Virus record (IMG/VR): IMGVR_UViG_3300042891_002161
Reading direction: 5' to 3' (one strand)
Source of the DNA: a virus
Lineage: Duplodnaviria; Heunggongvirae; Uroviricota; Caudoviricetes
DNA length: 64,000 nt
In this document: positions 1-64,000 of the stretch, one piece after another
How the letters are laid out: every line of letters begins with the position of its first letter
Position numbering within the stretch: the stretch's first letter is position 1
Translations under genes and position numbers: made by a program
The notes under the pieces: generated by a model
What the model saw: the letters and a program-made list of their open reading frames with translations, nothing else
The model's database searches: none
Told to the model about the DNA's origin: nothing

Positions 1-221
1 AACCAACTGATTTCGTCAGCGTGTGCCTCAATAACTACTTTGAACTCAGAGTCCATATTACCCATAATACCGTAAGCGGTGCCATAGTTATCAATTTCTA
101 CTTTATCAGCGAACTTAGCAATGTTTTCCATCCAAAGTTTTTGACCACCTAATTCGTATTCAAATCCGGTCGGTGAATTGCTATTCAAATAGCTTTCAAG
201 GAATTTTTCGTTTATCTTCAT
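1..221 (-). CDS. hypothetical protein (N-terminal part; gene continues past window start)
   Basis: Open frame on the minus strand from ATG (rc) at 219-221 to the window edge, translating MKINEKFLESYLNSNSPTGFEYELGGQKLW... It is absent from the ORF track because it is truncated by the window. Confidence 0.4.
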   Translation of the reverse strand, partial: MKINEKFLESYLNSNSPTGFEYELGGQKLWMENIAKFADKVEIDNYGTAYGIMGNMDSEFKVVIEAHADEISW

Positions 222-399
222 ATAATTTACTTTGTTTTAATTCTTAAAATTCTAATTGGTTCATAGATAAAAAATAAACCAAATATTGTGTATAGTATTT
301 TATACTCAATATTACACTCATTGTTTATAACTAGATTAAATATCATACCGGCTAAGGCAAACATTGGTATTGTTAAAATCAATTTCATTTTATTTGGAC

Positions 400-888
400 T
401 CATTTGAAATCTTCGTTGCTTCTATAATTACCTAAATTGATTGTATCAAATTCATCCATACCATCTTTACTTTTAATACCCATCTTTTTTAATACAGTAT
501 TTATAGGTCTTTCTGACCAATCATATTCGCTAGATTTATCATACTCTTTCTTATTATTTACAAATAATTTGGCTTCTTGGTGACCAGAACCACCAAAGTA
601 ATCAGTTGATATACTAGCGATAGTTTTATTTTTACCAAAGGCTCTTACATTAGGAATATGAGTAGTGGTTAAAATACCTTCTGGTAATTCAGTCCATTTT
701 ATTTCTTCGGAATTTTCTTTATTCTCTAAGACAGAGTTAATCTTTTCATTTCTTAACTCTGACTTATTCATTAAATATACGCTTATACAGTGTCCCATAA
801 TTTTGACAAAGATAAAATATAAAAGCCATTTGACAAAATAATATATAGAGTATATAAAAAAAATTATTATAGATGAGTATAATTTCAC
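400..888 (-). CDS. hypothetical protein
   Basis: 162-aa ORF. The first 30-40 residues are hydrophobic low-complexity and overlap the 5' end of the divergent gene at 873. The true start is probably an internal Met near 798 or 771. Confidence 0.4.
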   Translation of the reverse strand: MKLYSSIIIFFIYSIYYFVKWLLYFIFVKIMGHCISVYLMNKSELRNEKINSVLENKENSEEIKWTELPEGILTTTHIPNVRAFGKNKTIASISTDYFGGSGHQEAKLFVNNKKEYDKSSEYDWSERPINTVLKKMGIKSKDGMDEFDTINLGNYRSNEDFK

Positions 889-2531
889 TTTCTACTTTCA
901 CAGATATGTCTGGAGCAGCTACTCCATCATCCGGTATTTTAATAGGTTTAGACACATTAGACGGAAAACTTAAACAAAAAGATTCTTCTGGAGTCGTTAC
1001 TGAAATTGGCTCTGGTGCTGGTTCAGGATCAGCCGGTTCATCGGGTACATCAGGCTCGTCAGGCACATCAGGCTCGTCAGGCACAAGTGGTCTTGCTGGA
1101 TCAGCTGGACCAAGTGGATCAGATAGCGGTAACTCATTAAAATGGATATATGGTAATAGGACTATTAACGGTGAATTTGTATTAGGTAGTAATGACTTTA
1201 CACAATTAAATAATCAAGTTTTCATGAATAATTTTAGTCAAGTTGGTGACTCATCATCTTGGTTAGAATCCCTATCTGATTATAATATCTTATTTCCTGG
1301 TGCTACTTATATAAAAATATCAGAGTTAGTAAATCCTAACATATATGGTATTTATCAAATTACTGGTAATAATGATGATAGTCCATCAGTTTATAGAGGG
1401 TATGATATTACTAAGATTTCAGCTAATGGTACACCCACTGACGGTCTTGAATATTCAATCAGTTGGATTATAATGGGTCAAAATGGATCAAGTGGAACAT
1501 CAGGATCAAGTGGAACATCAGGTACATCGGGAATTAGTGGATCATCAGGTACTTCAGGAACTAGTGGATCATCGGGTACTTCAGGAGTGAATGGATCTTT
1601 CTTTGGTTCATCAGGAACTTCAGGAATTAGTGGATCATCAGGAACTTCAGGAATTAGTGGAACATCAGGATCATCAGGAACATCAGGAGTTGATGGATCA
1701 GGAACATCAGGAACATCAGGAATTAGTGGATCTTCAGGTACTTCAGGAGTTGATGGATCAGGAACATCAGGAACATCAGGAATTAGTGGATCTTCAGGTA
1801 CTTCAGGAGTTGATGGATCAGGAACATCAGGTACTTCAGGAGTTGATGGATCAGGAACATCAGGAACTTCAGGAGTTAATGGATCAGGAACATCAGGAAC
1901 TTCAGGAGTTAATGGATCGGGCACTTCAGGAACATCAGGAATTAGTGGATCATCAGGTACTTCAGGAGTTAATGGATCGGGCACTTCAGGAACATCAGGA
2001 ATTAGTGGATCATCAGGTACTTCAGGAGTTGATGGATCAGGAACATCAGGTACTTCAGGAGTTAATGGATCAGGAACATCAGGAACTTCAGGAGTTAATG
2101 GATCGGGCACTTCAGGAACATCAGGAATTAGTGGATCATCAGGTACTTCAGGAGTTGATGGATCAGGAACATCAGGTACTTCAGGTGTTAATGGATCTTC
2201 CGGAACTTCAGGTGTTGCCGGATCTTCTGGAACTTCAGGTGTTGCTGGATCTTCTGGAACTTCAGGTGTTAATGGATATACCGGAACTTCAGGTGTTGCC
2301 GGAACTTCTGGAACATCTGGAGTTGATGGTGTTAGTCCAATGGCTTTAACAGCGGGTGGATTTGCGGCTCTATGGGGTTTACCAGGAGGAGGTGAAGATT
2401 GTGTTATAGATGGTGTTGCTGGAACTTGGCAATTCTCAGCAGATCCAGGAGTAGGTGGTGTGGAAGGCGCTACATATTCATGTTTTGGACTTAGAATTTG
2501 TTGTGTGCCTAATAACTTCGGTGAGTCGTAA
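873..2531 (+). CDS. collagen-like Gly-X-Y repeat protein (putative fibre/fibril)
   Basis: 552 aa. There are two collagenous segments of uninterrupted G-S/T-S/T triplets (about 45 and about 83 triplets) with X-Y = SS/TS/IS/VD/VN and no proline. A roughly 110-aa globular domain lies between them. The C-terminal domain is Cys-containing and non-collagenous ([12 protein letters not shown]...[10 protein letters not shown]). Confidence 0.85.
1480..2340 (+). repeat. near-identical tandem nucleotide repeats (about 60-nt units) inside the collagen-like gene
   Basis: Units such as gttgatggatcaggaacatcaggaacatcaggaattagtggatcttcaggtacttcagga recur exactly at 1690-1760, 1760-1830, 1900-1970, 1960-2030 and so on. 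Confidence 0.8.
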
Positions 2532-2641
2532 GCCTATGTGCATGTGCAATATTACGATGTAAATCCATAAGGATAAAAAATAAATTAGAATAAACTTAAT
2601 AATTTAATCTAGAGTTAATTCTCCAATTAATATACATTTTT

Positions 2642-2697
2642 AAAGGCTTTATTATAATAGACAAAATTTTCATAAGTCTATATATAATAAAGCCTTT
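2642..2697. terminator. bidirectional hairpin between convergent genes
   Basis: Perfect 15-bp inverted repeat aaaggctttattata ... tataataaagccttt (2642-2656 and 2683-2697), followed by a T-run. Confidence 0.5.
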
Positions 2698-2704
2698 ACT
2701 CTTT

Positions 2705-3535
2705 TTAAATATTCTTTGACTTAAAATAGTTTATAGCTATATCTAATTCAGTTTTATCTTTAATACCATGATATATCATTATATCAGAAGAATTTTCACA
2801 TTTCATATTTGAATTACCAAAGATGCCCATATTATAAGCATCACCAACAATGCTTTCATTTTCTTCAATATGTATTAAAGGCTCGGCTTGAATTGTATTA
2901 AGATAAACTCTATTTAGATTTTGTGTTATTCCTCTTTTCCAAAGAATAATGTTTAATGGTGTTTCATCTTTAAACGGGTAATATTTACGAACATCTTGTA
3001 AAAGATAATTATTGTCACATATAGATTCCCATTCTTTGAAAACATCTGAACACTTATCATTAAAACTAAAAACACAAGTATAAACATAGTTCATACTTCT
3101 TGAATTAACACCAAAGTAATTCATAAGAGGCTCTTCATTGCTAAAATCAATATACTCACCATTTTGGTCTTGACCGTTGCATAAAAATGGATAGTCCCAA
3201 TTACCATATGGAAATAAAGGAAAATCTAAATCATTATTAAGTCTTGATACAGTGAATCTTTTACCAATTAAAATATCTGTATCTACAAATAAAAATTGAC
3301 CACCAAATTTAGAGATAGCATCCAACATAATAGTTGGCTTATAAAACTCAAAAAATCTTTTATTATTATTCCTTTGATAAACTACCTTAGTTAGATTTGG
3401 ATAATCTAATGATGATTCAAACCCAATTGTATAGTATATCATTTGAACCTCATCTTTAACATTTAAAATAATAGATTCAATTAAAGCCTTTGCTTGATAT
3501 TCATAATTTGCGTCTGAAAAAAAAATTATATTCAT
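2705..3535 (-). CDS. putative glycosyltransferase (GT8 / nucleotide-diphospho-sugar transferase-like, DxD)
   Basis: The N-terminus MNIIFFSDANYEYQAKALIESI resembles the GT8 N-terminus. A candidate DxD motif sits in FLFVDTDILIG. Confidence 0.4.
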   Translation of the reverse strand: MNIIFFSDANYEYQAKALIESIILNVKDEVQMIYYTIGFESSLDYPNLTKVVYQRNNNKRFFEFYKPTIMLDAISKFGGQFLFVDTDILIGKRFTVSRLNNDLDFPLFPYGNWDYPFLCNGQDQNGEYIDFSNEEPLMNYFGVNSRSMNYVYTCVFSFNDKCSDVFKEWESICDNNYLLQDVRKYYPFKDETPLNIILWKRGITQNLNRVYLNTIQAEPLIHIEENESIVGDAYNMGIFGNSNMKCENSSDIMIYHGIKDKTELDIAINYFKSKNI

Positions 3536-3542
3536 GTTTTAT

Positions 3543-4160
3543 TTATTTTTTTACATACCAAGATCCTAACCATTCACTAGTTACTCTTAATTCATATCCA
3601 TTTTTTTCACAAAACTCATCTACTGCTGGATTAACACCAAAAACACCCATATAAGTACCATCAGTTCCCCATATAAATTTATCTTTATTATTATCAGAAT
3701 AGTTTGGATCATCATACCAATCAAGACCAAGATAATCATGACCACATATAAATCCACCTTTTTTAACTTTAGGATACCAAAGTTCTATATCCTGAACAAC
3801 ATAATCATAAGCGTGATTAGCATCAATATAAACAAAATCTAATGAATTATCATTAAACATATCAGCGGCTATTTCTGAAGTAGCTCTAACCATTATAGCT
3901 CTATCTTCAAAGCCTTTAATATTCTCCATAGCGTCAGTGTAAACGCCACCATCATATCTACCGTGATTGCTAGAATCATCATAGCCAGATTCTAGTGGTC
4001 TCCAAACGTCTACCATATATAAAGTACCTGACCAGTTGTTCATTATTTGATTTGAGAAGTTGCCTTTGAATGTACCAACCTCAACTCCTTTTCCTTTTGG
4101 AAATTCTTGACCAATATTTCTTATTAGTTCAACTCTTGTTATATTTTCTTTAATCATCAA
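3543..4160 (-). CDS. class I SAM-dependent methyltransferase (TylF/FkbM/MycF-like O-methyltransferase fold)
   Basis: Contains a G-x-G motif (GVEVGTFKG), LDFVYIDANHAYDYV and GGFICGHDY, typical of the Methyltransf_24 family. Confidence 0.6.
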   Translation of the reverse strand: MMIKENITRVELIRNIGQEFPKGKGVEVGTFKGNFSNQIMNNWSGTLYMVDVWRPLESGYDDSSNHGRYDGGVYTDAMENIKGFEDRAIMVRATSEIAADMFNDNSLDFVYIDANHAYDYVVQDIELWYPKVKKGGFICGHDYLGLDWYDDPNYSDNNKDKFIWGTDGTYMGVFGVNPAVDEFCEKNGYELRVTSEWLGSWYVKK

Positions 4161-4188
4161 TTATTATATTGATAAATTAAAGATAGGT

Positions 4189-4500
4189 TTAAATAATTAT
4201 ACCGTTTAATATATTTTCTGATAAAGAAGTAATAAATCTCTCAATTAATTCAATTTCCTCATCTAAATTTCCATCAGTTCTGAATTGTCTAAATGATCCA
4301 GTGTCTAAAAATCTCATAGTATATTCACCTCTATTTGGAAATATAGTAAAGCAGAATCTTGTTCTACCTGAATTAGAAGCTTGTGCCCAGATTCTTCTAT
4401 AGTCTGGGGACAATCTTTCCATTAATAAGTCTTGTAACAACATCAATGTTGTTTCAAATGATGTTCCTCTTCTTGCGTGATATGAATAAATTTCTTCCAT
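4189..4500 (-). CDS. hypothetical protein
   Basis: The ORF track extends it to 4596, across tRNA-Ser. A likely true start is MEEIYSYHARRG near 4500. Confidence 0.35.
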   Translation of the reverse strand: MEEIYSYHARRGTSFETTLMLLQDLLMERLSPDYRRIWAQASNSGRTRFCFTIFPNRGEYTMRFLDTGSFRQFRTDGNLDEEIELIERFITSLSENILNGIII

Positions 4501-4514
4501 AATTTTTAATTTTT

Positions 4515-4602
4515 GCGGAGAGTGAGGGATTCGAACCCTCGGTACCCTTTCAGGTACACACGCTTTCCAAGCGTGCTCCATAAACCACTCGGACAACTCT
4601 CC
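4515..4602 (-). tRNA. tRNA-Ser (anticodon GGA), type II
   Basis: Acceptor GGAGAGT/ACTCTCC. Anticodon arm CACGC-TTGGAAA-GCGTG. Long variable arm. T-arm GAGGGTTCGAATCCCTC. Discriminator G. CCA is not encoded. Confidence 0.8.
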
Positions 4603-4612
4603 AGTTATCTTT

Positions 4613-4699
4613 GCGGAGAGCAGAGTATTCGAAACTCACACATTTTATTGTGCCACTCGCTTAGCAGGCGGTGCTAGTACCCTGACTAGTTTACTCTCC
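4613..4699 (-). tRNA. type II tRNA, Ser-like (possible anticodon GCU; imperfect anticodon stem)
   Basis: Same GGAGAGT acceptor, GTTCGAATACTC T-arm and roughly 87-nt length. The candidate anticodon loop CTGCTAA has only a 3-bp stem in my fold, so it could be a pseudo-tRNA. Confidence 0.5.
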
Positions 4700-4704
4700 A
4701 TTAG

Positions 4705-4787
4705 CGGAAGAAGAGGGAATCGAACCCCCAAAGCCTTACGACCCAGCCGCTTTCAAGGCGGTGTCCTCGTCCATTCGGACTCCTTCC
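4705..4787 (-). tRNA. tRNA-Ser (anticodon UGA), type II
   Basis: Acceptor GGAAGGA/TTCTTCC. Anticodon loop CTTGAAA. T-arm GGGGGTTCGATTCCCTC. Discriminator G. Confidence 0.65.
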
Positions 4788-4792
4788 GGTTG

Positions 4793-4876
4793 CGGAGAGG
4801 TGAGGTATCGATCCCCATACCTTTCGGTACGACTAGTTTTCAAGACTAGCTTTAGCGCCAGCTAAATTACCTCTCC
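4793..4876 (-). tRNA. type II tRNA, Ser-like (anticodon loop CTTGAAA = UGA), with an unusual T-loop
   Basis: Acceptor GGAGAGG/CCTCTCC. Anticodon arm CTAGT-CTTGAAA-ACTAG. Discriminator G. The T-loop ATCGATA is non-canonical. The 5' half overlaps the HNH remnant frame. Confidence 0.55.
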
Positions 4877-5069
4877 TTTCATTAAAGTGATGTATTCTAT
4901 GACAATTTGAACATAAAACAATACACTTTTCTATTTCTTCTAATATCCTATCTTTGTTACAAGATTTTATAATATTTGATACTTCTGATTCTTTTTTACC
5001 AATATGATGAAAATCTAAAGCGGCTGGATGTGAAAATCCACATTCTTGGCATTTTAGAGAACTTTGAAA
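4833..5069 (-). pseudogene. HNH endonuclease domain remnant (no start codon; 3' end reads into a tRNA)
   Basis: The frame translates FQSSLKCQECGFSHPAALDFHHIGKKESEVSNIIKSCNKDRILEEIEKCIVLCSNCHRIHHFNERRGNLAGAK..., a full C-x2-C...HH...N...C-x2-C-H-x2-H HNH core. An in-frame TAA lies immediately upstream and there is no ATG. It lies between tRNA-Arg and the tRNA-Ser block. Confidence 0.55.
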
Positions 5070-5093
5070 TTAAAAATATGTTCGTATCACTTG

Positions 5094-5166
5094 TAGTCCC
5101 AGAAGGATTCGAACCTTCATTTTTGGTTTCGTAGACCAATGTCCTGTCCAGTTGAACGATGGAACC
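5094..5166 (-). tRNA. tRNA-Arg (anticodon ACG)
   Basis: Acceptor GGTTCCA/TGGGACT (with G-U pairs). Anticodon arm TTGGT-CTACGAA-ACCAA. T-arm GAAGGTTCGAATCCTTC. Discriminator A. Confidence 0.75.
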
Positions 5167-5170
5167 ATAT

Positions 5171-5215
5171 AAAAACAAAAAACCCTTCAAACTTGAGTTC
5201 GAAGGGTTTCTTTAA
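5171..5215. terminator. rho-independent, bidirectional-type hairpin
   Basis: A-run, then the inverted repeat ACCCTTCaaacttgagttcGAAGGGT, then TTTCTTT. It lies downstream of the minus-strand gene at 5370-5972. Confidence 0.6.
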
Positions 5216-5263
5216 TATCTTTTTTACTTGACTATTATGAACACGATCGAACCTCACTCATTT

Positions 5264-5291
5264 TTGACGAGCGACTTGACGATTTTGACGA
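5264..5291. promoter_or_regulatory. three direct TTGACGA repeats in the 5' region of the minus-strand gene cluster
   Basis: TTGACGA at 5264-5270, 5276-5282 and 5285-5291, within about 100 nt downstream of the stop of gene 5370-5972. Confidence 0.25.
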
Positions 5292-5369
5292 TGTGTAAAT
5301 AATTGTTTTCATAATCTTATTGTATATATTACAAATGTAATCTTTGTTTTTGTTATTTCCTAATTTTTT

Positions 5370-5972
5370 TTATACTAAATCTTCAGCATCAGCTGGAAGA
5401 GTTATTCTAACAAGTTGTCTTTTAACATCTTCTTCTAATGGTAAAGACTCGTGAATGAATGTTGAATTACCCCAATATAAAGTATTACTCTTTAAGTTGA
5501 AGTTTTCCATTTTAGAAAGATCTAAATGTGAACAATCTCCACCTTGGTTTGGTTGACCTTCATAATCACCATTCCAACCTTTACAAGCTTCATAAGAAGA
5601 AACAATTAACATTCCACCTTTTTCAGAACAATATTGTTCTTCGTGTTTATCTCTTGGTAAAAATCTACCATCTTCTCCAGTTAACCAGCCGCTTCCGCCG
5701 CCACCCCATCCAAATAGATAGTTTCCATCAGTATGTGGTCCACCTCTTCTATGAGATTCACCTTTACTAACAATTTTTTCATCAATTGTTAAATATGCTT
5801 TACCTGTTTTCTTAGGTGAGCAATCAACAATCTCTTTAAGAACAGATTCCCATCTTTCATAACCTATTGGTAAAGTAGGATTCTCCATATCGAATTCGTG
5901 CATATAAACTCTATCACCTCTGTATTCTGGAAGAGATATCGGTTTAATCATTTTTGATTTACTTTTTAACAT
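5370..5972 (-). CDS. hypothetical protein, possible 2OG-Fe(II) oxygenase-like fold
   Basis: Candidate HxD (GGPHTDGNY) and a distal His (NSTFIHESLP) about 95 residues apart. The assignment is weak. Confidence 0.3.
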   Translation of the reverse strand: MLKSKSKMIKPISLPEYRGDRVYMHEFDMENPTLPIGYERWESVLKEIVDCSPKKTGKAYLTIDEKIVSKGESHRRGGPHTDGNYLFGWGGGGSGWLTGEDGRFLPRDKHEEQYCSEKGGMLIVSSYEACKGWNGDYEGQPNQGGDCSHLDLSKMENFNLKSNTLYWGNSTFIHESLPLEEDVKRQLVRITLPADAEDLV

Positions 5973-5988
5973 AATGTTATTTAATTTT

Positions 5989-6171
5989 TTAGTAGTTATC
6001 GTAGAAGTAATCTTTAAGATCTTTTTCTCCGTAACCTTTTTCTCTTAGGACTTTATACATTTCATAAGATGATTTGTTCTTTTTATTAGTATCAATAAAA
6101 TCTTCAATTTCATCTTTTTTAGAAACTTTTTCGCCTTTTACCTTTTCATTAAATTTTTGTAAATGTTTCAT
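5989..6171 (-). CDS. small Lys/Glu-rich hypothetical protein
   Basis: 60-aa ORF with a TAATATATAC-type motif upstream on the minus strand. Confidence 0.4.
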   Translation of the reverse strand: MKHLQKFNEKVKGEKVSKKDEIEDFIDTNKKNKSSYEMYKVLREKGYGEKDLKDYFYDNY

Positions 6172-6221
6172 TTTTTAATCTTTGATTTTATGTATATATT
6201 AAAATCAATATTTATATTTTG

Positions 6222-6350
6222 TGGGGATGGTTGGATTCGAACCAACGACCTTATAATTTCAAAATATACGAAGTAACTCTCTCAATCAACACTCTTTACG
6301 AGGTAAAATTTCAAAAGAGATAGTTTTCTCTACCACTGAGCTACATCCCC
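6222..6350 (-). tRNA. tRNA-like gene with a ~55-nt insertion (intron-like or disrupted; isotype unresolved)
   Basis: The 5' end GGGGATGTAGCTCAGTGGTAGAG and the 3' end AGGTCGTTGGTTCGAATCCAACCATCCCCA are canonical. The middle holds about 55 extra nt with a duplicated TTTTGAAATT segment (candidate anticodon loop: GAA or UGA). Confidence 0.45.
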
Positions 6351-6413
6351 AAATGAATTTATTACGTTACTTGAAAAGTGCCAAGTCGATAAAATTCTAA
6401 ACGGTCTCATAAC

Positions 6414-6558
6414 TAGGGAGAGAGGCAGGGCTCGAACCTGCGACCACGGATTTAAAAGATCGAAGTAACTCTTAACATCACTACTAATATTGATAATCAA
6501 TATCAGAGAATCCTTGTCAGAGTAATTGCGTGCTCTACCAACTGAGCTACTCTCTCCA
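6414..6558 (-). tRNA. tRNA-like gene with a ~70-nt structured insertion (His-like G-1/C73 architecture; isotype unresolved)
   Basis: The 5' end G-GAGAGAG-TA-GCTCAGTTGGTAGAGC and the 3' end GTGGTCGCAGGTTCGAGCCCTGC-CTCTCTC-C are canonical. The central insertion contains nested perfect hairpins (ATATTGAT/ATCAATAT; ACTCT/AGAGT). Confidence 0.45.
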
Positions 6559-6567
6559 TATTATTTG

Positions 6568-6650
6568 TGATTCCGGTGGGACTCGAACCCACGGTGGACT
6601 TTCATCGACAGATTAAGAGTCTGTTGCAATCGCCGCTATGCGACGGAATC
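6568..6650 (-). tRNA. atypical tRNA: Lys-type anticodon loop (CUU) on a type II-like scaffold
   Basis: Acceptor GATTCCG/CGGAATC. Anticodon arm ACAGA-CTCTTAA-TCTGT. D-loop contains AGCGGC. About 15 nt lie between the anticodon stem and the T-stem. T-arm GTGGGTTCGAGTCCCAC. Discriminator A. Confidence 0.5.
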
Positions 6651-6657
6651 ATTTTTG

Positions 6658-6740
6658 TGCGTCTGGTGGGACTCGAACCCACGGTTGAAATTAATCGACT
6701 GGTTAAAAGCCAGCTGCTATAGCCACTAAGCGACAGACGC
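6658..6740 (-). tRNA. atypical tRNA: anticodon UUU on a type II-like scaffold (paralogue of 6568 and 6750)
   Basis: Acceptor GCGTCTG/CAGACGC. Anticodon arm GCTGG-CTTTTAA-CCAGT. A 15-nt variable region. Identical T-arm GTGGGTTCGAGTCCCAC. Discriminator A. Confidence 0.5.
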
Positions 6741-6749
6741 AATACTTAG

Positions 6750-6834
6750 TGATCCTGGTGGGACTCGAACCCACGGTTGAGAATTAACTCTACTGGTTAA
6801 AAGCCAGTTGCTATAGCCGCTAAGCGACAGGATC
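6750..6834 (-). tRNA. atypical tRNA: anticodon UUU on a type II-like scaffold
   Basis: Acceptor GATCCTG/CAGGATC. Anticodon arm ACTGG-CTTTTAA-CCAGT. Variable region AGAGTTAATTCTCAACC forms a GAG/CTC hairpin. Same T-arm as 6568 and 6658. Confidence 0.5.
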
Positions 6835-6847
6835 ATTTGTATTTTAG

Positions 6848-6920
6848 TGATCCCGGTGGGGTTTGAACCCACAACCTTCCGATTAAAAGTCGGAAGCTCC
6901 ACCAATTGAGCTACGGAATC
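6848..6920 (-). tRNA. tRNA-Lys (anticodon UUU), canonical type I
   Basis: GATTCCG-TA-GCTCAATTGGTGGAGC-T-TCCGA-CTTTTAA-TCGGA-AGGTT-GTGGGTTCAAACCCCAC-CGGGATC-A. Confidence 0.85.
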
Positions 6921-6934
6921 ATTGTCTTTTTGAG

Positions 6935-6960
6935 GGCAACGATCCGTATGAATCGTTGCC
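6935..6960. other. 9-bp stem hairpin in a tRNA spacer (possible processing or termination signal)
   Basis: GGCAACGAT-ccgtatga-ATCGTTGCC. Confidence 0.3.
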
Positions 6961-7007
6961 TAGCGTTTATATTTCAATTTTGTTTTCATTTCTTTTAATT
7001 TATTTTA

Positions 7008-7079
7008 GCACGCCATTGAGGAATTGAACCCCACCGTCGAGGTTTTGGAGACCTGACCGACACCTTGTCTGTATGACGT
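7008..7079 (-). tRNA. tRNA-Trp (anticodon CCA)
   Basis: Acceptor ACGTCAT/ATGGCGT. Anticodon arm AGGT-CTCCAAA-ACCT. T-arm TGGGGTTCAATTCCTCA. Discriminator G. Confidence 0.65.
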
Positions 7080-7091
7080 ATTTTATTTTAG

Positions 7092-7173
7092 CACAGGTAA
7101 AGAGACTCGAACTCTTAGCCACTCTTACGAATTACCGGGTTGGAGCCGGCTGGTCACACCAATGAGTACCTGT
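7092..7173 (-). tRNA. atypical tRNA with candidate anticodon loop CTCCAAC (CCA) and an extended (~17-nt) variable region
   Basis: Acceptor ACAGGTA/TACCTGT is perfect. Anticodon arm GCCGG-CTCCAAC-CCGGT. T-arm AAGAGTTCGAGTCTCTT. The identity is uncertain. Confidence 0.4.
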
Positions 7174-7179
7174 ATGTTG

Positions 7180-7251
7180 TGGAGACTGACGGAATCGAAC
7201 CGACCTCTTCCGGGCTTCAACCGGACGCTAAACCAACTTAGCTAAGTCTCC
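7180..7251 (-). tRNA. tRNA-Phe (anticodon GAA)
   Basis: Acceptor GGAGACT/AGTCTCC. Anticodon arm TCCGG-TTGAAGC-CCGGA. T-loop TTCGATT. Discriminator A. Confidence 0.75.
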
Positions 7252-7254
7252 TTT

Positions 7255-7331
7255 TGGGTGAATGACGGGTTACGATCCCGCTACCTCTGGTACCACAAAC
7301 CAGCGCTCTACCGATTGAGCTACATTCACCA
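7255..7331 (-). tRNA. tRNA-His (anticodon GUG) with encoded G-1 and 3' CCA
   Basis: G-GTGAATG-TA-GCTCAATCGGTAGAGC-G-CTGGT-TTGTGGT-ACCAG-AGGTA-GCGGGATCGTAACCCGT-CATTCAC-C-CA. Confidence 0.85.
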
Positions 7332-7484
7332 TAATACCCCACTTCATCAGATTACCGGACTGACTGCCATATGGGAGTGGGGGTCTCCTGTTTATCTCAG
7401 GACTCCGTGGAACCTCCCGGTAACGATCCGGGCTCCCTGGATTTTCAGTCCAGTGCTTTCACCTGATTAGCTTAGGTTCCAATT
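7332..7484 (-). ncRNA. unassigned GC-rich (about 50% GC) structured spacer between the two His tRNAs
   Basis: Local GC is far above the 28-30% background. Hairpins include CCCGG-atcgtta-CCGGG and TCCTG-agataaa-CAGGA, and a CTGATGA element is present. No tRNA cloverleaf could be drawn. Confidence 0.3.
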
Positions 7485-7572
7485 TGGGTGTCGTACGGGA
7501 TTTGAACCCGTCCCCTAACTTTCACAGAGTTAGATGCTCGTCCGAAGACTCACCGCTGACAATAACGACACC
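7485..7572 (-). tRNA. second tRNA-His-like gene (GUG) with a ~12-nt hairpin insertion in the D region
   Basis: G-GTGTCGT acceptor pairing with ACGACAC, C73 and CA. Anticodon arm TAACT-CTGTGAA-AGTTA. T-arm ACGGGTTCAAATCCCGT. An extra GTC-TTCG-GAC tetraloop hairpin sits in the D region. Confidence 0.5.
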
Positions 7573-7579
7573 ATATAAA

Positions 7580-7618
7580 ACAAAAAAGTCCGAACTTTTT
7601 TGAAGTTCGGACTTTTGA
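7580..7618. terminator. bidirectional rho-independent terminator
   Basis: Perfect 12-bp inverted repeat AAGTCCGAACTT/AAGTTCGGACTT, flanked by an A-run and a T-run. Confidence 0.65.
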
Positions 7619-7835
7619 AATATTGTTCTTTATATAAATAGACTTGTTACATCTTATTTGAGAGCAATACACTTTCAGTACCGAACTGGTTGCTAAACCA
7701 CTTATTCGATTTACTAAAATGTTTATGTGTATTATTTGTTCTCATTGTAATTATATATTAAAAAGTTTTTGTTCCTTTTGTTGTTTTTGTTCTTATTTTA
7801 TACAAATATAGATAAAAGTTTTAAATCTACCTAAT

Positions 7836-8177
7836 TTATTTTAAAATATTTTTTATTTTTTCATTTCTTCCTACCATTTTATAGACTGATACTGTCTTTG
7901 AACCAAATCTTTTTTTAGACTTACCAGAATACTGGTATTCTTCGTTTGGTTCCATTTTAACAGAAATATATCTAACACTTAGATATCCGTCTGTTGTCAA
8001 ATCGGATAGGTGATTTGATATAACTTTATCATCATAACCAAACCAATAATGGTCGTGTTTTGATTTTTTGATTTGTTTAATTAAAGATTCAGTTGTAAAT
8101 TCAACTTCTGTCTCTAAAAAATTTGCTCTTAGGTAATTAACAACATCGTGTTTTTCCCATTGCCATAATGATTTCAT
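7836..8177 (-). CDS. hypothetical protein
   Basis: 113-aa ORF with no recognisable motif. Confidence 0.5.
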   Translation of the reverse strand: MKSLWQWEKHDVVNYLRANFLETEVEFTTESLIKQIKKSKHDHYWFGYDDKVISNHLSDLTTDGYLSVRYISVKMEPNEEYQYSGKSKKRFGSKTVSVYKMVGRNEKIKNILK

Positions 8178-8315
8178 AATTTCCTTTTTTAATTTTTAAG
8201 GAAATTTCTAACGTGAATTTCAATAACGGCTCCACTGACTATTTACAGTTATCAGTTCTGTTTTGTTATACAAATATAAGATGGATTTTTTAATCCACCA
8301 AATTATTTTTAATTT

Positions 8316-8528
8316 TTATCCTCCGTAGGCAGAAGTTATATAACCACCCTTAACTCTAAAGTTAATTCTATTAGATTTAACTTCCATAGTAAGCATTTTA
8401 GATTGACCATCAACCTCAACAACTCTTACTTCAAATCCACCATCATTAGCATATTGTGTTGCTTCTTCTAATGATTTTCCTAAATATTCTCTTTCGGTAA
8501 TCATACCATTATCTCTTAAATAAGCCAT
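8316..8528 (-). CDS. hypothetical protein
   Basis: 70-aa ORF. Confidence 0.45.
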   Translation of the reverse strand: MAYLRDNGMITEREYLGKSLEEATQYANDGGFEVRVVEVDGQSKMLTMEVKSNRINFRVKGGYITSAYGG

Positions 8529-8627
8529 AATTTATTTTTCTTTTTATATAATAAAATTAGTAATTTGTTTTTTTATAAAATTGCAAACATGATTTTTAAT
8601 ATATACACTAAAATATAAAACTACAAA

Positions 8628-9167
8628 ATGGATTTAAATAATTATTTAAGAAAAGACTATGCTACCCCATCCACATATTATGGATATTCAAGTGACTCAA
8701 ATGCTGCTTCTACAGATTTTAATTGGTCTATTAGAAAGGTAACAACATCTGGTAATGTTGAAACTGTTACTTGGACTAATGGTGATCCTGGAAAACCATT
8801 TGCTAAATGGAATGATAGAGTTAACTCATTCGCAACACCAACTGGTTCATTAGGTCTTACATGTAGTAAAGGAACTCAAATAGGAAATAATGTACCATTA
8901 AATATCACTTGGAACCAATTATCTGGTGTTAATAGATATCAAGTAGTTGTTTCAAAAAATAGTATAGTTTACTCAGATTTGGGATCTCAAATTTATTATA
9001 ATCCAAACACAAATCAAATTACTAAAGAGATAGTAAATGATGGTATTTATATTTATAATTTTGCTGAGTCAACTAATGGTCTTTCACCAAGTAATATTTA
9101 CTCTATTACAGTAACAGCTGTTAATGTTGCTGGATCTTCAGCATCAACTGTTACTATTACTACTTAA
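8628..9167 (+). CDS. Ig/FN3-like beta-sandwich protein (possible capsid decoration or adhesin)
   Basis: C-terminal YSITVTAVNVAGSSASTVTITT, Thr/Ser-rich strands and a WTNGDPG motif. A TAATATATAC motif lies about 21 nt upstream. Confidence 0.45.
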   Translation: MDLNNYLRKDYATPSTYYGYSSDSNAASTDFNWSIRKVTTSGNVETVTWTNGDPGKPFAKWNDRVNSFATPTGSLGLTCSKGTQIGNNVPLNITWNQLSGVNRYQVVVSKNSIVYSDLGSQIYYNPNTNQITKEIVNDGIYIYNFAESTNGLSPSNIYSITVTAVNVAGSSASTVTITT

Positions 9168-9564
9168 TAACTTCTTTGATAGATTCAGAAACCATTTTCT
9201 TATCAGCCGGAAGAGTTGCAAATTCTTTCATAATAGCACCGATTTGAGTGATGCCAGAATTTACAAGTTCTGTTACTTTAGCAGTAACTTCTTCTTTAGA
9301 CATTTGTGTTGGAAGGTAAACTTCAACAATAGCCAATTCAAGTTTAGATTTTTCGTCATTGCTCAAAGTGATAGTTTCTTTTAAAGACTTAACAGTTTTT
9401 GTTAAAATCTTCATTACCTCAGCATCTGAAAGATTATCAGAACCAATATTCTTTTCTACGGTTTGAATTTCTCCTTTAACAACAGATAGTATGCTTTTTG
9501 CTACCATGTTTTTAGACTTAAATGCTGTCATAAAGTCTGCGTTGATTTTTTCTTTCAGTGTCAT
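9160..9564 (-). CDS. GatB/YqeY domain protein
   Basis: Full-length match of the pattern to bacterial YqeY (DFMTAFKSKN...LSVVKGEIQTVEKN...LSDAEV..IL.K.VKSLKET...EL.IVE.YLP.QMS.EEV...V.ELV...G....IG.IMK). Confidence 0.7.
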   Translation of the reverse strand: MTLKEKINADFMTAFKSKNMVAKSILSVVKGEIQTVEKNIGSDNLSDAEVMKILTKTVKSLKETITLSNDEKSKLELAIVEVYLPTQMSKEEVTAKVTELVNSGITQIGAIMKEFATLPADKKMVSESIKEVIK

Positions 9565-9597
9565 ATTATTTCTATTTACTTATTTACAATTAAAAAA

Positions 9598-9736
9598 GAA
9601 GATGTTTGGAACGCCTGTCAAGTATGGTCGGAATCCGAGAACCTTTATCTTGACTTTTAGTGACCTCATCACTTAGGATTACCTTTTAATATGCTTTCGC
9701 CTCGGTTGAGCAGTGTTACCATTCTGCTCGTTTTAA
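9598..9736 (+). ncRNA. candidate small structured RNA ending in an intrinsic terminator
   Basis: Nested inverted repeats (GTCAAG...CTTGAC enclosing TCGGAaTCCGA; AGTGA...TCACT), then GAGCAG-tgttaccatt-CTGCTC followed by GTTTTAATCTTCTTT. No plus-strand CDS lies here. Confidence 0.3.
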
Positions 9737-10048
9737 TCTTCTTTGAGTTGGGTTTAATCATTAGTTATTTGAGACATCTATCACCAACACGACTTTGACA
9801 TCTACACCCTTACTATTTATCATATAGTTATATTACAAGGTAGTTCACTGTGTTTAACAAGGGTGTTAACTTATTTAACAGCTACTTACTACCATAATTT
9901 CGTTAAGACTCACACCGTTTTATCATATTATTAATGTGAAATCTTTCAATCTGTTGATTTCTCAACTTTTGCCTTAACGACTCTTTGTTTGTTATACAAA
10001 TGTATAAAGAAAGTTTTAATTTACCAAATAAATTTTAATATATAGAGT

Positions 10049-11713
10049 ATGTCAGACATGAAATATTTAATGTTATTTGAAGCTTTTGAATCCAATGCTT
10101 TATCAAAAATGATGACCTTTTTAGGTAACAAAGTAGATAATAATTCTAAAGGAAGATTCCAAGATAAATTAAAAAGATTAATTAGTAATTTTGATATTCC
10201 TATTGATAAAATAGTTGATAAAGATGTTAAGTATCTTAACAGAAATCAGGCTCTTAAATTAAAGAATGAAGAAAGATCTGATAGTGGTCTTTATTGTTTG
10301 AAATTTTGGTTTTCAATGGATGAGGGGTTTTTAGGATTTACAGGTACCGGAAATAGAACCATGGATTTTAATGAGTATCTTGAAGGTAATAGGAGAAGAA
10401 GAAGATCATCGGAAAAAAATGAACCTTTTAGTAATAAAGAATTAAATTATATTAAAAATGATTTAGATATTAAAACCGGAAAACTTACACCACTTAAAGA
10501 CTATGAGGATTTAAGACACGGTCAATTAGTTGTTGGTTTTTTTTCAGATGATGAAGATGATGAGTCAAGAATAGGATTGTCTAAAATTTGGAGAGATGGT
10601 AGTAGAATATTTGCTATACAAGATGTTGCTTCTGGTGGAACACCTGATTATGATGTAGATGGTGAATCATGGAGTGATTGGAGAAGTGGTAATCAATTTA
10701 GGTATTCTTGGTCATTGGACACTGTTGATTCGCCTGGTAATGATCATCACAAATTACATATTTATACACCATCAGATGAGCCTTTAAGAATAGAAGGTGT
10801 TAAAAAAGAAGAAGAAGAAGAAGAAGTTAAAGTATCAAGTCCATTTGACTTTAATCTACCATTAAATAGTAGTTATGAATTAAGAGAGTGGGGTGAAACA
10901 TCTTACTCAATAGATGAGTATAAAATGGTTGAAAATTCCGACTTTGCTATTGTTTTAATGATTGATGATATACTTAAATCTGTTAAAAAGAAAGTTACAC
11001 AACTTAGAACAGATAGATTAGAATTAAGACAAGGAGCTAGTAAACTAATGTCAGATGACCAAATTAAAACGGCTAATATTGAAAGATATTTAACTATTTT
11101 AATTAGTAAAATGGGTATTAAAAGTGATGTTAAAGAATTAAAAAATCTTCAAAAGTTAGTTATAAAGTCTATATGTAATGATTTTGCTTTTATTTCTATT
11201 TATAAAGGTAGACCAGGATTTGATGGCTTAAATAGTATAACCAGAGATATCTATAATATGATGAAAGTTGAAGATAAGAGTGATAAAGAATACTACTTAA
11301 AATCTATAATTAATAGATTCAAGTCATTAAATTCATCTTCAGAAGATTATATTAGAAGTTATATGCAGGGTCTTAAAATTATTAATGATAGTAATATAGA
11401 GCCAATTAAAGAACTATTCAAAATACTTATGAATATTGGTAAGAAAATAAAAGATTATTTACTATCTCAAAATATTCAAACGCTTGAAGATTTAAGAATG
11501 GTTATGGCTAAGTTAAAGTCTATTAATATTTTAGTAGGTGATGATGAATTTTCATTTAATGGATATACACGTTCTATTTTAAATGAGCTTCATTATGATA
11601 ATGATGTTAAATATTACATGAATGAATATAATGAAAGAAGAGAGCCACAAATTTTAGAAGATATTAAAAAGGCTAAACATATTGAAAGATACATTGACTC
11701 CTTATTGAGATAA
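10049..11713 (+). CDS. hypothetical protein with a CTS-like N-terminus, a poly-Arg run and a poly-Glu run
   Basis: 554 aa. N-terminus MSDMKYLMLFEAFESN. Contains RRRRR and EEEEEE runs. Confidence 0.6.
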   Translation: MSDMKYLMLFEAFESNALSKMMTFLGNKVDNNSKGRFQDKLKRLISNFDIPIDKIVDKDVKYLNRNQALKLKNEERSDSGLYCLKFWFSMDEGFLGFTGTGNRTMDFNEYLEGNRRRRRSSEKNEPFSNKELNYIKNDLDIKTGKLTPLKDYEDLRHGQLVVGFFSDDEDDESRIGLSKIWRDGSRIFAIQDVASGGTPDYDVDGESWSDWRSGNQFRYSWSLDTVDSPGNDHHKLHIYTPSDEPLRIEGVKKEEEEEEVKVSSPFDFNLPLNSSYELREWGETSYSIDEYKMVENSDFAIVLMIDDILKSVKKKVTQLRTDRLELRQGASKLMSDDQIKTANIERYLTILISKMGIKSDVKELKNLQKLVIKSICNDFAFISIYKGRPGFDGLNSITRDIYNMMKVEDKSDKEYYLKSIINRFKSLNSSSEDYIRSYMQGLKIINDSNIEPIKELFKILMNIGKKIKDYLLSQNIQTLEDLRMVMAKLKSINILVGDDEFSFNGYTRSILNELHYDNDVKYYMNEYNERREPQILEDIKKAKHIERYIDSLLR

Positions 11714-12064
11714 GGAATCAATCTCTTTTTTACGTTCATCAATCTCATATATCAAAGCCAAACAATCACTTTTTAACTTTTTTAATTCTTTTGCTTCTGT
11801 TATACTAACCTTTTTTAACTCAGATTCAATCGTATCTATTTCAGTTTGTATAGATTTTCCTATTTTATCTAATTCTAATTTTATAGTAGATTGTATATCA
11901 GGTATTAATGATTTGTAATAAGGATTATTATAAATAACTTCTTTATACTGATAAGGATCAAATTTTTTTACCAGTTCAATAAGATGTTTCAGTATTTCTT
12001 CTTCAGTTAGAGATCTTTTGAGATTCTCTAATAACGAATTGATATCTTTAGGTTTGCGAGCCAT
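11702..12064 (-). CDS. hypothetical coiled-coil protein
   Basis: The track start at 12151 overlaps smpB. The likely start is MARKPKD at 12064, directly after the smpB stop. Confidence 0.5.
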   Translation of the reverse strand: MARKPKDINSLLENLKRSLTEEEILKHLIELVKKFDPYQYKEVIYNNPYYKSLIPDIQSTIKLELDKIGKSIQTEIDTIESELKKVSITEAKELKKLKSDCLALIYEIDERKKEIDSLSQ

Positions 12065-12065
12065 T

Positions 12066-12500
12066 TTACATACTACGACGGATCTCACGATCCATATCTC
12101 TTTTTTTGATTGTTTCTCTTTTATCGTATAACTTTTTCCCTTTAACAACACCCAATTTAACTTTAACTCTGTTATGTGCTGTAAATATTTCTAACGGAAC
12201 CATAGTTGTTCCTTTATCTTGAAGTAATTTTTCAATTCTATCAATTTCTTTCCGATTAAGAAGTAATTTCTTATCTCTATTTTCATCATGTGGTTGAAAT
12301 GCGTGACTTTGTGAGTATCTAGCAACTTTCATGTTTTTAATCCAAATTTCACCTTTTTGTATGTAAGCAAAACAATCAGCAATAGTTACATTACCTTTTC
12401 TAATAGATTTAACCTCGCTACCCAATAGCATTACACCTGCGTCAAAGTCTTCCAACACAAAGTATTCATAATACGCTTTTCTATTAGTTGTTATTTTCAT
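12066..12500 (-). CDS. smpB: SsrA-binding protein SmpB
   Basis: Alignable along its length to bacterial SmpB (KAYYEYFVLEDFDAGVMLLGSEVKSIR.G...IADCFA...GE.W..N..V.....S.....D..R.KKLLLNRKEID..EK....KG.T.VPL.......VKV.L.V.KGKK.YDKRETIKKRD..REI.R). Confidence 0.85.
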   Translation of the reverse strand: MKITTNRKAYYEYFVLEDFDAGVMLLGSEVKSIRKGNVTIADCFAYIQKGEIWIKNMKVARYSQSHAFQPHDENRDKKLLLNRKEIDRIEKLLQDKGTTMVPLEIFTAHNRVKVKLGVVKGKKLYDKRETIKKRDMDREIRRSM

Positions 12501-13083
12501 AGTTACAAATATAGTTATAATCTTTTAATTTATCAAATGATACTAGTATATCATCTCCATTCTCACCGAATCTATTCTTTATTACTTTCATTGATTCATC
12601 TTGCATTATAATAGCCACATCACTTGCATAAATTGGCTTACTGCCACCTTTGAAATTTGTAATACTAGCATCATCAACACTCTTTCCACTACTATATAGT
12701 GATGTTAATATTAAAAGTTTATAAGGTGGTGTTTGAGGGTAAACACCAGAATAATTTGAGTATAAATCTTCTCTGATTTTACCAATAATATTTCCTATTT
12801 GATTTTGTCTACCTCCCAAATCATCTGAATTAAATCTGATATCATTTAAATCTAAAACAAGATACTCTGGATTGTTTACAGTGTTACCAGTTTCTAAAAT
12901 TGATTGAAGTTTCAAATCTCTTAAAAAAGATTTAAAAGAAAAAGACGAGTCTATTTCAGGAACCACCAGGTGAGGTAGTTTAGAAATAATCTCGTCTTTG
13001 AGTCTTTCCTGCTTGAATCTATACCCCAAAAGAGATATATCAGATTTTTGTATTAATTCAAAAAAATATTCAATGTTTTTCAT
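12484..13083 (-). CDS. hypothetical protein
   Basis: 199-aa ORF. Confidence 0.5.
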   Translation of the reverse strand: MKNIEYFFELIQKSDISLLGYRFKQERLKDEIISKLPHLVVPEIDSSFSFKSFLRDLKLQSILETGNTVNNPEYLVLDLNDIRFNSDDLGGRQNQIGNIIGKIREDLYSNYSGVYPQTPPYKLLILTSLYSSGKSVDDASITNFKGGSKPIYASDVAIIMQDESMKVIKNRFGENGDDILVSFDKLKDYNYICNYENNN

Positions 13084-13094
13084 TTGACTTTATT

Positions 13095-13463
13095 TTAAAA
13101 GTCAGTGTCAGTGTTGTCAATAGAATCAACTGATTCAGATGGTGCTAATAAACCATCAATAATTTCAGTTAATTTTTTCTTAGTTACAGCCCCGTGTGTT
13201 GATTCAACAATTTGACCATCTTTATAAAAGAAGATTGTTGGAATATTTCTAACACCAAGTTCCATGACTTTATCTCTGTTTGCATCAGCATCACATTTAC
13301 CAACTTTAATTTGATCAACATAATCTGAAGAGATTTGATCCACAATAGGAGAAATCATTTTACAAGGACCACACCAAGGTGCCCAAATGTCAACAAGTAC
13401 TATTCCTTCTTTAACGAAATCATCATAGTTCTCACCGTTTAATTCTGTTATATATGCTACCAT
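13095..13463 (-). CDS. thioredoxin
   Basis: Active site WAPWCGPCK with a thioredoxin-fold context (VLVDIWA...C.M..P). Confidence 0.85.
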   Translation of the reverse strand: MVAYITELNGENYDDFVKEGIVLVDIWAPWCGPCKMISPIVDQISSDYVDQIKVGKCDADANRDKVMELGVRNIPTIFFYKDGQIVESTHGAVTKKKLTEIIDGLLAPSESVDSIDNTDTDF

Positions 13464-13507
13464 AATAATATTTTATTTTATTTTTATATTGAATTTATTG
13501 ATAAAGT

Positions 13508-14818
13508 TTAAAATGACCAGATATCATTATTCTTCTTCTCAATAACCTCTTCTATATTTAGTATTTTATTTACTTTTCCTCTTGTATCATTAACAATCTT
13601 TTTTCTAACAGAAAGTTCTAATAATAACATTGTTTGTTCATCTAAAATAATATTTTTATCAACCTTAACACTTTCTAAAATAGAAATCGCTACAATTGGA
13701 TCTTCTTTGAATGTATCTAAGAATTTTTTAATGACATCAATTTGCTCAGAAATTTTTAAACCTTTTAAGTTCTCAATAGAATCTGGCGCATATTTAACAA
13801 ATCTTTGCAACAATTCAAAATCATCATTACTTACTTCTCTATCAATATAATGAACATCATTAAAGAAATAATAAAGTTTAGACCACATATCTTTTAGACT
13901 TTGGTCTTTACCATAAATATTTCTCATATAGAATAAGAAGTCAGTTGACTTAAATATTTTATTAAGATTACTATCTTCAAATATTTGTGGAAGATTGCTA
14001 TAAACTATTTTTTCAAAATCGTCAGTTAATGGAATTTCTGTTACTTCTGTTTTAACTTCTCTAGAAACTAAATAGTAAAGTTCAACTTTTTCACCTGTCT
14101 TTGTTAAGACATACTCTTCCGCTTCTAAATCTCTTGACATTTGAAAATATGGTGATAATAAATCCTTATTATCTTTACACATTTCTAAATATCTCTCTCT
14201 GAATCTTAACTTTATTCTATCAATGAATCTATAGGTTAGAGCGTATTGAATAATTTTAAATTCAAATTCATCAAGCTTGGCTTTTAATTCTTTAGATTTT
14301 TTAGCTATACGAACTGCTGTATGAGAAGGTGTCATTAGGTTTGAAACTTTTAATTCACCTGTTTTTAAGAATTCTTCAAATTCGTAAGTCCAGTATATTT
14401 TATCATTATCAATATCATAGCCAATTCTAGTTGCATTAATATCAAATGATTTAATGATTAAAGAAGGGTCTGATGTGTTTGATTTATACTTAATAGTATT
14501 AAACATATCGTCTCTCTCAGACTCAACTATAGAATAGAAATCTTTGGTATAATTATTAAAATTCATACCATTGTAGTCTTCATAATACTTTGTTTCTTTT
14601 TCTTGATAATTAAAAAGAGACTTCTTATTAGTGTCTATTTCTTTTTCAATACCATCAAAAACAAAGATGTCAATATCATTGACCACAGCTTTGTTGCCTG
14701 ATACCAATTCCCAAACAATGTTTGCGATGGCACCTCCAGCGACAAATCCGTGTAGGGGCAAGCCCCACTCAGACTTGATTCTATCTATAGCCTGTCTTCC
14801 TAGAGATTCTATATTCAT
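13508..14818 (-). CDS. nucleotidyltransferase-superfamily (Pol-beta-like) protein, possibly tRNA-NT/poly(A)-polymerase-head-like
   Basis: The N-terminal FVAGGAIANIVWELVSGNKAVVNDIDIFVF fits the hG[GS]-x(9-18)-DhD NTase signature and resembles the class II CCA-enzyme GGAVRD...DIDI. Confidence 0.4.
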   Translation of the reverse strand: MNIESLGRQAIDRIKSEWGLPLHGFVAGGAIANIVWELVSGNKAVVNDIDIFVFDGIEKEIDTNKKSLFNYQEKETKYYEDYNGMNFNNYTKDFYSIVESERDDMFNTIKYKSNTSDPSLIIKSFDINATRIGYDIDNDKIYWTYEFEEFLKTGELKVSNLMTPSHTAVRIAKKSKELKAKLDEFEFKIIQYALTYRFIDRIKLRFRERYLEMCKDNKDLLSPYFQMSRDLEAEEYVLTKTGEKVELYYLVSREVKTEVTEIPLTDDFEKIVYSNLPQIFEDSNLNKIFKSTDFLFYMRNIYGKDQSLKDMWSKLYYFFNDVHYIDREVSNDDFELLQRFVKYAPDSIENLKGLKISEQIDVIKKFLDTFKEDPIVAISILESVKVDKNIILDEQTMLLLELSVRKKIVNDTRGKVNKILNIEEVIEKKNNDIWSF

Positions 14819-14831
14819 AAATAAATTTTAA

Positions 14832-15602
14832 TTACATTAACATTTCATCAATAGCGTCAAACTCTTTCTTAGTTTCACGAACTAAGATAGCTCTTCCGTT
14901 ACGAATTTGTGATTTAACTGTTGATAGGTTTAGGTTAAGTTTATCAGAGATATCTTTATAAGACATTCTTTTTAACTCACGCATTTCAATTACATCACGA
15001 TAAGGATTCTTCAAGTTCTGAATATGTTTCTTCATAATGTCAGCTTTCTTAGCATGAATCTCATGCATGAAATTGTCACCTTCGTCTTCTTGAATGAAGT
15101 CTTTCATTGTTGTGCCTTCATCATCAAACTCAATATCTAATGACATTGTTTTCTTTTCGTTTTTAAGGTCTTGTAATGCTAGATTTTTTGCTATTGTAAA
15201 TAGCCAGGTAGAGAATTGAGATTTTTCTTTTTCATATTTCTCAATCTTCTCAAAAGCCGCCATGAATGAATCTGTTGAGATATCTTCTGCCTTTTGAGGG
15301 TCATTAGTAATTTTAGCTGTAAAATATACTAGTTTTGGGTAATACTTTGTGTACAATGAAGAGAAGTCTTTACCCGTTCTTTCTCTAAAGATTTTTTCTT
15401 GTTCACTGAATAAAATCGCTTTTGATTCCATAATTTGCCGTTTCTTTTTTTGTTGAGGAGTCATTAATTCATCCTCAATATTGCCTTCTTTTGCCGTTAA
15501 TGGTGATTGCTCACCCGAATAATTTATATCATATATATCAGCAAAAGTTGTGTCTGTTTCAAAGTTTTTTTCACTTTGATTTTCTAGTTTTATTTCTATC
15601 AT
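14832..15602 (-). CDS. sigma-70 family (ECF-like) RNA polymerase sigma factor
   Basis: Region 2-like FMAAFEKIEKYEKEKSQFSTWLFTIAKNLALQDLK. Region 4.2-like helix-turn-helix MRELKRMSYKDISDKLNLNLSTVKSQIRNGRAILV. Confidence 0.75.
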   Translation of the reverse strand: MIEIKLENQSEKNFETDTTFADIYDINYSGEQSPLTAKEGNIEDELMTPQQKKKRQIMESKAILFSEQEKIFRERTGKDFSSLYTKYYPKLVYFTAKITNDPQKAEDISTDSFMAAFEKIEKYEKEKSQFSTWLFTIAKNLALQDLKNEKKTMSLDIEFDDEGTTMKDFIQEDEGDNFMHEIHAKKADIMKKHIQNLKNPYRDVIEMRELKRMSYKDISDKLNLNLSTVKSQIRNGRAILVRETKKEFDAIDEMLM

Positions 15603-15628
15603 AAAGATTTTTTTTCATTGTTTTCATT

Positions 15629-15937
15629 TTATTGATTTATTATTTGGTTAATTTTTCTATCGCGCAGGTCAGCAAAGGTACCGAAATTAATCAGATTTAT
15701 TTGACAAACTTTACCTTTGTTTTCATCATCGGAACATATCCAAACACTTACTCGTTCAATATCATTTGACGGTGAATAAGAAGCAGTTCTTAACTCATAT
15801 TCTTTATGAATAGTTAGTCTACTATGATTTTCTTCAGGTTCACCACCTAAATAATAAAGTGTTCTTTCTTCTTTACTTTTTGATTGTATTTCAGAAATAT
15901 ACTTTATATGTGGAAATTTTAGTTTATCAAAATCCAT
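15629..15937 (-). CDS. hypothetical protein
   Basis: 102-aa ORF. Confidence 0.5.
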   Translation of the reverse strand: MDFDKLKFPHIKYISEIQSKSKEERTLYYLGGEPEENHSRLTIHKEYELRTASYSPSNDIERVSVWICSDDENKGKVCQINLINFGTFADLRDRKINQIINQ

Positions 15938-15938
15938 A

Positions 15939-16322
15939 TTAATTTAATATTTCGTCAATTTTTTTGTTTCTTTTATCAGCAGCAGTTGTAATCCAAGTAA
16001 TCTCACTAGAAATAACCCAAGTCTTATCAACCATATCAGTCAATCTTTTTTTATTATAATCTGTATTATACTCAGACTGATTTGATTTAATCTCAATAAC
16101 TTCAATCTTTGATAATTTATCAGTTGATTCCAACTCACCTATTTCACATACTACTTCAACTGTGCTTTTTCTAGTTGTGAGAGCATCAGTTACAGAAAAA
16201 CTTTTCTCTAATAAACCTCGTCTTGAATACTTTTCAACAATTGGTACTGGCTTTTTCTTCCACTTAATAAAACCAATTGGAACACCTAAAATAAATCCTA
16301 TTAAAATTCCTAAATATATCAT
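15939..16322 (-). CDS. hypothetical membrane-anchored protein
   Basis: N-terminal transmembrane helix MIYLGILIGFILGVPIGFI. Confidence 0.5.
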   Translation of the reverse strand: MIYLGILIGFILGVPIGFIKWKKKPVPIVEKYSRRGLLEKSFSVTDALTTRKSTVEVVCEIGELESTDKLSKIEVIEIKSNQSEYNTDYNKKRLTDMVDKTWVISSEITWITTAADKRNKKIDEILN

Positions 16323-16327
16323 TGTTA

Positions 16328-18157
16328 TTATTTTAACATATTTTCTAATTGTTCAACTGTAATCACTTCAACACCTAATTCAATAGCTTTCTTCTCTTTA
16401 GAAGAACCACTACCAATTGACTTCATTACAAGATGAGTTGTTGTTTTTGATACACCAGAACCAATCTTTCCACCACGAGATTCAATATCAGATTCTAAAT
16501 CTGGTCTACGAACTCCGGTAAAGACAAATGATTTACCCTCAAGGTCTGTGCCAACTTTAACAGCCTCAACTTTTTCAGTAATAGTGACAGGTAGATCTTT
16601 AATGAAGTCAAAAAAAATGTCATATGAGTCAATGTATGATTTAGCAGATACTTCAGCAAATCCTTCAATTGACATTACTTGGTCAACAGTTGGTTTAGTT
16701 TTGAAATTTTCTAAAAGAACTAATTTCTTAGAGCCTAATCCTTTGAAGATACCGGTAGCGTGTTGTAGTTTAGACAACTGAACATTACTAACAGACTTTT
16801 GAATAGATTTATAAACGATGTCAGCTTTTCTCTTACCAAAACGGTCAATCTTCTCTAAGTCAGAAGTTGTAAGAGTAAGAACATCTTTGATTGTTTTATA
16901 ACCAGCATCCCATAATTGAGTAATAACTCCTTCTGACACATTGTCTGCTTCTAAGATTTCAAAGAAAGCAACAATCTTTTTCAACTTCTGATCATCAGTT
17001 TCAGTTAAAGTGATTAACTCAATACCCGCATCATTCCAATCTACTTCAACACCTTCAATTGTAGGTTGAACAAATTCAACTGGAGTGATAACATCAGCAA
17101 TGATTGGAATAACCATTCCGGAACGTTTTACGACTACTTTGGCACCTACACCAAGTCCTAAGTCTTTTACAAATCTGGCGTTATTACCAGTCACGTTAGA
17201 CACTGTTACACCGTCAAGTTTAACTGGGTTAATATGTAGAATAGGTTTTAGTAAACCTTGTTTGGAAATATTCCAAGAGATTCCAATAACATCGGTTTCA
17301 GCAGATTGCTCAAAACTTGGATGTTTGAAGGCACGAGCCCATACTGGATTGTTTGAAGAAGTTTCACGACCTAACTTATCTTGAAGTTTTAGGTCATTTA
17401 ATTCAATAATCAAACCGTCAATTTCATATTCAGTAGAGAACTTATGAAATAAGTCAATAAGTAAATCTTCTGATAAATCAGATAATTGACAAATATGATA
17501 TTGTACTTTTGATACTTGCCCTTTGTTAAGTTCGTTAATAACTTCTTGTTTAGTAGAAAAGTTTCTTTTACAAACAGCACCGTATTTAATATACTGGCAA
17601 TCTTTTAGAGAATCACTTACAGTTTTAGAGTTTAACAAACCAGCAACTAAGTTACGAGGATTTGCGAAATCAGCTGAGAATTTATCAATGAATACTTGTT
17701 TAGGTATCATTACTTCACCGTAAGTAAAACTAAATGGATCTTCTTCTAAATTTAAGTGATTTTGAATTAAAGCGTAATGTTCATTTGATTTTTGACCAAA
17801 TTCTCCATCACCACGAGTCCAAGCTTCAGATGTAGTCTCGTTTACGCATAGTGACAAGCCATCAAATTTTGGTGTGATAATAACATATTCAGATTTTGAA
17901 ATACCTTTTAGACGAGACCAATCATCAACATCATTCATTGACTTAATTTTGTTCATTGAAGCCATTTCAATAGGAAGACGAGATTTGCGTGTTTCATCAG
18001 CAATTTCAACACCTACTTTAGTAAGTAATTCATCATCTGGTGATAATAAAGACAGTTCTTCAACTAGTTGGTCATACTTAGCATCAGATATGATTGGTTG
18101 TCCCAACCTATAGGCATCATTTGCCTTAATAATTTGCTCTTTTAATTGTTCAATCAT
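16328..18157 (-). CDS. ligA: NAD-dependent DNA ligase (LigA)
   Basis: N-terminal Ia domain YRLGQPIISDAKYDQL. Adenylation motif I ITPKFDGLSL (KxDG). OB fold. C-terminal BRCT domain (GKSFVFTGV...LGVEVIT). Confidence 0.85.
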   Translation of the reverse strand: MIEQLKEQIIKANDAYRLGQPIISDAKYDQLVEELSLLSPDDELLTKVGVEIADETRKSRLPIEMASMNKIKSMNDVDDWSRLKGISKSEYVIITPKFDGLSLCVNETTSEAWTRGDGEFGQKSNEHYALIQNHLNLEEDPFSFTYGEVMIPKQVFIDKFSADFANPRNLVAGLLNSKTVSDSLKDCQYIKYGAVCKRNFSTKQEVINELNKGQVSKVQYHICQLSDLSEDLLIDLFHKFSTEYEIDGLIIELNDLKLQDKLGRETSSNNPVWARAFKHPSFEQSAETDVIGISWNISKQGLLKPILHINPVKLDGVTVSNVTGNNARFVKDLGLGVGAKVVVKRSGMVIPIIADVITPVEFVQPTIEGVEVDWNDAGIELITLTETDDQKLKKIVAFFEILEADNVSEGVITQLWDAGYKTIKDVLTLTTSDLEKIDRFGKRKADIVYKSIQKSVSNVQLSKLQHATGIFKGLGSKKLVLLENFKTKPTVDQVMSIEGFAEVSAKSYIDSYDIFFDFIKDLPVTITEKVEAVKVGTDLEGKSFVFTGVRRPDLESDIESRGGKIGSGVSKTTTHLVMKSIGSGSSKEKKAIELGVEVITVEQLENMLK

Positions 18158-18179
18158 TTTACAAAGATAGTTAATTTTT

Positions 18180-18497
18180 TTAATTTATCAATAACTTATT
18201 TAATTTTTCTTCTCTTGATGCCTTCTTTTTCCAAACTTCATATGAGTTTGGTTCTTTTGAATGTTTATTATTTACAGCTAATAGATTACGTTCCATTATA
18301 GTTAAATAGAAATTTGTTTCACCTCTTGATTTATCATAATATTTTTCTTTATATTTTAATATAAATATTAAATCGTCAAAAATGACTTTTTTTAAGATAT
18401 TAAAATATGATAAATCTTCAAAAGAAGATAAAATACCTTTTGATAAAAGATAATCAAAATGATTTCTTATACTGGTTATATTTGATTCAACTTTCAT
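18180..18497 (-). CDS. hypothetical protein
   Basis: 105-aa ORF. Confidence 0.45.
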   Translation of the reverse strand: MKVESNITSIRNHFDYLLSKGILSSFEDLSYFNILKKVIFDDLIFILKYKEKYYDKSRGETNFYLTIMERNLLAVNNKHSKEPNSYEVWKKKASREEKLNKLLIN

Positions 18498-18739
18498 AGT
18501 AATTCTTCAAGATTTTTATCACGATTGTATGTTTTTTCATCATAAACTTCAATTACATAGCCTTCAATCTTGAATTCAGAAGCCCAAGCATCATATCCTG
18601 TCTTATATTGAGGATTATCTTTTAAAACTTTTTGAATTGCCTCATCTTTTGATTCAGCGACAACATCAAAACTTGGTCTTGATCCACTGTACCAACCACC
18701 ATTATTAAATGTAACTGTGTAAATCTTCATCATAAACAA
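18494..18739 (-). CDS. hypothetical protein
   Basis: 81-aa ORF with a 4-nt overlap to its neighbour. Confidence 0.45.
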   Translation of the reverse strand: MFMMKIYTVTFNNGGWYSGSRPSFDVVAESKDEAIQKVLKDNPQYKTGYDAWASEFKIEGYVIEVYDEKTYNRDKNLEELL

Positions 18740-18821
18740 AGATAAGGAATTAATTTGTTAAAAACAAATATTAAAGAAATGAGTAGAATTTAATATATAA
18801 GAAAAATCAATAGATTAAAAA

Positions 18822-21800
18822 ATGCCAATTCAAAGCTCATTTCCGACAGTCGCTGACCAGGTGATTTCTTCTAATAAGAATATTATAGAAATATTAGGTC
18901 AGATTAATAGTTTAACAACTACACAAGATCAATCCGTGAATATTAAAATTTATGATGAAAATGGAATTTTAAGAACTTTTGCAGTTCCTTCATTTACATC
19001 ATTAAAAAATGATATAGACAGATTGAATAATAATATTAATTCTCTTTATAGTATTGATGCAAATGGTTCAATGATTTCAACATCAAGTCAAAATAAATAC
19101 AAAAAGATAATTACTGTAGATTTAAATAGAGAACCAAATGCAGTCGGAACACTTGGAGCTCTTACTAAATTTAAAGCTGTTAATAACTGGTTTTTTGATG
19201 GACTTATGAGTCCTATCATTTCTGTTGAATTAGATTTAAGTGGTAAAGTAGAGAATAATGTAAGAAAAGTTTTAAGTAGAAGATATATTGTTGATTTTGC
19301 TTCTGATGGTTCAGGTAATTTAACAGCATTAGGTCAGTCAGCTCTTAATAGTTTCAATACACAATTCAGAGGAAATTCTTCAATATTAGTAACAGATTTT
19401 GAAAACTGGCATAATACAACACCAGGTGTTCTTTATCCTACAAATCCTCAATTTGATGAGCAAGTTTTTGATTTAGATCCACATGATTTATTATATGATG
19501 GTCAATTTAATGTGAGAGAAATACAACAAGATAAAATTAATAAAAAACTTTGGTATGTTTTAGATACATTAACCTATTTAGTTAGATCAAATAATGAAAC
19601 AGCTCAATTATCTATTGGTAGTGAAGTTATTATCAATTCAATTCAAACATCAACAAGATATAAAGTAATTGAAGTATCAACTGCTGAATCTAGTCCAAGA
19701 GTTAGATTTGAAAGAGTTGAAGGTATGGAAGCTATTCCAGTTGGAATTGGAACTCTTAAAATATATTCACCAGTTATTTACAATAAGAAAGTGAAAATAA
19801 GTGTTGGATATAACGAAAGAAATGTAATCTTTATTAAGCCTATAAATGCTGATCTTAATTTATTATCAAGAAATTGGAGTTTAGGTACTGGATTGTGGAC
19901 TAATGATTTAATATTAGACTCAACAGCTCAACAAAATGGTCTTACTATGGAACAGTTCTATACAGATTATGTATATGACTATGGAACAGTATTAAAAGAT
20001 TTAGTTGCTAAAAAAACACCTAACTCTTTAGCGGGTACACCGGCTTCACCAACATTAAATGCGGCTAACTTCAAAGTTGTTCAAATTAATAAACATTTAA
20101 CAGATACACCTGATTCAAATTTACTTAAACAAAAGCATAATTATCAATTAACATTAAACTCTGAAATTCAACAAATACAAGATTCTATTGTAAGTAAAAA
20201 TTCTAAATCTAAATTTGTTAGATTCAAATCAGAATCTGATAAAAAGCAAGTTAATCTTGAGATTGAAGAACTTTCAAGAAAAAAAGATAGTAAATCTAAA
20301 TTACTTAGTACTACAACTCAAGAGATTATTCAATTGTCTAATAGTCCTCAAACAAAGGTAAAACCTAAGTTTAGAATTAGAGGATTCTGGACTGTACCTT
20401 CAGCTGTTATAACAAGAGGTACAAAACCTCAAGAAGTTGTTCAGTTTAGAGTTCAATATAGATATTTAAGTAAAGATGGCTCAGAAGCACCTGTTGAAAC
20501 ATTTGCAATTGATGCTACTCAGAAAAAAGGAGCATTCTCAAATTGGAATGAATTTAAAACAGATGCAAGAAAAAGAACTTATAATAAAGGAACAGGTGAA
20601 TATACTTGGGAAATTGAAGATGTTGAAAAAGCAGATACACCAAATATCAATCAACTGGATTTAGATATTCAAGCTAATGAAAAAATTGAAGTTAGAATTA
20701 AATCTATATCTGAAGTGGGTTGGCCCGAATCTCCAGTAGAATCAGATTGGTCTGAAATTTTATCTATTGAGTTTCCAGACGATTTGAATAACGTATTAAA
20801 TGAAAATGACTTTATATTAAAAGCGGCTACTTCAGAAGATTTGAAAATTAAAATGAATCAAGAGTTATCATCTAAAGGTTTAGATGACCACTTAGCTGAT
20901 ACTATTGTTGTTAATAATGTTACTTTTCATCACGAGGCTACTAAGATTTTATCAGGAATGAAAGATGAGAATGGAGTTGCTTTAGACTTATTTACTTATT
21001 TAAAATCTCTACAAGAGAGAATTACTTCACTTGAAGAAAGAATACAAAGAGTTAAAGGTGAACTTGAAATTGTTATTCTTAGAAATAATCAAGAGTTTGT
21101 AGTTGCTAATGGTAGTGAGACTACATTTAATATTGAGTGCGAGGATTATCTTGATAACTATACAGGATCTGGTATACCAACTGGTAGAGTTTATGCCAAT
21201 AATATTTATGTAATTAAAGACTTTGTTGTTAAAGTTAGAAATAAATCAACAAGTTCTGCATTAGGTTTACTTTCTAATAGAACTTATTTACAAAATCCAA
21301 ACGTTTATAACACAGGAGTTCCTCAAACATTCTGGGTTAATGATCAAAATGAGTTAATAACATCTGATATCTCAGGACAAACAAGAACTCAATTAAATAA
21401 TCAATATTTATGGACTGTAAATTATGATTCAGTTTTAGAAACATCAGTTACTAAATTAACAGAGAATATAGGAAATACATTCAATACAAACGCATCAAAC
21501 TCTATCACCAGAGTTTTATCATCTAATGAATATAATGTCGGTTTTAATGAAACATCTATACTTTCATTTGTTAGTAATAATAAATCATTATTAGATCCAT
21601 CTAAATGGATAGATACAAATATTTCAGTTTCTTCTACAACTAAACTATTAACAACTATACACCCTGTTGTTCCTAACTTAGAAACAATTGTTGAAACAAA
21701 CTCTGAAAAAGTAAAAACAGTAAATACTGGTGATGCTAATTCTACTGTTATTCCAATTAATATTTATTTTAAAATGAACGCATTGGATAATAATCAACCT

Positions 21801-21989
21801 GCATTAAACTATAAATATATTAATCTAAATTCATCTAAACAGACAGTACAACATGTTAAGAGAGTTAAATTCTTCTTAGAAAATGAAGCTGAAAATAGAC
21901 CATTTATATTTAGTATTAAATTTAACATAAATAGAAGTAAAGTAATTGTTAGAAAGGTAACTAACGCAATTAACGCTTCTGTCAGATAA
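18822..21989 (+). CDS. large putative virion structural protein (1055 aa)
   Basis: Long uninterrupted ORF, Asn/Ser/Thr-rich with a coiled-coil segment. A TAATATATA motif lies upstream. It abuts the next giant ORF. Confidence 0.55.
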   Translation: MPIQSSFPTVADQVISSNKNIIEILGQINSLTTTQDQSVNIKIYDENGILRTFAVPSFTSLKNDIDRLNNNINSLYSIDANGSMISTSSQNKYKKIITVDLNREPNAVGTLGALTKFKAVNNWFFDGLMSPIISVELDLSGKVENNVRKVLSRRYIVDFASDGSGNLTALGQSALNSFNTQFRGNSSILVTDFENWHNTTPGVLYPTNPQFDEQVFDLDPHDLLYDGQFNVREIQQDKINKKLWYVLDTLTYLVRSNNETAQLSIGSEVIINSIQTSTRYKVIEVSTAESSPRVRFERVEGMEAIPVGIGTLKIYSPVIYNKKVKISVGYNERNVIFIKPINADLNLLSRNWSLGTGLWTNDLILDSTAQQNGLTMEQFYTDYVYDYGTVLKDLVAKKTPNSLAGTPASPTLNAANFKVVQINKHLTDTPDSNLLKQKHNYQLTLNSEIQQIQDSIVSKNSKSKFVRFKSESDKKQVNLEIEELSRKKDSKSKLLSTTTQEIIQLSNSPQTKVKPKFRIRGFWTVPSAVITRGTKPQEVVQFRVQYRYLSKDGSEAPVETFAIDATQKKGAFSNWNEFKTDARKRTYNKGTGEYTWEIEDVEKADTPNINQLDLDIQANEKIEVRIKSISEVGWPESPVESDWSEILSIEFPDDLNNVLNENDFILKAATSEDLKIKMNQELSSKGLDDHLADTIVVNNVTFHHEATKILSGMKDENGVALDLFTYLKSLQERITSLEERIQRVKGELEIVILRNNQEFVVANGSETTFNIECEDYLDNYTGSGIPTGRVYANNIYVIKDFVVKVRNKSTSSALGLLSNRTYLQNPNVYNTGVPQTFWVNDQNELITSDISGQTRTQLNNQYLWTVNYDSVLETSVTKLTENIGNTFNTNASNSITRVLSSNEYNVGFNETSILSFVSNNKSLLDPSKWIDTNISVSSTTKLLTTIHPVVPNLETIVETNSEKVKTVNTGDANSTVIPINIYFKMNALDNNQPALNYKYINLNSSKQTVQHVKRVKFFLENEAENRPFIFSIKFNINRSKVIVRKVTNAINASVR

Positions 21990-22003
21990 AATAATTTTTA
22001 AGT

Positions 22004-25000
22004 GTGAAGAGCTTCGCTATATTAAGAACCAACGTGGGATTAACAACTAACATCAAAATAATGGTGGATAGTAGTTATAATTTATCACTTAGTAGTATTG
22101 AATCAAAAGATGAATTGTCAAATAGCAAATTCAAAAAAGTTAATTTTGTTAAAAAGAATTACTATGATGAATTGATAACTTATTTCTATGATGGTTTACC
22201 AGCAGATACTGCATTTTATATAAAGTATGAAAATGATGTAGATTCAATGTCTAATGATTATTCAGCGCAGTATGATGAAATTTATCAATATGGTGCTAGA
22301 AATATAACTAATAATAAAAATTATAAAGAAGAGTTTGAATACTTTGCTCCACTTTATATTTCACCAAACAACCTACCAAAGAGTTTTATTATTTTTAGAG
22401 TAGATGGTGCTGGAATTGACACAATAACTAAGGATAATTTTAAAAATAATATACTTAGTAAATTTAAGACAGTTAAAATATTTGATTTAACTAGAAACAC
22501 CGGTATTGGTGAATGGTTAGATTTTAATTTTAATAAAAATTCTTTCTTTCCTTTAACGCCATTTGAAATGAGTTTTCAAAATTTAGAATTTTCTAAATGG
22601 AATGGTATAGATTATGAAACTGGTGGTTACACAAGTAAGTCACAATTTTTAGAATCAATTTATGAAGAAGAAAAAGAAATATATGAATTTGAAAAATTTG
22701 TATTTGATGGATATCAAAATAATAAATTAGTATTCCCTAATATACTTAATATGTCATTTTTGTTTGATGATACTCCAGCAAACTCTGACACTCTTAGAAA
22801 ATGGTCTATAAATAGATATTATGGATTCTATTTAGAAGATATGATTAAAGTAAAGGCTATTTCACCTTATATAACACCTTTTATTAAGTCAGATGCTGTT
22901 GTACAAGAAGGTAATATACTTTATTCACCAACAGGTGATCCATTTGTAGAAGGATTTTTAGACCATAAAGTTTATTATACCGAATATAACGGTGAGTATT
23001 ATAAAGTTGAAAAGTTCCAAACTGTAACACCAAATGTTTTACAATCAGTTCAAAGTGGAAATGTTGTTACACAACAATATACCAATCAAGTAACAAACAA
23101 ATATAGAATCATATCAGATATTGATTTAAAGGGTAAACAATCTATGTTAAATAAAGGATTTGGTACTATTGCCGGTGATGATACAATCTATCCTAATAGA
23201 TTATTAAATTATGATAATAGTAACTATCTATTTGATGAGTGGGATTCTGCTGATGCTTGGTTAATTGAGATTGATGGTATGTACCACAATTTAGTTAGAG
23301 AAACTGGTCCGGAAGCAGTAAATAATGTTAAAAAGGTTACAACTAGAATTAGAATCAATAGTGATTACTCGTTCAAAGTAAATCAAAATGATTACATGTA
23401 TTGGATTAATAAAAACGATCCAAGTTATACTAAGAAAGTAAGTTTTGTAGTTGATAAAGATAATGCTCCTAAAAAATTCAATATTTATAAACTTAAATTT
23501 ACAGATATTAAAGATTTTGATGATAAAATTATTGATACTGAGTATTCTAAATATGAATATGAAAATAAGTTTACTTTAACCGATACGGATGAAACTAAAA
23601 TGTATCTTACTAATTTAGATAGTAAAACTTTTCCAAAGAATTATGATGACTTTACTTATAACTCGGAAGTAGTTAATATTCCAGTTTCATCTGAATATAC
23701 CGCTAACTATGAAACATTTAAGATAGATAGAGGTGATCTTTCAGAAATATGGAGAAAGAATGCTACTTATTGTAGATGGGGGTTTCAAAACTCGTTATCC
23801 GCAAATGATGTTCCATACTTACTAAATAATTCATTGACGTTTGAAGATTATAATAGAACAGCTAATCCTTTTGATCCTGATACAAAAAGAATTGAAAGAA
23901 ACTTAGACTATTTTTATACTATTAACTCTTCTACATCATCTTATATTCATCATACTTTGCATGTTGAGAAACAAACAACAGCTGGTATAGATAGTACATT
24001 TAAGTTTGAGCTTAATAAATATTTAAACTTAGCAACTTACTCTGTAGGTACTGGTTCAGCAACTTATAGTTTTGATTATTTTTCTTATTTCTTTGAAAGA
24101 AATGCTAATTTTGATAACTTTAAAATAAATAAGAATGTTAAAAAATACTCATTACTTAACACTGGTAATAACTCAATACCAAACATATCATTGTTTAAGG
24201 GTATTAAGTTTTTATTTTATAGTGTAGATGATATTAAAAAAGATGAAACTGGTGCAATAAGTGTCTTAAACTTAAAAACATCAAATGAGTTTGATGGGTA
24301 TAAATTTTCTATTTTATTATCTGATAATGACTGGTCAGTTGTAGATTCACCAAATGGTAATAATATTGGTGTTTTAACTCAATCTCAAAATTTAATGAAC
24401 TGGACTATATTTGATGACTGGAAGATGGACAAAACTTATAACTTAGGTGATATAGTAGTAAAAGATGATATTTTATACAAATCATCAATCATAAGTAATA
24501 TAACAACAAACCCTGTAAGAGAATACGCATTTGCTAAAAAAGCTATGTCTGCTCCCTATAATCAAGTTGGTTGGGCACCATACGGATCAACACCTTCAAA
24601 TGGCAAATCTGTTTTTTGGAGTCCAGTTGGTACTTATCCAGGTTCTGGAGTTGGTGATAATGCTGATATTGTTTATAATAATGATGATTACTATTTTTAT
24701 AATGCAAGCGGTTCTCAAGATTTCTGGAACCCAACTAAATCAGATTCCATTACAGGCTATACAACGAATGAGGTTGTTTTATTTAAAGGTAAGTATTATA
24801 GATCAATGACTGCTTCAAATCGTTATAGACCAGACTACCAACAACCTTATAAAGTAACAAGATCCTATAGTTCAATTAGAAGTGGTTTAGAAGGTATATC
24901 TGTTTTTGAAAGTGTAGGTAGTTATTATTGGACAGAGACTCAACCATCTAATCCAAAGTGGAAAACCATAGGTGTTTGGAATCCAAGTGTTTCATATAAT

Positions 25001-26110
25001 AATACTTACATTGTTCACAACGGAGTAGTTTACTATTGTATTTCATCAGCAACTGGAAATGAACCAGGTGTATCAAATGATTGGAAAAGACAGTATAGTT
25101 TAGTACCAGATACTTCTATAGTTTACAACTCGTCAACAAATCCTATAATTGAAATGAATGATTCTTATTATATGATTAATACCAATGCTTCAAATTCAAC
25201 TTTAGAAAATGGTATTAACATTTATATAAATAAAAAATGGAAAAATATATTAGTTAATATAAATATTGCTGATAATACTATACCAAATGTATCAGAGAGT
25301 GATAGAGATATTATGTACGGTGAACTTAATAAAAAATTAACAGCTAATAATTTTATACAATGTATAAATGATTTATCAAATAAATATGGATTTACAGACT
25401 ATGTAAACTATGTAATTATCAATGAAGATGGAAGTATTAAAAGATATAACTACAATAATATAGAAGGTTTGCCTTATTATATGTCTTGTGAGACACCTGA
25501 TGAGGTTGTTATGAAACTTTATTCAATTGTAAAAAAGCCTATCAGTTTGCCTAAGAAATTAAAGCCAATTAATATTCTATCATCTATTTCGGCAAATTTA
25601 TCAAACCTAAACTACTACAATAATATATCAGTTGCTGCTGAAATATTATCAAATAAAGATACGCCTAGACCAAGAGTTAATTTTCATGGCGGTAAAAATA
25701 TAACTGAAGATGTTATTTATAGATTTAGTGGATTTTATATGCCTATTTTTTATGATATACAATTATTTAATAAAAATTTCTTCACATCTTCTGTTGGTAA
25801 TTATAAATTTGACACAACTTTAACTGACTTTGGATTAATAAAAGAAAGAAAGGTAAGAAAGATAAATCATAATGGTTCGGTTCTTAAATTAAATAATGTA
25901 AAAGATGAAAAATCTATATATCCAATGGTTCAAGAATTTGGATATATAACAATTGATACATTTATATTTAAATCAACTTGGGATTTGAACTATCATTATA
26001 TAACATCAAACAATACGATTATTGCTTCAAATTTAGAATCTAAATCAAGATTAGTTAGAAATCCTGGTTTGATTGGTATTCAAAGTAGAATTAAAAATAT
26101 AAATTTATAA
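22004..26110 (+). CDS. large putative virion structural protein (1368 aa)
   Basis: Long ORF with Asn/Tyr-rich beta-rich composition typical of tail or baseplate proteins. Confidence 0.55.
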   Translation: MKSFAILRTNVGLTTNIKIMVDSSYNLSLSSIESKDELSNSKFKKVNFVKKNYYDELITYFYDGLPADTAFYIKYENDVDSMSNDYSAQYDEIYQYGARNITNNKNYKEEFEYFAPLYISPNNLPKSFIIFRVDGAGIDTITKDNFKNNILSKFKTVKIFDLTRNTGIGEWLDFNFNKNSFFPLTPFEMSFQNLEFSKWNGIDYETGGYTSKSQFLESIYEEEKEIYEFEKFVFDGYQNNKLVFPNILNMSFLFDDTPANSDTLRKWSINRYYGFYLEDMIKVKAISPYITPFIKSDAVVQEGNILYSPTGDPFVEGFLDHKVYYTEYNGEYYKVEKFQTVTPNVLQSVQSGNVVTQQYTNQVTNKYRIISDIDLKGKQSMLNKGFGTIAGDDTIYPNRLLNYDNSNYLFDEWDSADAWLIEIDGMYHNLVRETGPEAVNNVKKVTTRIRINSDYSFKVNQNDYMYWINKNDPSYTKKVSFVVDKDNAPKKFNIYKLKFTDIKDFDDKIIDTEYSKYEYENKFTLTDTDETKMYLTNLDSKTFPKNYDDFTYNSEVVNIPVSSEYTANYETFKIDRGDLSEIWRKNATYCRWGFQNSLSANDVPYLLNNSLTFEDYNRTANPFDPDTKRIERNLDYFYTINSSTSSYIHHTLHVEKQTTAGIDSTFKFELNKYLNLATYSVGTGSATYSFDYFSYFFERNANFDNFKINKNVKKYSLLNTGNNSIPNISLFKGIKFLFYSVDDIKKDETGAISVLNLKTSNEFDGYKFSILLSDNDWSVVDSPNGNNIGVLTQSQNLMNWTIFDDWKMDKTYNLGDIVVKDDILYKSSIISNITTNPVREYAFAKKAMSAPYNQVGWAPYGSTPSNGKSVFWSPVGTYPGSGVGDNADIVYNNDDYYFYNASGSQDFWNPTKSDSITGYTTNEVVLFKGKYYRSMTASNRYRPDYQQPYKVTRSYSSIRSGLEGISVFESVGSYYWTETQPSNPKWKTIGVWNPSVSYNNTYIVHNGVVYYCISSATGNEPGVSNDWKRQYSLVPDTSIVYNSSTNPIIEMNDSYYMINTNASNSTLENGINIYINKKWKNILVNINIADNTIPNVSESDRDIMYGELNKKLTANNFIQCINDLSNKYGFTDYVNYVIINEDGSIKRYNYNNIEGLPYYMSCETPDEVVMKLYSIVKKPISLPKKLKPINILSSISANLSNLNYYNNISVAAEILSNKDTPRPRVNFHGGKNITEDVIYRFSGFYMPIFYDIQLFNKNFFTSSVGNYKFDTTLTDFGLIKERKVRKINHNGSVLKLNNVKDEKSIYPMVQEFGYITIDTFIFKSTWDLNYHYITSNNTIIASNLESKSRLVRNPGLIGIQSRIKNINL

Positions 26111-26111
26111 T

Positions 26112-26801
26112 ATGAGAAGAAGTTATATATCACCAGAATATACAGAATTATCAGCATATGGTACTTTCAATATGGTTGAAGAAAGTAATTTCTTTGGTGC
26201 TAAAATGCTAGAAGTTGAGGATACTATTAGTATATCAAATCAAAATATAATCTATTATCAAAAATCAACAGGTGAGCAAGTTGATATATCAATTGAATCA
26301 TCTTTAACATCTCAAGTTTATTCGGCTTCTGATAATATGAAATCACATCAAACTCTCGTTTTAGATCCTACTCAGTTAAACTATCAAAAAGACGGTAATA
26401 CTAAATGGGTTTTAACAATAGATTTAAAAGACATATTAACTGATTATCTTTTTGCCATTATGAAAAGATATAGAACATTTGAAGGTATTAGTAATAACTT
26501 AACAAGAACTAATGATGTTAACACAGCTATTAGACAATATATATCTAATAATGTCTTGAATAGATATAAATTTAGTAAGTTAGACCTTTATGTTTCCTAT
26601 AAAGATTTAATGCAACAAAATGTTTTAAGATATAAAAATACTTGGAACTCAAATATAGTATCTGATGCTAATTTATTAAAAAAGGCTCAAAAAGATTTAG
26701 CCTTTGATGAATCTGAATTAAAGATTTATTTTAGTCAAGAAAAGTCATCATCTCAGTATAATTTTGATTACTATTTTAATATTTTATTTGAAAAAATCTA
26801 A
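26112..26801 (+). CDS. hypothetical protein (likely structural, co-transcribed)
   Basis: Starts 2 nt after the upstream stop. Confidence 0.5.
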   Translation: MRRSYISPEYTELSAYGTFNMVEESNFFGAKMLEVEDTISISNQNIIYYQKSTGEQVDISIESSLTSQVYSASDNMKSHQTLVLDPTQLNYQKDGNTKWVLTIDLKDILTDYLFAIMKRYRTFEGISNNLTRTNDVNTAIRQYISNNVLNRYKFSKLDLYVSYKDLMQQNVLRYKNTWNSNIVSDANLLKKAQKDLAFDESELKIYFSQEKSSSQYNFDYYFNILFEKI

Positions 26802-26831
26802 ACAAGTGCTTACTTATTCCATAAAACTTAT

Positions 26832-27242
26832 ATGGAAAATGAAGAATTATATCGTAGTTTAGTAATACTATTGAAAATGTTCAAAAATAGACCTTATCAC
26901 TTAGCTAAGTATTTGGTAGAAAACTCTGCACTTACTGAAGAGTTTATAAGAAAACTTAAAAATAGTGATAGATTAAAAGAGCTAAAAGATGATGAAAAAT
27001 CTTCTGAGCAAAAGCTCTTACCTGTTCCCGTGCCTGTTTATTTTGTAGATATATCTCAAATGGAAAACTTTTATAGTTCATTCATTGATGATATCCAACA
27101 ACTTTCTAAACAAAAAAGTATAGAAGAAATCACTAAGGAACTAAATAAAAAACTTGACGACTTAATTAAAAAAGAAAAATACGAAGAAGCGGCAAGAGTT
27201 CGTGATTATATGATGAGAAATAATATAAAAAGAAATTTATAA
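26832..27242 (+). CDS. small coiled-coil protein with a UVR-like motif
   Basis: C-terminal KKEKYEEAARVRDYMM resembles the UvrB/UvrC UVR domain. Confidence 0.4.
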   Translation: MENEELYRSLVILLKMFKNRPYHLAKYLVENSALTEEFIRKLKNSDRLKELKDDEKSSEQKLLPVPVPVYFVDISQMENFYSSFIDDIQQLSKQKSIEEITKELNKKLDDLIKKEKYEEAARVRDYMMRNNIKRNL

Positions 27243-27299
27243 TTTTTCTAAACTAAAGAAGCCGAACTGAATATATTAACTTGTAACTCTATAAAAAAT

Positions 27300-28397
27300 A
27301 TGAATATGAATAATAACACAATTGGAAATGAGGAAATGATGGATATCTTTGATGAAACCATATTTACTCGCAAAGGTACTCGCAACAAAAGCACTAAAGA
27401 GTACCAAGAAATGATTAAACTTTATAAACTTGACGAAATCGCTATTCCAGAAGAAGGTCAAGTAGTATCCGCTAAATACGTTGGCATGGCAGCAGGTCAA
27501 TTTGTATTCAGTGTAGTTGGATACAAAGATGACGTAAGAGTTGACGATAAAGTTGGTGAATCAAAATACTTCAAGAACTTAAACTTGAATGATATGATTG
27601 ACGTTTTAATCACTGAAGTTAATCAAGATGCTTTTATGATTAAAGGAAGTGTATCTTCTCTTTATGAATCAAGAGCTCATGCTAAACTTAAAGCACTTGT
27701 TGAAGGTGAATCAGTTATGGTTACAGTTAAGAGTCTTAACCCAGCTGGTTACGATGTTGAATTAAATCACGGTGGTGTTACACTTCCAGGATTTATGCCA
27801 AACACCTTAGCCGGAATCAACAAGCTACACGACCCAATGTCTATCGTAGGACAGACATTCAGTGTAATGATTGAGTCTTATGCTCAAAACGAAGGAACTT
27901 ATATCGTTTCAAGACGTAAGTATCTTCAAACTCTTATCCCTGATGCGGTTAAAGAACTTGAATATAATAAAATATATCAAGGTCACGTTACAGGAACTAC
28001 ACCATTTGGTGTGTTCGTGGAGTTCAACGAATGCTTAACTGGAATGATTCACAAGGCAAACGTTAATCCTGAATGGGCAGAGAAGTTAACTTCAATCACA
28101 CCAGGATTTGAAATTGACTTCTACATCAAAGAAGTGATTAAAGATAAAATTATCTTGACTCAAATTCTTCGTGAGACTCTTTGGGACAACATCAAAAACG
28201 GTCAAATCATTGAAGGTACCGTTAAAGACACCAAAGCATTTGGTACTTTAGTAAACCTTGATGATGAGACAGTGGGTCTTATCCACACTTCAGAAATGGA
28301 GAAGCTTGGTAAGAAATTCACTTCGGGTCAACCGATTAAAGTGAAAGTTTTAAGTGTAGATCGCATGTCTCGTAAAATCTTCTTGACCTTAGGTTAA
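27300..28397 (+). CDS. ribosomal protein S1-like protein (about 4 S1/OB domains)
   Basis: Repeated S1 signatures: GQVVSAKYV..AAGQFVFSV; GHVTGTTPFGVFVEF.ECLTGMIHKANV; GQIIEGTVKDTKAFGTLVNLDDETVGLIHTSEM...GQPIKVKVLSVDRMSRKIFLTLG. Confidence 0.7.
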   Translation: MNMNNNTIGNEEMMDIFDETIFTRKGTRNKSTKEYQEMIKLYKLDEIAIPEEGQVVSAKYVGMAAGQFVFSVVGYKDDVRVDDKVGESKYFKNLNLNDMIDVLITEVNQDAFMIKGSVSSLYESRAHAKLKALVEGESVMVTVKSLNPAGYDVELNHGGVTLPGFMPNTLAGINKLHDPMSIVGQTFSVMIESYAQNEGTYIVSRRKYLQTLIPDAVKELEYNKIYQGHVTGTTPFGVFVEFNECLTGMIHKANVNPEWAEKLTSITPGFEIDFYIKEVIKDKIILTQILRETLWDNIKNGQIIEGTVKDTKAFGTLVNLDDETVGLIHTSEMEKLGKKFTSGQPIKVKVLSVDRMSRKIFLTLG

Positions 28398-28415
28398 GAT
28401 TGATTCTACCAGAAA

Positions 28416-28450
28416 AAGAAAAGCCTCAGACTTATCTGAGGCTTTTTTTA
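28416..28450. terminator. rho-independent terminator (bidirectional)
   Basis: AAAAGCCTCAGActtaTCTGAGGCTTTTTTT. Confidence 0.7.
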
Positions 28451-28927
28451 TTTATATAGTTGTAATATTAGATTAAATCTATCAGGTACATCACCTTCAT
28501 CATATCCACCATATTCTAAATGAACTTTTGATTCTTTATTAGTATGAGTATTACTACCAATGTATTGATAATCTTCTTCTTCTTTTATCTTATTAAAACA
28601 AGATTGAACTTCTAATACCAATTCATTTAATTCCTCAGTGTATTTAACTAAATCTATTATTCTTGAAGGTCTATATTTTTTAGAAGCCATATTAGCCAAG
28701 TTAAGAAATATTCTATATCTTTTGACTTTTTGTTTATAACTATTTCCACCCAAACCTTGTCCTTGATAGTGTGTTATTTCACTTTCATATAATTCAGAAG
28801 TGGCGCCCATATCTATAAACTCAGCAAATACAGCATCAAAGAATTTTTTATCATCTTCTGTAAAGTCTTTAGCTAATCTATCTTCATCTGGAACCCAATT
28901 TTCATTAAATCTATTTAAGTATCTCAT
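28448..28927 (-). CDS. hypothetical acidic protein, CTS-like N-terminus (MRYLNRFNEN)
   Basis: 159 aa. Member of the N-terminal leader family. Confidence 0.5.
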   Translation of the reverse strand: MRYLNRFNENWVPDEDRLAKDFTEDDKKFFDAVFAEFIDMGATSELYESEITHYQGQGLGGNSYKQKVKRYRIFLNLANMASKKYRPSRIIDLVKYTEELNELVLEVQSCFNKIKEEEDYQYIGSNTHTNKESKVHLEYGGYDEGDVPDRFNLILQLYK

Positions 28928-29406
28928 GATTTTACTTCAATTACATATTGACCAGGGTAAGCTCTGAAATCCGACTTAACCATTACCGTAATAACAGTTA
29001 ATCTGAATTCATTATCACCTGGCACTAATTGACAAACAACATTTAAGTTATTTGTTTTATTTTTAATTAAAAATCTATTTGGCTCACCTTCTTTGACACC
29101 TTTAGTTGGGTAATTATCTTCTAATTGATAGATATTGAATTTATCTTGCATGAGAGCAATAGTCAACTCTTCAATTGCTAATTCAATTGTGTCAATGATA
29201 TCCTCATCTTTAATTTGATTTTCTAAAGCACCGTGTCTGAATTGTCTATCACCAGCATGATTTACTTTCTCAACATCAATTCTGATTTCAACAGGTTCTT
29301 TTAAGTAAGCAATTTCCTTAGGAGGTCTACTCGCAGCAATTCTTCTATCAATATAAGGATTGTTAAAAGCTTCAAATGTTTTTAGATTTTTCATTAATAT
29401 ACCCAA
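28924..29406 (-). CDS. hypothetical protein, CTS-like N-terminus (MKNLKTFEAFNN)
   Basis: 160 aa with a 4-nt overlap to the downstream gene. Confidence 0.5.
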   Translation of the reverse strand: MGILMKNLKTFEAFNNPYIDRRIAASRPPKEIAYLKEPVEIRIDVEKVNHAGDRQFRHGALENQIKDEDIIDTIELAIEELTIALMQDKFNIYQLEDNYPTKGVKEGEPNRFLIKNKTNNLNVVCQLVPGDNEFRLTVITVMVKSDFRAYPGQYVIEVKS

Positions 29407-29432
29407 TTTTTGTATTGGTATATATTAATTTA

Positions 29433-30176
29433 TTAAGCCAGTATTTTTAAAACAATATCTTCTGTAAACTCTCTCATATCATCAACACTAATTGTGTCAA
29501 TTGTATCTTTAGAAGAGTGACAGTTGTATAACATAGAAAAGTCTAAGTAAGTATTATCATCCCATTTAACTTGAGATTTACCTTCATTCAAAGGTGGAAT
29601 AGGATTAATAACACAAGAGTCAATTCCATTCTTTCTAAAAGTAACAGAATCGTTATAAGGAGTATTTGTGATAGGACAATCAAAGATTGATTTAATATGA
29701 TCCGATAGTTTACCAGGATAATTACCAATAAAGAAATACTTACCACCTTTACCAGTTAATTCTAAGTTAAGAACCCAGTCAATAGTGCCAAAATAACCTT
29801 CATTAATCTGTTCTGATGCTCTTTGAGAGCCTAAACCACCACATTCTTCACCATCTAAAAGAACAACGTTTATATGAGGCATTAACTTTTTAATTGATAT
29901 AGCATTAATAACAGATGCTGAGTTGTCGTTAGCATTATCAATGTGTGGATTACTAACATCGTGATGAGCAACCACCATTCTATCAGAGTCGCCTTTTAAG
30001 ATAAGATTATAACAAGTAGTTCCTCTTGACTGATAAGTATCTAACTCATAGTCAATATTCTCAGACTGTAAAAGATCCATAAGAAATTGTACCCTTGGTG
30101 TAGGTTTATCTTCATTTGAGTAAACACTACCAAAGTTTCTTACTTTACAAAAATCATATATCTTATTATACAACAT
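29433..30176 (-). CDS. M28-family zinc peptidase-like protein
   Basis: HHDV (HxD), NANDNSASVINAISI (the GxDDxxG(V/A) metal-ligand region) and LLDGEECGGLGSQ (the EE motif). Confidence 0.55.
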   Translation of the reverse strand: MLYNKIYDFCKVRNFGSVYSNEDKPTPRVQFLMDLLQSENIDYELDTYQSRGTTCYNLILKGDSDRMVVAHHDVSNPHIDNANDNSASVINAISIKKLMPHINVVLLDGEECGGLGSQRASEQINEGYFGTIDWVLNLELTGKGGKYFFIGNYPGKLSDHIKSIFDCPITNTPYNDSVTFRKNGIDSCVINPIPPLNEGKSQVKWDDNTYLDFSMLYNCHSSKDTIDTISVDDMREFTEDIVLKILA

Positions 30177-30178
30177 AA

Positions 30179-30712
30179 TTAAACTTTTTCATCAAAAAAT
30201 ACTTCACAGTGATCTTTAGAATAAATACCAGTAATTCCTCTTGGATAAATTTCACCACCCATTTCTTTACTTCTACCCCATTTCATAATAGTAGACATTT
30301 TAGAGAATGACTTAGCCCAAACTTTGATATCTGTTTTAATCCAAGATCCATTTCTTTGTAAAACATCTTTGTGGTCGGTATATTCATCTAAGTGATGCCA
30401 GATTTCCCCAGTATCTTTTCTGAATTCTTTTCTCATATTAGAGATAGACTTTTCATATCTTTTATTGAAAGCATCCCATTGTTCTTCGGTCCAAGTTGAT
30501 GAATCTTTAGGGTGTTTAGGAACAGTATTTGGTTGATATGAACTCATTCCACCTATTAAGAAAAGTTCTTGAGCAATTTTAGGCATAGCATAAAACCCAC
30601 GAGTAGCTGGTGGTTGATGATAAGTCTCTGGTGTCTTTGAAAAACCTTTTTGATTTTTCAAATCTAAACCACCAAATCTTACAAATGTGAATATATCTTT
30701 ACCTTTTAACAT
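30179..30712 (-). CDS. hypothetical protein
   Basis: 177-aa ORF. Confidence 0.5.
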   Translation of the reverse strand: MLKGKDIFTFVRFGGLDLKNQKGFSKTPETYHQPPATRGFYAMPKIAQELFLIGGMSSYQPNTVPKHPKDSSTWTEEQWDAFNKRYEKSISNMRKEFRKDTGEIWHHLDEYTDHKDVLQRNGSWIKTDIKVWAKSFSKMSTIMKWGRSKEMGGEIYPRGITGIYSKDHCEVFFDEKV

Positions 30713-31005
30713 TATTCTAATATCTTTCTTAATTGAAATTCACGCCAAACATCCATAGGCATAAAGTGTTTATCATCAAATATACTAATAAATTCACCAG
30801 TTGTAACTTTACTCACACTTACTAAATTCTTTTCAGCCATTTCAATCCAATCATCAATTTGATATTGTTCACCAACTTCTAATAAGTAGGTCATGCCATA
30901 CATCTTATTAGTCACACAAATTACAATATCTCCTTTTCTGTATCTTATCATTATACAAATATACATAAATATTTTAAAATAAAAAAACCCTTTGAAATTA
31001 ATCAA
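30712..31005 (-). CDS. hypothetical protein
   Basis: 97-aa ORF. Confidence 0.45.
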   Translation of the reverse strand: MINFKGFFYFKIFMYICIMIRYRKGDIVICVTNKMYGMTYLLEVGEQYQIDDWIEMAEKNLVSVSKVTTGEFISIFDDKHFMPMDVWREFQLRKILE

Positions 31006-31018
31006 AGGGTTTTCTTTA
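30981..31018. terminator. bidirectional rho-independent terminator
   Basis: AAAAAAACCCTTTGAaattaaTCAAAGGGTTTTCTTT. Confidence 0.65.
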
Positions 31019-31028
31019 ATAGAAGTGA

Positions 31029-32951
31029 TTACTTCTTGTCTTTCCTTTGGACAGAAAGATCTTCAACAGGCACATCAGTAGTTACTGACTTCACTGTTGT
31101 GTCATTCATACTCTTTCCCATTTGGTTACCCATCATGTTTAAGATTTGAACTCCCAATAATCCATCTATTGCACCGTTCCCGCTTTGTCCACCTCCGTTG
31201 ATTAACAAGTCTGGCATGATTTTCACACCGTTTTTACCAATCTCTTCAGTAACCTTAAATGTTGTAAAGTTTTCTTTACCCATCGCCTCAACGGCTAGTT
31301 TGTATGACTCAGCAGTAGATCTACCCTTGGCAAGGATAGCTTCTGCTTCAGCATTACCAATCAATGATGTTCTTGTAGCATCTGCTTCAGCTTTTAATTT
31401 TGTAGATTCAGCATTAGCCTCAGCCGCAATTTTAACAGAATCCGCATCACCTTTAGCTTTCTTAACAGAAGCATCAGCGTGACGTTCAGCAATTTGAACA
31501 CCTTGATCAGCTTTTACAACTTCACCCTGCATATCCGCAATCGCAGTTTCTTTTTCATAAGTTTGACGAGAGATAGCGGCTTTCTTTTGAGTTTCAAAAG
31601 TTACTTCTTGCTCTTGAGCAATCTTACGGTCAGTTAACGTTTTCATCAACTCTTGTGGTGGTACGATATCACCAATCAAAGTATCAACAGCGTGAACGTT
31701 ATATTCATCTAATACTTTAGAAATGTGTTGTTTCGCTGAATCTTGACGTTCTTTACGAGTAGTTAAGAAAGCGATTACATCAGAGTCTTGAGCACTATTA
31801 CGGAAGTAGTTACCAATTGTTGGTTCTAACACTTGAGATACCAAGTTATTCATATTACCAAATCGTGCAATTACTTTAGGTGCTTCTGTCATTGGAATGT
31901 GAATAATTTGTGATACGTCTAAGTTGAATGGAAAACCATCTTTAGAACGAACAGTGATTGTGTTAAGTCCTTTATCTAAGTTGTGAGACTCAGTGCGAGC
32001 ATTCGCCCAATTAAGAACTAAGTTTGTTGTTGGTACTAACTCAATCTTATTAGTGTACTTATTGATAGGGTATTTACCAGGTCCGAATGGTTCAGCCCAA
32101 ACACCTTTTTGTCCTTTACCAACTAAGTTACCATGTTTGAAGTTAACACCGGTTACGTCAACACCATCTTCACCAACGAAAGAGATAACAACACCAACGT
32201 GACCAATTGGAATCTCAGTCATTTGTACTTCTTCTACTTGAACAGCCCAAGGATTTAAGTTGTAAGTACCAGCCAAGATAGTTTGTTGTTGTAAACCACG
32301 ATTACCACCTAACTCAAGGAATTTATCAAAATCTTGGAAGTTATTATGTCCTTCAACATTTTTACCCGCAATCTGACCATTCTCCAATGGTTCACCATCT
32401 AATGATGTGATTACACCCACCATATTTTCTTGAATAGTAGCTTGTTTAACAATAGACACTTCAAATAAGTGAGTATTGATTTTATAAACTCCATTTGTGA
32501 TAAAAGATGATTGACGACCTTTTTGACCACCGTTAGTTAAGAATGTAACAGAATCTTGAAAGTTTTCACATTCTACTCTACGTCCTAAGATTCGTCCAGT
32601 TTGTGGAACTAAACCATCTTTTGCCGATACTAAACCAATATGTCCTTCTGGGATAACAACGAATCCCTGCATATCAATGTTATACTGCCAAGGCCACATC
32701 CACCAATGTAATCCGGGTGAAAGCATCTTTGCTTGTAAGCCAGCCTCACCATTTACCGCAATAATACGGTCACCTGTAAGTTCTTTATGTTCTCCAAAAA
32801 GAACAAACTTTTTTGTTACTAAACCAATCTTGTTCTCAGGAACAATAACTAGTCCGAAAAATACTCGTAGTATGAATTTATACATCACTACACAAAGGAT
32901 GATTGCTGCTATCCACCAATACCCTGCCATAAAATTTAAAATGTTTGTCAT
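31029..32951 (-). CDS. SPFH/band-7 (flotillin/YqiK-like) membrane protein
   Basis: N-terminal transmembrane helix. SPFH core (FFGLVIVPENKIGLVTKKF...GLHWWMWPW). C-terminal Ala/Glu-rich coiled coil (AEANAESTKLKAEADATR...AEAEAILAKGRS) as in flotillins. Confidence 0.7.
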   Translation of the reverse strand: MTNILNFMAGYWWIAAIILCVVMYKFILRVFFGLVIVPENKIGLVTKKFVLFGEHKELTGDRIIAVNGEAGLQAKMLSPGLHWWMWPWQYNIDMQGFVVIPEGHIGLVSAKDGLVPQTGRILGRRVECENFQDSVTFLTNGGQKGRQSSFITNGVYKINTHLFEVSIVKQATIQENMVGVITSLDGEPLENGQIAGKNVEGHNNFQDFDKFLELGGNRGLQQQTILAGTYNLNPWAVQVEEVQMTEIPIGHVGVVISFVGEDGVDVTGVNFKHGNLVGKGQKGVWAEPFGPGKYPINKYTNKIELVPTTNLVLNWANARTESHNLDKGLNTITVRSKDGFPFNLDVSQIIHIPMTEAPKVIARFGNMNNLVSQVLEPTIGNYFRNSAQDSDVIAFLTTRKERQDSAKQHISKVLDEYNVHAVDTLIGDIVPPQELMKTLTDRKIAQEQEVTFETQKKAAISRQTYEKETAIADMQGEVVKADQGVQIAERHADASVKKAKGDADSVKIAAEANAESTKLKAEADATRTSLIGNAEAEAILAKGRSTAESYKLAVEAMGKENFTTFKVTEEIGKNGVKIMPDLLINGGGQSGNGAIDGLLGVQILNMMGNQMGKSMNDTTVKSVTTDVPVEDLSVQRKDKK

Positions 32952-32996
32952 CTTTTTCTTTTTTAATTGTTATTTAATTTAATTTAACTTATTTAA

Positions 32997-33485
32997 TTAT
33001 TCGTGTTCGTATTCGTCAACACTTACACCATCTACTGTTACAGTGATTTCAGCATGGTCTCCAAATTGAGACATAAAGAAATCCTCATCAAAGTTACGCA
33101 AAAATTCTCTAATTTCATCAGAAGATTTTACTAATTCTGGATCATAATTTAAGTTTGGAACTTCTGTACGACCTTCATACTCTCTTTTTTCACGGTTCCA
33201 AGTACCATAATTTGTGATTTTAGTTTCACTAATCCAATCAGACTCATCTACCGACACACCATTGACATAGATATAGTCTGTATTAGCCGAGAAAGTACAG
33301 GTTTCGCCGTCATTAAAATAAGGTGTGTATTGATTCCAACCAAAAGATTTTACTTTAGGATTTTCTTCAAAAATTGTCTTTGTTAAATCTGTAAAGATTT
33401 TGTTAGAAGCTTCTAACATTTCTTCTTTCAATTTTTTAATTTCTTCTTGTTTCTCGCGAAGAACTGCGAATTTTTCGTTATTCAT
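32997..33485 (-). CDS. hypothetical protein
   Basis: 162-aa ORF. Confidence 0.5.
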   Translation of the reverse strand: MNNEKFAVLREKQEEIKKLKEEMLEASNKIFTDLTKTIFEENPKVKSFGWNQYTPYFNDGETCTFSANTDYIYVNGVSVDESDWISETKITNYGTWNREKREYEGRTEVPNLNYDPELVKSSDEIREFLRNFDEDFFMSQFGDHAEITVTVDGVSVDEYEHE

Positions 33486-33507
33486 ATTTGTCGTATATTA
33501 TCAATTT

Positions 33508-34233
33508 TTATTTTGTTTCAATTTTTTCAAGAATATCTTTCAAAGACATATTTAATAAAGCAGAGTAATCATCTGATGTAATTCCTAAATTAGTTCCAGA
33601 CTTTTGACAAGCCCAATCAATAATAGAAAGATGATGTCTGTTTGGATCAATAATTGATTTAGATAGCATACTCATTAGTTCTAATTCTTTATTAGTCACT
33701 AATTCAATCTTTCTTATGTCTTTTGATTTTACAATTACTGGTTCTTCACCATGTAATACAGAGTTTAAAGAAATCTCACGAGCTTCTTGAGCTGTTAATT
33801 TTCTAAATCTCCAAGAAGAAAATTTCAATGTACGAGGAATACCAACAAACTTAATACTTTTTTCAACGTGAGTATAAGGTTGTTTATTCCAACCCATTTT
33901 TTGAGAAGAAACTGATTTCAATTCTTCAATCTGATACATACAACCCTTACCAAGAGTTTTGTAACTATCTGATGTACAAACAACAATATCACCTTTCGTG
34001 AGTTGTTCAAAAGTAAGTTGTTCTAAATGAGTTGGTTGTACAATAATATTTGTTTTAGGTAAAGGATTGCCGTCTGTTGTTGTGAAATTATCAACAACAA
34101 ATCTTCCAATTCCAAGAATTTCTACAGTGCCTTCTTGCCAACGTTGGTTAGTACCACTATTGTAAAGACTTCCCGTCTCATACCGAACACCTTTAACTAA
34201 TCTCTTAGTTGGTCTTTTACAAATTACTATCAT
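33508..34233 (-). CDS. hypothetical protein
   Basis: 241-aa ORF. Confidence 0.5.
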   Translation of the reverse strand: MIVICKRPTKRLVKGVRYETGSLYNSGTNQRWQEGTVEILGIGRFVVDNFTTTDGNPLPKTNIIVQPTHLEQLTFEQLTKGDIVVCTSDSYKTLGKGCMYQIEELKSVSSQKMGWNKQPYTHVEKSIKFVGIPRTLKFSSWRFRKLTAQEAREISLNSVLHGEEPVIVKSKDIRKIELVTNKELELMSMLSKSIIDPNRHHLSIIDWACQKSGTNLGITSDDYSALLNMSLKDILEKIETK

Positions 34234-34234
34234 A

Positions 34235-34630
34235 TTAATCTAAATTTACTTTAATATTTCCTTTTTGTGAAAGTTTTTCAAAAGATGATGGATGACCTTT
34301 GATGCCATTTTGCATCCAATTAGCAAACTCCATGTTTTCAATATAATCTTGAGGAGTAGGAATAAATCTCATACCAAAATCTTCTAAGATGTGTTGCTCA
34401 CAAACATCTTTCACTGAAAACTCTCTACCAGCCGAATTTTTCATAGTGTACCCAAAAATAGGTATCATTACTTCATGAATCCAAAAACTTGTGTGAGTTA
34501 GTACTCTATGTCTGTTATCAGATACATAAGCCTTAGAACAATCCATTTTCATATGGATATGAAGATAATCTTCTGGTTCGCCTCCAAACTTTCGGGCAGA
34601 GGACTTTGAGTGTATATAAGCGTTAGCCAT
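34235..34630 (-). CDS. hypothetical protein
   Basis: 131-aa ORF. Confidence 0.5.
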   Translation of the reverse strand: MANAYIHSKSSARKFGGEPEDYLHIHMKMDCSKAYVSDNRHRVLTHTSFWIHEVMIPIFGYTMKNSAGREFSVKDVCEQHILEDFGMRFIPTPQDYIENMEFANWMQNGIKGHPSSFEKLSQKGNIKVNLD

Positions 34631-35095
34631 TTATATTTCTATGTTAATTTTATTGAATGCTTCTTGTAAATCTTTTTTAGAAAACTTATTGAGTACAAAG
34701 GTAAGTAAATCTTCTGAATTGTCAAATTTATTTAAAATATAATCTTTCATAAACTCGGTATAGTCAGATTTATCAGCTATTCCAAGTTGTAACATTTTTA
34801 CATTTCTATCCCACTGAACTCCACCGTTAACAACAAATTTGCCCTCAATATTTTTAATTTCAGTAGTAAATTTTCTACGATAGTCTGTTGTGGCTGGTGT
34901 AGTTACTCCTGTGTTATAATCATAAGTTTCCCAATCACGAATAGTCATTTCATGAACTCGTTCTGGATAATCATGTATATTGTCGCACAAATCTTTTGCG
35001 TCTCTTAAACCAAGACCACTACACTCTTTTATTAGCTTAACAAAAGCCAATTTCTGAGTTGTTGGTTGGATTAATTTTATTTTAATAGTTTTCAT
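34631..35095 (-). CDS. hypothetical protein
   Basis: 154-aa ORF. Confidence 0.5.
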   Translation of the reverse strand: MKTIKIKLIQPTTQKLAFVKLIKECSGLGLRDAKDLCDNIHDYPERVHEMTIRDWETYDYNTGVTTPATTDYRRKFTTEIKNIEGKFVVNGGVQWDRNVKMLQLGIADKSDYTEFMKDYILNKFDNSEDLLTFVLNKFSKKDLQEAFNKINIEI

Positions 35096-35703
35096 TAATA
35101 ATGCTTTGATACGATACTTTGTTCTAAACTTAGATAAGAGTCAATAACAAATTGGTCAATTTGATGAACTTGGTCTAATACATTTCTACCATCGTAGTTA
35201 TGAACTACAAAGTTAGCCATTTTATTTTTATCTAAATCGTCAATTTCTGTTCTCATTAAATAAGCAATATCAGAAATTTTATTCTTTGTTAATTCACGAC
35301 ATCTTTCCATTCGTGTAATTTTTGGACAAAAAACAGCAATGTTATGATTCATTAATTTATGCCATTCTTTTTCAAAAAGAACCGATGAATGAAATATAGT
35401 ATAAATAGATGATTTGTTTTTTTCTGAGAATTTATCATAAGCAGACATTAATTCATGTTGAGCAGATTCAAGAACAATTTCAGCTTCTTTTTTTGTTTTA
35501 ATTAAACGAGGATCAATATAACCGGAATTATTATGCAAATGTTTTAGTTTTGATCTAATATCAGAACTTACTGTAATATCATGATTTATGATAAATTTCA
35601 AAACAATATCAGCCTCAAAAACAGGAATAGTTAATTTCCTGAAAACATCACAAATCTGGTTAGTGCCAGAATATCTATTGCCCGAAAGTCCAACTTTTAT
35701 CAT
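35095..35703 (-). CDS. dephospho-CoA kinase (CoaE)-like protein with a degenerate P-loop
   Basis: MIKVGLSGNRYSGTNQICDVFRKLTIPVFEADIV parallels CoaE M..IGLTGGIGSGKST...F...G..V.DAD.IA, but the P-loop Lys/Thr are missing. Confidence 0.35.
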   Translation of the reverse strand: MIKVGLSGNRYSGTNQICDVFRKLTIPVFEADIVLKFIINHDITVSSDIRSKLKHLHNNSGYIDPRLIKTKKEAEIVLESAQHELMSAYDKFSEKNKSSIYTIFHSSVLFEKEWHKLMNHNIAVFCPKITRMERCRELTKNKISDIAYLMRTEIDDLDKNKMANFVVHNYDGRNVLDQVHQIDQFVIDSYLSLEQSIVSKHY

Positions 35704-35780
35704 TTTTTAGAATATATTATTTCTACAAATATAGTAACTATATTTTAATTCGGCAAATTTTTTCTAAATATATAAACAAA

Positions 35781-36743
35781 ATGTACACAAACGAAGAACT
35801 CGGTTTTATTCTTTATAACAACCGCTCAGTAAAAGGCGTTGTTTCTAATTTTTTGCCTAATTTCAATCCTATAAAACTTATGAAAATTGAAAACCAATTT
35901 AGTAAGTGTAAAGAGATGTTTAATAATGACAACAGAATGGTTGAAATCAACATTGATGAATTAGATATTGAAGCTAATGACATTATTGTAACACCTGAAG
36001 AATTGGCATCGCTTACTGATTTAATCACTGAGAATATAGGCTTATTAAATACCGATGAATTTGAGTATTTAGAGAACAGAGGATTTGGTGAGAAAACAAT
36101 ACTAGACTGGGATATATTAGGGTTATCTAATATTACAAGTTTAAAACACCATGAGATATTAGGTTCTACTTGTCACCCAGTTCTTAAAAAAATAATGAGT
36201 GATGGTATTGAAAATGGTGGTATATTAATTCCACTTTTTAAAGATGGTGTTTTAATTAATTGTGCTGTTAGAAAGATAAATTCTTCTAAGTCATTAAAAT
36301 ATTCATTGGCTTGTCCTGATATTCCGGTTTGGGGATTAGATAAGTTTGAAAAAGGCAAAGAGATTTGGATTGCCGAAGGCATATTTGATACGATAGCTCT
36401 TTTTAATTTAGGTAAAAAGTCTGCTAGTTGTTCATCTGGTATGTGGTCTGGTTTACAGCTTTATCAAGTTCTAGAAAAAGAGCCAAGTTCAATTGTGGTA
36501 TTTGCTGATAATGATTCTGTTGGTTTAAGAACATCGGCTATTTTGAAGGAATTTTTTATAATGAATCATATTCCAACACGAATAGTTATTAGTAAAATAG
36601 CGAAAGATCCCGCTGAACATTATTTTCAAAAAAATCAAACTTTAGATAATCTTATGGAAATTGATGTAACTCTTGATATGATTGAAGAACATAAAGATGA
36701 TGTTTTTAATTTCCTCAGACATATGAAAAATAGAAAGTATTAA
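35781..36743 (+). CDS. Toprim-domain protein (DnaG-type primase-like C-terminal half)
   Basis: IWIAEGIFDTIAL (conserved Glu) and VVFADNDSVGLRTSA (DxD) match the Toprim motifs. No zinc-ribbon or RNAP domain is recognisable. Confidence 0.55.
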   Translation: MYTNEELGFILYNNRSVKGVVSNFLPNFNPIKLMKIENQFSKCKEMFNNDNRMVEINIDELDIEANDIIVTPEELASLTDLITENIGLLNTDEFEYLENRGFGEKTILDWDILGLSNITSLKHHEILGSTCHPVLKKIMSDGIENGGILIPLFKDGVLINCAVRKINSSKSLKYSLACPDIPVWGLDKFEKGKEIWIAEGIFDTIALFNLGKKSASCSSGMWSGLQLYQVLEKEPSSIVVFADNDSVGLRTSAILKEFFIMNHIPTRIVISKIAKDPAEHYFQKNQTLDNLMEIDVTLDMIEEHKDDVFNFLRHMKNRKY

Positions 36744-36778
36744 TTAATATATACTTTACAAAAAATTTCTAATATTTT

Positions 36779-36913
36779 ATGCCTAATAAATTACAATTTT
36801 ACAACGATAGTGATGTTGGTTATGATCATGAGTGGTACTCAGATGAGTTAATTGAAGAAGTTAAAATAGAAGAACAAATAGAAGAAGATGAAAAAAAACC
36901 TAAAGAAGTATAA
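36779..36913 (+). CDS. possible small acidic ORF (44 aa) overlapping the start of the next gene
   Basis: ATG is 22 nt downstream of a TTAATATATAC motif. The product is MPNKLQFYNDSDVGYDHEWYSDELIEEVKIEEQIEEDEKKPKEV. Not in the ORF track (below its length cutoff). Confidence 0.25.
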   Translation: MPNKLQFYNDSDVGYDHEWYSDELIEEVKIEEQIEEDEKKPKEV

Positions 36914-37871
36914 TGACTTTATAAATGAGTCTTTAGTTGCTAAGCCAAAATTAACAAAACAATCACTTGATTTTATTATAAGTAGAGTTATTTTAAAAGT
37001 ACCAGGTACTGGTAAAGAAACTATACAAGAGTTAAGAGATGATTTTGAAGAGTCAGTAATTGCTATGTCTGATTTTTATCCTGGTTGGTTTTCTGATATG
37101 TGTAAAAGGAAAGATGCTAACCCTGAAGCTGATTATCAAGAAATGCAAAATTTGCTTAATAAAAAAGGTTGGGACTTTGAATCAATTAAAAACTTATTCA
37201 GCGAAGAAGCTAATAAATTAGTTGATAAAGATTTTGATGGTTGGTTTAATAGTTATGGACAAATAGGAAGTCAAAATGGTCACTGTGATGTTTATCTTTA
37301 TTTTACTGCTAAAAAATTAGGATTAAATGCTAATGATATTATTTCATTAGGTGGAGATGGATGGGCCTCTTATGCTGAAGGTGATGAGATGTACATCAGA
37401 TATAAATATGGTTATCATCAAACTAAATATGGTCAATTAATGTTAGATCAAATAGGTTATACAGTTGAACAATTTAGAGAAGAAGCTTTAGTTTATTTAC
37501 AACAAGATATTAAAGATAACTGGAGTGAGATGATATCATCAAGTGTTATGCGTAATGGTGTAATTAATAAAGTTCCAGTTAGAAGATCCGATTTAGGTGA
37601 TAATCTGATAAAAAATTTAACTTCTTTTTTAAGATCATCAATTCAAATTGAAGATTTTACTTTAGTTGAAGATGATAGAATGATTATATACACAAATGAA
37701 ATGGCTGATACTATTAATAAAGCTTTTCCAGATACAACAACATCAGAAGAAATGTCGGCTGGTATAGTTAAGTATTTAGAATGGGCCGGAAATGATACTG
37801 AAGAAGATGAAAGAATTGAAGTTATTGATGGTGATGTTGTCATTTGGGGTAAATTCAAAGTTGATTTCTAA
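36888..37871 (+). CDS. hypothetical protein with a CTS-like leader (MKKNLKKYNDFINES)
   Basis: 327 aa. Best match to the leader consensus. Confidence 0.6.
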   Translation: MKKNLKKYNDFINESLVAKPKLTKQSLDFIISRVILKVPGTGKETIQELRDDFEESVIAMSDFYPGWFSDMCKRKDANPEADYQEMQNLLNKKGWDFESIKNLFSEEANKLVDKDFDGWFNSYGQIGSQNGHCDVYLYFTAKKLGLNANDIISLGGDGWASYAEGDEMYIRYKYGYHQTKYGQLMLDQIGYTVEQFREEALVYLQQDIKDNWSEMISSSVMRNGVINKVPVRRSDLGDNLIKNLTSFLRSSIQIEDFTLVEDDRMIIYTNEMADTINKAFPDTTTSEEMSAGIVKYLEWAGNDTEEDERIEVIDGDVVIWGKFKVDF

Positions 37872-37918
37872 ACTTATCTTTCAATAGATTGTATAAAATA
37901 CAAATTAAATTAATTTAA

Positions 37919-39034
37919 ATGATAATAAATCTTAAATCCGAAACTGAGTTATCTGGTTTCTACGTTGTATATGAAGGTTCAACTAATCTTGAGAAAAAAG
38001 GTTGGTTTGGTATCTCTCACTTAATGGAACATTTAATGTGTAAAAACTTTGACCATCTTCAAGAAGATTTTGACAAAGACGGCATTGATTGGAATGCTTA
38101 CACAAGTTCAAATGAAATTGTTTTTTATCTAACAGGTTTAGATGAAAAAGTAAATAAGTGGAAAGGTGAGTTTATGGACTTACTTGGTGAATTTAATGTT
38201 ACTAAAGAACAATTTGAAAATGAAAGAAACATTGTACTTGAAGAGTACATGGATTGTTTCAATGACCAAACTCAAACACATATGTTAAATCTTTCTCGTA
38301 AATTATTTGGTGATTATGATCCAATTGGGTTAAAAGAAGATTTAGAAAAATTAAAGTATATGGATTGTTTGAATTTCTTTGAACTTCAATATGCTAAGCC
38401 TACTAAGATTATTAACGTATCTAAAAACAAACCTTACAAAAACAACACTATTGATTTTGCTAAAAGAGATATTACAAAAACTTTAGAATTTGGTGAAAAT
38501 GATGTTCCTTTAGAATTGAGTAATGAGTTCAAAGACAAAACATCTATCGCAATTCTTTCTCCAGTGATTGAAGAAGATTTTGCTTATGTTCACTTTATTA
38601 ACGCAATGTTATCACTAGGTTTGAAGTCTCCTTTATATCAAGAAATTAGAGAGAAAAGAGGTTTAGTTTATTATGTACATTGTTATCAATCAAGAGTTAA
38701 TAATCAAGGTATCAATACTATCTCAACTCAAACTTCTAATAAAAACTACAATGGTGTAGTTGATGCGGTTAAAGAGGTAATTACAAACCCTGATAAGTAT
38801 TTAACAAAAGAAAGATTTGATTTAGTTAAGGATTACTATAAAGTAAGAATGGCTAAAGATGAGATTCTTAGATACAAGAATGTTAATCAATACATAAATC
38901 CTGAGGGTTGGTCAGTTTATGATATTTTAGATAAAGTTAATATGAAGAAAATCAAAGAAGTGTATAAGAAATACTATAATTTTGATAACTTTTATGTTTC
39001 TAATGATAAAAAAGAATTTAAAAAGTCCAGTTAA
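37919..39034 (+). CDS. M16-family (pitrilysin/insulinase-like) zinc peptidase
   Basis: Inverted zinc motif HxxEH in GISHLMEHLMCKNFDH near the N-terminus. A single M16 domain of 371 aa. Confidence 0.6.
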   Translation: MIINLKSETELSGFYVVYEGSTNLEKKGWFGISHLMEHLMCKNFDHLQEDFDKDGIDWNAYTSSNEIVFYLTGLDEKVNKWKGEFMDLLGEFNVTKEQFENERNIVLEEYMDCFNDQTQTHMLNLSRKLFGDYDPIGLKEDLEKLKYMDCLNFFELQYAKPTKIINVSKNKPYKNNTIDFAKRDITKTLEFGENDVPLELSNEFKDKTSIAILSPVIEEDFAYVHFINAMLSLGLKSPLYQEIREKRGLVYYVHCYQSRVNNQGINTISTQTSNKNYNGVVDAVKEVITNPDKYLTKERFDLVKDYYKVRMAKDEILRYKNVNQYINPEGWSVYDILDKVNMKKIKEVYKKYYNFDNFYVSNDKKEFKKSS

Positions 39035-39096
39035 TCTGGACTTAAACTTTTTAAATTATTATACTATAATATTTAACAACATAACATAAAAATAAT

Positions 39097-39339
39097 ATGG
39101 AAAACAAATCAACAAAAGCACCAAGTATGAAATCTAAGACTTCTACAGGTACGACAAGGAAAACAAAAGCTACAGCAAAAACTGCTACAGCAACTGTTTC
39201 TCCTGTTAGTGAAAAAATGAGTAAATTAGAAACTGCTTATATGGCAGCAATTAGCGGCGAAATGAAATTTGGAGAAGTTAAATCTATCTTCAAAAAACTT
39301 CACAAAGAGATTAAGAGTTCTGTGAAGTCAAAAAATTAA
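39097..39339 (+). CDS. small basic Lys/Thr/Ala-rich protein (possible DNA-binding, histone-H1-like composition)
   Basis: KSKTSTGTTRKTKATAKTATATV. Confidence 0.4.
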   Translation: MENKSTKAPSMKSKTSTGTTRKTKATAKTATATVSPVSEKMSKLETAYMAAISGEMKFGEVKSIFKKLHKEIKSSVKSKN

Positions 39340-39346
39340 TCATTCA

Positions 39347-40069
39347 ATGCTGATACCTTATTTAGGAGAAAAATCTAAATTTGCGAACTTTATAGTACCA
39401 AACATTCCTACAAATATTTCTACTTATGTAGAGCCATTTGGTGGGATGTTTGGTATTTTTTTTGCCTTAGATTTTACTAAGTTTAAGGATATTAATTTTA
39501 TCTACAATGATAAAAACAATCTAAATTATTTACTATTCAAAAATCTAAGAAATCCAGATTTTATTGAACTATTTAAGAACACTGAAGTAGATGAAGATTA
39601 CTACAGAAGTTGTTTGAAAAATATGGTAACCGAAAAAGATGAAATGTTACTTTCTCTTTATTGGCTAGTTGTTTTAACTTGCTCATCTCCTTATGAAATT
39701 GGTAAAGATTCGTGGAGAGATAATACTGAGTTCAATATTCTCAAAATGAAACATCGTGCTTATGAGTACCATTTAGATAAAATTGATAAAATACATAACT
39801 ACGATTATAAAAAAGTAATTGAAATGTATGATTCGGAATCAACATTCTTTTATGTGGATCCACCTTATATGGGTAAAGAAGAGTATTATATAAATCACGA
39901 TTTTAATAAAGATACTCATGAAGAACTAGCTAAAGTTCTTAATAATATTAAAGGAAAATTCTTATTAAGTTATTATTACTTTGATGGGATTGAAGACCTT
40001 TATCCTAATTGCAAATTTGATTCTAAGATAACAATAATGGGAACAGAGTTAATAATTATGAATTATTAA
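39347..40069 (+). CDS. dam: DNA N6-adenine methyltransferase (Dam/D12 class)
   Basis: N-terminal PYLGEKSKF...YVEPFGGMFGIFFAL and the catalytic DPPY motif (FFYVDPPYMG). Confidence 0.8.
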   Translation: MLIPYLGEKSKFANFIVPNIPTNISTYVEPFGGMFGIFFALDFTKFKDINFIYNDKNNLNYLLFKNLRNPDFIELFKNTEVDEDYYRSCLKNMVTEKDEMLLSLYWLVVLTCSSPYEIGKDSWRDNTEFNILKMKHRAYEYHLDKIDKIHNYDYKKVIEMYDSESTFFYVDPPYMGKEEYYINHDFNKDTHEELAKVLNNIKGKFLLSYYYFDGIEDLYPNCKFDSKITIMGTELIIMNY

Positions 40070-40497
40070 ATTCTAAATAAACCAGATTCATCAGATTCAT
40101 CTAAGAAATGACCGACTCTAATCATAACATCATCATATTTACCACCTACTGGCATTATATGATGTGTTGAATCCACATTGGTGTCTTTAATATCACCAGT
40201 TGAGTAAACACATCTAACTGAATTAGGAATTCCTTGTCTATCGGCTAATTCTAAAAATTGATTATACATATCAGTTGCGATTTCTTCTACTGATTCTTTA
40301 GTAGTTGTACAACCAGGATGAACTGCTATATCCATAGGTATTACAACACTATCCGAATATTTAGTATTGATATAATTAGCAATCTCTTTAACATTTTGTT
40401 GAAATGAAGCAGGAGTTGAAGAAAATATATGACAATGTTTTATCCAAGCACTTGAACCCTTTGGGCAAATTTTAATATAAATTACTCCATATTCCAT
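40066..40497 (-). CDS. hypothetical protein
   Basis: 143-aa ORF. Confidence 0.45.
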   Translation of the reverse strand: MEYGVIYIKICPKGSSAWIKHCHIFSSTPASFQQNVKEIANYINTKYSDSVVIPMDIAVHPGCTTTKESVEEIATDMYNQFLELADRQGIPNSVRCVYSTGDIKDTNVDSTHHIMPVGGKYDDVMIRVGHFLDESDESGLFRI

Positions 40498-41025
40498 TTA
40501 TACAATAATTAAAAATTCTTTACAATCACCGTCGCCATTTCTAGTGATAGTTACAGCCCAACCTTCTTTAGAAGTCCAAGTTGCTGATTGATTTTCATCT
40601 AAGTTAAATCTTTTACCAGCCATTGGTATTGCCGCTTCAACTGGGTTATCATATAAAACAGCATAAGGTTGACCAACCTGTGGATTATTTACAGTTATTA
40701 AAAAAGTACCACTTACTGGGTGAATAATCTCAGCGGTAACATCTTTGATTAAACCTTGATTATACATTAATAACCAAGCAATATTACTATTCTCTTTGAA
40801 TGGATTAAAAATATCCCAAGGATTTAATCCATAAGTTCCTATCATATCAACACTATCTTTATCATCGCGTAGTACAGAAGTTTTAGTTTGAGCTGGACTA
40901 AAAGTAAGCATATTGACAGTTACACTTTTAACAACACCACCATCAGGTAAAGTTGATTTTTTTCTTTTAACAGTTAAATGACTGTCTTTGTAAAAAAAGT
41001 TTTTAATAATTCTTCTTAATTTCAT
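40498..41025 (-). CDS. hypothetical protein
   Basis: 175-aa ORF. Confidence 0.5.
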   Translation of the reverse strand: MKLRRIIKNFFYKDSHLTVKRKKSTLPDGGVVKSVTVNMLTFSPAQTKTSVLRDDKDSVDMIGTYGLNPWDIFNPFKENSNIAWLLMYNQGLIKDVTAEIIHPVSGTFLITVNNPQVGQPYAVLYDNPVEAAIPMAGKRFNLDENQSATWTSKEGWAVTITRNGDGDCKEFLIIV

Positions 41026-41028
41026 TTT

Positions 41029-41586
41029 TTAATAATTATTTTTTACCCACTCAACTAGTTTAAGTAAGTTTTCTGTGTTATGAGGATATTTATCTAAGAT
41101 TGATTCTAAGAATTTCAATCTACCTTCTTTATAAGCTTCACCATAAGCTTTAAATTCTTCGTGAATTCCGTTTTCCCATTCTAATAATTGATCGAAATCT
41201 CTTTCTACAATACTCATATCATAGTAATTAAAAGACTCTGAAAGGTTTGTTGTAGCTTCGTGAGTCTTTGTATCTAAAATCATTTGTCTTACTTCTAAAA
41301 CGTCTGAATTTGATTTATCTGAACAACATTCCATAAAGAAGTCAGCTGACTTTTCTTCATTATCACTTTTCATTGGATCATAAACACAATCGTGAAAAAG
41401 AGCTGTTAACATCAACTTCTCATATTCTTTATCAGAGTATTTTGACTTACTTTCGTTGATTTGGTCAATCACATCATTTAAGTGATTTAAGGTATGATAA
41501 GATCTATGAGATTCATTCCACATTGATAGTAATGTATTAACATCACATTTGATATTCCATTTGTTAAGTAATTCCTGTAAATTCAT
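41029..41586 (-). CDS. putative HD-domain phosphohydrolase
   Basis: His...HD...D arrangement: HRSYHTLNHLND ... LFHDCVYDPM. Confidence 0.4.
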   Translation of the reverse strand: MNLQELLNKWNIKCDVNTLLSMWNESHRSYHTLNHLNDVIDQINESKSKYSDKEYEKLMLTALFHDCVYDPMKSDNEEKSADFFMECCSDKSNSDVLEVRQMILDTKTHEATTNLSESFNYYDMSIVERDFDQLLEWENGIHEEFKAYGEAYKEGRLKFLESILDKYPHNTENLLKLVEWVKNNY

Positions 41587-41610
41587 AAAATTTTATTTCT
41601 TTTTGTTGAG

Positions 41611-41799
41611 TTATATATTAAAAAGCCGTTTTATGGTTTCTTTTCTTAGTCTTACTCTTTCATATTTACTATGAAGATGTTTCCAAGCCATTAAAGAAGC
41701 GGTGGCACTTGACTTACCAGTTTGCCTAGCCTTCAACATCATAATTTGTTTATTACCATTTAGATATTGACCAAATATATCAAGAGTTTCTTTATTCAT
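41611..41799 (-). CDS. small hypothetical protein
   Basis: 62-aa ORF. Confidence 0.35.
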   Translation of the reverse strand: MNKETLDIFGQYLNGNKQIMMLKARQTGKSSATASLMAWKHLHSKYERVRLRKETIKRLFNI

Positions 41800-41948
41800 A
41801 AATTCTTTTTATTTTTTCTTTTCGTTTTTCAATACGACCTCTATACTTACGAATATTCTTAACACGAATATTAAGTTTTTCCAATATGGATGGGTCTACC
41901 GTAGTAGCACTTATCATACTGATATGGTCAACTATTACAATGTCTCTT

Positions 41949-42503
41949 TTAATCATTTAATAAAGCATTAAGTTTATCTTCTCTTTTAATAGAAGTTATT
42001 TCACTATTTAATAGTTCATTTAGATTTTCAACTCCATCAAGTTGAACAGACTCTTTCATAAGATTATCAACTTTTTTTTGAAATCTGTCATTTAGAATTT
42101 GAGTAAATAAACAATTTGAGGTTTTTATCTCAACCATATTATTATTCCAGTTATCATTTTCATGTTTACAATATTGAATGTGAAGTGTATTAAAAGTACC
42201 TTCTTTTTTAGAAAGAACTAATAAATTATCTTTATTAATAACTATTGGGAAAAAATGATTAGTTTCAACTTGTGTAAATGTTTTTGGATTAACACCGGTA
42301 TAAGAATAAGCTTGATTTACTTTTACTTTATAACCCGTTGATATTTTCTTAAACATTGTTTTCAAAAGTACCAATTGTTCTACATAAGCTTTGAATCCAA
42401 GTTTATACATAGAGATAAAACTTGGAATTGATATAAGTAAAGCAAATAAAGGCACGACTATTAATAAAGCCGTAATCCAATCAACAATTGATATTTGTGA
42501 CAT
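41949..42503 (-). CDS. hypothetical membrane protein
   Basis: N-terminal transmembrane segment ISIVDWITALLIVVPLFALLISIPSFISMY. Confidence 0.5.
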   Translation of the reverse strand: MSQISIVDWITALLIVVPLFALLISIPSFISMYKLGFKAYVEQLVLLKTMFKKISTGYKVKVNQAYSYTGVNPKTFTQVETNHFFPIVINKDNLLVLSKKEGTFNTLHIQYCKHENDNWNNNMVEIKTSNCLFTQILNDRFQKKVDNLMKESVQLDGVENLNELLNSEITSIKREDKLNALLND

Positions 42504-42504
42504 A

Positions 42505-42735
42505 TTATTCTCCTAAAAGTTGGTCAATCTTATTATTTCTTTTCTCAGCCTTTTCTTTTGCTTCACGAATAGCTTTTTGTTCTTCAGATTCTTCAGTGAA
42601 GGATGTTGCGTTCATTTGGTCAAGTAAATCAGTGTAATCACTATATGTAGATTCTTTAGATTTATCTAAACCATAAACCATATAGTCGCCATATTTTTTA
42701 CCACCAAATATGTCTTTGTAATATTCTTCTTTCAT
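42505..42735 (-). CDS. small hypothetical protein
   Basis: 76 aa. Confidence 0.45.
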   Translation of the reverse strand: MKEEYYKDIFGGKKYGDYMVYGLDKSKESTYSDYTDLLDQMNATSFTEESEEQKAIREAKEKAEKRNNKIDQLLGE

Positions 42736-42736
42736 A

Positions 42737-43471
42737 TTAAATATTTTTTAAATCGTTTTTAACTTTTTCCATACCAGTTGATGCCAATTCTTGGTAATGA
42801 GTAAATAAGTCATTTCTGTATTCTGGTACATAGAAATCAAGGTCTGATAAATCCACATAGTAAATCTTAGCAGTTTCTCTAGTCAAAAATGGAATTGTAT
42901 TAGCAGGTGAAACTTTCATTGAAGTTCCAACAACAATACAAACATCACATTCTTTAGCCGCTTCTGTAGCCATATCAACAAAATCTGGATCTAGATTTTC
43001 ACCAAACCAAACAATATGCGGTCTTAATTGAGAACCAGTTGTTGGACATTTATCACCAATATTAATTGGATTATATCCTATATCAATAATATTATCTAGC
43101 GGTGATGTTTTGTGGTCATACATACAACCTCTCGCCTTTGTTAATTCACCGTGTAAGTGAATAATATTAGTTGAGCCTGCTCTTTCGTGTAAATCATCAA
43201 CATTCTGAGTTACAACAGTAACATCAAAATCTTTTTCTAAATCAGCAATTATTTTATGCGCCAAATTTGGCTCAACATCTTTCATTTGAGCACGACGCAT
43301 ATTGTAGAAATTAAGAACTTTTTCTCTATCTCTACGCCACCCACTAGGTGTGGCAACATCTTCTACTTTGTGATTATACCAAAGTCCGTCATCTCCAGTT
43401 CTAAAAGTAGCAACGCCACTTTCAGCTGAAACTCCTGCTCCAGTAAAAATCAATACTTTTTTCTTATTCAT
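42737..43471 (-). CDS. Sir2-family NAD-dependent deacylase (sirtuin)
   Basis: GAGVSAESGVATFRTGDDGLWY (NAD-binding GAGIS..SGIPTFRG..GLW), zinc-ribbon cysteines, VGTSMKV and a catalytic His context (HLHGEL). Confidence 0.85.
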   Translation of the reverse strand: MNKKKVLIFTGAGVSAESGVATFRTGDDGLWYNHKVEDVATPSGWRRDREKVLNFYNMRRAQMKDVEPNLAHKIIADLEKDFDVTVVTQNVDDLHERAGSTNIIHLHGELTKARGCMYDHKTSPLDNIIDIGYNPINIGDKCPTTGSQLRPHIVWFGENLDPDFVDMATEAAKECDVCIVVGTSMKVSPANTIPFLTRETAKIYYVDLSDLDFYVPEYRNDLFTHYQELASTGMEKVKNDLKNI

Positions 43472-43558
43472 ACTATTTTACAAAGATAATTAAATAAAGT
43501 TTAATAACAAAGAACGTCTTGATAAATAATATATACATAAAATTCCTTTGTTAAATAG

Positions 43559-46500
43559 ATGCCAACATATTCAGTAGATATAAATGTTAGAAAAAAAATA
43601 TTTAATATTCCATTAGATCCTATTAGTATTAGTTATACTGAGCCTTCTAGTAATGTTCCGACTTTAACAAATTCAAGTATTAGAACAATTGCTAATACAA
43701 TAGCTACAAGACCACAGTTAATAACAAGAGCTCAATTACAAAGTCTTGGTAATAATATTAATCTTGTAGGTTATGATCCATTGATTGGACTTGTTACAAA
43801 TTCAAATAAAACATTTAGTCCTAAATTATTAAATTGGGTTGAACCTTATGATTTGAATGCGAGTGGTACATATAAAACTATTTTCTATACAGAGGTAAAC
43901 TCTGAATTAAAAGTTGGTGATAAGGTATTTATATTAAATGGTAACTATGATAGTGACTTATTAATTCAAAAGAATAAATATAAAAAGGGAAGAGATGGTT
44001 ATAAAGTTTTATATGTTGATAAGTGTAAAATTGCATTAGATATAGATTATACTGGAGTTCTACCTTATAAATCAAGCATTGATGATGATTTTATCAAAAT
44101 ATATTATATTAGAAATCAGTCAGAGTTTTTACATGCTAACAGATCAGTAACTACAAAAAGCGGTAAGTTTGAAAATAAATTTAGTTATTACAATAATAAT
44201 ATAATTTATGTTGATAGTGCTTACACAACAACTGAATTTTGGGGTATAAATACCGGCGTTGCTGGACCAGGATTTTATGTTAGAAGTTCAACAGCAAGTT
44301 GGACAAATATTACAACTCCATTTATTACAACTGGTTCTTACTCATATGCAACACAGTCAGTGTCAAATAGAGTAAAAGTAATGAATGCTGACTTTACTTA
44401 TAATGGTAAAGAGTATAAAGAAGGATTTATTTATAAATGGTTTGTTGGTCCAACTCAATCTGAGTGGATTACAGATGTAACTTATTTTCCACCATACATT
44501 TCTAAAAGTAATTTTAGAGATGGTGTTTTTAATGGCAAATGGAATTCCGGTATATTTGGTCAATATTATAAAAAAATTAATTGGTTTGGTAATGGTTCGG
44601 TTTGGAATGTAGGAACACTTATTAATACAGATTGGAAAAAAGGAACTTTAGATTCATTATACACAGCTTCACAAAGTTATTTTTCAGGATTTGATAATAA
44701 TGGCTTACCATATCAAAAAGCCAACTCACCTAACAATGCTGGTAGAGGTTATAATTTTGTTTTAAATTCTAATATTAATCAATCAACAATTGTTAATGGT
44801 TCAATTTATAATACAAAAATTGGAACTCAATCTACAGCAACTTACTCAATTGTAGAAAATGAAATATTAGAATATAACACAACATATTTAAATACTATTA
44901 AAAGTGCGTTTTTTAATAAGTGTGAATTTAATAATTCATTTATTGAAAATTCAGAGTTAAAAAATACAATAGCTAATAATTCTAAGTTTGAAAAAGTAAA
45001 ATCTATAAATTCTTACTTTAACAAATCTGTTTTAAAAGACTCAAGTTATAATAGTGATAATATTATAAAAATATTTGCTTATGATGAATTAACCGCTTCT
45101 GAAAGTCCAAGTTTAGCCGGTTTAACATATAGTAATATAAATGATGTTGTTCAAAAGGTTTATAAATTTTATATTGACAAAAATGGTTATGAAAGACTTA
45201 GAACAGGTGATGCTTTTTATCTAAAAGGTATTAAAATAAACGATAATAAAAAAGAAGTAATTAACTTTTTTGATAAAAAGTTTAAGATAGGATCTTGGAC
45301 AGAATATATTGAAAGTGACTTCGGAACAGTAGTAAATGGTAAAAGAGGATATCAATATTCGGCTTTTCTATCATCACCATTAGATAATTCTTATAAATTT
45401 ACAAGTGCTACATTTTCTGAGACTTCTGGTATAAAATATCAAACAATCGCTTATACTAATAACAATAATAGTAATTATTATTCAATTGATTTATGGGTAA
45501 GTAACTATGATATAAACAATAGTAATACTGGTGGAGAAAATTTAAATTTCAATACAGGCATGACTGTGTATGGTGCTAGTCAGTTACAAGGTCCTAAGAA
45601 CTTAGGAAATATTGTTGATGTGACATCTGCTTACATTGTTGATGCTGATTTTGATAGTGGTTTAATGGAGAACTCTGATTGGAATAGTGGATCTCATATA
45701 GAATCAAATAATGATAATAACATTACAATACCTTCATTGTCTGGTGGCACTTATAGTCTTTCTATTAATAGCTCTAATTATATTGTTGCGACAACATCAT
45801 ATAGTTCTAATTACTCTGAATCTGATTTAATAGAGGTAGGTGATATAGTATTCTTAGATTCAGTTGATTTTAGTTATGGTTCAACTACAGCGGGATTACA
45901 AGATGCTTATAAAGTTATGTCAAATAGTAATGGTGTGTATCAATTAAAAGAAATTGGAACTGTTAGTAATATAATTGGTCTATATGGATTAAATGGTTAT
46001 TTTCACACTTATGGTGCAGAGAATAGATATGGTCATATTAAAAAATTAAAAATTAACAAAACAAATATTAAATCAGGATTTTTAAGAAGATCTTATATAA
46101 CAGGATCACTAATACAAAATTTAGAATTAAACTATTTAGATAAGGATTTATCTAACTTAGAAAATATTAAAAGTTTAGTTGTATCAGATTCAATATTTTC
46201 AGGTAGTGAAAATATACTTTCTAATGCTACTTATGAAAACTCTTTCTTCTTAAACATAGTAAAAGAATTAGACGGCAATGGATCAGATGTTTGGAATAGT
46301 GGTATTATACAAAATTCTATATGGGTTAGTGGTGTATTTAGCAATGGTGTTATTAGAGATTCAAGATGGATTGATGGTGTGTTCTTGAATGGTTGGTTCT
46401 ATAACTCAAGAACATTTAATGGTAATGCAACAGTTTCAAATCCATATTACTATTCAGAAAATATAAATTCTTATTATAGAAAAGGATTATTACCTAATAA

Positions 46501-48355
46501 TAGAAACTCTTGGCAGAATGGTATTTTTAGAGATGGTGAGTTTTATAAGAGTGATTGGGAATCTGGTACTTTTGGTGGTGGTAGATTCTACTATTCTAGC
46601 TTTTATGATGGTTATATTAATAATGGTGTTTTAGGAAATGATCAAGTATCAACAGCAGATACTAAAATATACAATGGTACAGTAAGTTATGCAATTGTTG
46701 ATAATGCTACTTTATATGCAATTGATACAAGTTATCCAAAAAATGTTAGTCAGAATATATATTGGTTAGGTGGTAATTTTAACAATGGTGTATTTGGTTC
46801 TGATATAACACAAGGTATTACTCATTCGGCTACTTGGTATAATGGCTCATTCTATGGTGGTCAGTTTATAAGTATGGCTAAATGGAAAAATGGTACTTTC
46901 TACGGTGGTAAGTTTTTATCAGCATATGGTTGGACACAAAGTAATTCAACATCTCAGTTAGATTATGGTTGGGAAAATGGTATATTTAATGGTGGTGAAT
47001 TTGGTAATGCAAATGGCTTAACTAACTCAACTTGGTATACAGGTGAGTTTGATGGTGGTATATTCAAAGGTAGAGTTTGGAATGATGGTGTTTTCACATA
47101 TGGTGAGTTACAAGGTAGTGGTAGAAGCAATCCAGTGTCTGGATTGACTTGCTCAAATGCTAATTTCTTTGTTGACGCATTCAGTTATTCATATTGGGGG
47201 CTTTGGAGAAATGGTTTAGTTACTAACACAAAAGATAGATTTATTAAAGATAGAAAGTTCTTTACAAGAAAACTTAGATCATTAGTTGTAGAAAGATTTA
47301 ATGCGCCTCCTAAAACGGCAAAAATTAAAAATGCTTTATGGCTATCGGGTACGTTTAGCCATACAAATGGAGAAATGAATAATTCAGTTTGGTTAGATGG
47401 TGCATTTGAAAGAGGTAATTTTAATAATAGTTCGTTTAATCCTTATGTGGAAAGAAGTCAATTTAATATATCCCCTATTGTATATAGTCAGGAGTTATTA
47501 TATAACGGTGGATTTACACCTAGTGTGGGATGGGCTACTTCATCTACATCTACAGGAGGTTATTATGCAACGTTCAGTGCTGGATTTGGATCACCAACAT
47601 TTAGTTTAGCACATTATGTGGGTGGTTTATCATCATCTGGATTATATCTATATAATACAGTTACTAAATTAAATCCTGGTAAATACGAATTTGATTTAAA
47701 TATACTAACACACTCATCTAATATAAATCTAAAAGTAAATATAGGAACATATTCTTACTTTAATTCGTCAGCTCCACTAACTTTAGGATCAAATATATTT
47801 AAAGCTAAAACAAATGGAGGTAGTGTATCATTATATGTTGATACTAATGGCGCGGGTGGTTCAATATCTATTGATTCTCTTTCTATAAAAGAAATATTAC
47901 CTTCATTTAATTTAAATGATGACACTTGTTATTGGGAAAATGGAAAACTAGATAATAGTGACTTTTACATATCTAAATGGAAAAATGGTACATTTAATAT
48001 AGGCACTGCATCTGGTATGATTTGGCAAAATGGTATTTCTAACTATATGAATGCGTTTAATGTTTTCTGGGAAAATGGAACTTGGAGAAATGGCAACTGG
48101 TATGGTTCATCTTTTGAATATAACGGCACAATTACAAGTGATTATGTTTTACAAATGTTATATAGAGGTATGTCTTGGAGTGGAACATCATCGGCCCATA
48201 TCTGGAATATATTTTTAGATACAGCTGATAATGAAAAAACAATAGCATCAGCACCCGCATCAACTGTAAGTCTTTCAGCAGGACCATCTGTTCCTGTCTC
48301 TGGTTGGTCATCTGTTTCACAAGGTGGTGGCGGTGGTGGTGGCTCAACATATTAA
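43559..48355 (+). CDS. giant fibre-like structural protein (1598 aa) with W-x-N/D/S-G-x-F-x-G-G repeats and a poly-Gly C-terminus
   Basis: Dozens of repeats (WNSGIFGQYY, WENGIFNGGEFG, WYTGEFDGGIFKG, WQNGIFRDGEFYKSDWESGTFGGGRFY). Ends GGGGGGGSTY. Confidence 0.65.
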   Translation: MPTYSVDINVRKKIFNIPLDPISISYTEPSSNVPTLTNSSIRTIANTIATRPQLITRAQLQSLGNNINLVGYDPLIGLVTNSNKTFSPKLLNWVEPYDLNASGTYKTIFYTEVNSELKVGDKVFILNGNYDSDLLIQKNKYKKGRDGYKVLYVDKCKIALDIDYTGVLPYKSSIDDDFIKIYYIRNQSEFLHANRSVTTKSGKFENKFSYYNNNIIYVDSAYTTTEFWGINTGVAGPGFYVRSSTASWTNITTPFITTGSYSYATQSVSNRVKVMNADFTYNGKEYKEGFIYKWFVGPTQSEWITDVTYFPPYISKSNFRDGVFNGKWNSGIFGQYYKKINWFGNGSVWNVGTLINTDWKKGTLDSLYTASQSYFSGFDNNGLPYQKANSPNNAGRGYNFVLNSNINQSTIVNGSIYNTKIGTQSTATYSIVENEILEYNTTYLNTIKSAFFNKCEFNNSFIENSELKNTIANNSKFEKVKSINSYFNKSVLKDSSYNSDNIIKIFAYDELTASESPSLAGLTYSNINDVVQKVYKFYIDKNGYERLRTGDAFYLKGIKINDNKKEVINFFDKKFKIGSWTEYIESDFGTVVNGKRGYQYSAFLSSPLDNSYKFTSATFSETSGIKYQTIAYTNNNNSNYYSIDLWVSNYDINNSNTGGENLNFNTGMTVYGASQLQGPKNLGNIVDVTSAYIVDADFDSGLMENSDWNSGSHIESNNDNNITIPSLSGGTYSLSINSSNYIVATTSYSSNYSESDLIEVGDIVFLDSVDFSYGSTTAGLQDAYKVMSNSNGVYQLKEIGTVSNIIGLYGLNGYFHTYGAENRYGHIKKLKINKTNIKSGFLRRSYITGSLIQNLELNYLDKDLSNLENIKSLVVSDSIFSGSENILSNATYENSFFLNIVKELDGNGSDVWNSGIIQNSIWVSGVFSNGVIRDSRWIDGVFLNGWFYNSRTFNGNATVSNPYYYSENINSYYRKGLLPNNRNSWQNGIFRDGEFYKSDWESGTFGGGRFYYSSFYDGYINNGVLGNDQVSTADTKIYNGTVSYAIVDNATLYAIDTSYPKNVSQNIYWLGGNFNNGVFGSDITQGITHSATWYNGSFYGGQFISMAKWKNGTFYGGKFLSAYGWTQSNSTSQLDYGWENGIFNGGEFGNANGLTNSTWYTGEFDGGIFKGRVWNDGVFTYGELQGSGRSNPVSGLTCSNANFFVDAFSYSYWGLWRNGLVTNTKDRFIKDRKFFTRKLRSLVVERFNAPPKTAKIKNALWLSGTFSHTNGEMNNSVWLDGAFERGNFNNSSFNPYVERSQFNISPIVYSQELLYNGGFTPSVGWATSSTSTGGYYATFSAGFGSPTFSLAHYVGGLSSSGLYLYNTVTKLNPGKYEFDLNILTHSSNINLKVNIGTYSYFNSSAPLTLGSNIFKAKTNGGSVSLYVDTNGAGGSISIDSLSIKEILPSFNLNDDTCYWENGKLDNSDFYISKWKNGTFNIGTASGMIWQNGISNYMNAFNVFWENGTWRNGNWYGSSFEYNGTITSDYVLQMLYRGMSWSGTSSAHIWNIFLDTADNEKTIASAPASTVSLSAGPSVPVSGWSSVSQGGGGGGGSTY

Positions 48356-48403
48356 CACCCGTAAGATAATAAAATTAATATATAATAAAAATTAAAAAAT
48401 TAA

Positions 48404-51400
48404 ATGAGTACATATTGGATTTATAGTAATTCACCTACACCAGGTAGAATGCAGATAGACGGATCTATAGGTGATGTCAACACTGTGTACCCAATGACTC
48501 ATTATGGAGCAACACCATATACATATAGTATTAAGAAAAGTTATCAAATTGTAACACATGTTGTTAAATCATATGTAGCCTCTGCATCATTTTCGGTAAC
48601 ACCTGGTGATTGGACTGATACATTAAGGTATTCGGGAGGAATGACACCTAGTGGTGATCCAGGTACTTATTCTCAAACTTTTTTACATTACTCATCTCCA
48701 TCTTCACCAGTAACAACAAATTCTGAGGTTACTTATAGAGCTAATGGTACTTTTAGTAACACAGCACCAAATAAGCCAGGTATAACTGATTTTAAAATAA
48801 ATGAAATAGATTTTAGTATTCAAGGTTTTGCTTATTATAAATTAAAAGATAGAGAATTACAACCTGATATTACTAACTCATTAGGTTGGTACTATGATAA
48901 AGACCAAGATGTATATAACTGGTATGATAGAATAACTGGTTCGCCTTCTAGTGATGTTGATGCTAAGGCAATTGGTTATTTTCCAGTTGGTGGACCAAAT
49001 AATTCTAAAGTGGCTGATATTGGATATAGATTGAATAACTATTTAATTAAGTTAGTGCCATATTCATATTATAACCTATACTTTAACTATCAAAATTTAA
49101 GTAATTTTCCTCTAAAAGTATATACATCACTTACATCACCAAGTAGTCTACCATCTACTTGGAATAGTAGTTTATATACACCACCGACTGATGCTATTTT
49201 ATTAGCAACAATAACTCAAAGTATATCATATACAAGTCATTCTTTTTATGGACTAAAAGGAAATCAATATTTATACTTTGTTGGTGGTTTTGCTGGTGTA
49301 ACTGCATCAGGTACAACATACTCATTAATAAACTTAAAAAGTCTTAAAGTAGAAGGTGGTTATCATCCAGGTAATAATAGAAGATATGCAATGACAGTTG
49401 GTAATTACTCAAGTACTACACTGACTAGTTTGAGTGGTGCGACATATACAGCTTTTGTGGGTAGTGGTAATACTATAAATGCCACAGCTTCATTATCGGT
49501 TGGTAAAATATTTTCAAAAATAGGAAATGGTACTTTCAATGCTGGTATATGGGAAAATGGAGTTTGGAATAGTGGATGGAGAGTAGACACAAATATGTCA
49601 GTTTTTCACAATATACAACAATTTTTTACATATAATAGACACAAAAGATGGAGAGTACAAATATCAGGACCGACATCATCGGTTGCAAACTTCAATATAG
49701 GTGATAATGTATCAATTGGTAACATAGTTGCAATAGATATAAATGAAGACAGAAAATTACTAAAGAGCTATTATACTATTATTAATAAAACAGTAGATAC
49801 TATAATAGTGGAATTTGATAATAACTTTCCTATAAGAAGAATAGAAAAAGACTCTGAAAATCATAGAATTTATATAACTAAGAATGTTTGGTTATCAGGT
49901 GCATTCTTAAATGGCTATTTCAAAGGAATTTGGAATTATGGTCTATTCAAAGGTTATCCTTTAATTACTGAGATGTATGATTCGCACTGGATTGATGGAA
50001 CATTTGATGGTGGTCACTTTAATACATCATTATATTTAATTCCTGACTTTACTTCAACATCATCAGATAATGGTAAATTAAAATTAACTTTCACTCAGTC
50101 TCACGGGTTAGCTGTTAATGATTTGATAAATATAGATAAAAATAATAAATCAATTAACATAGAATATGACGGAGACCACTATGTAACATCTATTGTGAGT
50201 GATTATCAAGTAGTAACCGATGTTGATTATGGAGTAGATTCATCACTAGAAGGTGGTAAAATTACAGCAGATTTATCAAAAGGTGTTTTACAAAATGTAA
50301 ACTTTAAATCAAATAATATATCAAAAATTACATCAAACACATCAATAGAAAGTGATGCTGTTTTTATTTATAATTCTTGGATAGATGTAACATATAATAA
50401 TTCGTATGCCTCAAATATAGGCAAACCTCAAACTTTATTAAATACATTATCTAAAAAATCATATTCAGAAAATAACTTATATGGTTATATAACTAAAGAT
50501 GTGTTAGAAAGTGATTCAACATTTAGAGATAGTTTTTCTACCACAGTTAGAAAATATAGACTTGGTACAAAGTACAAGATATTTGGTGATTTTATTGGTA
50601 ATGCTGGAAACTTTGAAGATGAATTTAGCAGTACTTCTCTTGTTGGTTCAGCAGGAGCAACGCCCTCTTTCACTTCATCAGGTGAATCAGAATCAACATT
50701 TATAAAATATGGTTGGACATTTTCTAGATGGGATAGTTCAGCTTTAACATTCTCAAGAACTACGGATTTAGGTATTCAAAGTATAATTGGAGAAGAGCTA
50801 AAGGTACAAGCTATTTCAAGTGGTGGTATATTAGATATTACACCATTAAGTGATATTTATGTTGAAAATAAATTAGAGGAAGAAGTAAAAAAACTAAGAT
50901 ATACTAAAATTGAATTTGATTTAGTAACATACTCTAATAATATTGCTAAAAATAGTTACAAATATATTGATTTTGGTTTTGGGCCTTTTTCAATTCTAAA
51001 ACACATACCATACTTATATAAACTTCCTTCTATAAGCGGTCAATATTTATATGAACCACATATACATTTTAATAATTTAAACTATGTTAATAGATCATCA
51101 AATTCATCAGTTTTTGTTGCTACAGCATCTGTAGTATATCCAGCAACTTATCTACCGATATATGAAAATATTAATCATATTGCAACTAAAAAGAAAAGAA
51201 AAGTTGAATATTTTTATAATAAAAGAAACCTATCAATGCACTTTTATGGTATAGCTCCAACATTACCAGATACAGCAGAGTATATAATTGATAACCTACA
51301 CTTTTATGAAGTAGATATGATACCATTTTTTCAGTATTTTACAGATGATAATATCAACAGAGGTGTTCAAGTTCCATTCCAAGGTATATCACCATTTATT

Positions 51401-51625
51401 GATTATTCAAATGCTAGTTTTAATTTCATTGATAATATATCAATTGGATTAGATAGTATTCAAACTCAAAATTCTAATACTGTAGTTAGTGGAGTTGGTA
51501 TTGGTATTGGATCTGTTGGTTTTGGTAGCATGCAGTCTAATGTGCAAGATGTTGCTTTAATTGGCGGTGGTGCCATTTTTGGTGGTGGCTCTGTTGGTGG
51601 TGGTGGTGGTGGCTCACCAAGTTAA
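48404..51625 (+). CDS. giant fibre-like structural protein (1073 aa), paralogue of the upstream gene
   Basis: Same W-x-N-G-x-F/W repeat family (WENGVWNSGWR, WLSGAFLNGYFKGIWNYGLFKG, WIDGTFDGGHF). Ends GGGSVGGGGGGSPS. Confidence 0.65.
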   Translation: MSTYWIYSNSPTPGRMQIDGSIGDVNTVYPMTHYGATPYTYSIKKSYQIVTHVVKSYVASASFSVTPGDWTDTLRYSGGMTPSGDPGTYSQTFLHYSSPSSPVTTNSEVTYRANGTFSNTAPNKPGITDFKINEIDFSIQGFAYYKLKDRELQPDITNSLGWYYDKDQDVYNWYDRITGSPSSDVDAKAIGYFPVGGPNNSKVADIGYRLNNYLIKLVPYSYYNLYFNYQNLSNFPLKVYTSLTSPSSLPSTWNSSLYTPPTDAILLATITQSISYTSHSFYGLKGNQYLYFVGGFAGVTASGTTYSLINLKSLKVEGGYHPGNNRRYAMTVGNYSSTTLTSLSGATYTAFVGSGNTINATASLSVGKIFSKIGNGTFNAGIWENGVWNSGWRVDTNMSVFHNIQQFFTYNRHKRWRVQISGPTSSVANFNIGDNVSIGNIVAIDINEDRKLLKSYYTIINKTVDTIIVEFDNNFPIRRIEKDSENHRIYITKNVWLSGAFLNGYFKGIWNYGLFKGYPLITEMYDSHWIDGTFDGGHFNTSLYLIPDFTSTSSDNGKLKLTFTQSHGLAVNDLINIDKNNKSINIEYDGDHYVTSIVSDYQVVTDVDYGVDSSLEGGKITADLSKGVLQNVNFKSNNISKITSNTSIESDAVFIYNSWIDVTYNNSYASNIGKPQTLLNTLSKKSYSENNLYGYITKDVLESDSTFRDSFSTTVRKYRLGTKYKIFGDFIGNAGNFEDEFSSTSLVGSAGATPSFTSSGESESTFIKYGWTFSRWDSSALTFSRTTDLGIQSIIGEELKVQAISSGGILDITPLSDIYVENKLEEEVKKLRYTKIEFDLVTYSNNIAKNSYKYIDFGFGPFSILKHIPYLYKLPSISGQYLYEPHIHFNNLNYVNRSSNSSVFVATASVVYPATYLPIYENINHIATKKKRKVEYFYNKRNLSMHFYGIAPTLPDTAEYIIDNLHFYEVDMIPFFQYFTDDNINRGVQVPFQGISPFIDYSNASFNFIDNISIGLDSIQTQNSNTVVSGVGIGIGSVGFGSMQSNVQDVALIGGGAIFGGGSVGGGGGGSPS

Positions 51626-51655
51626 TGTCTTTTTCAAAAATAAAAATAAATAACA

Positions 51656-52357
51656 ATGGCTTATAACCTTACAATAGATTTAGATAAAATAAACGAGATA
51701 AAATTCTCATATCAAGTTGGAATAGTTCAAACTACAACTCCATGGAATAGACCTAGCTATGATGTGATTAAAAAATTCCTACGAGATGATATAGTTCAAT
51801 CAGTTCTAAAAAAATATGATGCTTATATAATAGGTGCTGTTTTATGGGATATGTCAAAGACATGGGATGTTGATATATTTCTTAAAAACAAAAATGATAA
51901 TCATCCAAGCACACTAGAAGAATTTACAATTTTAGAAAATGATATACACATCTTATACGATATAGCTCTAAATAAATACTCAATTTTAGTAGATATTCAT
52001 TATAGAACTGGTGGTCATGAACTTCCAACAAAACAAGAGATTATAGACTATAATTTTGGCAACTTTGAAAAAATGAATGAATGGGTATATCCATCAAATA
52101 TTTCATTTCTTTATAGAATTGGATATACTAAAAAAGTTGTTGGAGATTCCGTATCAGAAACAATATTGTATGATAATGAATTTTTTCCCTTAAATGAAAA
52201 ATTGACAAATTCTTATTTAACAAAAGTTATTATAAAATATCCACTAAAAAATAAAATTATCAAGAGAATTATGAATTCAACAAAAGATGTTATAATACCT
52301 TGTATTAAAGTAGAAGAGTATTTAAGTATGGATATTGATGGTCCAACAAACTTTTAA
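51656..52357 (+). CDS. hypothetical protein
   Basis: 233-aa ORF. Confidence 0.5.
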   Translation: MAYNLTIDLDKINEIKFSYQVGIVQTTTPWNRPSYDVIKKFLRDDIVQSVLKKYDAYIIGAVLWDMSKTWDVDIFLKNKNDNHPSTLEEFTILENDIHILYDIALNKYSILVDIHYRTGGHELPTKQEIIDYNFGNFEKMNEWVYPSNISFLYRIGYTKKVVGDSVSETILYDNEFFPLNEKLTNSYLTKVIIKYPLKNKIIKRIMNSTKDVIIPCIKVEEYLSMDIDGPTNF

Positions 52358-52452
52358 TTTAATAATAGTTAGTATTTAATTAATTGTGCTTATTAAACTT
52401 TTTAATAAATTTCATATAAAAATGATAATTCTAAAAATATAAATAGTAAGCT

Positions 52453-53091
52453 ATGAAAAGTAATATTCCAAAGATTATACATCAAATATGGATAGGTGAA
52501 AATGAGATGCCATCACATTGTGTTCAATTTACAAATGAAATGAAACAAATTAATTCTGATTGGGAATATCACCTATGGGGTAACGAGCTTTTAACAGATG
52601 TTTATAAAGATGATCTATTTCTACAAAATTATATTAAAAATCCTGATTTATATAAGTGGGCGTTCATATGTGATAGAATTCGTTTGTTATTGTTAAGAGA
52701 TTTTGGTGGTATTTATGTTGATGTTGATGCTAGACCAATAAGGTCGTTTGATATAATTTTAGATAAGTTACAACCAAATCATACATTTTTCGCAGGACTT
52801 AAACCAAGTCAAGAAAACAATACACTTATAGATTGTACTATATATGGATCAGCACCAAAATCTAGAGCAGTTACTCTTTGTTTAAATACATATAATAATA
52901 TAAACTGGGCAAATGGATGTAGAATGTTCAGTGATGTTTTAATTCAGAATATGGATGTTGATATTGCTTTATTTAATTATAAATGGTTTTATAATTGGGA
53001 TGCAAATGACCAACATACTATAATATTACATGATGTTGAAGAAACCCGATTATTTAGTTGGTTAGGTGAAAATGAGAAAAAAGTATGGTAG
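52453..53091 (+). CDS. glycosyltransferase with DXD motif (Gly_transf_sug/Och1/TcdA-like family)
   Basis: IPKIIHQIWIG...P N-terminus and YKWAFICDRIRLLLLRDFGGIYVDVDA, diagnostic of the PF04488-type sugar-binding region. TATAAATA lies 9 nt upstream of the ATG. Confidence 0.7.
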   Translation: MKSNIPKIIHQIWIGENEMPSHCVQFTNEMKQINSDWEYHLWGNELLTDVYKDDLFLQNYIKNPDLYKWAFICDRIRLLLLRDFGGIYVDVDARPIRSFDIILDKLQPNHTFFAGLKPSQENNTLIDCTIYGSAPKSRAVTLCLNTYNNINWANGCRMFSDVLIQNMDVDIALFNYKWFYNWDANDQHTIILHDVEETRLFSWLGENEKKVW

Positions 53092-53105
53092 TAATTTGAA
53101 AGTTT

Positions 53106-53143
53106 AATTCTAAGAATTAAACTTTCTTTTTTAATAAAAGATA
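53106..53143. terminator. bidirectional terminator between convergent genes
   Basis: GAAAGTTTAATTCtaaGAATTAAACTTTCTTTTTT. Confidence 0.6.
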
Positions 53144-53830
53144 ACCAACCATTCCGGCGACATCTTTAGAGCAATTACCCATAGATTCAATTTTAGTTTC
53201 ATCGCCGGTTAACTTAATACCTGATAGTTTTTGTTTACCTAAGATTCTTTTCTCACCATTACACTTTTTACAAGGTGTTAAACCTACTTTACCTTTACCA
53301 TTACAGAAGTTACAAGAATCACCTTTATAGTCTTTACCTGAACCTTCACAGAAGTCACAACCATCATCAGCATCAAATGTTTTTAGAATATTACCATCAT
53401 TGTCTTTAATAACAATTTTGGCGGAAAGATCTTTACCTGTACCATCACAAGTTTTACATTTAACCCATCTTTCATATTCTAAAGTACCATCAAATTTATC
53501 ACCTATTGTAAGATAAATATCTAAAACTTCATTCTTCTTAAATTTTTCAAAATTTGACTTTTCTTTCTGATAATCAAAATCTATATTAACATCAAATAGT
53601 TCAAAGTATTCATTATAGTTATTACCAAATTTACTTTTAACATCATAGTCTTTTCTTTTTTCACCACAAAGAACATCATATGCCTCTGTCATTTCACCAA
53701 AAGTAACAGGGTTGCCACCTTTATCGGGGTGGTGAGTAAATGATAGTTTATAGTAAGCTTTCTTTATTACCTTTTCATCAGAGTTATTATCAACTCCAAG
53801 AATTGAGTAATAGTTTTTATTCAAATTCAT
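53117..53830 (-). CDS. DnaJ-type J-domain protein with CxxCxGxG zinc-finger repeats (short; no C-terminal substrate domains)
   Basis: J domain YYSILGV...AYYKLSFTHHPDKGG (HPD). Four CxxCxGxG repeats (CKTCDGTGKD, CDFCEGSGKD, CNFCNGKGK, CKKCNGEKR). Confidence 0.8.
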   Translation of the reverse strand: MNLNKNYYSILGVDNNSDEKVIKKAYYKLSFTHHPDKGGNPVTFGEMTEAYDVLCGEKRKDYDVKSKFGNNYNEYFELFDVNIDFDYQKEKSNFEKFKKNEVLDIYLTIGDKFDGTLEYERWVKCKTCDGTGKDLSAKIVIKDNDGNILKTFDADDGCDFCEGSGKDYKGDSCNFCNGKGKVGLTPCKKCNGEKRILGKQKLSGIKLTGDETKIESMGNCSKDVAGMVGYLLLKKKV

Positions 53831-54032
53831 AGAATCCTATTTCTTTTAATTTTTGTTTCATCTCTTGTTTATCTTTTACTTCACTAATAATATCACAAAC
53901 TTGGTGAGATATACCATCACACTCTATAATAAGAGCATCAGGCTTTGTTACATAGCCTATTAAGTAATCTAAGCCATTAGAAGCGGCTGATAATAAACTA
54001 CTTTTACTGATAAATCTTTTATTGAATCCCAT
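53817..54032 (-). CDS. small protein with a DUF559/Vsr-like endonuclease motif fragment
   Basis: DYLIGYVTKPDALIIECDGISHQ resembles the DF....lAIEvDG..H core. Confidence 0.3.
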   Translation of the reverse strand: MGFNKRFISKSSLLSAASNGLDYLIGYVTKPDALIIECDGISHQVCDIISEVKDKQEMKQKLKEIGFYEFE

Positions 54033-54318
54033 CTAATATTTGATTAATTTTCTTTTCTCTTAAAATTGATTTGTTTGTTTTTTCAAACTCACCTTTTTTA
54101 TCTTTATATCCACAATCATTACAAATACTTTGTGATGGAATAGTCGGTTTAGAACCATCTGTTGGTATAAAAAATTTCCATTTTATATTTTTACTTTTAC
54201 AATTAGGACAACCTGATAAATCTTCTATCGGCTTTATAAAGCCAGATTTTTGTAATTTTCCTAAATCATAAGTTTTATTATTTTGATTAGGAAATAAACC
54301 AAGTAATTTATTAATCAT
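54019..54318 (-). CDS. zinc-ribbon protein
   Basis: CPNC...(19 aa)...CNDC. The track start at 54342 overlaps rpsU, so an internal Met is the likely start. Confidence 0.4.
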   Translation of the reverse strand: MINKLLGLFPNQNNKTYDLGKLQKSGFIKPIEDLSGCPNCKSKNIKWKFFIPTDGSKPTIPSQSICNDCGYKDKKGEFEKTNKSILREKKINQILDGIQ

Positions 54319-54499
54319 TATTTCTGTATTTATCTTGAACATACTTAGCTTTGTTAATCTCAGCTCTTCTTTTTACAGATCTTTTAGTGAACTCTTTTCT
54401 ATCTCTTAATTCTCTAAGAGTTTTAGTTTTATCCCACTTTCTTTTAAGGGTTTTAAGAGCTTTCTCAATTGTTGTTCCTTCTACTTTTACTAATAGCAT
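54311..54499 (-). CDS. rpsU: ribosomal protein bS21
   Basis: MLLVKVEGTTIEKALKTLKRKWDKTKTLRELRDRKEFTKRSVKRRAEINKAKY parallels bacterial S21 M..V.V.....E.ALR.FKR.....G.L.E.RRRE.YEKP...RKR. Confidence 0.8.
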   Translation of the reverse strand: MLLVKVEGTTIEKALKTLKRKWDKTKTLRELRDRKEFTKRSVKRRAEINKAKYVQDKYRNND

Positions 54500-54565
54500 A
54501 TTAAAATCTTTTTTTATAGTTTATATATTTAATATATATACTTATATCTATAAAATATAACATAG

Positions 54566-56095
54566 TTGAAAATGATTAAAAAATATTCAGACTTCTTAAA
54601 CGAAAACTTAGAATTCATCATAGAATCTAATGTTGTTTATTCTGATAACTTCAGAAAAGCAATGACCAAAATTGAACACCCAATGGCTAAAGCTATTTTA
54701 GGTGTTGAAAACAATGATATTACGGTTCAGGCTAACTACCTTGATATTGAGTTTTCTAAAAATGATACAATTACTTTTACTCCTGATAGAAAAGCTCAAG
54801 AGATTTTAGGTGATACTAAAGAAGTAGTTAGATTCACTGGTTCTGGTGGTGGTTGGTTAAAACACAAAGACTCAAATGCTAAATTATTTACTCAATTAGG
54901 TTATACATTTGAAGAAGGTTCTGAGCCTTATAAACCAAATTCAAGAGATTTGGGTGAAATAGTTGCTAGAGTTACTTCTGAATCAAGTGGTAAAGTCTAC
55001 GCTTGGGTTAAATTCAAAGATAATTCAGGTAATGATGTTGGTAAAGGTGTTTATAATGTTGAGAAGTTAAGATCTGTTGATGAAAAACTTAAAAAAGTTT
55101 GGTCATCTAATAGACAAGAGGTTAAAGTAGGTAGAGCAATGAGAGCGCTTTTGAAAGCGGCTGGTGCTGAATTTACTGATAGAGATTTTGAACAATTTGT
55201 AAATTTATATAAAGCTACTATTGATAAGATGAATGATAAGTTTTCTTATATTGAAGTTGTTAGAGGTGGAGATATTGCTCACTGGTATCATGCTGAAAAT
55301 TACTTTCAAAGAAGTGGTACATTAGGTTCATCTTGTATGGCTGGTGCTCCAGATAGTTGGTTAGAAGTTTATACCGCTAATCCAGAAGTTGGTTTAGTTA
55401 TTTACAAATCAATGGATGATACTGAAAAGATTATTGGTAGAGCATTACTTTGGAAATTAAAAGATGGTAAAGAATTCTTAGATAGAATTTATACAGTAAA
55501 TGATTCTGATGTTCAATTATTTAGAGATTATGCTAAAGAAAATGGTTGGTACTATAAAGAACATAATAATAGCTCAGATAGTAGTAATGCTATAGCTCCA
55601 GATGGAAGTAGAGTTAGTTTAGACTTAACTGTTAATTTAACTGATGCTAGTATGGATAATTTTCCTTACTTAGATACACTTAAATATTTCAACCCAAGAA
55701 GAAAAACAATTTCAAATGAAGATACTGGTGGATGTTATTTCTTAGAAGATACAGGTGGTGATTATGTTAGACCTTGTGATACTTGTGGTGGATCGGGTAG
55801 AATGGAATGTGGAGATTGTGATGGAAACGGTGACCATCAATGTTCAGATTGTGATGGTGATGGAGAAGTTGATTGTGGTGAGTGTGATGGCTCTGGTAAA
55901 GAAGAATGTTCAAACTGTAGTGGATCAGGAGAAGTAGACGGTGAATCTTGTGGAGATTGTGAGGGAACAGGACAAGTTAATTGTTCTTCTTGTGATGATA
56001 AAGGTAAAATAGAATGTACATCTTGTGACGGAGATGGTAGAGTAGAATGTGGTGAATGTGGTGGTAGAGGACAAGTAGATTGTTACGACTGTTAA
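54566..56095 (+). CDS. CTS-leader protein with nine C-terminal CxxCxGxG (DnaJ-type) zinc-finger repeats
   Basis: N-terminus MKMIKKYSDFLNEN. The C-terminal 100 aa are CDTCGGSG, CGDCDGNG, CSDCDGDG, CGECDGSG, CSNCSGSG, CGDCEGTG, CSSCDDKG, CTSCDGDG and CGECGGRG. Confidence 0.7.
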   Translation: MKMIKKYSDFLNENLEFIIESNVVYSDNFRKAMTKIEHPMAKAILGVENNDITVQANYLDIEFSKNDTITFTPDRKAQEILGDTKEVVRFTGSGGGWLKHKDSNAKLFTQLGYTFEEGSEPYKPNSRDLGEIVARVTSESSGKVYAWVKFKDNSGNDVGKGVYNVEKLRSVDEKLKKVWSSNRQEVKVGRAMRALLKAAGAEFTDRDFEQFVNLYKATIDKMNDKFSYIEVVRGGDIAHWYHAENYFQRSGTLGSSCMAGAPDSWLEVYTANPEVGLVIYKSMDDTEKIIGRALLWKLKDGKEFLDRIYTVNDSDVQLFRDYAKENGWYYKEHNNSSDSSNAIAPDGSRVSLDLTVNLTDASMDNFPYLDTLKYFNPRRKTISNEDTGGCYFLEDTGGDYVRPCDTCGGSGRMECGDCDGNGDHQCSDCDGDGEVDCGECDGSGKEECSNCSGSGEVDGESCGDCEGTGQVNCSSCDDKGKIECTSCDGDGRVECGECGGRGQVDCYDC

Positions 56096-56105
56096 AAATA
56101 TATTA

Positions 56106-56143
56106 AAAAGAAAAAGCCTCTGAGAAATCAGAGGCTTTTTTTA
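56106..56143. terminator. rho-independent terminator (bidirectional)
   Basis: AAAAAGCCTCTGAgaaaTCAGAGGCTTTTTTT. Confidence 0.7.
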
Positions 56144-56431
56144 TATTCCTAAATCTTTTAATCTTTTTTGTCTAATAATTTGCTTTAATGAGTGTGTATC
56201 ATAAATACTACATCCGTATTTTTCTAAACAATACAAATTTATACTTTCATCAAATTTATTATAATTAAAACCACTTACTTTATTCTTGAGTAATAATTCA
56301 TATAATTTGACTGAATATTGTTTCTCACTATCTCTAGCTATAGCCGCCTTCTCATATTTTTGAGAACTAATGGCTTCCTTCTTATCTTTCTTAGCGTTAA
56401 GATATAATTCTAATAAATTATCAATTTCCAT
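56141..56431 (-). CDS. hypothetical protein
   Basis: 96 aa. Overlaps the upstream gene by 11 nt. Confidence 0.45.
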   Translation of the reverse strand: MEIDNLLELYLNAKKDKKEAISSQKYEKAAIARDSEKQYSVKLYELLLKNKVSGFNYNKFDESINLYCLEKYGCSIYDTHSLKQIIRQKRLKDLGI

Positions 56432-58169
56432 AATTAAGATTAACTTCTTCTATTGATGAAAAAACTTCTTTATTAATCTTCAATATTCTATCAAACATTT
56501 CCTGGTTCAAAATAGCATGATGAACAACAAAGATATTGATGTTATAATCATTTGCGAATGATTTTAAGAGTGCCAAAATAGAATCTATACCCTCTATGTC
56601 AATTGATGAGAAAACCTCATCCAAGAAGAGTATATTGATATGTCTTTTAGTTCTAATTAATTTTAAGTAAGCAATTAAGATACTAATATTAACTTTCTTA
56701 GTTTCACCAGTTGATAAAGAATCGTGTTCAATTGGAGAACCTAATTGTTTAATCTCAGCTGTAAAAGTTTCATCTAATCTTACTTCAAATGGCAAACCCA
56801 TCTTTTTGATATTCTCAGCAATAAAGTGATTGATTGGTTTGATAATACCAGAGATGATTGATTTTTTAACACCATCTTCACCGAAGATACGATTCAACTC
56901 TTTATAATAAAGGTCTTTCTCTTTACAAACTGTGATGTTATCGGAACTAACTACTTTCTTTTCTTCAAGTTCTTCAATTGTATTTTGAAACTCTTGAATA
57001 TTAATAGAAGGAGTAGTATTAACCGGAACAGTTTGAGAAGCTTTCTTTTGAACTAATTTATCAATCTCTGATTTATAGTTTTTCAATAGATAACTTAAAT
57101 CATTAAAAGTTGTTGTTGTTGTTTCAGATAAACCTTTTAACTTAACTTGTCTTTCTCTTATCTTAGTAACATTAGCTTCAATTTCAGATTTGATATTTTC
57201 AAAACCTAATTTCTTTTCTTCTAATGCCGTTCTTAGATTAGCAAAGTGAACCGAATCAAAATCTGTTTTACAAGTTGGACATTTACCAGAATCATATAAA
57301 TCTAATTCTCTTTGAACATTCTTAATATCATTTTGACAATTGATAAGTTGTCTTTTTTCTTTATCCATTTCATCAGAAAGTTCAGAGTCTTTTTCTTTGA
57401 TTTTATCCATCTTTTCTTTCAAAGACTTATAGTCATCTTTTCTAGAGTTCATCTCACCAGTGATTCTATCAATCTCAGCTTGAATATCTTCCTTTTCGCG
57501 TTCTAAGGCTAATCTGGCTTCTTCTTTTTGTCTTTCAATGGCTTTATCAATAGACCTTTGAATAGATAAAATTGAATCATTTAAAGTTCTAATTTCACCA
57601 TCAAAAGAAGCCGCTCTAACTTTATTATTCTTTGCGATATCTTTTAAGATACCATTTAAGATATTGATAACTTCTAAGTTGAACAACTTATCTAAAAGAA
57701 GTTGCTTTTCTTCATTTGATAAAGAGATAAAATTTTTGAAGTCATTGATTGATAGACTTATAAATGATTTGAAAGTTTCCAAATCAATGCCTATATAATC
57801 TTCAATTTTTTCATCTATATTAGATTTACCAGCTCTTTCATTCAAAACCCCATTCTCCCAAAGCTCAAGTATAGAAGGTGATATACCTCGTTTGACCTCA
57901 ACATTAACACCATTTGAGATAAACTTGACACGATTCAACAATTCACCATTAATTCTGTTCGGAAGTGTTGATAGTGTAGACCATCTTTTCTTTTTACCGC
58001 GAGTTTTGCCGTATAGTGTGTAATCAAAAGAGTCCAAAAGTGAAGATTTACCAGCACCATTATTACCAACCAATAATATTAGTTCACCCTTTTCGGTGTT
58101 TAATACCAACACTTGTTCGTTATTTCCAAAAGATTTAAATCCTCTAATTCCTACTTCTTGTATTACCAT
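56421..58169 (-). CDS. SbcC/Rad50-like recombination ATPase (T4 gp46-like)
   Basis: Walker A GNNGAGKSSLLD. Long coiled coil with CPTC zinc hook. ABC signature LSTGETKKVNISI. Walker B ILFLDEVFSSID. H-loop VVHH. Confidence 0.85.
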   Translation of the reverse strand: MVIQEVGIRGFKSFGNNEQVLVLNTEKGELILLVGNNGAGKSSLLDSFDYTLYGKTRGKKKRWSTLSTLPNRINGELLNRVKFISNGVNVEVKRGISPSILELWENGVLNERAGKSNIDEKIEDYIGIDLETFKSFISLSINDFKNFISLSNEEKQLLLDKLFNLEVINILNGILKDIAKNNKVRAASFDGEIRTLNDSILSIQRSIDKAIERQKEEARLALEREKEDIQAEIDRITGEMNSRKDDYKSLKEKMDKIKEKDSELSDEMDKEKRQLINCQNDIKNVQRELDLYDSGKCPTCKTDFDSVHFANLRTALEEKKLGFENIKSEIEANVTKIRERQVKLKGLSETTTTTFNDLSYLLKNYKSEIDKLVQKKASQTVPVNTTPSINIQEFQNTIEELEEKKVVSSDNITVCKEKDLYYKELNRIFGEDGVKKSIISGIIKPINHFIAENIKKMGLPFEVRLDETFTAEIKQLGSPIEHDSLSTGETKKVNISILIAYLKLIRTKRHINILFLDEVFSSIDIEGIDSILALLKSFANDYNINIFVVHHAILNQEMFDRILKINKEVFSSIEEVNLNYGN

Positions 58170-58221
58170 ACTTAATATATACTTATTATGAAGGAATGTT
58201 TTAAATGTAAAAATAAAAAAG

Positions 58222-58911
58222 ATGATAGTGACTATATAGAGATAAAAATAAAGAAAAATCTAAAGAATATTTAGAAAAATATTATTTAGATAACAGAGAA
58301 TTATTATTAGAAAAATCTAAGGAATATGTATTTAAAAATAAAGAAAAGGTCGCTGACTATAAAAAATCTCATGCTGTAAAAAATAAAGAAAATTAAAAGA
58401 GTATGGACATGATTACTACATCAAAAATAAAGAAAAATCTCTTAGTAGAAGTAAAGAATATAAAGAAAAAAATAAAGATAATATTAACAAAAGAAGAAAT
58501 ATTAAAAATAAAGAAAATAGAGAGATATTAAATATCAAGATAAGAGAAAGAAGAAAATCAGATCCATTATTCAGAATCTCTCAAAACATAAGGGTATATA
58601 TACGAAACTGCTTTAGATACAAAGGTGTTAAAAAGAATACAAAGACAGAAAATATCTTAGAATGTTCTTTTGATGAATTTAAAATTCACTTAGAGTCTAA
58701 ATTTGATAGTTGGATGAGTTGGGATAATTACGGAAAGTATAATGGTGAGCCCAATTCAGGATGGGATATTGACCATATTATACCAATATCATCTGCTGAA
58801 AGTGAGGATGATATAATAAAATTAAATCATTATACCAACCTACAACCGCTTTGCTCATATATAAATAGAGTAGTTAAAAGAGATAAAATAAATCTTACTC
58901 ACCTTGCTTAA
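58222..58911 (+). pseudogene. HNH endonuclease gene, apparently split by two +1 frame changes in an A-rich repeat region
   Basis: Three consecutive open pieces in successive frames (MIVTI*; 58232-58396 KNKEKSKEYLEKYY...KNKEN*; 58387-58911). The last ends with the HNH motifs GWDIDHIIPIS...NLQPLCSYINRVVK. The largest intact Met-initiated piece is 58714-58911. Confidence 0.5.
58240..58545 (+). repeat. six or more dispersed tandem copies of AAAAATAAAGAAAA
   Basis: The copies encode KNKEK in one frame each and are spaced about 40-50 nt apart inside the HNH upstream region. Confidence 0.6.
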
Positions 58912-59254
58912 TATCGTCTTCATTTATGTCTTCTGCTTCTGTAGATTCTATACTAGCTTCAGTATATTTACTAGCATCAATCTCATCTAAACGATTGATA
59001 ATCTCGTTATAAGGTACAACTTTTTTAAGAATTGAAATAATTAAATCTCTATAACCATCCCAGAATTCAATTTTCATACCCATATCTTGTTCAATACTTT
59101 CATCAACAGTTAAAGCTAACATTTGGTCTGAATAATAGATTGTACCTTCAGTAAATTCACCTTTGTAACCTATAGTTAAAAGCACAAGAACACCATTCTC
59201 GTATTTACCAAGATAGTCTAAAATATCAGCCGTTATTTCAAGTTGATTTTCCAT
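58895..59254 (-). CDS. hypothetical acidic protein
   Basis: 119-aa ORF. Confidence 0.5.
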   Translation of the reverse strand: MENQLEITADILDYLGKYENGVLVLLTIGYKGEFTEGTIYYSDQMLALTVDESIEQDMGMKIEFWDGYRDLIISILKKVVPYNEIINRLDEIDASKYTEASIESTEAEDINEDDIKQGE

Positions 59255-59255
59255 A

Positions 59256-59528
59256 TTAAATTTTTTCGTTTACTAGAAATTCTAATTTTTTAAATTTATC
59301 ATCTGTATCGGTAAATACAATTTGAATTTTATCAACATCAACGAATTCTTTAGATTCACCTGATACTTCATTTACCATTACATCTTTTTTGTAAACAACT
59401 TCAATTCCAGGTTCTTCACCTAAAAATCTACGCATGTTTTCTTTAATTTCTGATAGTTTCCAATCATCATGTTTGAAATCTATTTTAGAGATATAATCTC
59501 TGATAGCCATTTCTTTCATTGAGCTCAT
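59256..59528 (-). CDS. hypothetical protein
   Basis: 90-aa ORF. Confidence 0.5.
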   Translation of the reverse strand: MSSMKEMAIRDYISKIDFKHDDWKLSEIKENMRRFLGEEPGIEVVYKKDVMVNEVSGESKEFVDVDKIQIVFTDTDDKFKKLEFLVNEKI

Positions 59529-59565
59529 ATTTGAAAGTTTTATTTTTTTATTTATATAATATTTA

Positions 59566-59901
59566 TTAATATAGTTTACCTGTTTCTAAGTAGTAAGTAT
59601 TATGTGTAGTTATCAACTCTATAGTTTCATGTGTTGTTTTACACTTATCCATAAAAGATTTAACATCTTCATCATTTAAATCAAACCACTCACCATTTAT
59701 CTTTTTACTTTTGAATGTTCTGTGTAATTGTGATTCTATTTTTGTTCCCCACTTTGACTTAAAAGAGTCTATAACATACATCTCGGAACCATTACCGGTC
59801 TTCAATTCTTTTATTCTTTTAGAGACATCTCTTCTTGTATAACCTATTTTATACAATCTTCTTCCTTCAAATTCAGCACATATTAAGTAGATATTAAACA
59901 T
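59566..59901 (-). CDS. GIY-YIG / T5orf172-like domain protein
   Basis: NIY-x10-YKIGYT spacing with downstream Arg/Glu (RRDVSKRIKELKTG) fits the GIY-x(9-11)-YIG pattern. Confidence 0.45.
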   Translation of the reverse strand: MFNIYLICAEFEGRRLYKIGYTRRDVSKRIKELKTGNGSEMYVIDSFKSKWGTKIESQLHRTFKSKKINGEWFDLNDEDVKSFMDKCKTTHETIELITTHNTYYLETGKLY

Positions 59902-60099
59902 AGAGTATATATTACTCTAACATGTTTTCATTACCAGATTTGTGGAAAGTTTGTTGGACCGTTTGGTGTAGAAGTTATAATAATATGAGGAACATCTATG
60001 TCAAATATTTTACCTATTTTTATTCTTCTTGAATATCTTTTAGAAAAAGTTGGTTTAACAATAGATATATCTACTTCTTTGACGAAAACTCCAGGACTC

Positions 60100-60585
60100 T
60101 TAAATACTACCATTTTTATTTTTCTTTTTACTTCTTCTTGTTTTCTTGTGAGATTTAGATGATTCATCACCATATTTATAATCTAAATAGAATAAAGTGC
60201 CTGATGGTCCAGACATTGGAGTTACTCCTTTTTTCATCAACTCTTTATATTCTTCATCATCTTCTAACTTCTTTTCAGTAAATTCACCACCTTCAATAAT
60301 AGCTTCAATTTTACCATCACGATTTTCAGATTGTACTTTCTTTTTAACCTCATCAATTTCTTCTTTTGAAGCAAATATTAAATCATTTGATATTGTTCTA
60401 GTGGCTACTTTCATTGCGATTGGTAATAAACTTGGAAAATCTTCTGATTTAGTTTCTTCTAATATGTGATTTGATTGATTTTCGGCTAACTGTGATAAAT
60501 TATCTAATTGAGATCCAGTCATACCCATAGGGCCTAAAATATTAGCCCACTTTTTCATTATATCTTCTTTATTTGGTTGTTTCAT
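60100..60585 (-). CDS. hypothetical protein
   Basis: 161 aa with a Lys-rich C-terminus. The overlapping 80-aa ORF at 59931-60173 is probably spurious. Confidence 0.45.
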   Translation of the reverse strand: MKQPNKEDIMKKWANILGPMGMTGSQLDNLSQLAENQSNHILEETKSEDFPSLLPIAMKVATRTISNDLIFASKEEIDEVKKKVQSENRDGKIEAIIEGGEFTEKKLEDDEEYKELMKKGVTPMSGPSGTLFYLDYKYGDESSKSHKKTRRSKKKNKNGSI

Positions 60586-60631
60586 AAAACAAAAAAACTT
60601 TTCTTGTTATAGAAAAGTTTTTATTTTTTGT

Positions 60632-60946
60632 TTAGTAGTTAAAGTTTAAGAACTCATACTCTTTGACTATAAGTTGTTTGACCTTTTCAAAGTTTTCTTC
60701 AGATAAAGAATAATACTTTTTCTGAAACCAACTAATCATATGATTAATAATAACATCCTCTGCCTCACCGTTTCCAGTTCTTGAATAATATTCGGGATCT
60801 TCTTCATCTGGTTTCCATTGATTAATTTCATCATTTAACATATCTTGTATTTCAGATTGGTCTGGAAATCTTCCTTTAATTTTAGCAATAGCAAACTCAG
60901 GATCTTGTTGTTCTTGATTTTCGTTATATTTTTTTAAGTATTTCAT
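60632..60946 (-). CDS. small acidic protein, CTS-like leader (MKYLKKYNENQ)
   Basis: 104 aa. Confidence 0.5.
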   Translation of the reverse strand: MKYLKKYNENQEQQDPEFAIAKIKGRFPDQSEIQDMLNDEINQWKPDEEDPEYYSRTGNGEAEDVIINHMISWFQKKYYSLSEENFEKVKQLIVKEYEFLNFNY

Positions 60947-60961
60947 AATATATATATTAAT

Positions 60962-61705
60962 TTATATGCCAAACATATCTTTCATTTGAGAAAGAAAGTT
61001 GTTAACAAAGTCTTTATCTTTTTCAGAACCACCTTCAAGTATATTTTTCACCCATTCTTTGTTCTCAATATATTGATAAGCTTGTAGTTTATCCGAGTAA
61101 TCAAAATCATCCATTTTCTTCCCAGTATATGATTCAATATCCTTTTCAAATTCTTCTTCAGAAGTCCACATGTCATCTGTTTCTTTTGACAATCTATCGT
61201 CTAGACCAGCAATAGCATCATCAATATCACTTATATCACTATCAGAAATACTAAGATTAGATTCATCAGAAGTATAAATCCAAGTCTCATCCATCTTATT
61301 TAAGATATGGTTAGCTTCTTTTCCTAATCTCATAATATCTTCTTCATCTCTTTCCTCATTATCTAATAAACTATTAAAACAAGATATCAAATCATCTAAA
61401 TGACTAAAAATAGATTCTTCATAAGAAGAAAGTAAATCTTTACCATAAACTTCTTTTTCAAATAAATTAATTACAGATAAGTATTCTTCAGTAATTTTAT
61501 ATTCACCTTTAACAGCACTATCAATTAAATCATTCAATGAAGCTTTAAATCTTTCATAAGATGATAGTTTATTATCATCATAACACTTTTTCTCATGAAG
61601 TTGAACTATTTTAATAATAGCTTGTTTCATTTTACCAATGTTTGCTAAAAAGTCAAAATCAAAATCATTTGATTCTAAAAATAGTTTATAGTTTTTAATT
61701 TTCAT
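60962..61705 (-). CDS. acidic protein, CTS-like leader (MKIKNYKLFLESN)
   Basis: 247 aa and highly acidic (DDxxD-rich). Confidence 0.55.
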   Translation of the reverse strand: MKIKNYKLFLESNDFDFDFLANIGKMKQAIIKIVQLHEKKCYDDNKLSSYERFKASLNDLIDSAVKGEYKITEEYLSVINLFEKEVYGKDLLSSYEESIFSHLDDLISCFNSLLDNEERDEEDIMRLGKEANHILNKMDETWIYTSDESNLSISDSDISDIDDAIAGLDDRLSKETDDMWTSEEEFEKDIESYTGKKMDDFDYSDKLQAYQYIENKEWVKNILEGGSEKDKDFVNNFLSQMKDMFGI

Positions 61706-61707
61706 GA

Positions 61708-62667
61708 TTATTTTAATTTTATATGTATGTAAACATAATATGATGTTGGTTTAAGACTGATTAAAACTTTACCACCCCATCTCTTAGTCATTACCCAAGT
61801 AGTGAAGTTATTTTTAATATTCATAAACTCACCTTCATCAAATTTACCGTTGTCCCATTTACCTAAACCTTTATATCCAAATGAAATAATCTTATCTTGA
61901 ATTTTCACAACATCTTTTGATTCGTGATACCCTGGATTAAATCCTTTCATATCTAATTTAATCTTACCTAATGTCATTAAATCCACTAAACTTAAATTAA
62001 CTAATTCTTTCTTTAATGAATGAGCTGATTTAGATTCAATTTGACAGATCCATTTAATAACAGATTGATTCAACTTAAATTGACCAATTGGTGTTGGTAC
62101 ATCATAATGTAAACCATATTCAAAGTTACCATCACATTTGATACCAAAGTATAAATCAACTTCATTCTTTTGATAATCAACATGGTCTAAGTATCTACTT
62201 AAAGATTTGAATCTTGAAAATACTTGTTTAACATCTTCTGATTGTAAATTAGGATAGTAATAGTATAATAAAAAGTCATCTGGAGATTTAGACCAATTAG
62301 GTCCTAATTCTTTTTGACCTAAACTGGTTAAAGCTTTTAAGAAAGAAGTAAATATACCTTTACCAGCAACTGTAATTTCTGATTCAGTTAATTCTTCTAA
62401 ATCAGTTGAAACTAAGAACTCAGGTTCTTTTTCTTCAATACCATTTTGTAAGTAATTATCAATTTGATATTTAATTTCAGATTGAATTCTCTCATCTAAG
62501 ATATTAATAGCATTTGATAAGTCAATAGAAGCGTCAGAATCTTTCGTATAACGAGCTACTATGTTTCTAACATATTCATCAGATATTAAAGATTCAACCC
62601 ACTCACCAAGTGAGTTAAATCCATTAATTTGACTTTCTTTTATGAAATCTAAGTATCTTTTAATCAT
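61708..62667 (-). CDS. hypothetical protein, CTS-like leader (MIKRYLDFIKES)
   Basis: 319 aa. A TTTAATATATAAAC motif lies upstream at 62672-62690 (rc). Confidence 0.55.
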   Translation of the reverse strand: MIKRYLDFIKESQINGFNSLGEWVESLISDEYVRNIVARYTKDSDASIDLSNAINILDERIQSEIKYQIDNYLQNGIEEKEPEFLVSTDLEELTESEITVAGKGIFTSFLKALTSLGQKELGPNWSKSPDDFLLYYYYPNLQSEDVKQVFSRFKSLSRYLDHVDYQKNEVDLYFGIKCDGNFEYGLHYDVPTPIGQFKLNQSVIKWICQIESKSAHSLKKELVNLSLVDLMTLGKIKLDMKGFNPGYHESKDVVKIQDKIISFGYKGLGKWDNGKFDEGEFMNIKNNFTTWVMTKRWGGKVLISLKPTSYYVYIHIKLK

Positions 62668-62684
62668 AGTTTATATATTAAAAA

Positions 62685-64000
62685 TTATAGACCATATCTA
62701 GATTTAGTAGCATCAAAGTTTTGTAAAACTTCAGTAGAAGTTAATACTCTATTATACATTCTAGATAAAGCAATATTACCAGTCAAATAACCATCCCATA
62801 ATCCTAGTACAAAATCTGATGTTTGATTTTGACCCGCTCTATTAGCATTGAGACTTGTTGTGTTATTCTCAACTCCATTTATATAAATTCTAGCAGTTCC
62901 TGAGGTATTATTAGAATCACCTTCATAAACACAAGTTATATGATACCAAGTATTTGAAGATAATGCACCAGTTGATGTAAAAGATTGTGCAGACTCTACT
63001 TCCCATCTAACATTATTACCTCCTTGAGCTTGTAAATTCATAAAATCTCCATTGCCATTAAAAGCAAACAATCCTTCATAACTAGAACCTGAGAACTTAG
63101 CAACAGATTCAACAGTAAATCCATTACTAAAGTTAATAGTATATGTTGATCCAGAATCCGCAGTATGACTACCATCAAAAATAATATATCCACCATTATT
63201 AGAACTATATGATAAACTGTTCATTGTTAAGTTTCTTGAATTTCCTGAAATATCATACCATGTTGTTCCAGTTCCTGAATAAGAAGATACTTGACCAGCA
63301 TCAACATAAAATTGTAAAGAAGAATCTATAACAACATCAGGTACAAATGTCGGTAAACTACTTGTCCAACCAATGTTAGAGGCAGTTACACTATGTAATC
63401 CTGTCATATCCTTTGATGGATTAACTTCTTGAGAAGTAATTAAAAACTTAGTATTTGAATATGTACCACTTAATTGAACATCTGGAATACTAAATGTACC
63501 AGTATATAAACCAGTTCCATTCAGAACTCTTACATTACTAATTAAACCATTAAAGTAAAAATCATCAACATTGGTAAAATATCTACCAATAACTAAATCA
63601 TTACAATCATAATTGTAAGTATCTGTAATTTGTTTAATTAGTTCACCATTAACAAAGAAACTTGTTGTGTCATCAGTTCTTGATATAGCAGCATGATACC
63701 ATTTATCATTAACAATACTATATGTTCCAAACTCACCATCTGCAAAGAAATCAATTTGAGGATTTGGTGTATTGTATAATTTGATATTTATACCAACTCC
63801 ACTATTAAACTCACCATTTGGTCTTAATGATATAACACCAGAATAATTATCACCACTTGAAGTTGCTGCTCTAAAGAAAGATTCAATTGTAAAATCATTT
63901 GTTCCAAAAGCATAATCAGCTGATGTACTTGATAAATAAGAATTTGAACCATTTAATGTTATACTACCAAAGTCATAACCATATTTAGATTTATTAGAAT
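62685..64000 (-). CDS. structural protein with a C-terminal LamG/concanavalin-like lectin domain (C-terminal part; gene continues past window end)
   Basis: The frame stays open upstream of the track Met (63407) through to 64000. The C-terminus YITFDGSHTADSG...WYHITCVY...GTARIYINGVENNT...LGLWDG...NIALSRMYNRVLTSTEVLQNF is LamG-like. Confidence 0.5.
   Translation of the reverse strand, partial: SNKSKYGYDFGSITLNGSNSYLSSTSADYAFGTNDFTIESFFRAATSSGDNYSGVISLRPNGEFNSGVGINIKLYNTPNPQIDFFADGEFGTYSIVNDKWYHAAISRTDDTTSFFVNGELIKQITDTYNYDCNDLVIGRYFTNVDDFYFNGLISNVRVLNGTGLYTGTFSIPDVQLSGTYSNTKFLITSQEVNPSKDMTGLHSVTASNIGWTSSLPTFVPDVVIDSSLQFYVDAGQVSSYSGTGTTWYDISGNSRNLTMNSLSYSSNNGGYIIFDGSHTADSGSTYTINFSNGFTVESVAKFSGSSYEGLFAFNGNGDFMNLQAQGGNNVRWEVESAQSFTSTGALSSNTWYHITCVYEGDSNNTSGTARIYINGVENNTTSLNANRAGQNQTSDFVLGLWDGYLTGNIALSRMYNRVLTSTEVLQNFDATKSRYGL

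Follow-up and report, generated by a model that had tools for sequence, protein, structure and literature searches.

The window, the whole 64,000-nucleotide stretch of DNA that was analyzed, belongs to the genome of a huge freshwater tailed bacteriophage. It contains a collagen-like gene on the plus strand (873 to 2531, including the stop codon; 552 aa) that faces two genes on the minus strand encoding a predicted glycosyltransferase (GT; 2705 to 3535) and a predicted methyltransferase (MT; 3543 to 4160), the convergent arrangement given in the preliminary description. The allusion to giant-virus fibrils made there needs correction: the genome is that of a huge tailed phage, not of a giant eukaryotic virus. 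The locus is surrounded by tRNA and translation-type genes, and no recognizable structural module was found around it among the scanned ORFs of the window; in related loci, tail sheath, terminase-like, and portal-like genes are close by. The window contains no genes for nucleotide-sugar synthesis; DegT-like and PglD-like genes are located about 5 kb away, in two related loci only (L001 and L002).

A collagen-like fiber gene with a proline-free shaft

The collagen-like protein matches the Pfam Collagen family (PF01391; E = 6e-26, 90 bits against a cutoff of 27) and PHROG tail-fiber families (best E = 7.5e-27). Its first 51 residues (873 to 1025) form a non-collagen segment that is shared with L001 to L003 (phmmer E = 1e-24), P0053, P0054, P0055, and L021, includes a 21-residue stretch kept in orthologues, and is presumed to attach the protein to the virion. 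This segment is followed by a short Gly-X-Y run of 11 triplets (aa 52 to 84; 1026 to 1124), including GPS, the sole Pro-containing triplet of the protein, and then by an inter-collagen domain (aa 85 to 201; 1125 to 1475) that starts at a W-x-Y motif, ends at a YSISW motif, and is modeled by AF2 as a beta-barrel plus helix (pLDDT 89.8). Just 18 clusters among 1.84 billion representatives match this domain, and in their retrieved collagen-like members it adjoins Gly-X-Y repeats. Comparison of the model with PDB structures yielded no match (TM <0.45), whereas 42 matches were found in BFVD (TM 0.54 to 0.78), the named ones being mostly viral collagen or tail-fiber proteins; the fold is common to cyanophage “baseplate wedge tail fiber connector” and “tail fiber” proteins and to dozens of viral collagens.

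The protein ends in a 64-aa tip with four Cys residues (aa 510, 537, 543, and 544; 2337 to 2528), which is also present in L021 and L104 and has only 4 database matches. Tips are exchangeable between orthologues: in L001, P0053, P0055, P0056, and P0059, the place of this tip is taken by an unrelated one of ∼110 aa, recognizable by an IKDEAGSA...ITI...IDG motif, and the other reading frames of the window gene show no trace of that second type. Furthermore, Ser/Thr collagens beside GT homologues in four loci (L008, L013, L055, and L068) end in Peptidase_S74 (E of 1e-15 to 1e-17), the endosialidase chaperone domain that is a hallmark of tail fibers and tail spikes. The predicted architecture and these relatives point to a tail-fiber-type protein of the host-recognition class.

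The main shaft (aa 202 to 488; 1476 to 2336) includes no Pro among 287 residues but 99 Gly, 94 Ser, and 44 Thr, such that Ser and Thr account for 48% of it; the whole protein contains 143 Gly, 135 Ser, 62 Thr, and 10 Pro. The ORF is indeed Pro free, Ser/Thr rich, and collagen-like, as originally described, although fibers of this class in aquatic phages usually have such a makeup, so that it is no oddity of this gene. The repeats had been characterized as almost entirely G-S-S/G-T-S; these triplets dominate, but their extent was overstated, since GTS (43) and GSS (15) make up 58 of the 86 triplets (67%), the remainder being GIS (8), GVN (8), GVD (7), GVA (3), and 2 others. At the DNA level, the shaft contains a tandem-repeat core (1611 to 2277) with periods of 33, 60, and 219 nt (33, 60, 93, 186, and 219 by TRF). 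The near-perfect 60-nt repeats reported previously are present as two exact tandem duplications (∼1683 to 1802 and ∼1899 to 2018). In addition, 33 nt are exactly duplicated at 1853, and 219 nt are duplicated with 94% identity (1664 to 1882 and 1883 to 2101). The L021 orthologue has a scaffold gap within its repeat.

Among the 98 Gly-to-Gly spacings in the shaft, 86 are of 3 residues, 11 are of 2, and a single one, a GSFFG insertion, is of 4. All 11 short spacings occur in one context, GV[D/N]-GS-GTS, and represent an identical one-residue deletion that produces G-S-G; these register breaks were overlooked in the preliminary description. With the register interrupted at intervals of 11 or 20 residues and runs of just 3 or 6 intact triplets from aa 275 to 435, a continuous triple helix may be blocked, and the region could instead serve as a flexible spacer that links trimeric domains and is perhaps disordered or folded in another way. 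The lack of Pro is compatible with such a spacer, as is the prevalence of Ser, Thr, Val, Asn, and Asp, whose triple-helix propensity in host-guest peptide data is below that of Pro or Hyp. Sister Ser/Thr collagens are nearly unbroken (0 to 2 breaks per 45 to 380 triplets), so the breaks in the window look like the recent amplification of one defective unit and not a selected design. Nevertheless, we consider a nonhelical spacer unlikely. The perfect stretches at the two ends of the shaft (14 + 11 and 18 triplets) could act as nucleation sites for a helix, Gly-X-Gly interruptions are tolerated by some animal collagens, and the closest orthologue, in L001, likewise has 4 to 5 breaks of the G-S-G type. 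Moreover, the gene has an intact frame, and family members maintain strict Gly-X-Y through hundreds of Pro-free triplets, which argues that the periodicity is under selection.

The predicted glycosyltransferase and methyltransferase

The AF2 model of the 276-aa GT is a confident one (pLDDT 91) and indicates a retaining GT-A type enzyme. The best fold matches are GT6 and GT8 enzymes, namely, alpha-1,3-galactosyltransferase, ABO transferases, BoGT6a, and LgtC (Foldseek matches include 1k4v and 4cj8 for GT6 and LgtC 1ss9 for GT8; E of ∼1e-8), but with a TM of only ∼0.5, so the GT represents a divergent family. An N-terminal D-x-x-Y, a central DXD, and a C-terminal His/Lys motif (D8, Y11, D85-x-D87, H256, G257, and K259) do not vary among 22 sequences with identities down to 40%, and they resemble the residues with which LgtC binds nucleotide and metal; loss of the catalytic residues had been raised as a possible objection to the assignment, and the DXD, His, and Lys are all conserved. 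The C-terminal motif is H-G-x-K, compared with H-x-x-G-x-x-K in the GT8 type, and no sequence match was found in Pfam (Glyco_transf_8 and Glyco_transf_6 included), NCBIfam, PHROG, or PDB, the last also when searched with a profile. The label “GT8-like” is therefore apt at the level of fold and motifs but not of sequence. The homologues form 52 clusters, and more than 80 loci were found in metagenomes, on phage-like contigs only; no member occurs in 50,697 GenBank phage records or in 185,579 genomes of bacteria and archaea. By these searches, the GT appears to belong to a phage-only sequence family described by no library.

The 205-aa MT is a predicted class I SAM-dependent enzyme of the Methyltransf_24 family (PF13578; E = 8e-16), with a weak RMNT_CmcI match (E = 0.046), and this assignment replaces the earlier label “TylF-type.” Careful alignment bears out the cofactor and metal motifs, GVE-G-F, D51, D113-A-N-H116, and H141-D142 being invariant. 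The sole sequence relative in PDB is 6g7d (E = 0.0045), which we take to be a mycobacterial sugar O-methyltransferase. The MT is probably metal dependent and probably acts on sugar hydroxyls, and judging from motifs and models, both predicted enzymes look active.

Database labels suggest a different target: the MT matches phrog_2675, labeled “DNA methyltransferase” (E = 5e-22), and a cyanophage homologue bears the same label in RefSeq. The two enzymes could accordingly be read as modifying phage DNA, with glycosylated and methylated hypermodified bases counteracting host restriction, and a GT that occurs alone (in L028, see below) would fit this role. Phage GTs that glycosylate DNA are described as well known where PMC12619734 cites Pyle 2024. 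We nevertheless regard DNA modification as highly improbable, given the family and PDB matches of the MT, the presence of a separate Dam-type DNA methyltransferase (39347 to 40069), the lack of a hydroxymethylase or thymidylate-synthase-type gene among the window ORFs scanned, and the structural genes that adjoin related clusters. In addition, the GT is modeled as GT-A, whereas the DNA glucosyltransferases of T4 adopt the GT-B fold.

A second glycosyltransferase with a DXD sugar-binding region, presumably of the GT32 type, is encoded on the plus strand at 52453 to 53091 (PF04488 Gly_transf_sug; E = 3e-8). The gene exists as described earlier, but no connection to the fiber locus was found: it is 50 kb away in an unrelated gene neighborhood, next to one unknown ORF and one encoding a DnaJ-like protein, and has no homologue in any related locus.

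An optional cassette beside the fiber gene

Only 7 nt separate the MT gene from the GT gene downstream on the same strand, which makes cotranscription probable. Of the first 20 loci, 13 have an MT homologue no more than ∼300 nt from the GT or fused into an adjacent GT4 gene; fusions include an MT-GT protein (P0014) and the GT4-Methyltransf_24 proteins of L004 to L006. Alignment with L021 and L104 showed that the two genes make up a 1.47-kb presence/absence polymorphism (2715 to 4187). L021, a close relative, aligns with the window at 2283 to 2714 and resumes at 4188 to 4879 (89% identity), retaining the same fiber gene and tip but missing both enzymes; L104, with flanks 90 to 95% identical to those of L021, has the cassette. 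Both edges consist of a 10-bp AT-rich repeat, TTTAAATA[T/A]T. At the left edge, 3' of the fiber gene, a 22-bp hairpin (2641 to 2698) is followed by a U-run (2703 to 2707) on the plus strand. The hairpin, which is kept in L021, has a folding energy of -23.9 kcal/mol (z = -8.6; 0 of 200 shuffles as stable), and together with the U-run it looks like the intrinsic terminator of the fiber gene, although a simple consensus terminator scan did not flag it. Elsewhere, a GT with 72% identity (L028) has neither an MT nor a collagen within 10 kb, and its neighbors are nonstructural. The cassette formed by the two enzyme genes is optional and dispensable; because L021 has the fiber without it and L028 has the GT alone, the enzymes are not required for fiber assembly.

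These observations open the possibility that the collagen tail fiber is unmodified and that the GT and MT are an unrelated accessory “moron” module, a clean indel that landed just past the fiber terminator. Its substrate could be a different protein of the virion, a polysaccharide or lipid carrier of the host envelope, or a small molecule, with action on the host envelope leading to superinfection exclusion or receptor masking. The fiber without the cassette, the GT without fiber or MT, and the 15 of 28 GT lineages that have no collagen nearby are all in line with such a module, and the multi-GT clusters (GT4, GT34, and GT9) of related loci resemble polysaccharide-synthesis clusters. We consider an unrelated module a substantial possibility that we would sooner doubt than accept. 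The absence of the GT from the bacterial and archaeal genomes searched is unexpected for a borrowed envelope-polysaccharide enzyme, related clusters adjoin sheath, terminase-like, and portal-like genes and not lysogeny or early genes, and the GT repeatedly occurs beside Ser/Thr collagen fibers, at GT identities from 33% to 86%.

The gap between the fiber and GT genes is 173 nt in the window and 37 to 131 nt in L001 to L003 and L025 to L027. GT relatives with 55 to 60% identity are found in larger glyco-clusters beside Pro-free GTS collagens of 838 and >1,122 aa, of which at least the former has the same mid-domain as the window fiber. By raw count, a Pro-poor Ser/Thr collagen is encoded within ∼8 kb of the GT in 13 of 28 lineages, and within 4.4 kb in 11 of these 13. 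MT adjacency did not predict the presence of collagen among de-duplicated lineages (Fisher p = 0.43). The proposed association of fiber and enzymes thus gains some comparative support but is loosened by the optional cassette and by the GT that occurs alone, and glycosylation of the fiber is plausible but unproven.

The reading that we tentatively favor, with somewhat less than even confidence, is a trimeric collagen-like tail fiber that is glycosylated and sugar-methylated by the optional cassette. The fiber would be a virion protein of the host-recognition class in which an attachment segment, a short collagen run, a beta-barrel, and a triple-helical shaft are followed by a small exchangeable Cys tip that contacts the host, and the 33-, 60-, and 219-nt tandem repeats would permit changes in shaft length. 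The cassette, probably expressed as one transcript, may sugar-coat this fiber: in the infected cell, the GT would use a nucleotide sugar and a divalent metal bound by the DXD to O-glycosylate exposed Ser/Thr hydroxyls of the shaft, or to lengthen a glycan already present, and the metal-dependent SAM O-methyltransferase would then methyl-cap the sugar. If so, the fiber would be hydrated, protease resistant, and antigenically altered, and its surface would vary among sister phages with gain and loss of the cassette.

Comparison with known systems

The window fiber shares its layout, an N-terminal segment, Gly-X-Y shaft, globular insert, and variable C-terminal tip, with phage collagen tail fibers, both those with Peptidase_S74 ends and the “Collagen triple helix repeat” proteins of aquatic Caudovirales and cyanophages. 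The resemblance extends to the mid-domain fold, the Peptidase_S74 ends of sister proteins, and a repeat-encoded shaft. It differs from them in a Pro-free shaft built almost only of Gly, Ser, Thr, Val, Ile, Asn, and Asp, in the 11 periodic G-S-G breaks, in a short Cys-rich tip with only 4 relatives, and in the position of the gene outside a recognizable structural module.

Cytoplasmic O-glycosylation by dedicated GTs whose genes adjoin the substrate gene is typical of the serine-rich repeat glycoproteins of Gram-positive bacteria, where GT8-family enzymes extend the glycan, and of TibC/Aah-type heptosyltransferases. Further points of likeness are a faint, sub-threshold match to the TibC N-terminal domain (E = 0.00096) in certain 460-aa fusion relatives of the GT and the presence of GT9 genes in related clusters. 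Unlike the serine-rich repeat systems, the window has no GtfA/B-type initiating enzyme, and its candidate substrate is Gly-X-Y periodic.

The glycans of BclA include methylated sugars, and its repeat number differs among strains. BclA, from the exosporium of Bacillus anthracis and B. cereus, is an O-glycosylated collagen-like glycoprotein filament, rich in hydroxy-amino acids and without hydroxyproline (PMC8968730), and in this respect the window fiber is a similar prokaryote-type filament. However, Pro occupies X and Thr occupies Y in most BclA repeats (GPT), whereas the window shaft has no Pro, with Thr, Ser, Val, or Ile in X and Ser, Asn, or Asp in Y; the enzymes are unrelated in sequence, and glycosylation of the window fiber is only proposed.

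Phage-encoded GTs glycosylate the virions of mycobacteriophages, as Freeman et al. 2023 is summarized in PMC12619734, so that phages decorate their own structural proteins as an accessory trait. As given in that summary, the acceptors are the C termini of capsid and tail-tube subunits in actinobacteriophages; the candidate here is a collagen-like fiber of a huge aquatic phage, with an MT partner, and predicted from genes.

Finally, PBCV-1 and Mimivirus encode enzymes that decorate their own structural proteins: A064R of PBCV-1 carries three domains, a retaining-type GT-A with DXD, a further GT, and a SAM sugar O-methyltransferase of class I, whereas the 209-aa A061L is a sugar O-methyltransferase in its own right, and L230 of Mimivirus glycosylates viral collagen-like proteins (PMC9614988). 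Both are giant viruses of eukaryotes, with no sequence relationship to the phage enzymes shown, and the acceptors are Asn-linked glycans of the capsid protein (PBCV-1) and hydroxylysine (L230), compared with the candidate Ser/Thr of the phage fiber. What the PBCV-1 enzymes and the window cassette have in common is the logic of a GT beside an MT, including the fusions among the relatives of the cassette.

A proline-free collagen-like fibre

The collagen-like gene at 873-2531 (+ strand) encodes a 552-aa protein that matches the Pfam Collagen family (PF01391; E = 6e-26; score 90.4 bits, cut-off 27.2). The N-terminus (aa 1-51) is conserved and leads, through a short collagen run (aa 52-84), to a globular insert of 117 aa (aa 85-201, the mid-domain), which is followed by the long collagen-like shaft (aa 202-488) and a C-terminal tip of 64 aa with four Cys residues. 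The whole protein contains 143 Gly, 135 Ser, 62 Thr, and 10 Pro; the 287-residue shaft contains 99 Gly, 94 Ser, and 44 Thr, the remaining residues including 19 Val, 9 Asn, 8 Ile, and 7 Asp, and no Pro at all, which bears out the preliminary description of a Pro-free, Ser/Thr-rich collagen. The further statement that the repeats are almost entirely GSS or GTS is too strong: these are the commonest triplets (GTS 43, GSS 15) and make up 67% of the triplets, alongside GIS (8), GVN (8), GVD (7), and GVA (3). The X position is occupied by Thr, Val, Ser, or Ile and the Y position by Ser, Asn, or Asp.

The Gly-to-Gly spacing in the shaft is three residues in 86 of 98 cases, and the uninterrupted Gly-X-Y runs comprise 14, 11, and 18 triplets. 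The central 160 shaft residues contain 11 G-S-G breaks, previously missed, and one GSFFG break. All 11 are one identical single-residue deletion in the context GV[D/N]-G-S-G-TS and, within aa 275-435, the breaks are separated by only 3 or 6 regular triplets. Related Ser/Thr collagens show 0 to 2 register breaks per 45 to 380 triplets, and the closest orthologue shows 4 to 5. Because identical breaks are so frequent compared with the relatives, the pattern looks, from the sequence, like a recent amplification of 33-nt and 60-nt units containing a 3-nt deletion. The internal 60-nt repeats noted earlier are indeed present as two exact tandem duplications (near 1683-1802 and 1899-2018). A further exact duplication, of 33 nt, lies at 1853, and a longer one, of 219 nt, has copies that are 94% identical. 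The 11 breaks also favor an alternative reading, namely, that the Gly/Ser/Thr region does not form a continuous triple helix; we consider this quite improbable, and it would be compatible both with glycosylation of the shaft and with neighboring enzymes that act on another substrate.

A Pro-free Ser/Thr composition is common in this class of proteins, being found in 838-aa to 1750-aa proteins at four related loci (L004, L008, L013, and L015). The 735-kb uncultured phage LR756501 encodes a 3488-aa collagen-like protein of 848 triplets, in which Pro makes up 1% of the residues (G 27%, S 26%, T 25%). This gene is part of a giant collagen-like gene cluster (LR756501.1, 385413-416244), in which a second collagen-like gene is Pro-rich (1198 aa, 22% Pro). 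Long ORFs opposite to or out of frame with the collagen repeat (764-1084 and 1478-2110 on the - strand, 1591-2349 on the + strand; Pro/Asp/Val- or Glu/Leu/Gln-rich) are artefacts of that repeat. In the related locus L021, gene calling placed a 203-aa ORF opposite the fibre gene, of which itself just a 68-aa tail was picked up. Downstream of the fibre gene, a 22-bp hairpin followed by a U-run (2641-2707; -23.9 kcal/mol, z = -8.6) looks like its terminator, as judged from the predicted folding; a consensus scan for promoters and terminators gave no excess over shuffled sequences and missed this long hairpin.

Outside the low-complexity repeat, likeness to tail fibres comes from the mid-domain. 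Homologues of this domain are rare: a word-index search gave no matches, and an exhaustive sequence search of 1.84 billion representatives recovered 18 clusters. In the retrieved collagen-like members, the mid-domain adjoins Gly-X-Y repeats, at times in two to four copies. Its predicted structure is a beta-barrel with one helix (pLDDT 89.8), for which no similar solved structure was found in the PDB (best TM 0.44); in the BFVD, it matched 42 predicted viral proteins (TM 0.54 to 0.78). The majority of the named matches come from uncultured Caudovirales and bear the label "Collagen triple helix repeat", and tail-fibre or tail-fibre connector entries of the cyanophages Synechococcus phages S-H34 and S-CAM7 were also matched, as were collagen-like proteins of Marseillevirus, Indivirus, and Klosneuvirus. 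PHROG tail-fibre matches of the fibre protein fall largely on the repeat region, and tblastn of the protein against phages gave no matches, probably because of low-complexity masking.

The distal domain is exchanged among the fibre orthologues. The Cys-rich tip is common to the window, L021, and the related locus L104, and is 100% identical in the homologue P0071; an unrelated tip is present on L001, P0053, P0055, P0056, and P0059, despite the shared N-terminus and insert. Receptor-binding fibres typically swap their tips in this modular way. The short tip of the window is not a frameshifted version of the commoner "IKD" tip, of which no remnant was found in any frame. In four lineages, the Ser/Thr collagens located beside glycosyltransferase homologues end in a Peptidase_S74 intramolecular chaperone, a hallmark of tail fibres and spikes. 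The protein is best seen as a variant of the known phage collagen-like fibres, with a Pro-free shaft and periodic G-S-G breaks.

With a G+C content of about 29%, the window contains nine clustered tRNA genes and encodes an NAD-dependent ligase, an SbcC-like protein, and CoaE. Translation- and transcription-type genes, typical of huge phages, are represented by SmpB (12066-12500), YqeY (9160-9564), an S1-domain protein (27300-28397), a ribosomal L7/L12-like fragment (34631-35095), and a sigma-70 factor (14832-15602); a Dam-type N6-adenine DNA methyltransferase (39347-40069, + strand, E = 2e-16) and a Sir2-family protein (42737-43471, - strand, E = 2e-47) are also encoded. The best DNA matches of the window are uncultured phages of 634 to 735 kb, the contigs that carry relatives of the locus measure 167 to 177 kb, and homologue clusters occur on contigs of up to 324 kb. 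Related contigs carry tail sheath, terminase-like, portal-like, and Peptidase_S74 genes. An origin from a giant eukaryotic virus is therefore rejected, given the sigma-70 factor, SmpB, Dam, and the NAD-dependent ligase, as well as the tail sheath and Peptidase_S74 genes of the relatives.

Some further features were observed. The tRNA cluster (4515-7480, - strand) includes four consecutive tRNA-Lys genes, three of them unusually long for tRNA-Lys (84 to 86 nt), and two tRNA-Phe genes. The ORF at 4189-4596 (- strand, 135 aa) has conserved counterparts in L001 and L021; its N-terminal stretch reads through a tRNA-Ser gene (4515-4602), and the real start is probably an internal Met ("MEEIYSY..."). 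Divergent from the fibre gene, the ORF at 400-888 (- strand) encodes, from an internal ATG ("MGHCISVYLMNKSE..."), a conserved protein of ~131 aa that is kept beside the fibre gene in L001-L003 and L021, gave no family match, and may serve the fibre as an accessory or chaperone protein. A 240-aa Laminin_G_3/concanavalin-A-like lectin-type protein is encoded at 62685-63407 (- strand, E = 1.6e-16). Pfam also detects a Laminin_G_3 protein near the Ser/Thr collagen of L004, and ORFs with N-termini resembling it lie beside collagen genes in L008 and LR756501.

The glycosyltransferase and methyltransferase

The putative glycosyltransferase (GT; 2705-3535, - strand) was recognized from its fold model and invariant motifs. 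Neither Pfam nor NCBIfam gave a match to the protein at E ≤ 0.1, and no PHROG matched it; a sequence search of the PDB found no chain, and the GT profile gave only chance matches there. Its AlphaFold (AF2) model is confident (pLDDT 91, pTM 0.90) and resembles retaining GT-A glycosyltransferases (Foldseek, E about 1e-8, TM about 0.5), the top matches being GT6 enzymes (alpha-3-galactosyltransferase, ABO transferases, and BoGT6a) and the GT8 enzyme LgtC. Homologues form 52 clusters, in the alignment of which D8, Y11, D85-x-D87, H256, G257, and K259 are invariant, so that the model and motifs together indicate a retaining-type GT-A fold with a DXD metal site. The label "GT8-like" is thus fair for the fold, with the family profile (Glyco_transf_8) unmatched and membership in GT8 therefore unsupported.

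The GT is absent, by tblastn, from 50,697 GenBank phage records, and 185,579 prokaryotic species genomes contain no member of the family; it occurs on more than 80 metagenome contigs and 14 IMG/VR contigs. It is thus a sequence family of known fold that is undescribed in the libraries and found so far only in phage-like contigs. A Global Ocean Sampling contig (L024, AACY023331444.1) encodes a GT 99% identical to that of the window; nearly the same phage was therefore sampled there. Seven longer relatives (P0037, P0039, P0041-P0044, and P0047; 460 to 474 aa) have an extra N-terminal domain of ~185 aa, which faintly resembles the N-terminal domain of the protein O-heptosyltransferase TibC; the best match (E = 0.00096, 19.6 bits) stays below the cut-off of 27 bits.

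The methyltransferase (MT; 3543-4160) lies 7 nt upstream of the GT on the same (-) strand and is a class I SAM enzyme of the Methyltransf_24 family (PF13578; E = 8e-16, 59.3 bits against a cut-off of 26.3), with a weak second match to RMNT_CmcI (PF04989, rhamnosyl-O-methyltransferase/CmcI; E = 0.046). The TylF profile (PF05711) was not among its Pfam matches at E ≤ 0.1, and the original assignment to the TylF type is replaced by Methyltransf_24. A plain sequence search of the PDB gave no match, and the MT profile found a sole solved relative, 6g7d (E = 0.0045), presumably a mycobacterial sugar O-methyltransferase. Invariant residues (G25-V-E27-x-G29, D51, D113-A-N115-H116, and H141-D142) form the SAM and metal motifs; with D85-x-D87 of the GT, both enzymes show conserved catalytic motifs.

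The MT and GT belong together, as judged from gene order and fusions. At 13 of the first 20 loci, the GT has an MT homologue at most ~300 nt away or one that forms a fusion with an adjoining GT4 gene; one MT-GT fusion protein is on record (P0014), and related clusters encode GT4-Methyltransf_24 fusions. The "DNA methyltransferase" labels on MT homologues in PHROGs and RefSeq look like automatic annotation. One so labelled homologue, at 35% identity, is found in Synechococcus phage ACG-2014f (NC_026927, 28196-30106), just downstream of tail-fibre and tail genes and flanked on one side by a 2OG-Fe(II) oxygenase and on the other by a 253-aa protein whose DXD motif reads "LIDADVL"; this last protein was considered as a member of the GT family and discarded, having no detectable relatedness. 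The labels aside, the pair might act on DNA; this is very improbable, because both the MT family and the GT-A fold disfavor it, hydroxymethylase genes were not found among the scanned ORFs of the window, and a genuine Dam enzyme is encoded elsewhere.

A second glycosyltransferase, of the DXD sugar-binding region family (52453-53091; Pfam E = 3e-8), had been pointed out earlier. The family assignment stands; a link to the fibre locus was not seen, as the ORF lies 50 kb away, adjoins a DnaJ-like gene, and has no counterpart found in the related loci. PADLOC, run on all five proteins, found nothing. In LR756501, a 223-aa ORF (27771-28439 of the locus) has an N-terminus, "IYCINLDHRTDRW", that by eye looks like the GT25 family, which includes the animal collagen galactosyltransferases.

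Possible association of the cassette with the fibre

The nearest relatives (L001-L003 and L025-L027) share the three-gene arrangement of fibre, GT, and MT. GTs that are 55 to 60% identical occur in larger glyco-clusters (GT4-MT, GT34, and GT9) directly flanking Pro-free GTS collagens of 838 and >1122 aa, and the mid-domain of the 838-aa collagen of L004 aligns with that of the window. Clustering of the GTs at 70% identity left 28 lineages whose flanks span 6 kb or more; by raw count, 13 of these have a Pro-poor Ser/Thr collagen ORF in the locus, within 4.4 kb in 11 of the 13, and the other 15 have no collagen nearby. At the level of loci, collagen is present at 11 of 18 loci with both GT and MT vs 5 of 27 others. 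This enrichment vanished after clustering (6 of 10 with MT vs 7 of 18 without, p = 0.43), so that MT adjacency is not predictive and the locus-level figure is not relied upon. At L028, with a GT 72% identical, no MT or collagen was found within 10 kb.

Between sister genomes, the GT and MT form a clean presence/absence polymorphism of 1.47 kb (window 2715-4187). The alignment of L021 covers window positions 2283-2714 and resumes at 4188, and the cassette-bearing L104 matches the flanks of L021 at 90 to 95%; both edges of the cassette read TTTAAATA[T/A]T. As L021 lacks the cassette, the fibre exists without the GT and MT. A serious, if doubtful, possibility is that the cassette represents an accessory module unconnected with the fibre and acts on some other substrate; the 15 lineages devoid of a nearby collagen speak for it. 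About 5 kb past the fibre gene, L001 (14189-15402) and L002 (9418-10631) encode a DegT/DnrJ/EryC1 aminotransferase and a PglD-like hexapeptide acetyltransferase, of the nucleotide-amino-sugar synthesis type; the equivalent region of the window would fall beyond its left end.

Possible glycosylation of the shaft

The genes, folds, motifs, polymorphism, and neighborhood counts are established here; the acceptor, the sugar, triple-helix formation, and the virion location, as set out below, are our inference. The fibre would be trimeric and of the tail-fibre class, with a shaft that can change length via repeat slippage and an exchangeable tip, and the cassette would be its accessory module. With a DXD-bound metal, the GT would move a sugar from a nucleotide sugar onto exposed Ser/Thr hydroxyls of the shaft or a glycan carried by it, and the MT would methylate the transferred sugar. 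This mechanism, in which the GT O-glycosylates the shaft and the MT modifies the sugar, is tentative as a whole and stands a little short of an even chance. Overall, the preliminary observation is confirmed with corrections, and its interpretation is partly supported; glycosylation is a reasonable lead, sharpened by the existence of sister genomes with and without the cassette.

A broader reading, rather unlikely as it stands, is that aquatic, often huge phages possess Pro-free Ser/Thr collagen tail fibres to which phage-encoded O-glycosylation, with methylated sugars, lends stability and diversity. The triple helix would then be stabilized by sugars in place of proline and hydroxyproline, and a phage-exclusive GT-A family with its MT partner would perform the glycosylation in a widespread phage group. 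Gain and loss of the cassette, repeat number, and tip swaps would together switch the fibre surface at the level of the population, with consequences for host range or for escape from host defences.

Collagen-like tail fibres and virus-encoded glycosylation are already known separately; to our knowledge, a dedicated enzyme pair that sugar-coats a Pro-free collagen fibre has not been demonstrated in bacteriophages. If glycosylation of the shaft is correct, it would account for a Gly-Ser/Thr triple helix that is stable without proline, add a new glycosyltransferase sequence family so far confined to phage-like contigs, and place abundant freshwater phages alongside mycobacteriophages and giant viruses as carriers of virion glycosylation. 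If it is false, the locus is another repeat-rich phage fibre gene beside an unrelated accessory cassette. The sister genomes with the cassette (L104 and the window) and without it (L021) provide a natural experiment on the role of the modification.

The proposed system has precedents. BclA is a glycosylated collagen-like protein (PMC8968730), Mimivirus L230 acts on a viral collagen (PMC9614988), and glycosylation of mycobacteriophage virions is cited in PMC12619734. In PBCV-1, A064R contains two glycosyltransferase domains and a sugar O-methyltransferase domain, and A061L is a separate methyltransferase (PMC9614988). The phage cassette can be likened to A064R/A061L in its combination of a glycosyltransferase with a methyltransferase.

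Follow-up and report, generated by a model that had tools for sequence, protein, structure and literature searches.

SegB is a proven homing endonuclease encoded within the tRNA cluster of phage T4. It cuts the tRNA genes of SegB-less relatives, its inheritance is nearly 100% and it drags flanking tRNA genes along, and the gene is absent from close relatives (PMC2330249). It has been proposed that maturation of the downstream tRNA severs the stop codon of the SegB mRNA from its last sense codon, and the heg genes of phage T5 are also cited as homing endonucleases, the expression of which is possibly limited by processing of the tRNA transcript (PMC2330249). In phage Felix O1, three genes (ORF47, ORF45 and ORF44) are listed in the genome paper as HNH or homing-endonuclease homologues (PMC3185647). 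Furthermore, the T4 endonuclease I-TevIII has been termed defunct (PMC2790892).

Here, we describe a locus in the window, i.e., the whole 64,000-nt stretch of phage DNA that was analysed, in which a tRNA-Arg(ACG) and a tRNA-Ser(UGA) gene are separated by what are very probably the 3' 76 codons of a dead small endonuclease gene that formed a free-standing cassette between them. Within a clade of 0.6-Mb phages, this one site displays empty, filled, decaying and truncated states of a putative homing-endonuclease life cycle.

A startless HNH frame between two tRNA genes

The HNH frame, including its spacer codons, extends over 5069..4833 (minus strand) and comprises 78 codons (FQSSLKCQECGFSHPAALDFHHIGKKESEVSNIIKSCNKDRILEEIEKCIVLCSNCHRIHHFNERRGNLAGAKASLEN), with the closing TAG included in the coordinates. 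The first two codons (TTT CAA, encoding F and Q) belong to the spacer and not to the HNH gene, and homology sets in at the equivalent of Ser46. The HNH endonuclease pseudogene proper (4836..5065, minus strand) corresponds to residues 46-121 of the 121-aa orthologue P0001. It retains the whole CxxC...HH...CxNCH core, and the N-terminal zinc-finger/helix region is gone.

An earlier note on this DNA had described a complete HNH core without a start codon, a TAA directly upstream and a 3' end that runs for 14 codons into the 5' part of a tRNA, and each of these observations is borne out. The window copy matches all 16 columns that are invariant in an alignment of 66 family members (CxxC, H, LDFHH, E, KC and CxNCxR..H), and no ATG, GTG or TTG occurs in frame across 5069..4833. 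The TAA abutting the frame start (5072..5070, minus strand) is in place, though it is spacer-derived, and the last 14 codons (4877..4836) together with the stop overlap the tRNA-Ser(UGA) gene at 4876..4792. The closing TAG (4835..4833, minus strand) forms part of the anticodon stem of this tRNA, on its 3' strand. Because it has no in-frame start codon, the frame is missing from the ORF list. At a G+C content of 29.5%, an open frame of 78 codons has a chance probability of P ~6e-4, and 16 of 20,000 shuffles were open. The upstream neighbour is tRNA-Arg(ACG) at 5093..5166 (minus strand). We rejected both a non-standard genetic code and read-through at the upstream TAA, since a tRNA gene lies upstream and TAA ends 30 of the 32 long ORFs in the window. 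No further copy of the HNH gene, intact or not, was identified elsewhere in the 64,000-nt window.

A homology search of the translation, which the earlier note had proposed as a check, yields significant HNH matches. The fragment is matched by PHROG 2255 (E=4.6e-22) and PHROG 3106 (E=2.4e-20), both named 'HNH endonuclease', and a protein-collection search with the fragment recovered 209 homologues of 111-137 aa (best E=2e-42). Two CxxC pairs, which read CQEC and CSNC in the window, are invariant in all 66 family members, and the residues of the catalytic motif (LDFHH, the N of CSNCH, and HRIHH) occupy invariant or nearly invariant columns. By reference to the general HNH motif, the CxxC pairs are assigned to structural zinc, and LDFHH, the N and the distal His to catalytic roles. 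The Pfam HNH model (PF01844) scores 17.0 bits on the fragment (E=0.0065), which is under its cut-off of 21.4, and the eight full-length homologues that were run also fall under this cut-off (<=20.3 bits).

The 132-aa homologue P0002 was modelled confidently by AlphaFold (pLDDT 95.3). The model has a beta-hairpin finger at its N terminus, then a long helix spanning residues 31-68, and at its C terminus a beta-beta-alpha module whose fold resembles that of solved HNH enzymes. The intact protein is predicted to consist of two modules, a CxxC...CxxC finger with a long helix, followed by a zinc-bound HNH (beta-beta-alpha-metal) nuclease. Foldseek against the PDB returned no significant match, and a sequence-profile search of the PDB yielded just a marginal match to the tail of McrA (E=0.034).

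Truncation relative to intact copies

P0001 (121 aa) is the best protein match and is 95% identical along the entire fragment. It is encoded on L001, a 563-bp metagenome contig whose DNA is ~98% identical to the window. L001 and the window are identical across tRNA-Arg and the start of the spacer; then ~164 nt, approximately L001 positions 98-260, are missing from the window, and past this deletion the two differ at five positions in the HNH-homologous part. What is missing is the ATG with 44-45 codons and, ahead of them, a motif (TTTCGTAGTTTAATATATAAAA) that is conserved upstream of all intact copies and was also seen in L002, L004, L097 and L183. At the deletion junction (5065..5073, minus strand), the few bases present fit the alignment on both sides of the deletion, its ends are ambiguous by ~9 nt, and no clear case of microhomology was established there. 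As the remnant contains neither frameshifts nor internal stops, the deletion is recent. An IMG/VR search for the junction sequence returned no match, so that the deletion stands without independent confirmation.

The earlier note had also suggested a comparison with syntenic relatives, and this uncovered intact copies (L001, L097, L004 and L002). Syntenic versions of 129-136 aa are located between tRNA-Arg and class II tRNAs in L002/L003, L004-L009, L095 and L097; in L097, L004 and L002, copies of 132-136 aa lie between the same tRNA-Arg and tRNA-Ser genes as in the window. In a four-way alignment, L001 is without 69 nt (23 codons, in frame) that L097 and L004 have. Its N-terminal finger is altered with the loss of one zinc-ligand Cys (HSSCSIC to HSAGSLC), and the original HNH stop codon is gone as well. 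The copies form a graded series from 132-136 aa, via the 121-aa form with its loss of 23 codons, the Cys and the stop, to the startless copy in the window, with the order of decay events read from three sequences. The description of the endonuclease as 'decaying' in the earlier note is well supported by this series. The window copy lacks the start, the translation signals and the full domain set of a functional protein-coding gene, and was filed as a pseudogene because there is no in-frame start and the upstream motif and 44-45 codons are deleted. We conclude with good confidence that a free-standing HNH endonuclease gene has decayed here into a pseudogene.

Empty, filled and remnant states of the Arg/Ser junction

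Two complete huge phages, LR756502 (642 kb) and LR745206 (635 kb), share DNA with the window. Neither of them has the HNH gene, and no HNH remnants were found in their corresponding spacers. In LR745206 (L011), AAAT is what lies between tRNA-Arg and the unusual tRNA-Ser seen in the window; LR756502 has two copies of AAAT at the junction, one on each side of a 68-nt element whose termini are 11-bp inverted repeats. A search for the exact pattern of the tRNA-Ser core retrieved 85 loci from IMG/VR and JGI metagenomes, none of which carries an HNH gene upstream of tRNA-Ser (0/85); in ~27 of these loci, tRNA-Arg(ACG) is located 4-10 nt, mostly 4-5 nt, from tRNA-Ser.

The blastn homology of the window to five close relatives (L173, L115, L171, L175 and L180) stops at 5088|5087 and 4880|4879. 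These clean breakpoints identify the 208 nt at 4880..5087 (minus strand), which comprise the spacer and the remnant and are absent from all five relatives, as an insert. The flanks are collinear with those of empty-site relatives (95% identity downstream and 84-88% upstream) and the gene order is unchanged apart from the 208-nt insert, which leaves the suggestion of the earlier note that the endonuclease may have rearranged the cluster unsupported. The 208-nt segment is, as judged from these alignments, the leftover of an inserted endonuclease cassette.

The site is filled in L001, L004-L009 and L097, holds the remnant in the window, and is empty in L011, L173, L115, L171, L175, L180 and about 20 more. 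Sporadic presence and absence at one precise site with intact flanking genes is an expected feature of a free-standing homing endonuclease gene. On this precise presence/absence pattern, the intact gene was probably mobile by homing, and we refer to it as a candidate homing gene.

The adjoining tRNA-Ser and the lost stop codon

The downstream neighbour of the remnant is a tRNA-Ser(UGA) of an unusual type (4792..4876, minus strand), in which the D stem has 6 bp, the D loop has 4 nt and position 54 is A (A54). This tRNA at 4876..4792 was missed both by ARAGORN with default settings and by Rfam at E<=1, and is found by ARAGORN at a relaxed threshold only (-ps80). All five cloverleaf helices are maintained across at least 35 distinct 84-nt orthologues, with compensatory changes at the acceptor pairs 4-80, 5-79 and 6-78 and at the D-stem pair 13-24, so that this divergent tRNA-Ser(UGA) is real. 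L115, one of the empty-site relatives, has a tRNA-Ser identical in sequence to that of the window.

The position at which the HNH frame ends varies with this tRNA. In L097, the HNH stop is a TAA at tRNA-Ser positions 12-14, where the window has the codon TTA (4863..4865, minus strand), and in L004 it is a TAG at tRNA positions 13-15, in a different frame. In the window and in L001, the D-stem pair A13:T24 is replaced by its compensated variant T13:A24, which turns TAA into TTA, so that the HNH frame extends by 10 codons to the TAG in the anticodon stem. The 14 codons inside the tRNA are thus explained by a compensated D-stem change that removed the stop. The identity with the tRNA of L115 fits, but does not prove, that the cassette entered a genome whose tRNA offers no stop. 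The T13:A24 variant that is joined to the cassette in L001 and the window is also carried by empty-site relatives, an indirect hint at preferential transmission of the cassette in mixed infections together with its flanks.

Association of the HNH subfamily with tRNA clusters

The gene neighbourhoods of relatives were surveyed at 80 IMG/VR loci, 17 of which encode finger-bearing proteins and 63 proteins without the finger. In the finger-bearing branch, a tRNA lies within 150 nt in 15 of 17 loci, and in 10 of these the ORF runs 4-16 nt into the following tRNA at its 3' end. Where the finger is lacking, only 2 of 63 loci have a tRNA nearby. Members of the same family occur in tRNA clusters at unrelated sites and beside different tRNAs in Felix O1, in a crAss-like phage, in huge phages and in L183. 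All three HNH genes in the tRNA cluster of Felix O1 are homologues, with 41%, 33% and 33% identity of ORF47, ORF45 and ORF44 to P0002 in tblastn (E=5e-21, 7e-15 and 7e-9, respectively); ORF47 stops 1 nt short of tRNA-Thr, and ORF44 overlaps tRNA-Ile by 7 nt. By the evidence of these neighbourhoods, one HNH subfamily is specialised in tRNA clusters across unrelated phages.

As this subfamily often takes its stop codon from the downstream tRNA, the evolution of tRNA stems is coupled to the integrity of the endonuclease. The subfamily also bears on the shuffling of phage tRNA arrays. Furthermore, such loci are useful for annotation, because standard tools miss both these ORFs and the odd tRNAs that adjoin them.

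Putative leader-peptide attenuators of tRNA blocks

In the window and its relatives, a short ORF stands as a leader ahead of each tRNA block and is rich in the amino acids that the tRNAs of that block carry. The Arg/Ser block that contains the remnant is headed by a leader ORF of 25 codons (MKTIIYTSSKSSSRSSKMSEVRSCS; 5235..5312, minus strand) and a strong intrinsic terminator consisting of a hairpin and a T-run (5177..5212, minus strand), which ends ~10 nt before tRNA-Arg. The next tRNA block is headed by a second leader ORF (MRTNNTHKHFSKSNKWFSNQFGTESVLLSNKM; 7745..7647, minus strand), which is followed by a second terminator (7616..7584, minus strand) and is located upstream of His-like, Phe, His, Phe, Trp, Trp and four Lys tRNAs.

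The Ser/Arg leader is represented by 24 distinct versions, all of which are in frame and have 24, 25, 26 or 34 codons. TCG accounts for 28% of the Ser codons in these leaders versus 3.7% in the 32 long window ORFs, and CGC and CGA each account for 43% of the Arg codons versus 1.9% each in the same ORFs. The rare codons enriched in the leaders (TCG, CGC and CGA) are those read by the downstream Arg(ACG) and Ser(UGA) tRNAs. In addition, the leader sequence GGTTCGA (codons 20-22) is complementary to the 5' arm of the terminator and represents a candidate antiterminator. Leader and arm occur as covarying haplotypes (GGTTCGA/TCGAACT, GATTCGA/TCGAATC and AATCCGA/TCGGATT), and none of 5000 shuffles of partners among sequences matched the observed leader-arm pairing (0/5000). 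RNAalifold predicts the leader-arm helix with two doubly compensated pairs. As the MAFFT alignment of the attenuator mis-registers the terminator arms, pairing was examined in each sequence separately and in truncated nascent RNAs.

When all fetched loci were scanned, 49 distinct leaders belonging to at least 13 classes were identified, each of which mirrors its own tRNA block. These include YYYE.E upstream of Glu and Tyr tRNAs, PQIQDQDQP upstream of Gln, Pro and Asp tRNAs, FKFKKF upstream of two Lys tRNAs, and NLNMNLNNTLNMVVNTLCIR upstream of Asn, Ile, Arg, Thr, Cys, Met and Val tRNAs. Leader and terminator are complementary in most classes examined, on unrelated stems. Across 13 class representatives, the excess of matches between leader and block is 0.25 versus 0.002 +/- 0.044 in permuted sets, none of which reached this value (0/20,000).

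A leader, a terminator and an alternative pairing between them constitute the geometry of classical ribosome-mediated attenuation. Rfam has no family above threshold for the attenuator, and no comparable attenuation of tRNA genes was found in the literature that was searched. If real, the attenuators would, to our knowledge, be the first to place tRNA genes under the control of ribosomes that stall at codons read by those same tRNAs. Among promoter-like elements, the motif TAATATATAW is only weakly enriched in the window (8 matches versus 3.3 expected), and the sigma-70 scan was uninformative (6 found versus 9 expected); the motif upstream of intact cassettes is accordingly described here as conserved and not as a promoter. 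The comparative evidence makes it likely that the leader-peptide attenuators of tRNA blocks are real.

Such an attenuator would consist of a leader of 14-50 codons that contains codons of its own block's tRNAs, followed by a terminator whose 5' arm can pair with the leader end. When tRNAs are in short supply, either because the host pool is unsuited to the codon usage of the phage or because a defence system cleaves tRNAs, ribosomes would stall in the leader. A stalled ribosome would cause the terminator to fail and thereby yield more of exactly those tRNAs that are scarce. The HNH cassette is located just after the first tRNA of the Arg/Ser block, with its stop lent by the next tRNA, and its expression would thereby be tied to both the attenuator signal and tRNA processing. 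On balance, we favour the view that the remnant marks the invasion by a selfish endonuclease of an undescribed kind of operon, in which tRNA blocks would be transcribed by attenuator read-through only. If real, these attenuators would provide a direct feedback loop on tRNA supply in viruses, and this context, which is of larger value than the remnant itself, is probably the more important one.

Proposed origin and decay of the cassette

The intact gene is likely to have been a homing endonuclease in the manner of T4 SegB. The cassette would have occupied the 4-5-nt spacer between the tRNA-Arg(ACG) and tRNA-Ser(UGA) genes of a huge phage. During co-infection, the intact protein would introduce a cut or a nick close to the Arg|Ser junction of an allele without the cassette. 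Repair by recombination would then copy the cassette into this allele, as was shown for SegB of T4. On the line leading to L001 and the window, the cassette would have met a tRNA variant without an in-frame stop and would then have acquired the 10-residue tail, followed by the 23-codon internal deletion, the loss of the zinc-ligand Cys and finally the 5' deletion. A decay phase is part of the life cycle of homing endonuclease genes, and the whole course would represent the usual cycle of invasion, fixation and decay of selfish endonuclease genes. The remnant would now be a transcribed spacer inside a polycistronic tRNA precursor from which no protein is made, and it most likely does nothing beyond this spacer role. 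It is the ordinary fate of such genes and of a kind that is already known.

The intact gene could alternatively be an accessory nuclease, not selfish but useful at tRNA clusters (acting in the recombination or amplification of tRNA loci, or on host DNA), that was lost in the window. Its constant position and 60-72% protein identity across L002-L009, L095 and L097 would fit long vertical inheritance, and three paralogues are retained in the Felix O1 tRNA cluster. In addition, a 2026 report (PMC13096335) credits SegB with promoting the amplification of anti-defence tRNA loci. We nevertheless consider such a role unlikely, as the gene is absent from most relatives with the same tRNA pair and decays stepwise in L001 and the window, which is typical of dispensable selfish genes. 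With regard to the truncation itself, the junction is present in one sequence only and its absence from IMG/VR would be compatible with an assembly or sequencing artefact in a genome that really encodes the 121-aa gene. This is quite improbable given a clean deletion with collinear flanks, a region that is unique within the window, and abundant natural variation at the site (empty, filled and with other inserts).

Even less probable is continued translation of the fragment as a minimal 78-residue HNH protein, via a non-canonical start or coupling. The full catalytic core and the open frame are preserved, but the frame is still open because the deletion is so recent, as reflected in the ~98% identity to L001. 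None of the three usual start codons is in frame, and the TAA and then a tRNA gene lie directly upstream, which leaves no upstream ORF for coupling. Moreover, the deletion removed the conserved upstream motif along with the N-terminal finger and the long helix that every finger-bearing homologue has. Homing endonucleases are often intron-encoded and the frame does enter a tRNA, yet the likelihood that the ORF is part of an intron or intein in a tRNA or protein gene is close to nil. No intron family was detected by Rfam in 3500-9000, and the tRNAs on both sides are complete and are joined by a 4-5-nt spacer in empty-site relatives; a group I intron or an intein was ruled out on the absence of an Rfam intron family and the location of the ORF between two complete tRNA genes.

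Comparison with known endonucleases of phage tRNA clusters

Viewed as a dead, free-standing HNH endonuclease gene, the locus shares with T4 SegB the position of a free-standing endonuclease gene in a phage tRNA cluster, with its end abutting the downstream tRNA. SegB is a GIY-YIG enzyme, is experimentally proven and is intact in T4, whereas the window gene is of the HNH type and truncated. The earlier note had pointed to homing endonucleases in the tRNA regions of T4 and T5, which is correct for T4 SegB (PMC2330249) and for T5 hegA, hegC and hegD, all three of which lie in the T5 tRNA region. The T5 genes (F-TflI, II and IV) are HNH-type genes wedged among tRNAs, as here, and hegC and hegD overlap the 5' end of the following tRNA by 14 and 23 nt, respectively. 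The T5 heg proteins are larger (193-227 aa as annotated), however, and hegC and hegD carry IPR010902 besides the HNH domain; BLAST of the T5 heg proteins against the window family revealed no similarity except a weak match in the core (E ~0.1).

Like I-TevIII, the window gene is an endonuclease gene caught in the decay phase. In contrast to the intron-encoded I-TevIII, it is a free-standing gene, and what it has lost is the 5' part, not the 3' part. Felix O1 ORF47, ORF45 and ORF44 (Felix01p093, p088 and p085) belong to the same family as the remnant and have the same finger and HNH architecture. Felix O1 is an Enterobacteria myovirus of 86 kb and represents another phage group and host, and its HNH copies, unlike the one in the window, are intact.

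Further inserts at the Arg|Ser junction and in the tRNA arrays

The junction between tRNA-Arg(ACG) and tRNA-Ser(UGA), which holds the start-less HNH endonuclease remnant in the window, carries other inserts in related phages. The 642-kb phage genome LR756502.1 (6142-6305) contains a 68-nt element at the same junction, bounded by terminal inverted repeats of 11 bp (GAATATCACAG...CTGTGATATTC) and with AAAT on either side; it resembles a small insertion that has duplicated its target site. Another, different short remnant lies about 110 nt upstream of tRNA-Ser at the Arg|Ser junction of Ga0255102_1000906. Its C-terminal end reads ...GYVKTGKKYGVSDNCIRKWLKKYMEE* with the stop located within the 5' end of the tRNA, and this tail is helix-turn-helix-like, a type found in homing endonucleases.

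An intact copy of the HNH gene (protein P0004) is encoded in the related locus L095 (2989-3390), where an aminoacyl-tRNA synthetase-like gene directly follows on the 3' side in place of the tRNA. The final codons of this copy, GAA AGA AGA AAT TAG, are similar to the first 12-14 nt of tRNA-Ser, as if this tRNA-Ser-like 3' end had been brought along by the HNH cassette. Furthermore, three related loci, L005, L006 and L009 (1797-2777 or equivalent), encode a 326-aa DUF559/MTES_1575 protein (Vsr-like endonuclease) between tRNA-Lys and tRNA-Arg, which is missing from locus L004 and adds another nuclease of mobile appearance to this array. Genes for an RNA ligase (PF09414) and class II aminoacyl-tRNA synthetase-like proteins are also found near the tRNA arrays of relatives. 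In the window, a conserved 200-aa ORF with unassigned function (5370-5972, minus strand) is located just upstream of the Arg/Ser unit and is shared with L002, L004 and L097.

Unusual tRNAs

Several tRNA genes of the window have unusual structures or lengths (4792-4876, 6567-6834, 7091-7173 and 7487-7572, all on the minus strand). The tRNA-Ser(UGA) at 4792-4876 contains a 6-bp D stem and is undetected by default ARAGORN and Rfam. Among the tRNA-Lys genes, three have a length of 84-86 nt, and one tRNA-Trp is 83 nt long; Lys and Trp tRNAs of 87-91 nt occur in relatives. An 86-nt tRNA-His-like gene scores solely as a weak 'tRNA-Sec'.

Candidate leader-peptide attenuators of tRNA blocks

The tRNA-Arg/Ser block is headed by a putative leader-peptide attenuator (5177-5312, minus strand). 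It contains a 25-codon ORF (MKTIIYTSSKSSSRSSKMSEVRSCS) with abundant TCG, CGC and CGA codons, which are rare and are read by the tRNAs downstream. The leader nucleotides GGTTCGA covary with the 5' arm of the terminator located 3' of the leader, and the 24 distinct versions of this leader among relatives are all in-frame.

A second leader and terminator unit of the same kind was identified at 7584-7745 (minus strand). A terminator lies 3' of its leader (MRTNNTHKHFSKSNKWFSNQFGTESVLLSNKM), which carries codons for His, Lys, Phe and Trp, and the tRNAs downstream are His-like, Phe, His, Phe, Trp, Trp and four Lys. The terminator arm CCGAACT is complementary to AGTTCGG in the leader, and the corresponding pair reads GAACTTGG/CCAAGTTC in the related loci L124 and L140.

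At least 13 classes of these candidate leaders occur in relatives, and every class shows enrichment for the amino acids that the tRNAs of the block behind it carry, among them YYYE.E ahead of Glu and Tyr tRNAs, PQIQDQDQP ahead of Gln, Pro and Asp tRNAs and FKFKKF ahead of Lys tRNAs. Examples start at 6106 in L140, 11428 in L139, 1433 in L123 and 1892 in L105 (all minus strand), with others in L138 (8287) and L095 (4139). In a permutation test, none of 20,000 permutations gave a leader-to-block amino-acid match as high as observed.

Upstream of the Arg/Ser leader, a TAnnTTTG motif (TACATTTG) followed by TAATATATA is present at about 5318-5335 (minus strand) and at equivalent positions in relatives, in many of which this stretch lies 10-25 nt 5' of the leader ATG. 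A scan of the window for TAATATATAW revealed weak enrichment only. The TAnnTTTG motif is similar to the -7 promoter element of Bacteroidota, a likeness that hints at the host.

What the first reader, a model, noticed from the sequence alone, without database searches (positions are those of the whole stretch)
6222..6558. Two adjacent tRNA genes each interrupted by a 55-70-nt structured insertion
Both genes have canonical acceptor, D and T arms but carry central insertions. In 6222-6350 the insertion duplicates the anticodon-loop segment TTTTGAAATT. In 6414-6558 the insertion folds into nested perfect hairpins. Bacterial and phage tRNA introns are normally group I (over 200 nt), so these are either very small introns, relics of insertion or recombination, or pseudo-tRNAs. 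The second gene also shows the G-1/C73 His-like architecture.
Basis: seen in the sequence. Interest (0 to 1): 0.65.

Follow-up and report, generated by a model that had tools for sequence, protein, structure and literature searches.

The report
tRNA-shaped Y RNAs, not introns
The two "interrupted tRNA genes" are real, but the insert is a conserved RNA module that many phages encode next to the gene for the RNA-binding protein Ro60, so they are most likely tRNA-shaped Ro60 partner RNAs (Y RNAs) of an undescribed layout rather than tRNAs with tiny introns.

Summary
On the minus strand, 6557-6417 (A) and 6350-6222 (B) have normal acceptor, D and T arms and carry 67- and 57-nt structured inserts in or just before the 5' strand of the anticodon stem.

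The inserts are not random. Both end in GAGTTACTTCG. That motif is part of a ~55-70-nt module found in hundreds of phage contigs. It has helix P1, a pyrimidine block, a variable hairpin, a purine block and then GTTACTTCG.

Elsewhere the same module is split around a tRNA-like core with a closed acceptor stem. That is the architecture of YrlA-type Y RNAs. There it sits beside a Ro60/TROVE gene: 123 of 177 instances lie within 1.5 kb, all on the same strand.

A covariance model built from 23 interrupted units of other phages scores A at 104 bits and B at 88 bits. Ordinary tRNAs in the window score at most 31 bits.

A near-identical A/B cassette lies on a 134.6-kb contig that also encodes Ro60. 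A minimal Y RNA upstream of that gene carries the same module strand. Cultured phage crAss001 has an unannotated unit 274 nt after its TROVE gene.

Best reading (0.6): A and B are stable tRNA-Y RNA chimeras. Splicing is not excluded (0.17). This is a new variant of a known kind.

The parts
6417..6557 (-). Unit A: a tRNA-Lys-like body carrying a Y-RNA module. It has an 8-bp acceptor stem with G-1 (6557) paired to C73 (6417).
   Evidence: Rfam tRNA 42.7 bits with an 80-nt insertion. Family model R1 104.2 bits, E 4.6e-23, full length. Fold, coordinates.
6462..6528 (-). A insert (67 nt), the Y-RNA-type module, placed between anticodon-stem nt 28 and 29
   Evidence: Sub-parts: P1 5' strand ACTCTGACA 6523-6515; pyrimidine block 6514-6507; apical hairpin 6506-6484; purine block TAGTGA 6483-6478; P1 3' strand TGTTAAGAGT 6477-6468; conserved tail TTACTTCG 6468-6461. 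The apical hairpin carries compensatory changes in L415. The 3' strand TAGTAGTGATGTTAAGAGTTACTTCG closely resembles the Ro60-adjacent Y RNA of the related contig, CCAGTAGTGAATTAGAGAGTTACTTCG.
6447..6461 (-). A anticodon-like hairpin: G29-A-T / CTTTTAA / ATCCG, a UUU (Lys-type) loop. The 5-bp stem is completed by C27-G28 (6530-6529) from the D-arm side.
   Evidence: The 2+3 composite stem, U33 and purine 37 are family traits. In L415 this hairpin is swapped for an Asn-type GUU hairpin while the rest of the unit is nearly identical.
6222..6350 (-). Unit B: a tRNA-like body (acceptor GGGGATG/CATCCCC, A73) carrying a Y-RNA module
   Evidence: Rfam tRNA 45.2 bits with a 70-nt insertion. R1 88.1 bits, E 3.5e-19. 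Coordinates.
6269..6325 (-). B insert (57 nt), the Y-RNA-type module, placed between nt 26 and the anticodon-like hairpin
   Evidence: Sub-parts: P1 CTCTTTT 6319-6313 paired with GAGAGAG 6283-6277; inner ACCTCGTAAAGAGTGTTGA 6304-6286; tail TTACTTCG 6276-6269. Nearly the same module occurs in L123, L377, L396 and L436.
6252..6268 (-). B anticodon-like hairpin TATAT/TTTGAAA/TTATA, with a UGA loop and a T-T mismatch at 31-39
   Evidence: It contains the second copy of TTTTGAAATT (6264-6255). The first copy is 6316-6307, inside the module.
6351..6416 (-). 66-nt spacer between A and B (role unknown)
   Evidence: It differs from the L415 spacer by a single substitution, while the DNA outside the cassette diverges. 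It holds a sigma-70-like pair TTGGCA-17-TAAATT at 6384-6356, but such matches are no more frequent here than in shuffles.

Best explanation
A and B are non-coding tRNA-Y RNA chimeras. Each has a complete tRNA-shaped body: open acceptor stem, D arm, T arm and usually an authentic-looking anticodon hairpin. Into or just before the 5' strand of its anticodon stem is grafted the conserved stem-loop module that serves in related phages as the Ro60-binding stem of their Y RNAs.

The RNA is probably cut out of the tRNA array by the ordinary tRNA end-processing enzymes and stays about 130-145 nt long. The module projects as a fifth arm from a three-way junction and binds the phage Ro60, which in this lineage is encoded elsewhere in the genome. 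The tRNA part acts as the effector or mimic domain, as in bacterial YrlA. It would tether Ro60, and whatever nuclease or repair enzyme Ro60 works with, to a factor that recognises a particular tRNA, here a Lys-UUU-type anticodon arm in A.

Shown: homology of the inserts to the Ro60-linked module, the covarying helices, the tRNA fold across the insert, and the presence of Ro60 in the lineage.

Inferred: Ro60 binding, absence of splicing, and the tether or decoy role.
For: 1. Both inserts end in GAGTTACTTCG. The motif precedes T arms in over 200 distinct phage contexts.
2. Upstream of the motif, at fixed spacing, sits a purine block R-R-T-R-S-H-R.
3. Of 177 module-plus-T-arm instances in 100 loci fetched by DNA pattern alone, 135 have a Ro60 gene in the stretch. 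123 lie within 1.5 kb, and all 123 are on the same strand. The L151 neighbour is TROVE plus vWA_Ro60. Only 141 of 50,697 phage records hold a Ro60 match.
4. In permuted units the module halves flank a T arm, a closed acceptor and a D arm. The Rfam YrlA model aligns to that core at 35 bits.
5. Leader and trailer pair specifically. Cognate duplexes average -21.9 kcal/mol against -14.4 for non-cognate pairs.
6. P1 is fully paired (7 of 7) in 53 of 95 units, against 6.9% of non-cognate pairings, with many pair types.
7. In 23 interrupted units from other contigs, all seven acceptor pairs formed across the insert show compensatory changes and none is broken.
8. Model R1 scores A at 104.2 bits and B at 88.1 bits, against 30.6 or less for the ordinary tRNAs of the window.
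9. Interrupted units sit 111-732 nt from Ro60 in L106 (two), L157 (two), L216, L364, L403, L429 and L426. In crAss001 a unit sits 274 nt after the TROVE gene and scores 90 bits.
10. The contig with the near-identical A/B cassette (L415) also encodes Ro60 (L468). A minimal Y RNA upstream of that gene carries the same module strand. The nearest huge phage, LR745206.1, does likewise.
11. Against splicing: L157a and L429 have no anticodon loop. Permuted homologues have acceptors sealed by 3-4-nt loops, including a UUCG tetraloop with no discriminator base. The attachment point varies among 26/27, 28/29, 29/30, 31/32, before the T arm, and at the acceptor ends.
12. The phage already has four other tRNA-Lys genes.
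Against: - No Ro60 gene is detectable in the 64-kb window itself.
- Ro60 binding to this module has never been tested. The motif differs from the GNCGAAN0-1G / CGAA motif reported for bacterial and Thermus-phage Y RNAs.
- Rfam YrlA and Y_RNA do not match A, B or the minimal Y RNAs of the lineage.
- 63 of 90 units keep a 7-nt anticodon-like loop on a 5-bp stem that is reconstituted exactly across the junction. U33 is present in 59 of 63 and purine 37 in 62 of 63, and the anticodons are diverse. This is also what a spliceable tRNA would look like.
- Open acceptor ends and placement inside a tRNA array suit a real tRNA.
- There are no expression data.
Confidence: 0.6

Rival explanations
1. Protein-dependent intron. 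The module is excised by an endonuclease, the halves are joined by an RtcB-type ligase, possibly with Ro60 holding the precursor, and functional tRNAs result (Lys-UUU from A). In permuted genes the same reaction would give circular intermediates that RNase P then opens.
For: Removing the insert restores a canonical 5-bp anticodon stem, a 7-nt loop with U33 and R37, and a 5-nt V loop in most units. Acceptor ends are open and the genes lie in a tRNA array. Between the window and L415 the anticodon arm is swapped Lys to Asn while the body is kept, as if decoding identity mattered. In Salmonella, rsr and the Y RNA genes share an operon with rtcB (own knowledge; the operon is the subject of the paper listed).
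Against: Some homologues lack an anticodon loop or have acceptors capped by tetraloops. Junction positions and junction nucleotides vary. No bulge-helix-bulge forms. No RNA ligase was found among the ten neighbour proteins scanned in three Ro60 loci. C73 with G-1 does not fit Lys or Asn identity (own knowledge of identity rules). Lys-UUU is already encoded three more times.
Confidence: 0.17
2. A new small self-cleaving or self-splicing ribozyme whose 3' boundary is GTTACTTC|G. It would release tRNA 5' ends or tRNA halves without any protein.
For: There is a strongly conserved, apparently unpaired 9-mer exactly at the boundary with tRNA segments, in front of whole tRNAs, anticodon hairpins or T arms. 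The element is small and structured with a conserved internal loop.
Against: No known ribozyme family matches at E up to 10. The motif is co-oriented with and adjacent to Ro60 in 123 of 123 nearby cases, which points to a protein partner. The module halves form the terminal stem of discrete Y-RNA-like units. Nothing suggests a catalytic core.
Confidence: 0.06
3. Dead tRNA genes: pseudo-tRNAs disrupted by insertion of, or recombination with, a mobile Y-RNA-like sequence, with no function now.
For: B has a G10-A25 and a T31-T39 mismatch and a 10-nt internal duplication. ARAGORN rejects both. The whole-molecule fold of B is not better than its shuffles.
Against: The same architecture recurs in about 27 non-redundant units of unrelated phages, with intact and covarying acceptor and T stems and a covarying P1. 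The cassette is almost invariant between two phages whose flanks have diverged, and its changes are compensatory or confined to the anticodon hairpin.
Confidence: 0.06
4. Classical tRNA introns: group I self-splicing, or archaeal/eukaryal bulge-helix-bulge type.
For: The position is inside a tRNA gene. Phages and cyanobacteria do carry group I introns in tRNA genes (own knowledge).
Against: At 57-67 nt the inserts are far shorter than group I introns of over 200 nt. There is no Intron_gpI hit at E up to 10. The insert is in the anticodon stem, not the loop. No 3-4-3 bulge-helix-bulge can be drawn at the junctions (inspection).
Confidence: 0.01

Closest known systems
YrlA-type bacterial and phage Y RNAs (Rfam RF02553; Chen et al. 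2014, PMC4201824; Wang et al. 2018, bioRxiv 10.1101/312249)
   Same: Both are Ro60-linked non-coding RNAs made of a Ro60-binding stem module plus a tRNA-like domain with conserved D and T arms. The permuted relatives of A and B have exactly this topology, sit next to Ro60 and are co-oriented with it. Their core aligns to RF02553.
   Different: In A and B the acceptor stem is open and the Ro60-type module is closed by a hairpin. This is the circular permutation of YrlA, and it looks like an intron-containing tRNA gene. A canonical anticodon-like hairpin is present, whereas Salmonella YrlA lacks an anticodon loop. The conserved strand is RRTRSHR...GTTACTTCG, not GNCGAAN0-1G. A and B do not reach RF02553's threshold. 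They lie in a tRNA array, with no Ro60 gene in the 64-kb window.
Deinococcus radiodurans Yrn1
   Same: It is a Y RNA whose tRNA-like part is attached in the other orientation and contains an anticodon-arm-like stem-loop. This resembles the units here in which a whole tRNA forms the loop of the module (L013, L061, L065, csAssE-Sib).
   Different: Yrn1 still has its 5' and 3' ends in the Ro60-binding stem. A and B have theirs in the acceptor stem.
Permuted and split tRNA genes (Cyanidioschyzon merolae permuted tRNAs; Nanoarchaeum equitans split tRNAs) and bulge-helix-bulge introns (own knowledge)
   Same: tRNA segments occur in normal, permuted or interrupted order, flanked by complementary sequences that pair. 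Junctions lie at non-canonical positions in the anticodon stem and before the T arm.
   Different: Those systems rely on a bulge-helix-bulge motif and the archaeal/eukaryal splicing endonuclease. No such motif forms here, the hosts are bacterial, and the flanking module is sequence-conserved and tied to Ro60.
Group I introns in bacterial and phage tRNA genes
   Same: Both are insertions within the anticodon arm of a tRNA gene in a bacterial or phage genome.
   Different: Group I introns are over 200 nt with a P1-P9 core and lie in the anticodon loop. The inserts here are 57-67 nt, lie in or before the anticodon stem, and have no model match.

Membership tests
tRNA (RF00005) | Cloverleaf with acceptor, D and T arms scoring above the family threshold | tested here: met
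   A scores 42.7 bits and B 45.2 bits against a gathering score of 29, full model length. The acceptor and T stems covary across the insert in 23 homologues.
tRNA (RF00005) | Continuous anticodon stem-loop, about 76 nt or with a long variable arm, recognised by tRNA finders | tested here: not met
   There are 67- and 57-nt insertions between nt 28/29 (A) and 26/27 (B). ARAGORN calls neither.
Group I intron | Over 200 nt with a conserved P1-P9 core | tested here: not met
   The inserts are 57-67 nt. No Intron_gpI match at E up to 1 over 3500-9000 or at E up to 10 over 6200-6580.
Bulge-helix-bulge tRNA intron | Two 3-nt bulges separated by a 4-bp helix at the exon-intron junctions | tested here: not met
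   Neither the predicted folds nor inspection of the junction sequences gives a 3-4-3 motif. The junction is a three-way junction inside the anticodon stem.
Bulge-helix-bulge tRNA intron | A splicing endonuclease is present in the host or virus | not testable with these tools
   The host is unknown and only 64 kb of the genome is available.
Known self-cleaving ribozymes (hammerhead, HDV-like, twister, pistol, hatchet, hairpin) | Match to the family covariance model | tested here: not met
   No such family at E up to 10 in 6200-6580 or at E up to 1 in 3500-9000.
YrlA Y RNA (RF02553) | tRNA-like domain with conserved D and T arms | tested here: met
   The Rfam YrlA model aligns to the T arm, acceptor and D arm core of permuted relatives at 35 bits.
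YrlA Y RNA (RF02553) | Score at or above the Rfam gathering score (69 bits) | tested here: not met
   Only a 23.9-bit local hit spans the D arm of A and the T arm of the neighbouring tRNA. No hit at E up to 10. Permuted relatives reach 35 bits.
YrlA Y RNA (RF02553) | The 5' and 3' ends pair to form the Ro60-binding stem, and the acceptor-like stem is closed with no free CCA end | tested here: not met
   In A and B the ends lie in the acceptor stem and the module is closed by a hairpin. The feature is met in the permuted relatives.
YrlA Y RNA (RF02553) | Encoded within about 4 kb of a Ro60 gene and on the same strand (criterion of Chen et al. 2014) | tested here: not met
   No Ro60 in the 64-kb window by tblastn. 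The lineage does have Ro60: the contig carrying the A/B cassette encodes it and so does LR745206.1. Other interrupted units lie 111-732 nt from Ro60.
YrlA Y RNA (RF02553) | GNCGAAN0-1G motif near the 5' end | tested here: not met
   The motif is absent from both inserts on reading the sequence. The conserved strand here is RRTRSHR...GTTACTTCG.
Y RNA in the functional sense (RNA bound by Ro60) | Physical binding to Ro60 | not testable with these tools
   Inferred only from genomic linkage and from the module shared with Ro60-adjacent minimal Y RNAs.
Phage Ro60-linked GTTACTTCG module family (defined here) | Purine block at fixed spacing followed by GTTACTTCG, helix P1 ending right before TTACTTCG, and a full-length match to model R1 | tested here: met
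   R1 gives 104.2 and 88.1 bits, with the window and L415 excluded from the model.

The most novel reading that the evidence does not exclude
The Ro60-linked module may be a new kind of bacterial-virus tRNA intervening sequence. It occurs in linear (A, B), circularly permuted and whole-tRNA-flanking arrangements. Under this reading Ro60 binds it and holds the precursor while an endonuclease and an RtcB-type ligase excise it. The products would be functional, possibly nuclease-resistant or conditionally produced tRNAs such as Lys-UUU and Asn-GUU, plus a free Y RNA. That would be a protein-guided tRNA splicing and permutation system in phages, analogous to the split and permuted tRNAs of archaea and red algae.
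Probability: 0.15. Interest if true: 0.9.

Novelty: new variant of a known kind. Interest (0 to 1): 0.6.

Why it matters
- Annotation. These units are missed by ARAGORN, or would be filed as intron-containing or pseudo-tRNAs. Even cultured crAss001 carries unannotated ones next to its early TROVE gene. In another gut phage, whole tRNAs embedded in the module are annotated simply as tRNA-Tyr and tRNA-Lys.

- Extension of the Y RNA class. Bacterial Y RNAs were defined with a closed acceptor stem, and Salmonella YrlA has no anticodon loop. Here the same building blocks appear with open tRNA ends, authentic anticodon loops (U33 and R37 in about 95%) and swappable anticodon arms, and they can lie far from Ro60 inside tRNA arrays.

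- Possible function. This ties phage Ro60 particles directly to specific tRNA identities. In this phage that identity is Lys, and the phage also carries three odd long-armed tRNA-Lys genes. That is what one would expect if the system deals with host anticodon nucleases or with tRNA repair.

- Origin. It suggests how YrlA-type RNAs could arise from tRNA genes by insertion of a module followed by permutation.

- Testability. The question of stable chimera versus spliced tRNA can be tested in a cultivable system.

Tried and rejected
- Target-site duplication by a mobile element. Removing one copy of TTTTGAAATT plus the intervening DNA from B does not restore a tRNA of correct length. A has no such repeat.

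- Hammerhead or other known ribozyme. There is a CTGATA-like string in A but no GAAA core, and no Rfam ribozyme hit.

- Phage promoter ending at the tRNA +1. I considered this because the motif abuts whole tRNAs. I rejected it because the motif pairs in covarying helices with a partner strand on the far side of the tRNA part and is tied to Ro60.

- First collection scan (AGAGTTACTTCG N2-6 TTT). It returned mostly chance hits. It became useful only after filtering for a nearby T loop.

- RNAalifold on the MAFFT alignment. It recovered only the tRNA arms. The module had to be analysed by anchoring on the motif.

- Search for an RNA ligase or RtcB next to Ro60. Ten neighbour proteins in three loci gave none. 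They were a DnaB-like helicase, a portal protein, gp32, UDG, NADAR and an intein-containing protein. No systematic search was made.

- Rfam Y_RNA and YrlA against the lineage's minimal Y RNAs gave no hit. A resemblance I recalled from memory between the purine block plus GTTAC and human Y RNA 5' strands (GGUAGUGAGUUAUC) is therefore unsupported.

- The closest huge-phage records (LR745206, LR756502) share the neighbouring tRNAs but have no A or B homologue at that place.

- Literature searches found no description of open-acceptor or interrupted-tRNA Y RNAs. Two reviews were not held in the library.
Full report
**1. The observation**

The window is AT-rich (about 29% GC). It carries a tRNA array on the minus strand between about 4500 and 7600. 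Its nearest records are uncultured huge phages of 635 and 642 kb, LR745206.1 and LR756502.1.

Read on the minus strand, the two flagged stretches are tRNA-shaped genes.

- Unit A runs 6557-6417. It consists of G-1, acceptor GAGAGAG, TA, D arm GCTC-AGTTGGTA-GAGC, then A-C-G, a 67-nt insert (6528-6462), the hairpin GAT/CTTTTAA/ATCCG, V loop TGGTC, T arm GCAGG-TTCGAGC-CCTGC, acceptor 3' strand CTCTCTC and C73.
- Unit B runs 6350-6222. It consists of GGGGATG, TA, GCTC-AGTGGTA-GAGA, A, a 57-nt insert (6325-6269), the hairpin TATAT/TTTGAAA/TTATA, AGGTC, GTTGG-TTCGAAT-CCAAC, CATCCCC and A73.

ARAGORN does not call either. With relaxed filters the Rfam tRNA model spans both from end to end, treating the inserts as 80- and 70-nt insertions. 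The scores are 42.7 and 45.2 bits against a threshold of 29.

RNAfold gives A an 8-bp acceptor stem (G-1:C73), the D and T arms and a nested double hairpin in the insert, with z -3.17. B as a whole is not significant, z -1.27.

The 10-nt duplication in B is real and modestly unlikely, reached by 23 of 3000 dinucleotide shuffles. The inserts are not variable arms: they lie between the D arm and the anticodon hairpin.

**2.

Both inserts end in the same 11-mer, GAGTTACTTCG. These are its only two exact copies in 64 kb.

They yielded more than 200 distinct contexts in which the motif directly precedes one of the following:

- a whole tRNA;
- an anticodon-like hairpin followed by a V loop, a T arm, an acceptor stem closed by a short loop and a D arm;
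- a T arm alone.

Aligned on the motif, a purine block (R-R-T-R-S-H-R, for example GGTGGCG, AGTAGTA, GATGCAG) sits at fixed spacing about 18 nt upstream. After the D arm of the permuted units comes the partner strand: a linker (often AAAAT), a strand complementary to the 7-9 nt just before TTACTTCG, and a pyrimidine block (TTTCCC or TTCTCC).

**3. It is the Y-RNA module of a phage Ro60 system**

The gene next to these units in L151 encodes a TROVE plus Ro60-vWA protein.

I counted among loci fetched purely by DNA pattern. Of 177 non-redundant module-plus-T-arm instances in 100 loci, 135 have a Ro60 gene in the fetched stretch. 123 lie within 1.5 kb of it, and all 123 are on the same strand. 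By contrast, one Ro60 query finds matches in only 141 of 50,697 phage records.

The permuted units have the architecture that defines YrlA Y RNAs:

- The 5' and 3' flanks pair with each other. Cognate duplexes average -21.9 kcal/mol against -14.4 for non-cognate ones, and 44% of cognates rank in the best 5% of partners.
- The flanks enclose a tRNA-like T arm, closed acceptor and D arm core. Rfam's YrlA model aligns to this core, although at 35 bits against a threshold of 69.

Helix P1 of the module ends exactly before TTACTTCG. It is fully paired in 53 of 95 units, against 6.9% of non-cognate combinations, with several pair types at most positions. Independent MFE folds of isolated inserts give the same architecture.

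**4. A and B belong to an "interrupted" subclass of this family**

About 27 non-redundant units in other phage contigs have the layout of the window. They have an open acceptor stem and a D arm. The module is closed by a variable hairpin. Then come an anticodon-like hairpin, a V loop, a T arm and the acceptor 3' strand.

In an alignment of 23 of them, all seven acceptor pairs show compensatory changes and none is broken, although these pairs are formed across the insert.

A covariance model was built from those 23, with the window and its close relative left out. It scores A at 104.2 bits (E 4.6e-23) and B at 88.1 bits (E 3.5e-19), both over the full model. The ordinary tRNAs of the window reach at most 30.6 bits.

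Interrupted units lie 111-732 nt from Ro60 in L106 (two in a row), L157 (two in a row), L216, L364, L403, L429 and L426. Cultured Bacteroides phage crAss001 has an unannotated unit 274 nt downstream of its TROVE gene gp96 (90 bits), plus further module-bearing RNAs. gp96 is an early gene.

**5. The lineage of this window has Ro60**

The window itself shows no Ro60 by tblastn.

Contig IMGVR_UViG_3300032312_001770 (134.6 kb) carries an A/B cassette almost identical to the window's, including the spacer. The same contig encodes a Ro60 that is 82% identical to that of LR745206.1.

Directly upstream of that gene lies a minimal Y RNA whose 5' strand is CCAGTAGTGAATTAGAGAGTTACTTCG. Compare TAGTAGTGATGTTAAGAGTTACTTCG in the insert of A. 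LR745206.1 has the same arrangement.

The two cassettes differ in only three places:

- the 5' linker of A's module;
- its apical hairpin, by compensatory changes;
- the anticodon-like hairpin, where CGGAT/CTTTTAA/ATCCG (Lys-type) is replaced by CGCGG/CTGTTAA/CCGCG (Asn-type).

**6. Chimera or intron?**

For a spliceable tRNA:

- In 63 of 90 units a 5-bp stem with a 7-nt loop is reconstituted across the junction, typically from 2 nt on the D-arm side plus 3 nt next to the motif.
- U33 is present in 59 of 63 and a purine at position 37 in 62 of 63. The anticodons are diverse, with GUU and UUU the most common.

Against:

- L157a and L429 have no anticodon loop at all.
- Permuted homologues have acceptors capped by 3-4-nt loops, including a C(UUCG)G cap with no discriminator base.
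- The attachment point varies: 26/27 in B, 28/29 in A, also 29/30, 31/32, before the T arm, and at the acceptor ends.
- The junction nucleotides are not conserved, and no bulge-helix-bulge forms.
- No group I or ribozyme model matches.
- C73 with G-1 does not fit Lys or Asn identity (own knowledge).
- The phage already has four tRNA-Lys genes.

The simplest account covering both open and closed forms is a function that needs tRNA shape and an authentic anticodon loop but not aminoacylation. That means a Y RNA whose effector domain mimics a specific tRNA, with the Ro60-binding module projecting from a three-way junction in the anticodon stem.

What the mimic engages is speculation. Candidates are an anticodon nuclease, a modification or repair enzyme, or a synthetase. 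The Lys-type arm, together with three unusual tRNA-Lys genes next door, makes a link to anticodon-nuclease defence attractive.

**7. Comparison with what is known, and novelty**

Y RNAs with tRNA-like domains next to Ro60 are known in bacteria and phages. Two features are described for them. The RNA ends form the Ro60-binding stem. The acceptor-like stem is closed, and Salmonella YrlA lacks an anticodon loop.

A and B invert this. The ends are in the acceptor stem, the module is closed, an anticodon-like hairpin is present, and the genes sit in a tRNA array with no Ro60 gene in the window. The module's conserved strand differs from the published GNCGAA motif, and no Rfam family matches it.

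I found no description of this layout in the searchable literature. Two reviews could not be read.

I therefore rate it a new variant of a known kind. It works like a YrlA-type Y RNA, but it fails several formal YrlA membership criteria.

**8. Limits**

- Ro60 binding, RNA size in vivo and function are all inferred. There are no expression data.
- The classification scripts use simple pairing rules, and some units were mis-sorted before manual review.
- The Ro60 census depends on a single tblastn query and on flanks of limited length.

Noticed in passing
window 6567-6650, 6657-6740, 6749-6834 (minus strand): Three tRNAs of 83-86 nt have class-II shape (long variable arm, 3-bp D stem) but Lys anticodons CUU, UUU and UUU. 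A normal tRNA-Lys lies next to them at 6847-6920. They score 56-62 bits with the Rfam tRNA model and are conserved in LR745206.1 and LR756502.1. Long-armed tRNAs with Lys anticodons are unusual. They may be nuclease-resistant variants or mischarging tRNAs.
   Followed up: partly
window 7092-7174, ~7010-7085, 7487-7572, 4706-4787, 4790-4870, 4625-4700 (minus strand): ARAGORN misses further tRNA-like sequences here. Two have CCA (Trp) anticodon loops with extra arms. Several are Ser-like with odd D or T regions. Some appear only as weak tRNA-Sec hits of 27-37 bits.
   Followed up: no
window 7340-7405 (minus strand), directly 3' of tRNA-Phe 7407-7480: This is a structured spacer, GGAGTCCTGAGATAAACAGGAGACCCCCACTCC...CTGATGAAGTGGGG. 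It could be a small processing element or ribozyme. No Rfam match at E up to 1.
   Followed up: no
window 6447-6461 versus L415 (IMGVR_UViG_3300032312_001770): Between two otherwise near-identical A/B cassettes, the anticodon-like hairpin of A is exchanged wholesale, from Lys UUU to Asn GUU. The Asn version is identical to that of the B-like units in L123 and L396, which suggests arm swapping by recombination among paralogues.
   Followed up: partly
L460 (Bacteroides phage crAss001, NC_049977.1) 4500-5100, about record 96200-96790: At least three unannotated module-bearing RNAs follow the TROVE gene gp96. One is a minimal module (GTATAGTGTATAATAGACTTACTTCA). One is an interrupted tRNA-like unit (4693-4836). 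One is a unit without a D arm (4948-5086) whose acceptor and T arm (GGGGATG...GTTGGTTCGAGTCCAACCATCCCCA) match those of window B.
   Followed up: partly
L461 (phage csAssE-Sib, OR575929.1) 2486-2900: The genes annotated tRNA-Tyr and tRNA-Lys just upstream of the 'Ro sixty-related protein' are whole tRNAs embedded as the loop of the module, with GTTACTTCG abutting their 5' ends and a pairing trailer. A permuted unit precedes them.
   Followed up: partly
5' flanks of interrupted units, e.g. window 6558-6561: Most A-type interrupted units in unrelated phages share the 5' flank (A/T)TATG. Its G pairs with C73, giving an 8-bp acceptor stem like that of tRNA-His. Several also have an AUG (His-codon-reading) anticodon loop (L157b, L444, L454, L230). 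The meaning is unknown.
   Followed up: no
L079, L139, L212, L347, L065/L110: Another subclass has only an acceptor 5' strand plus a short A-rich stretch and no D arm. This is followed by the module, a long hairpin, a T arm and the acceptor 3' strand.
   Followed up: no
window 873-2531 (plus strand): A 552-aa ORF consists largely of SGTSG(V/I)(D/N)G repeats, possibly a collagen-like fibre protein. Overlapping repeat-derived ORFs lie in other frames.
   Followed up: no
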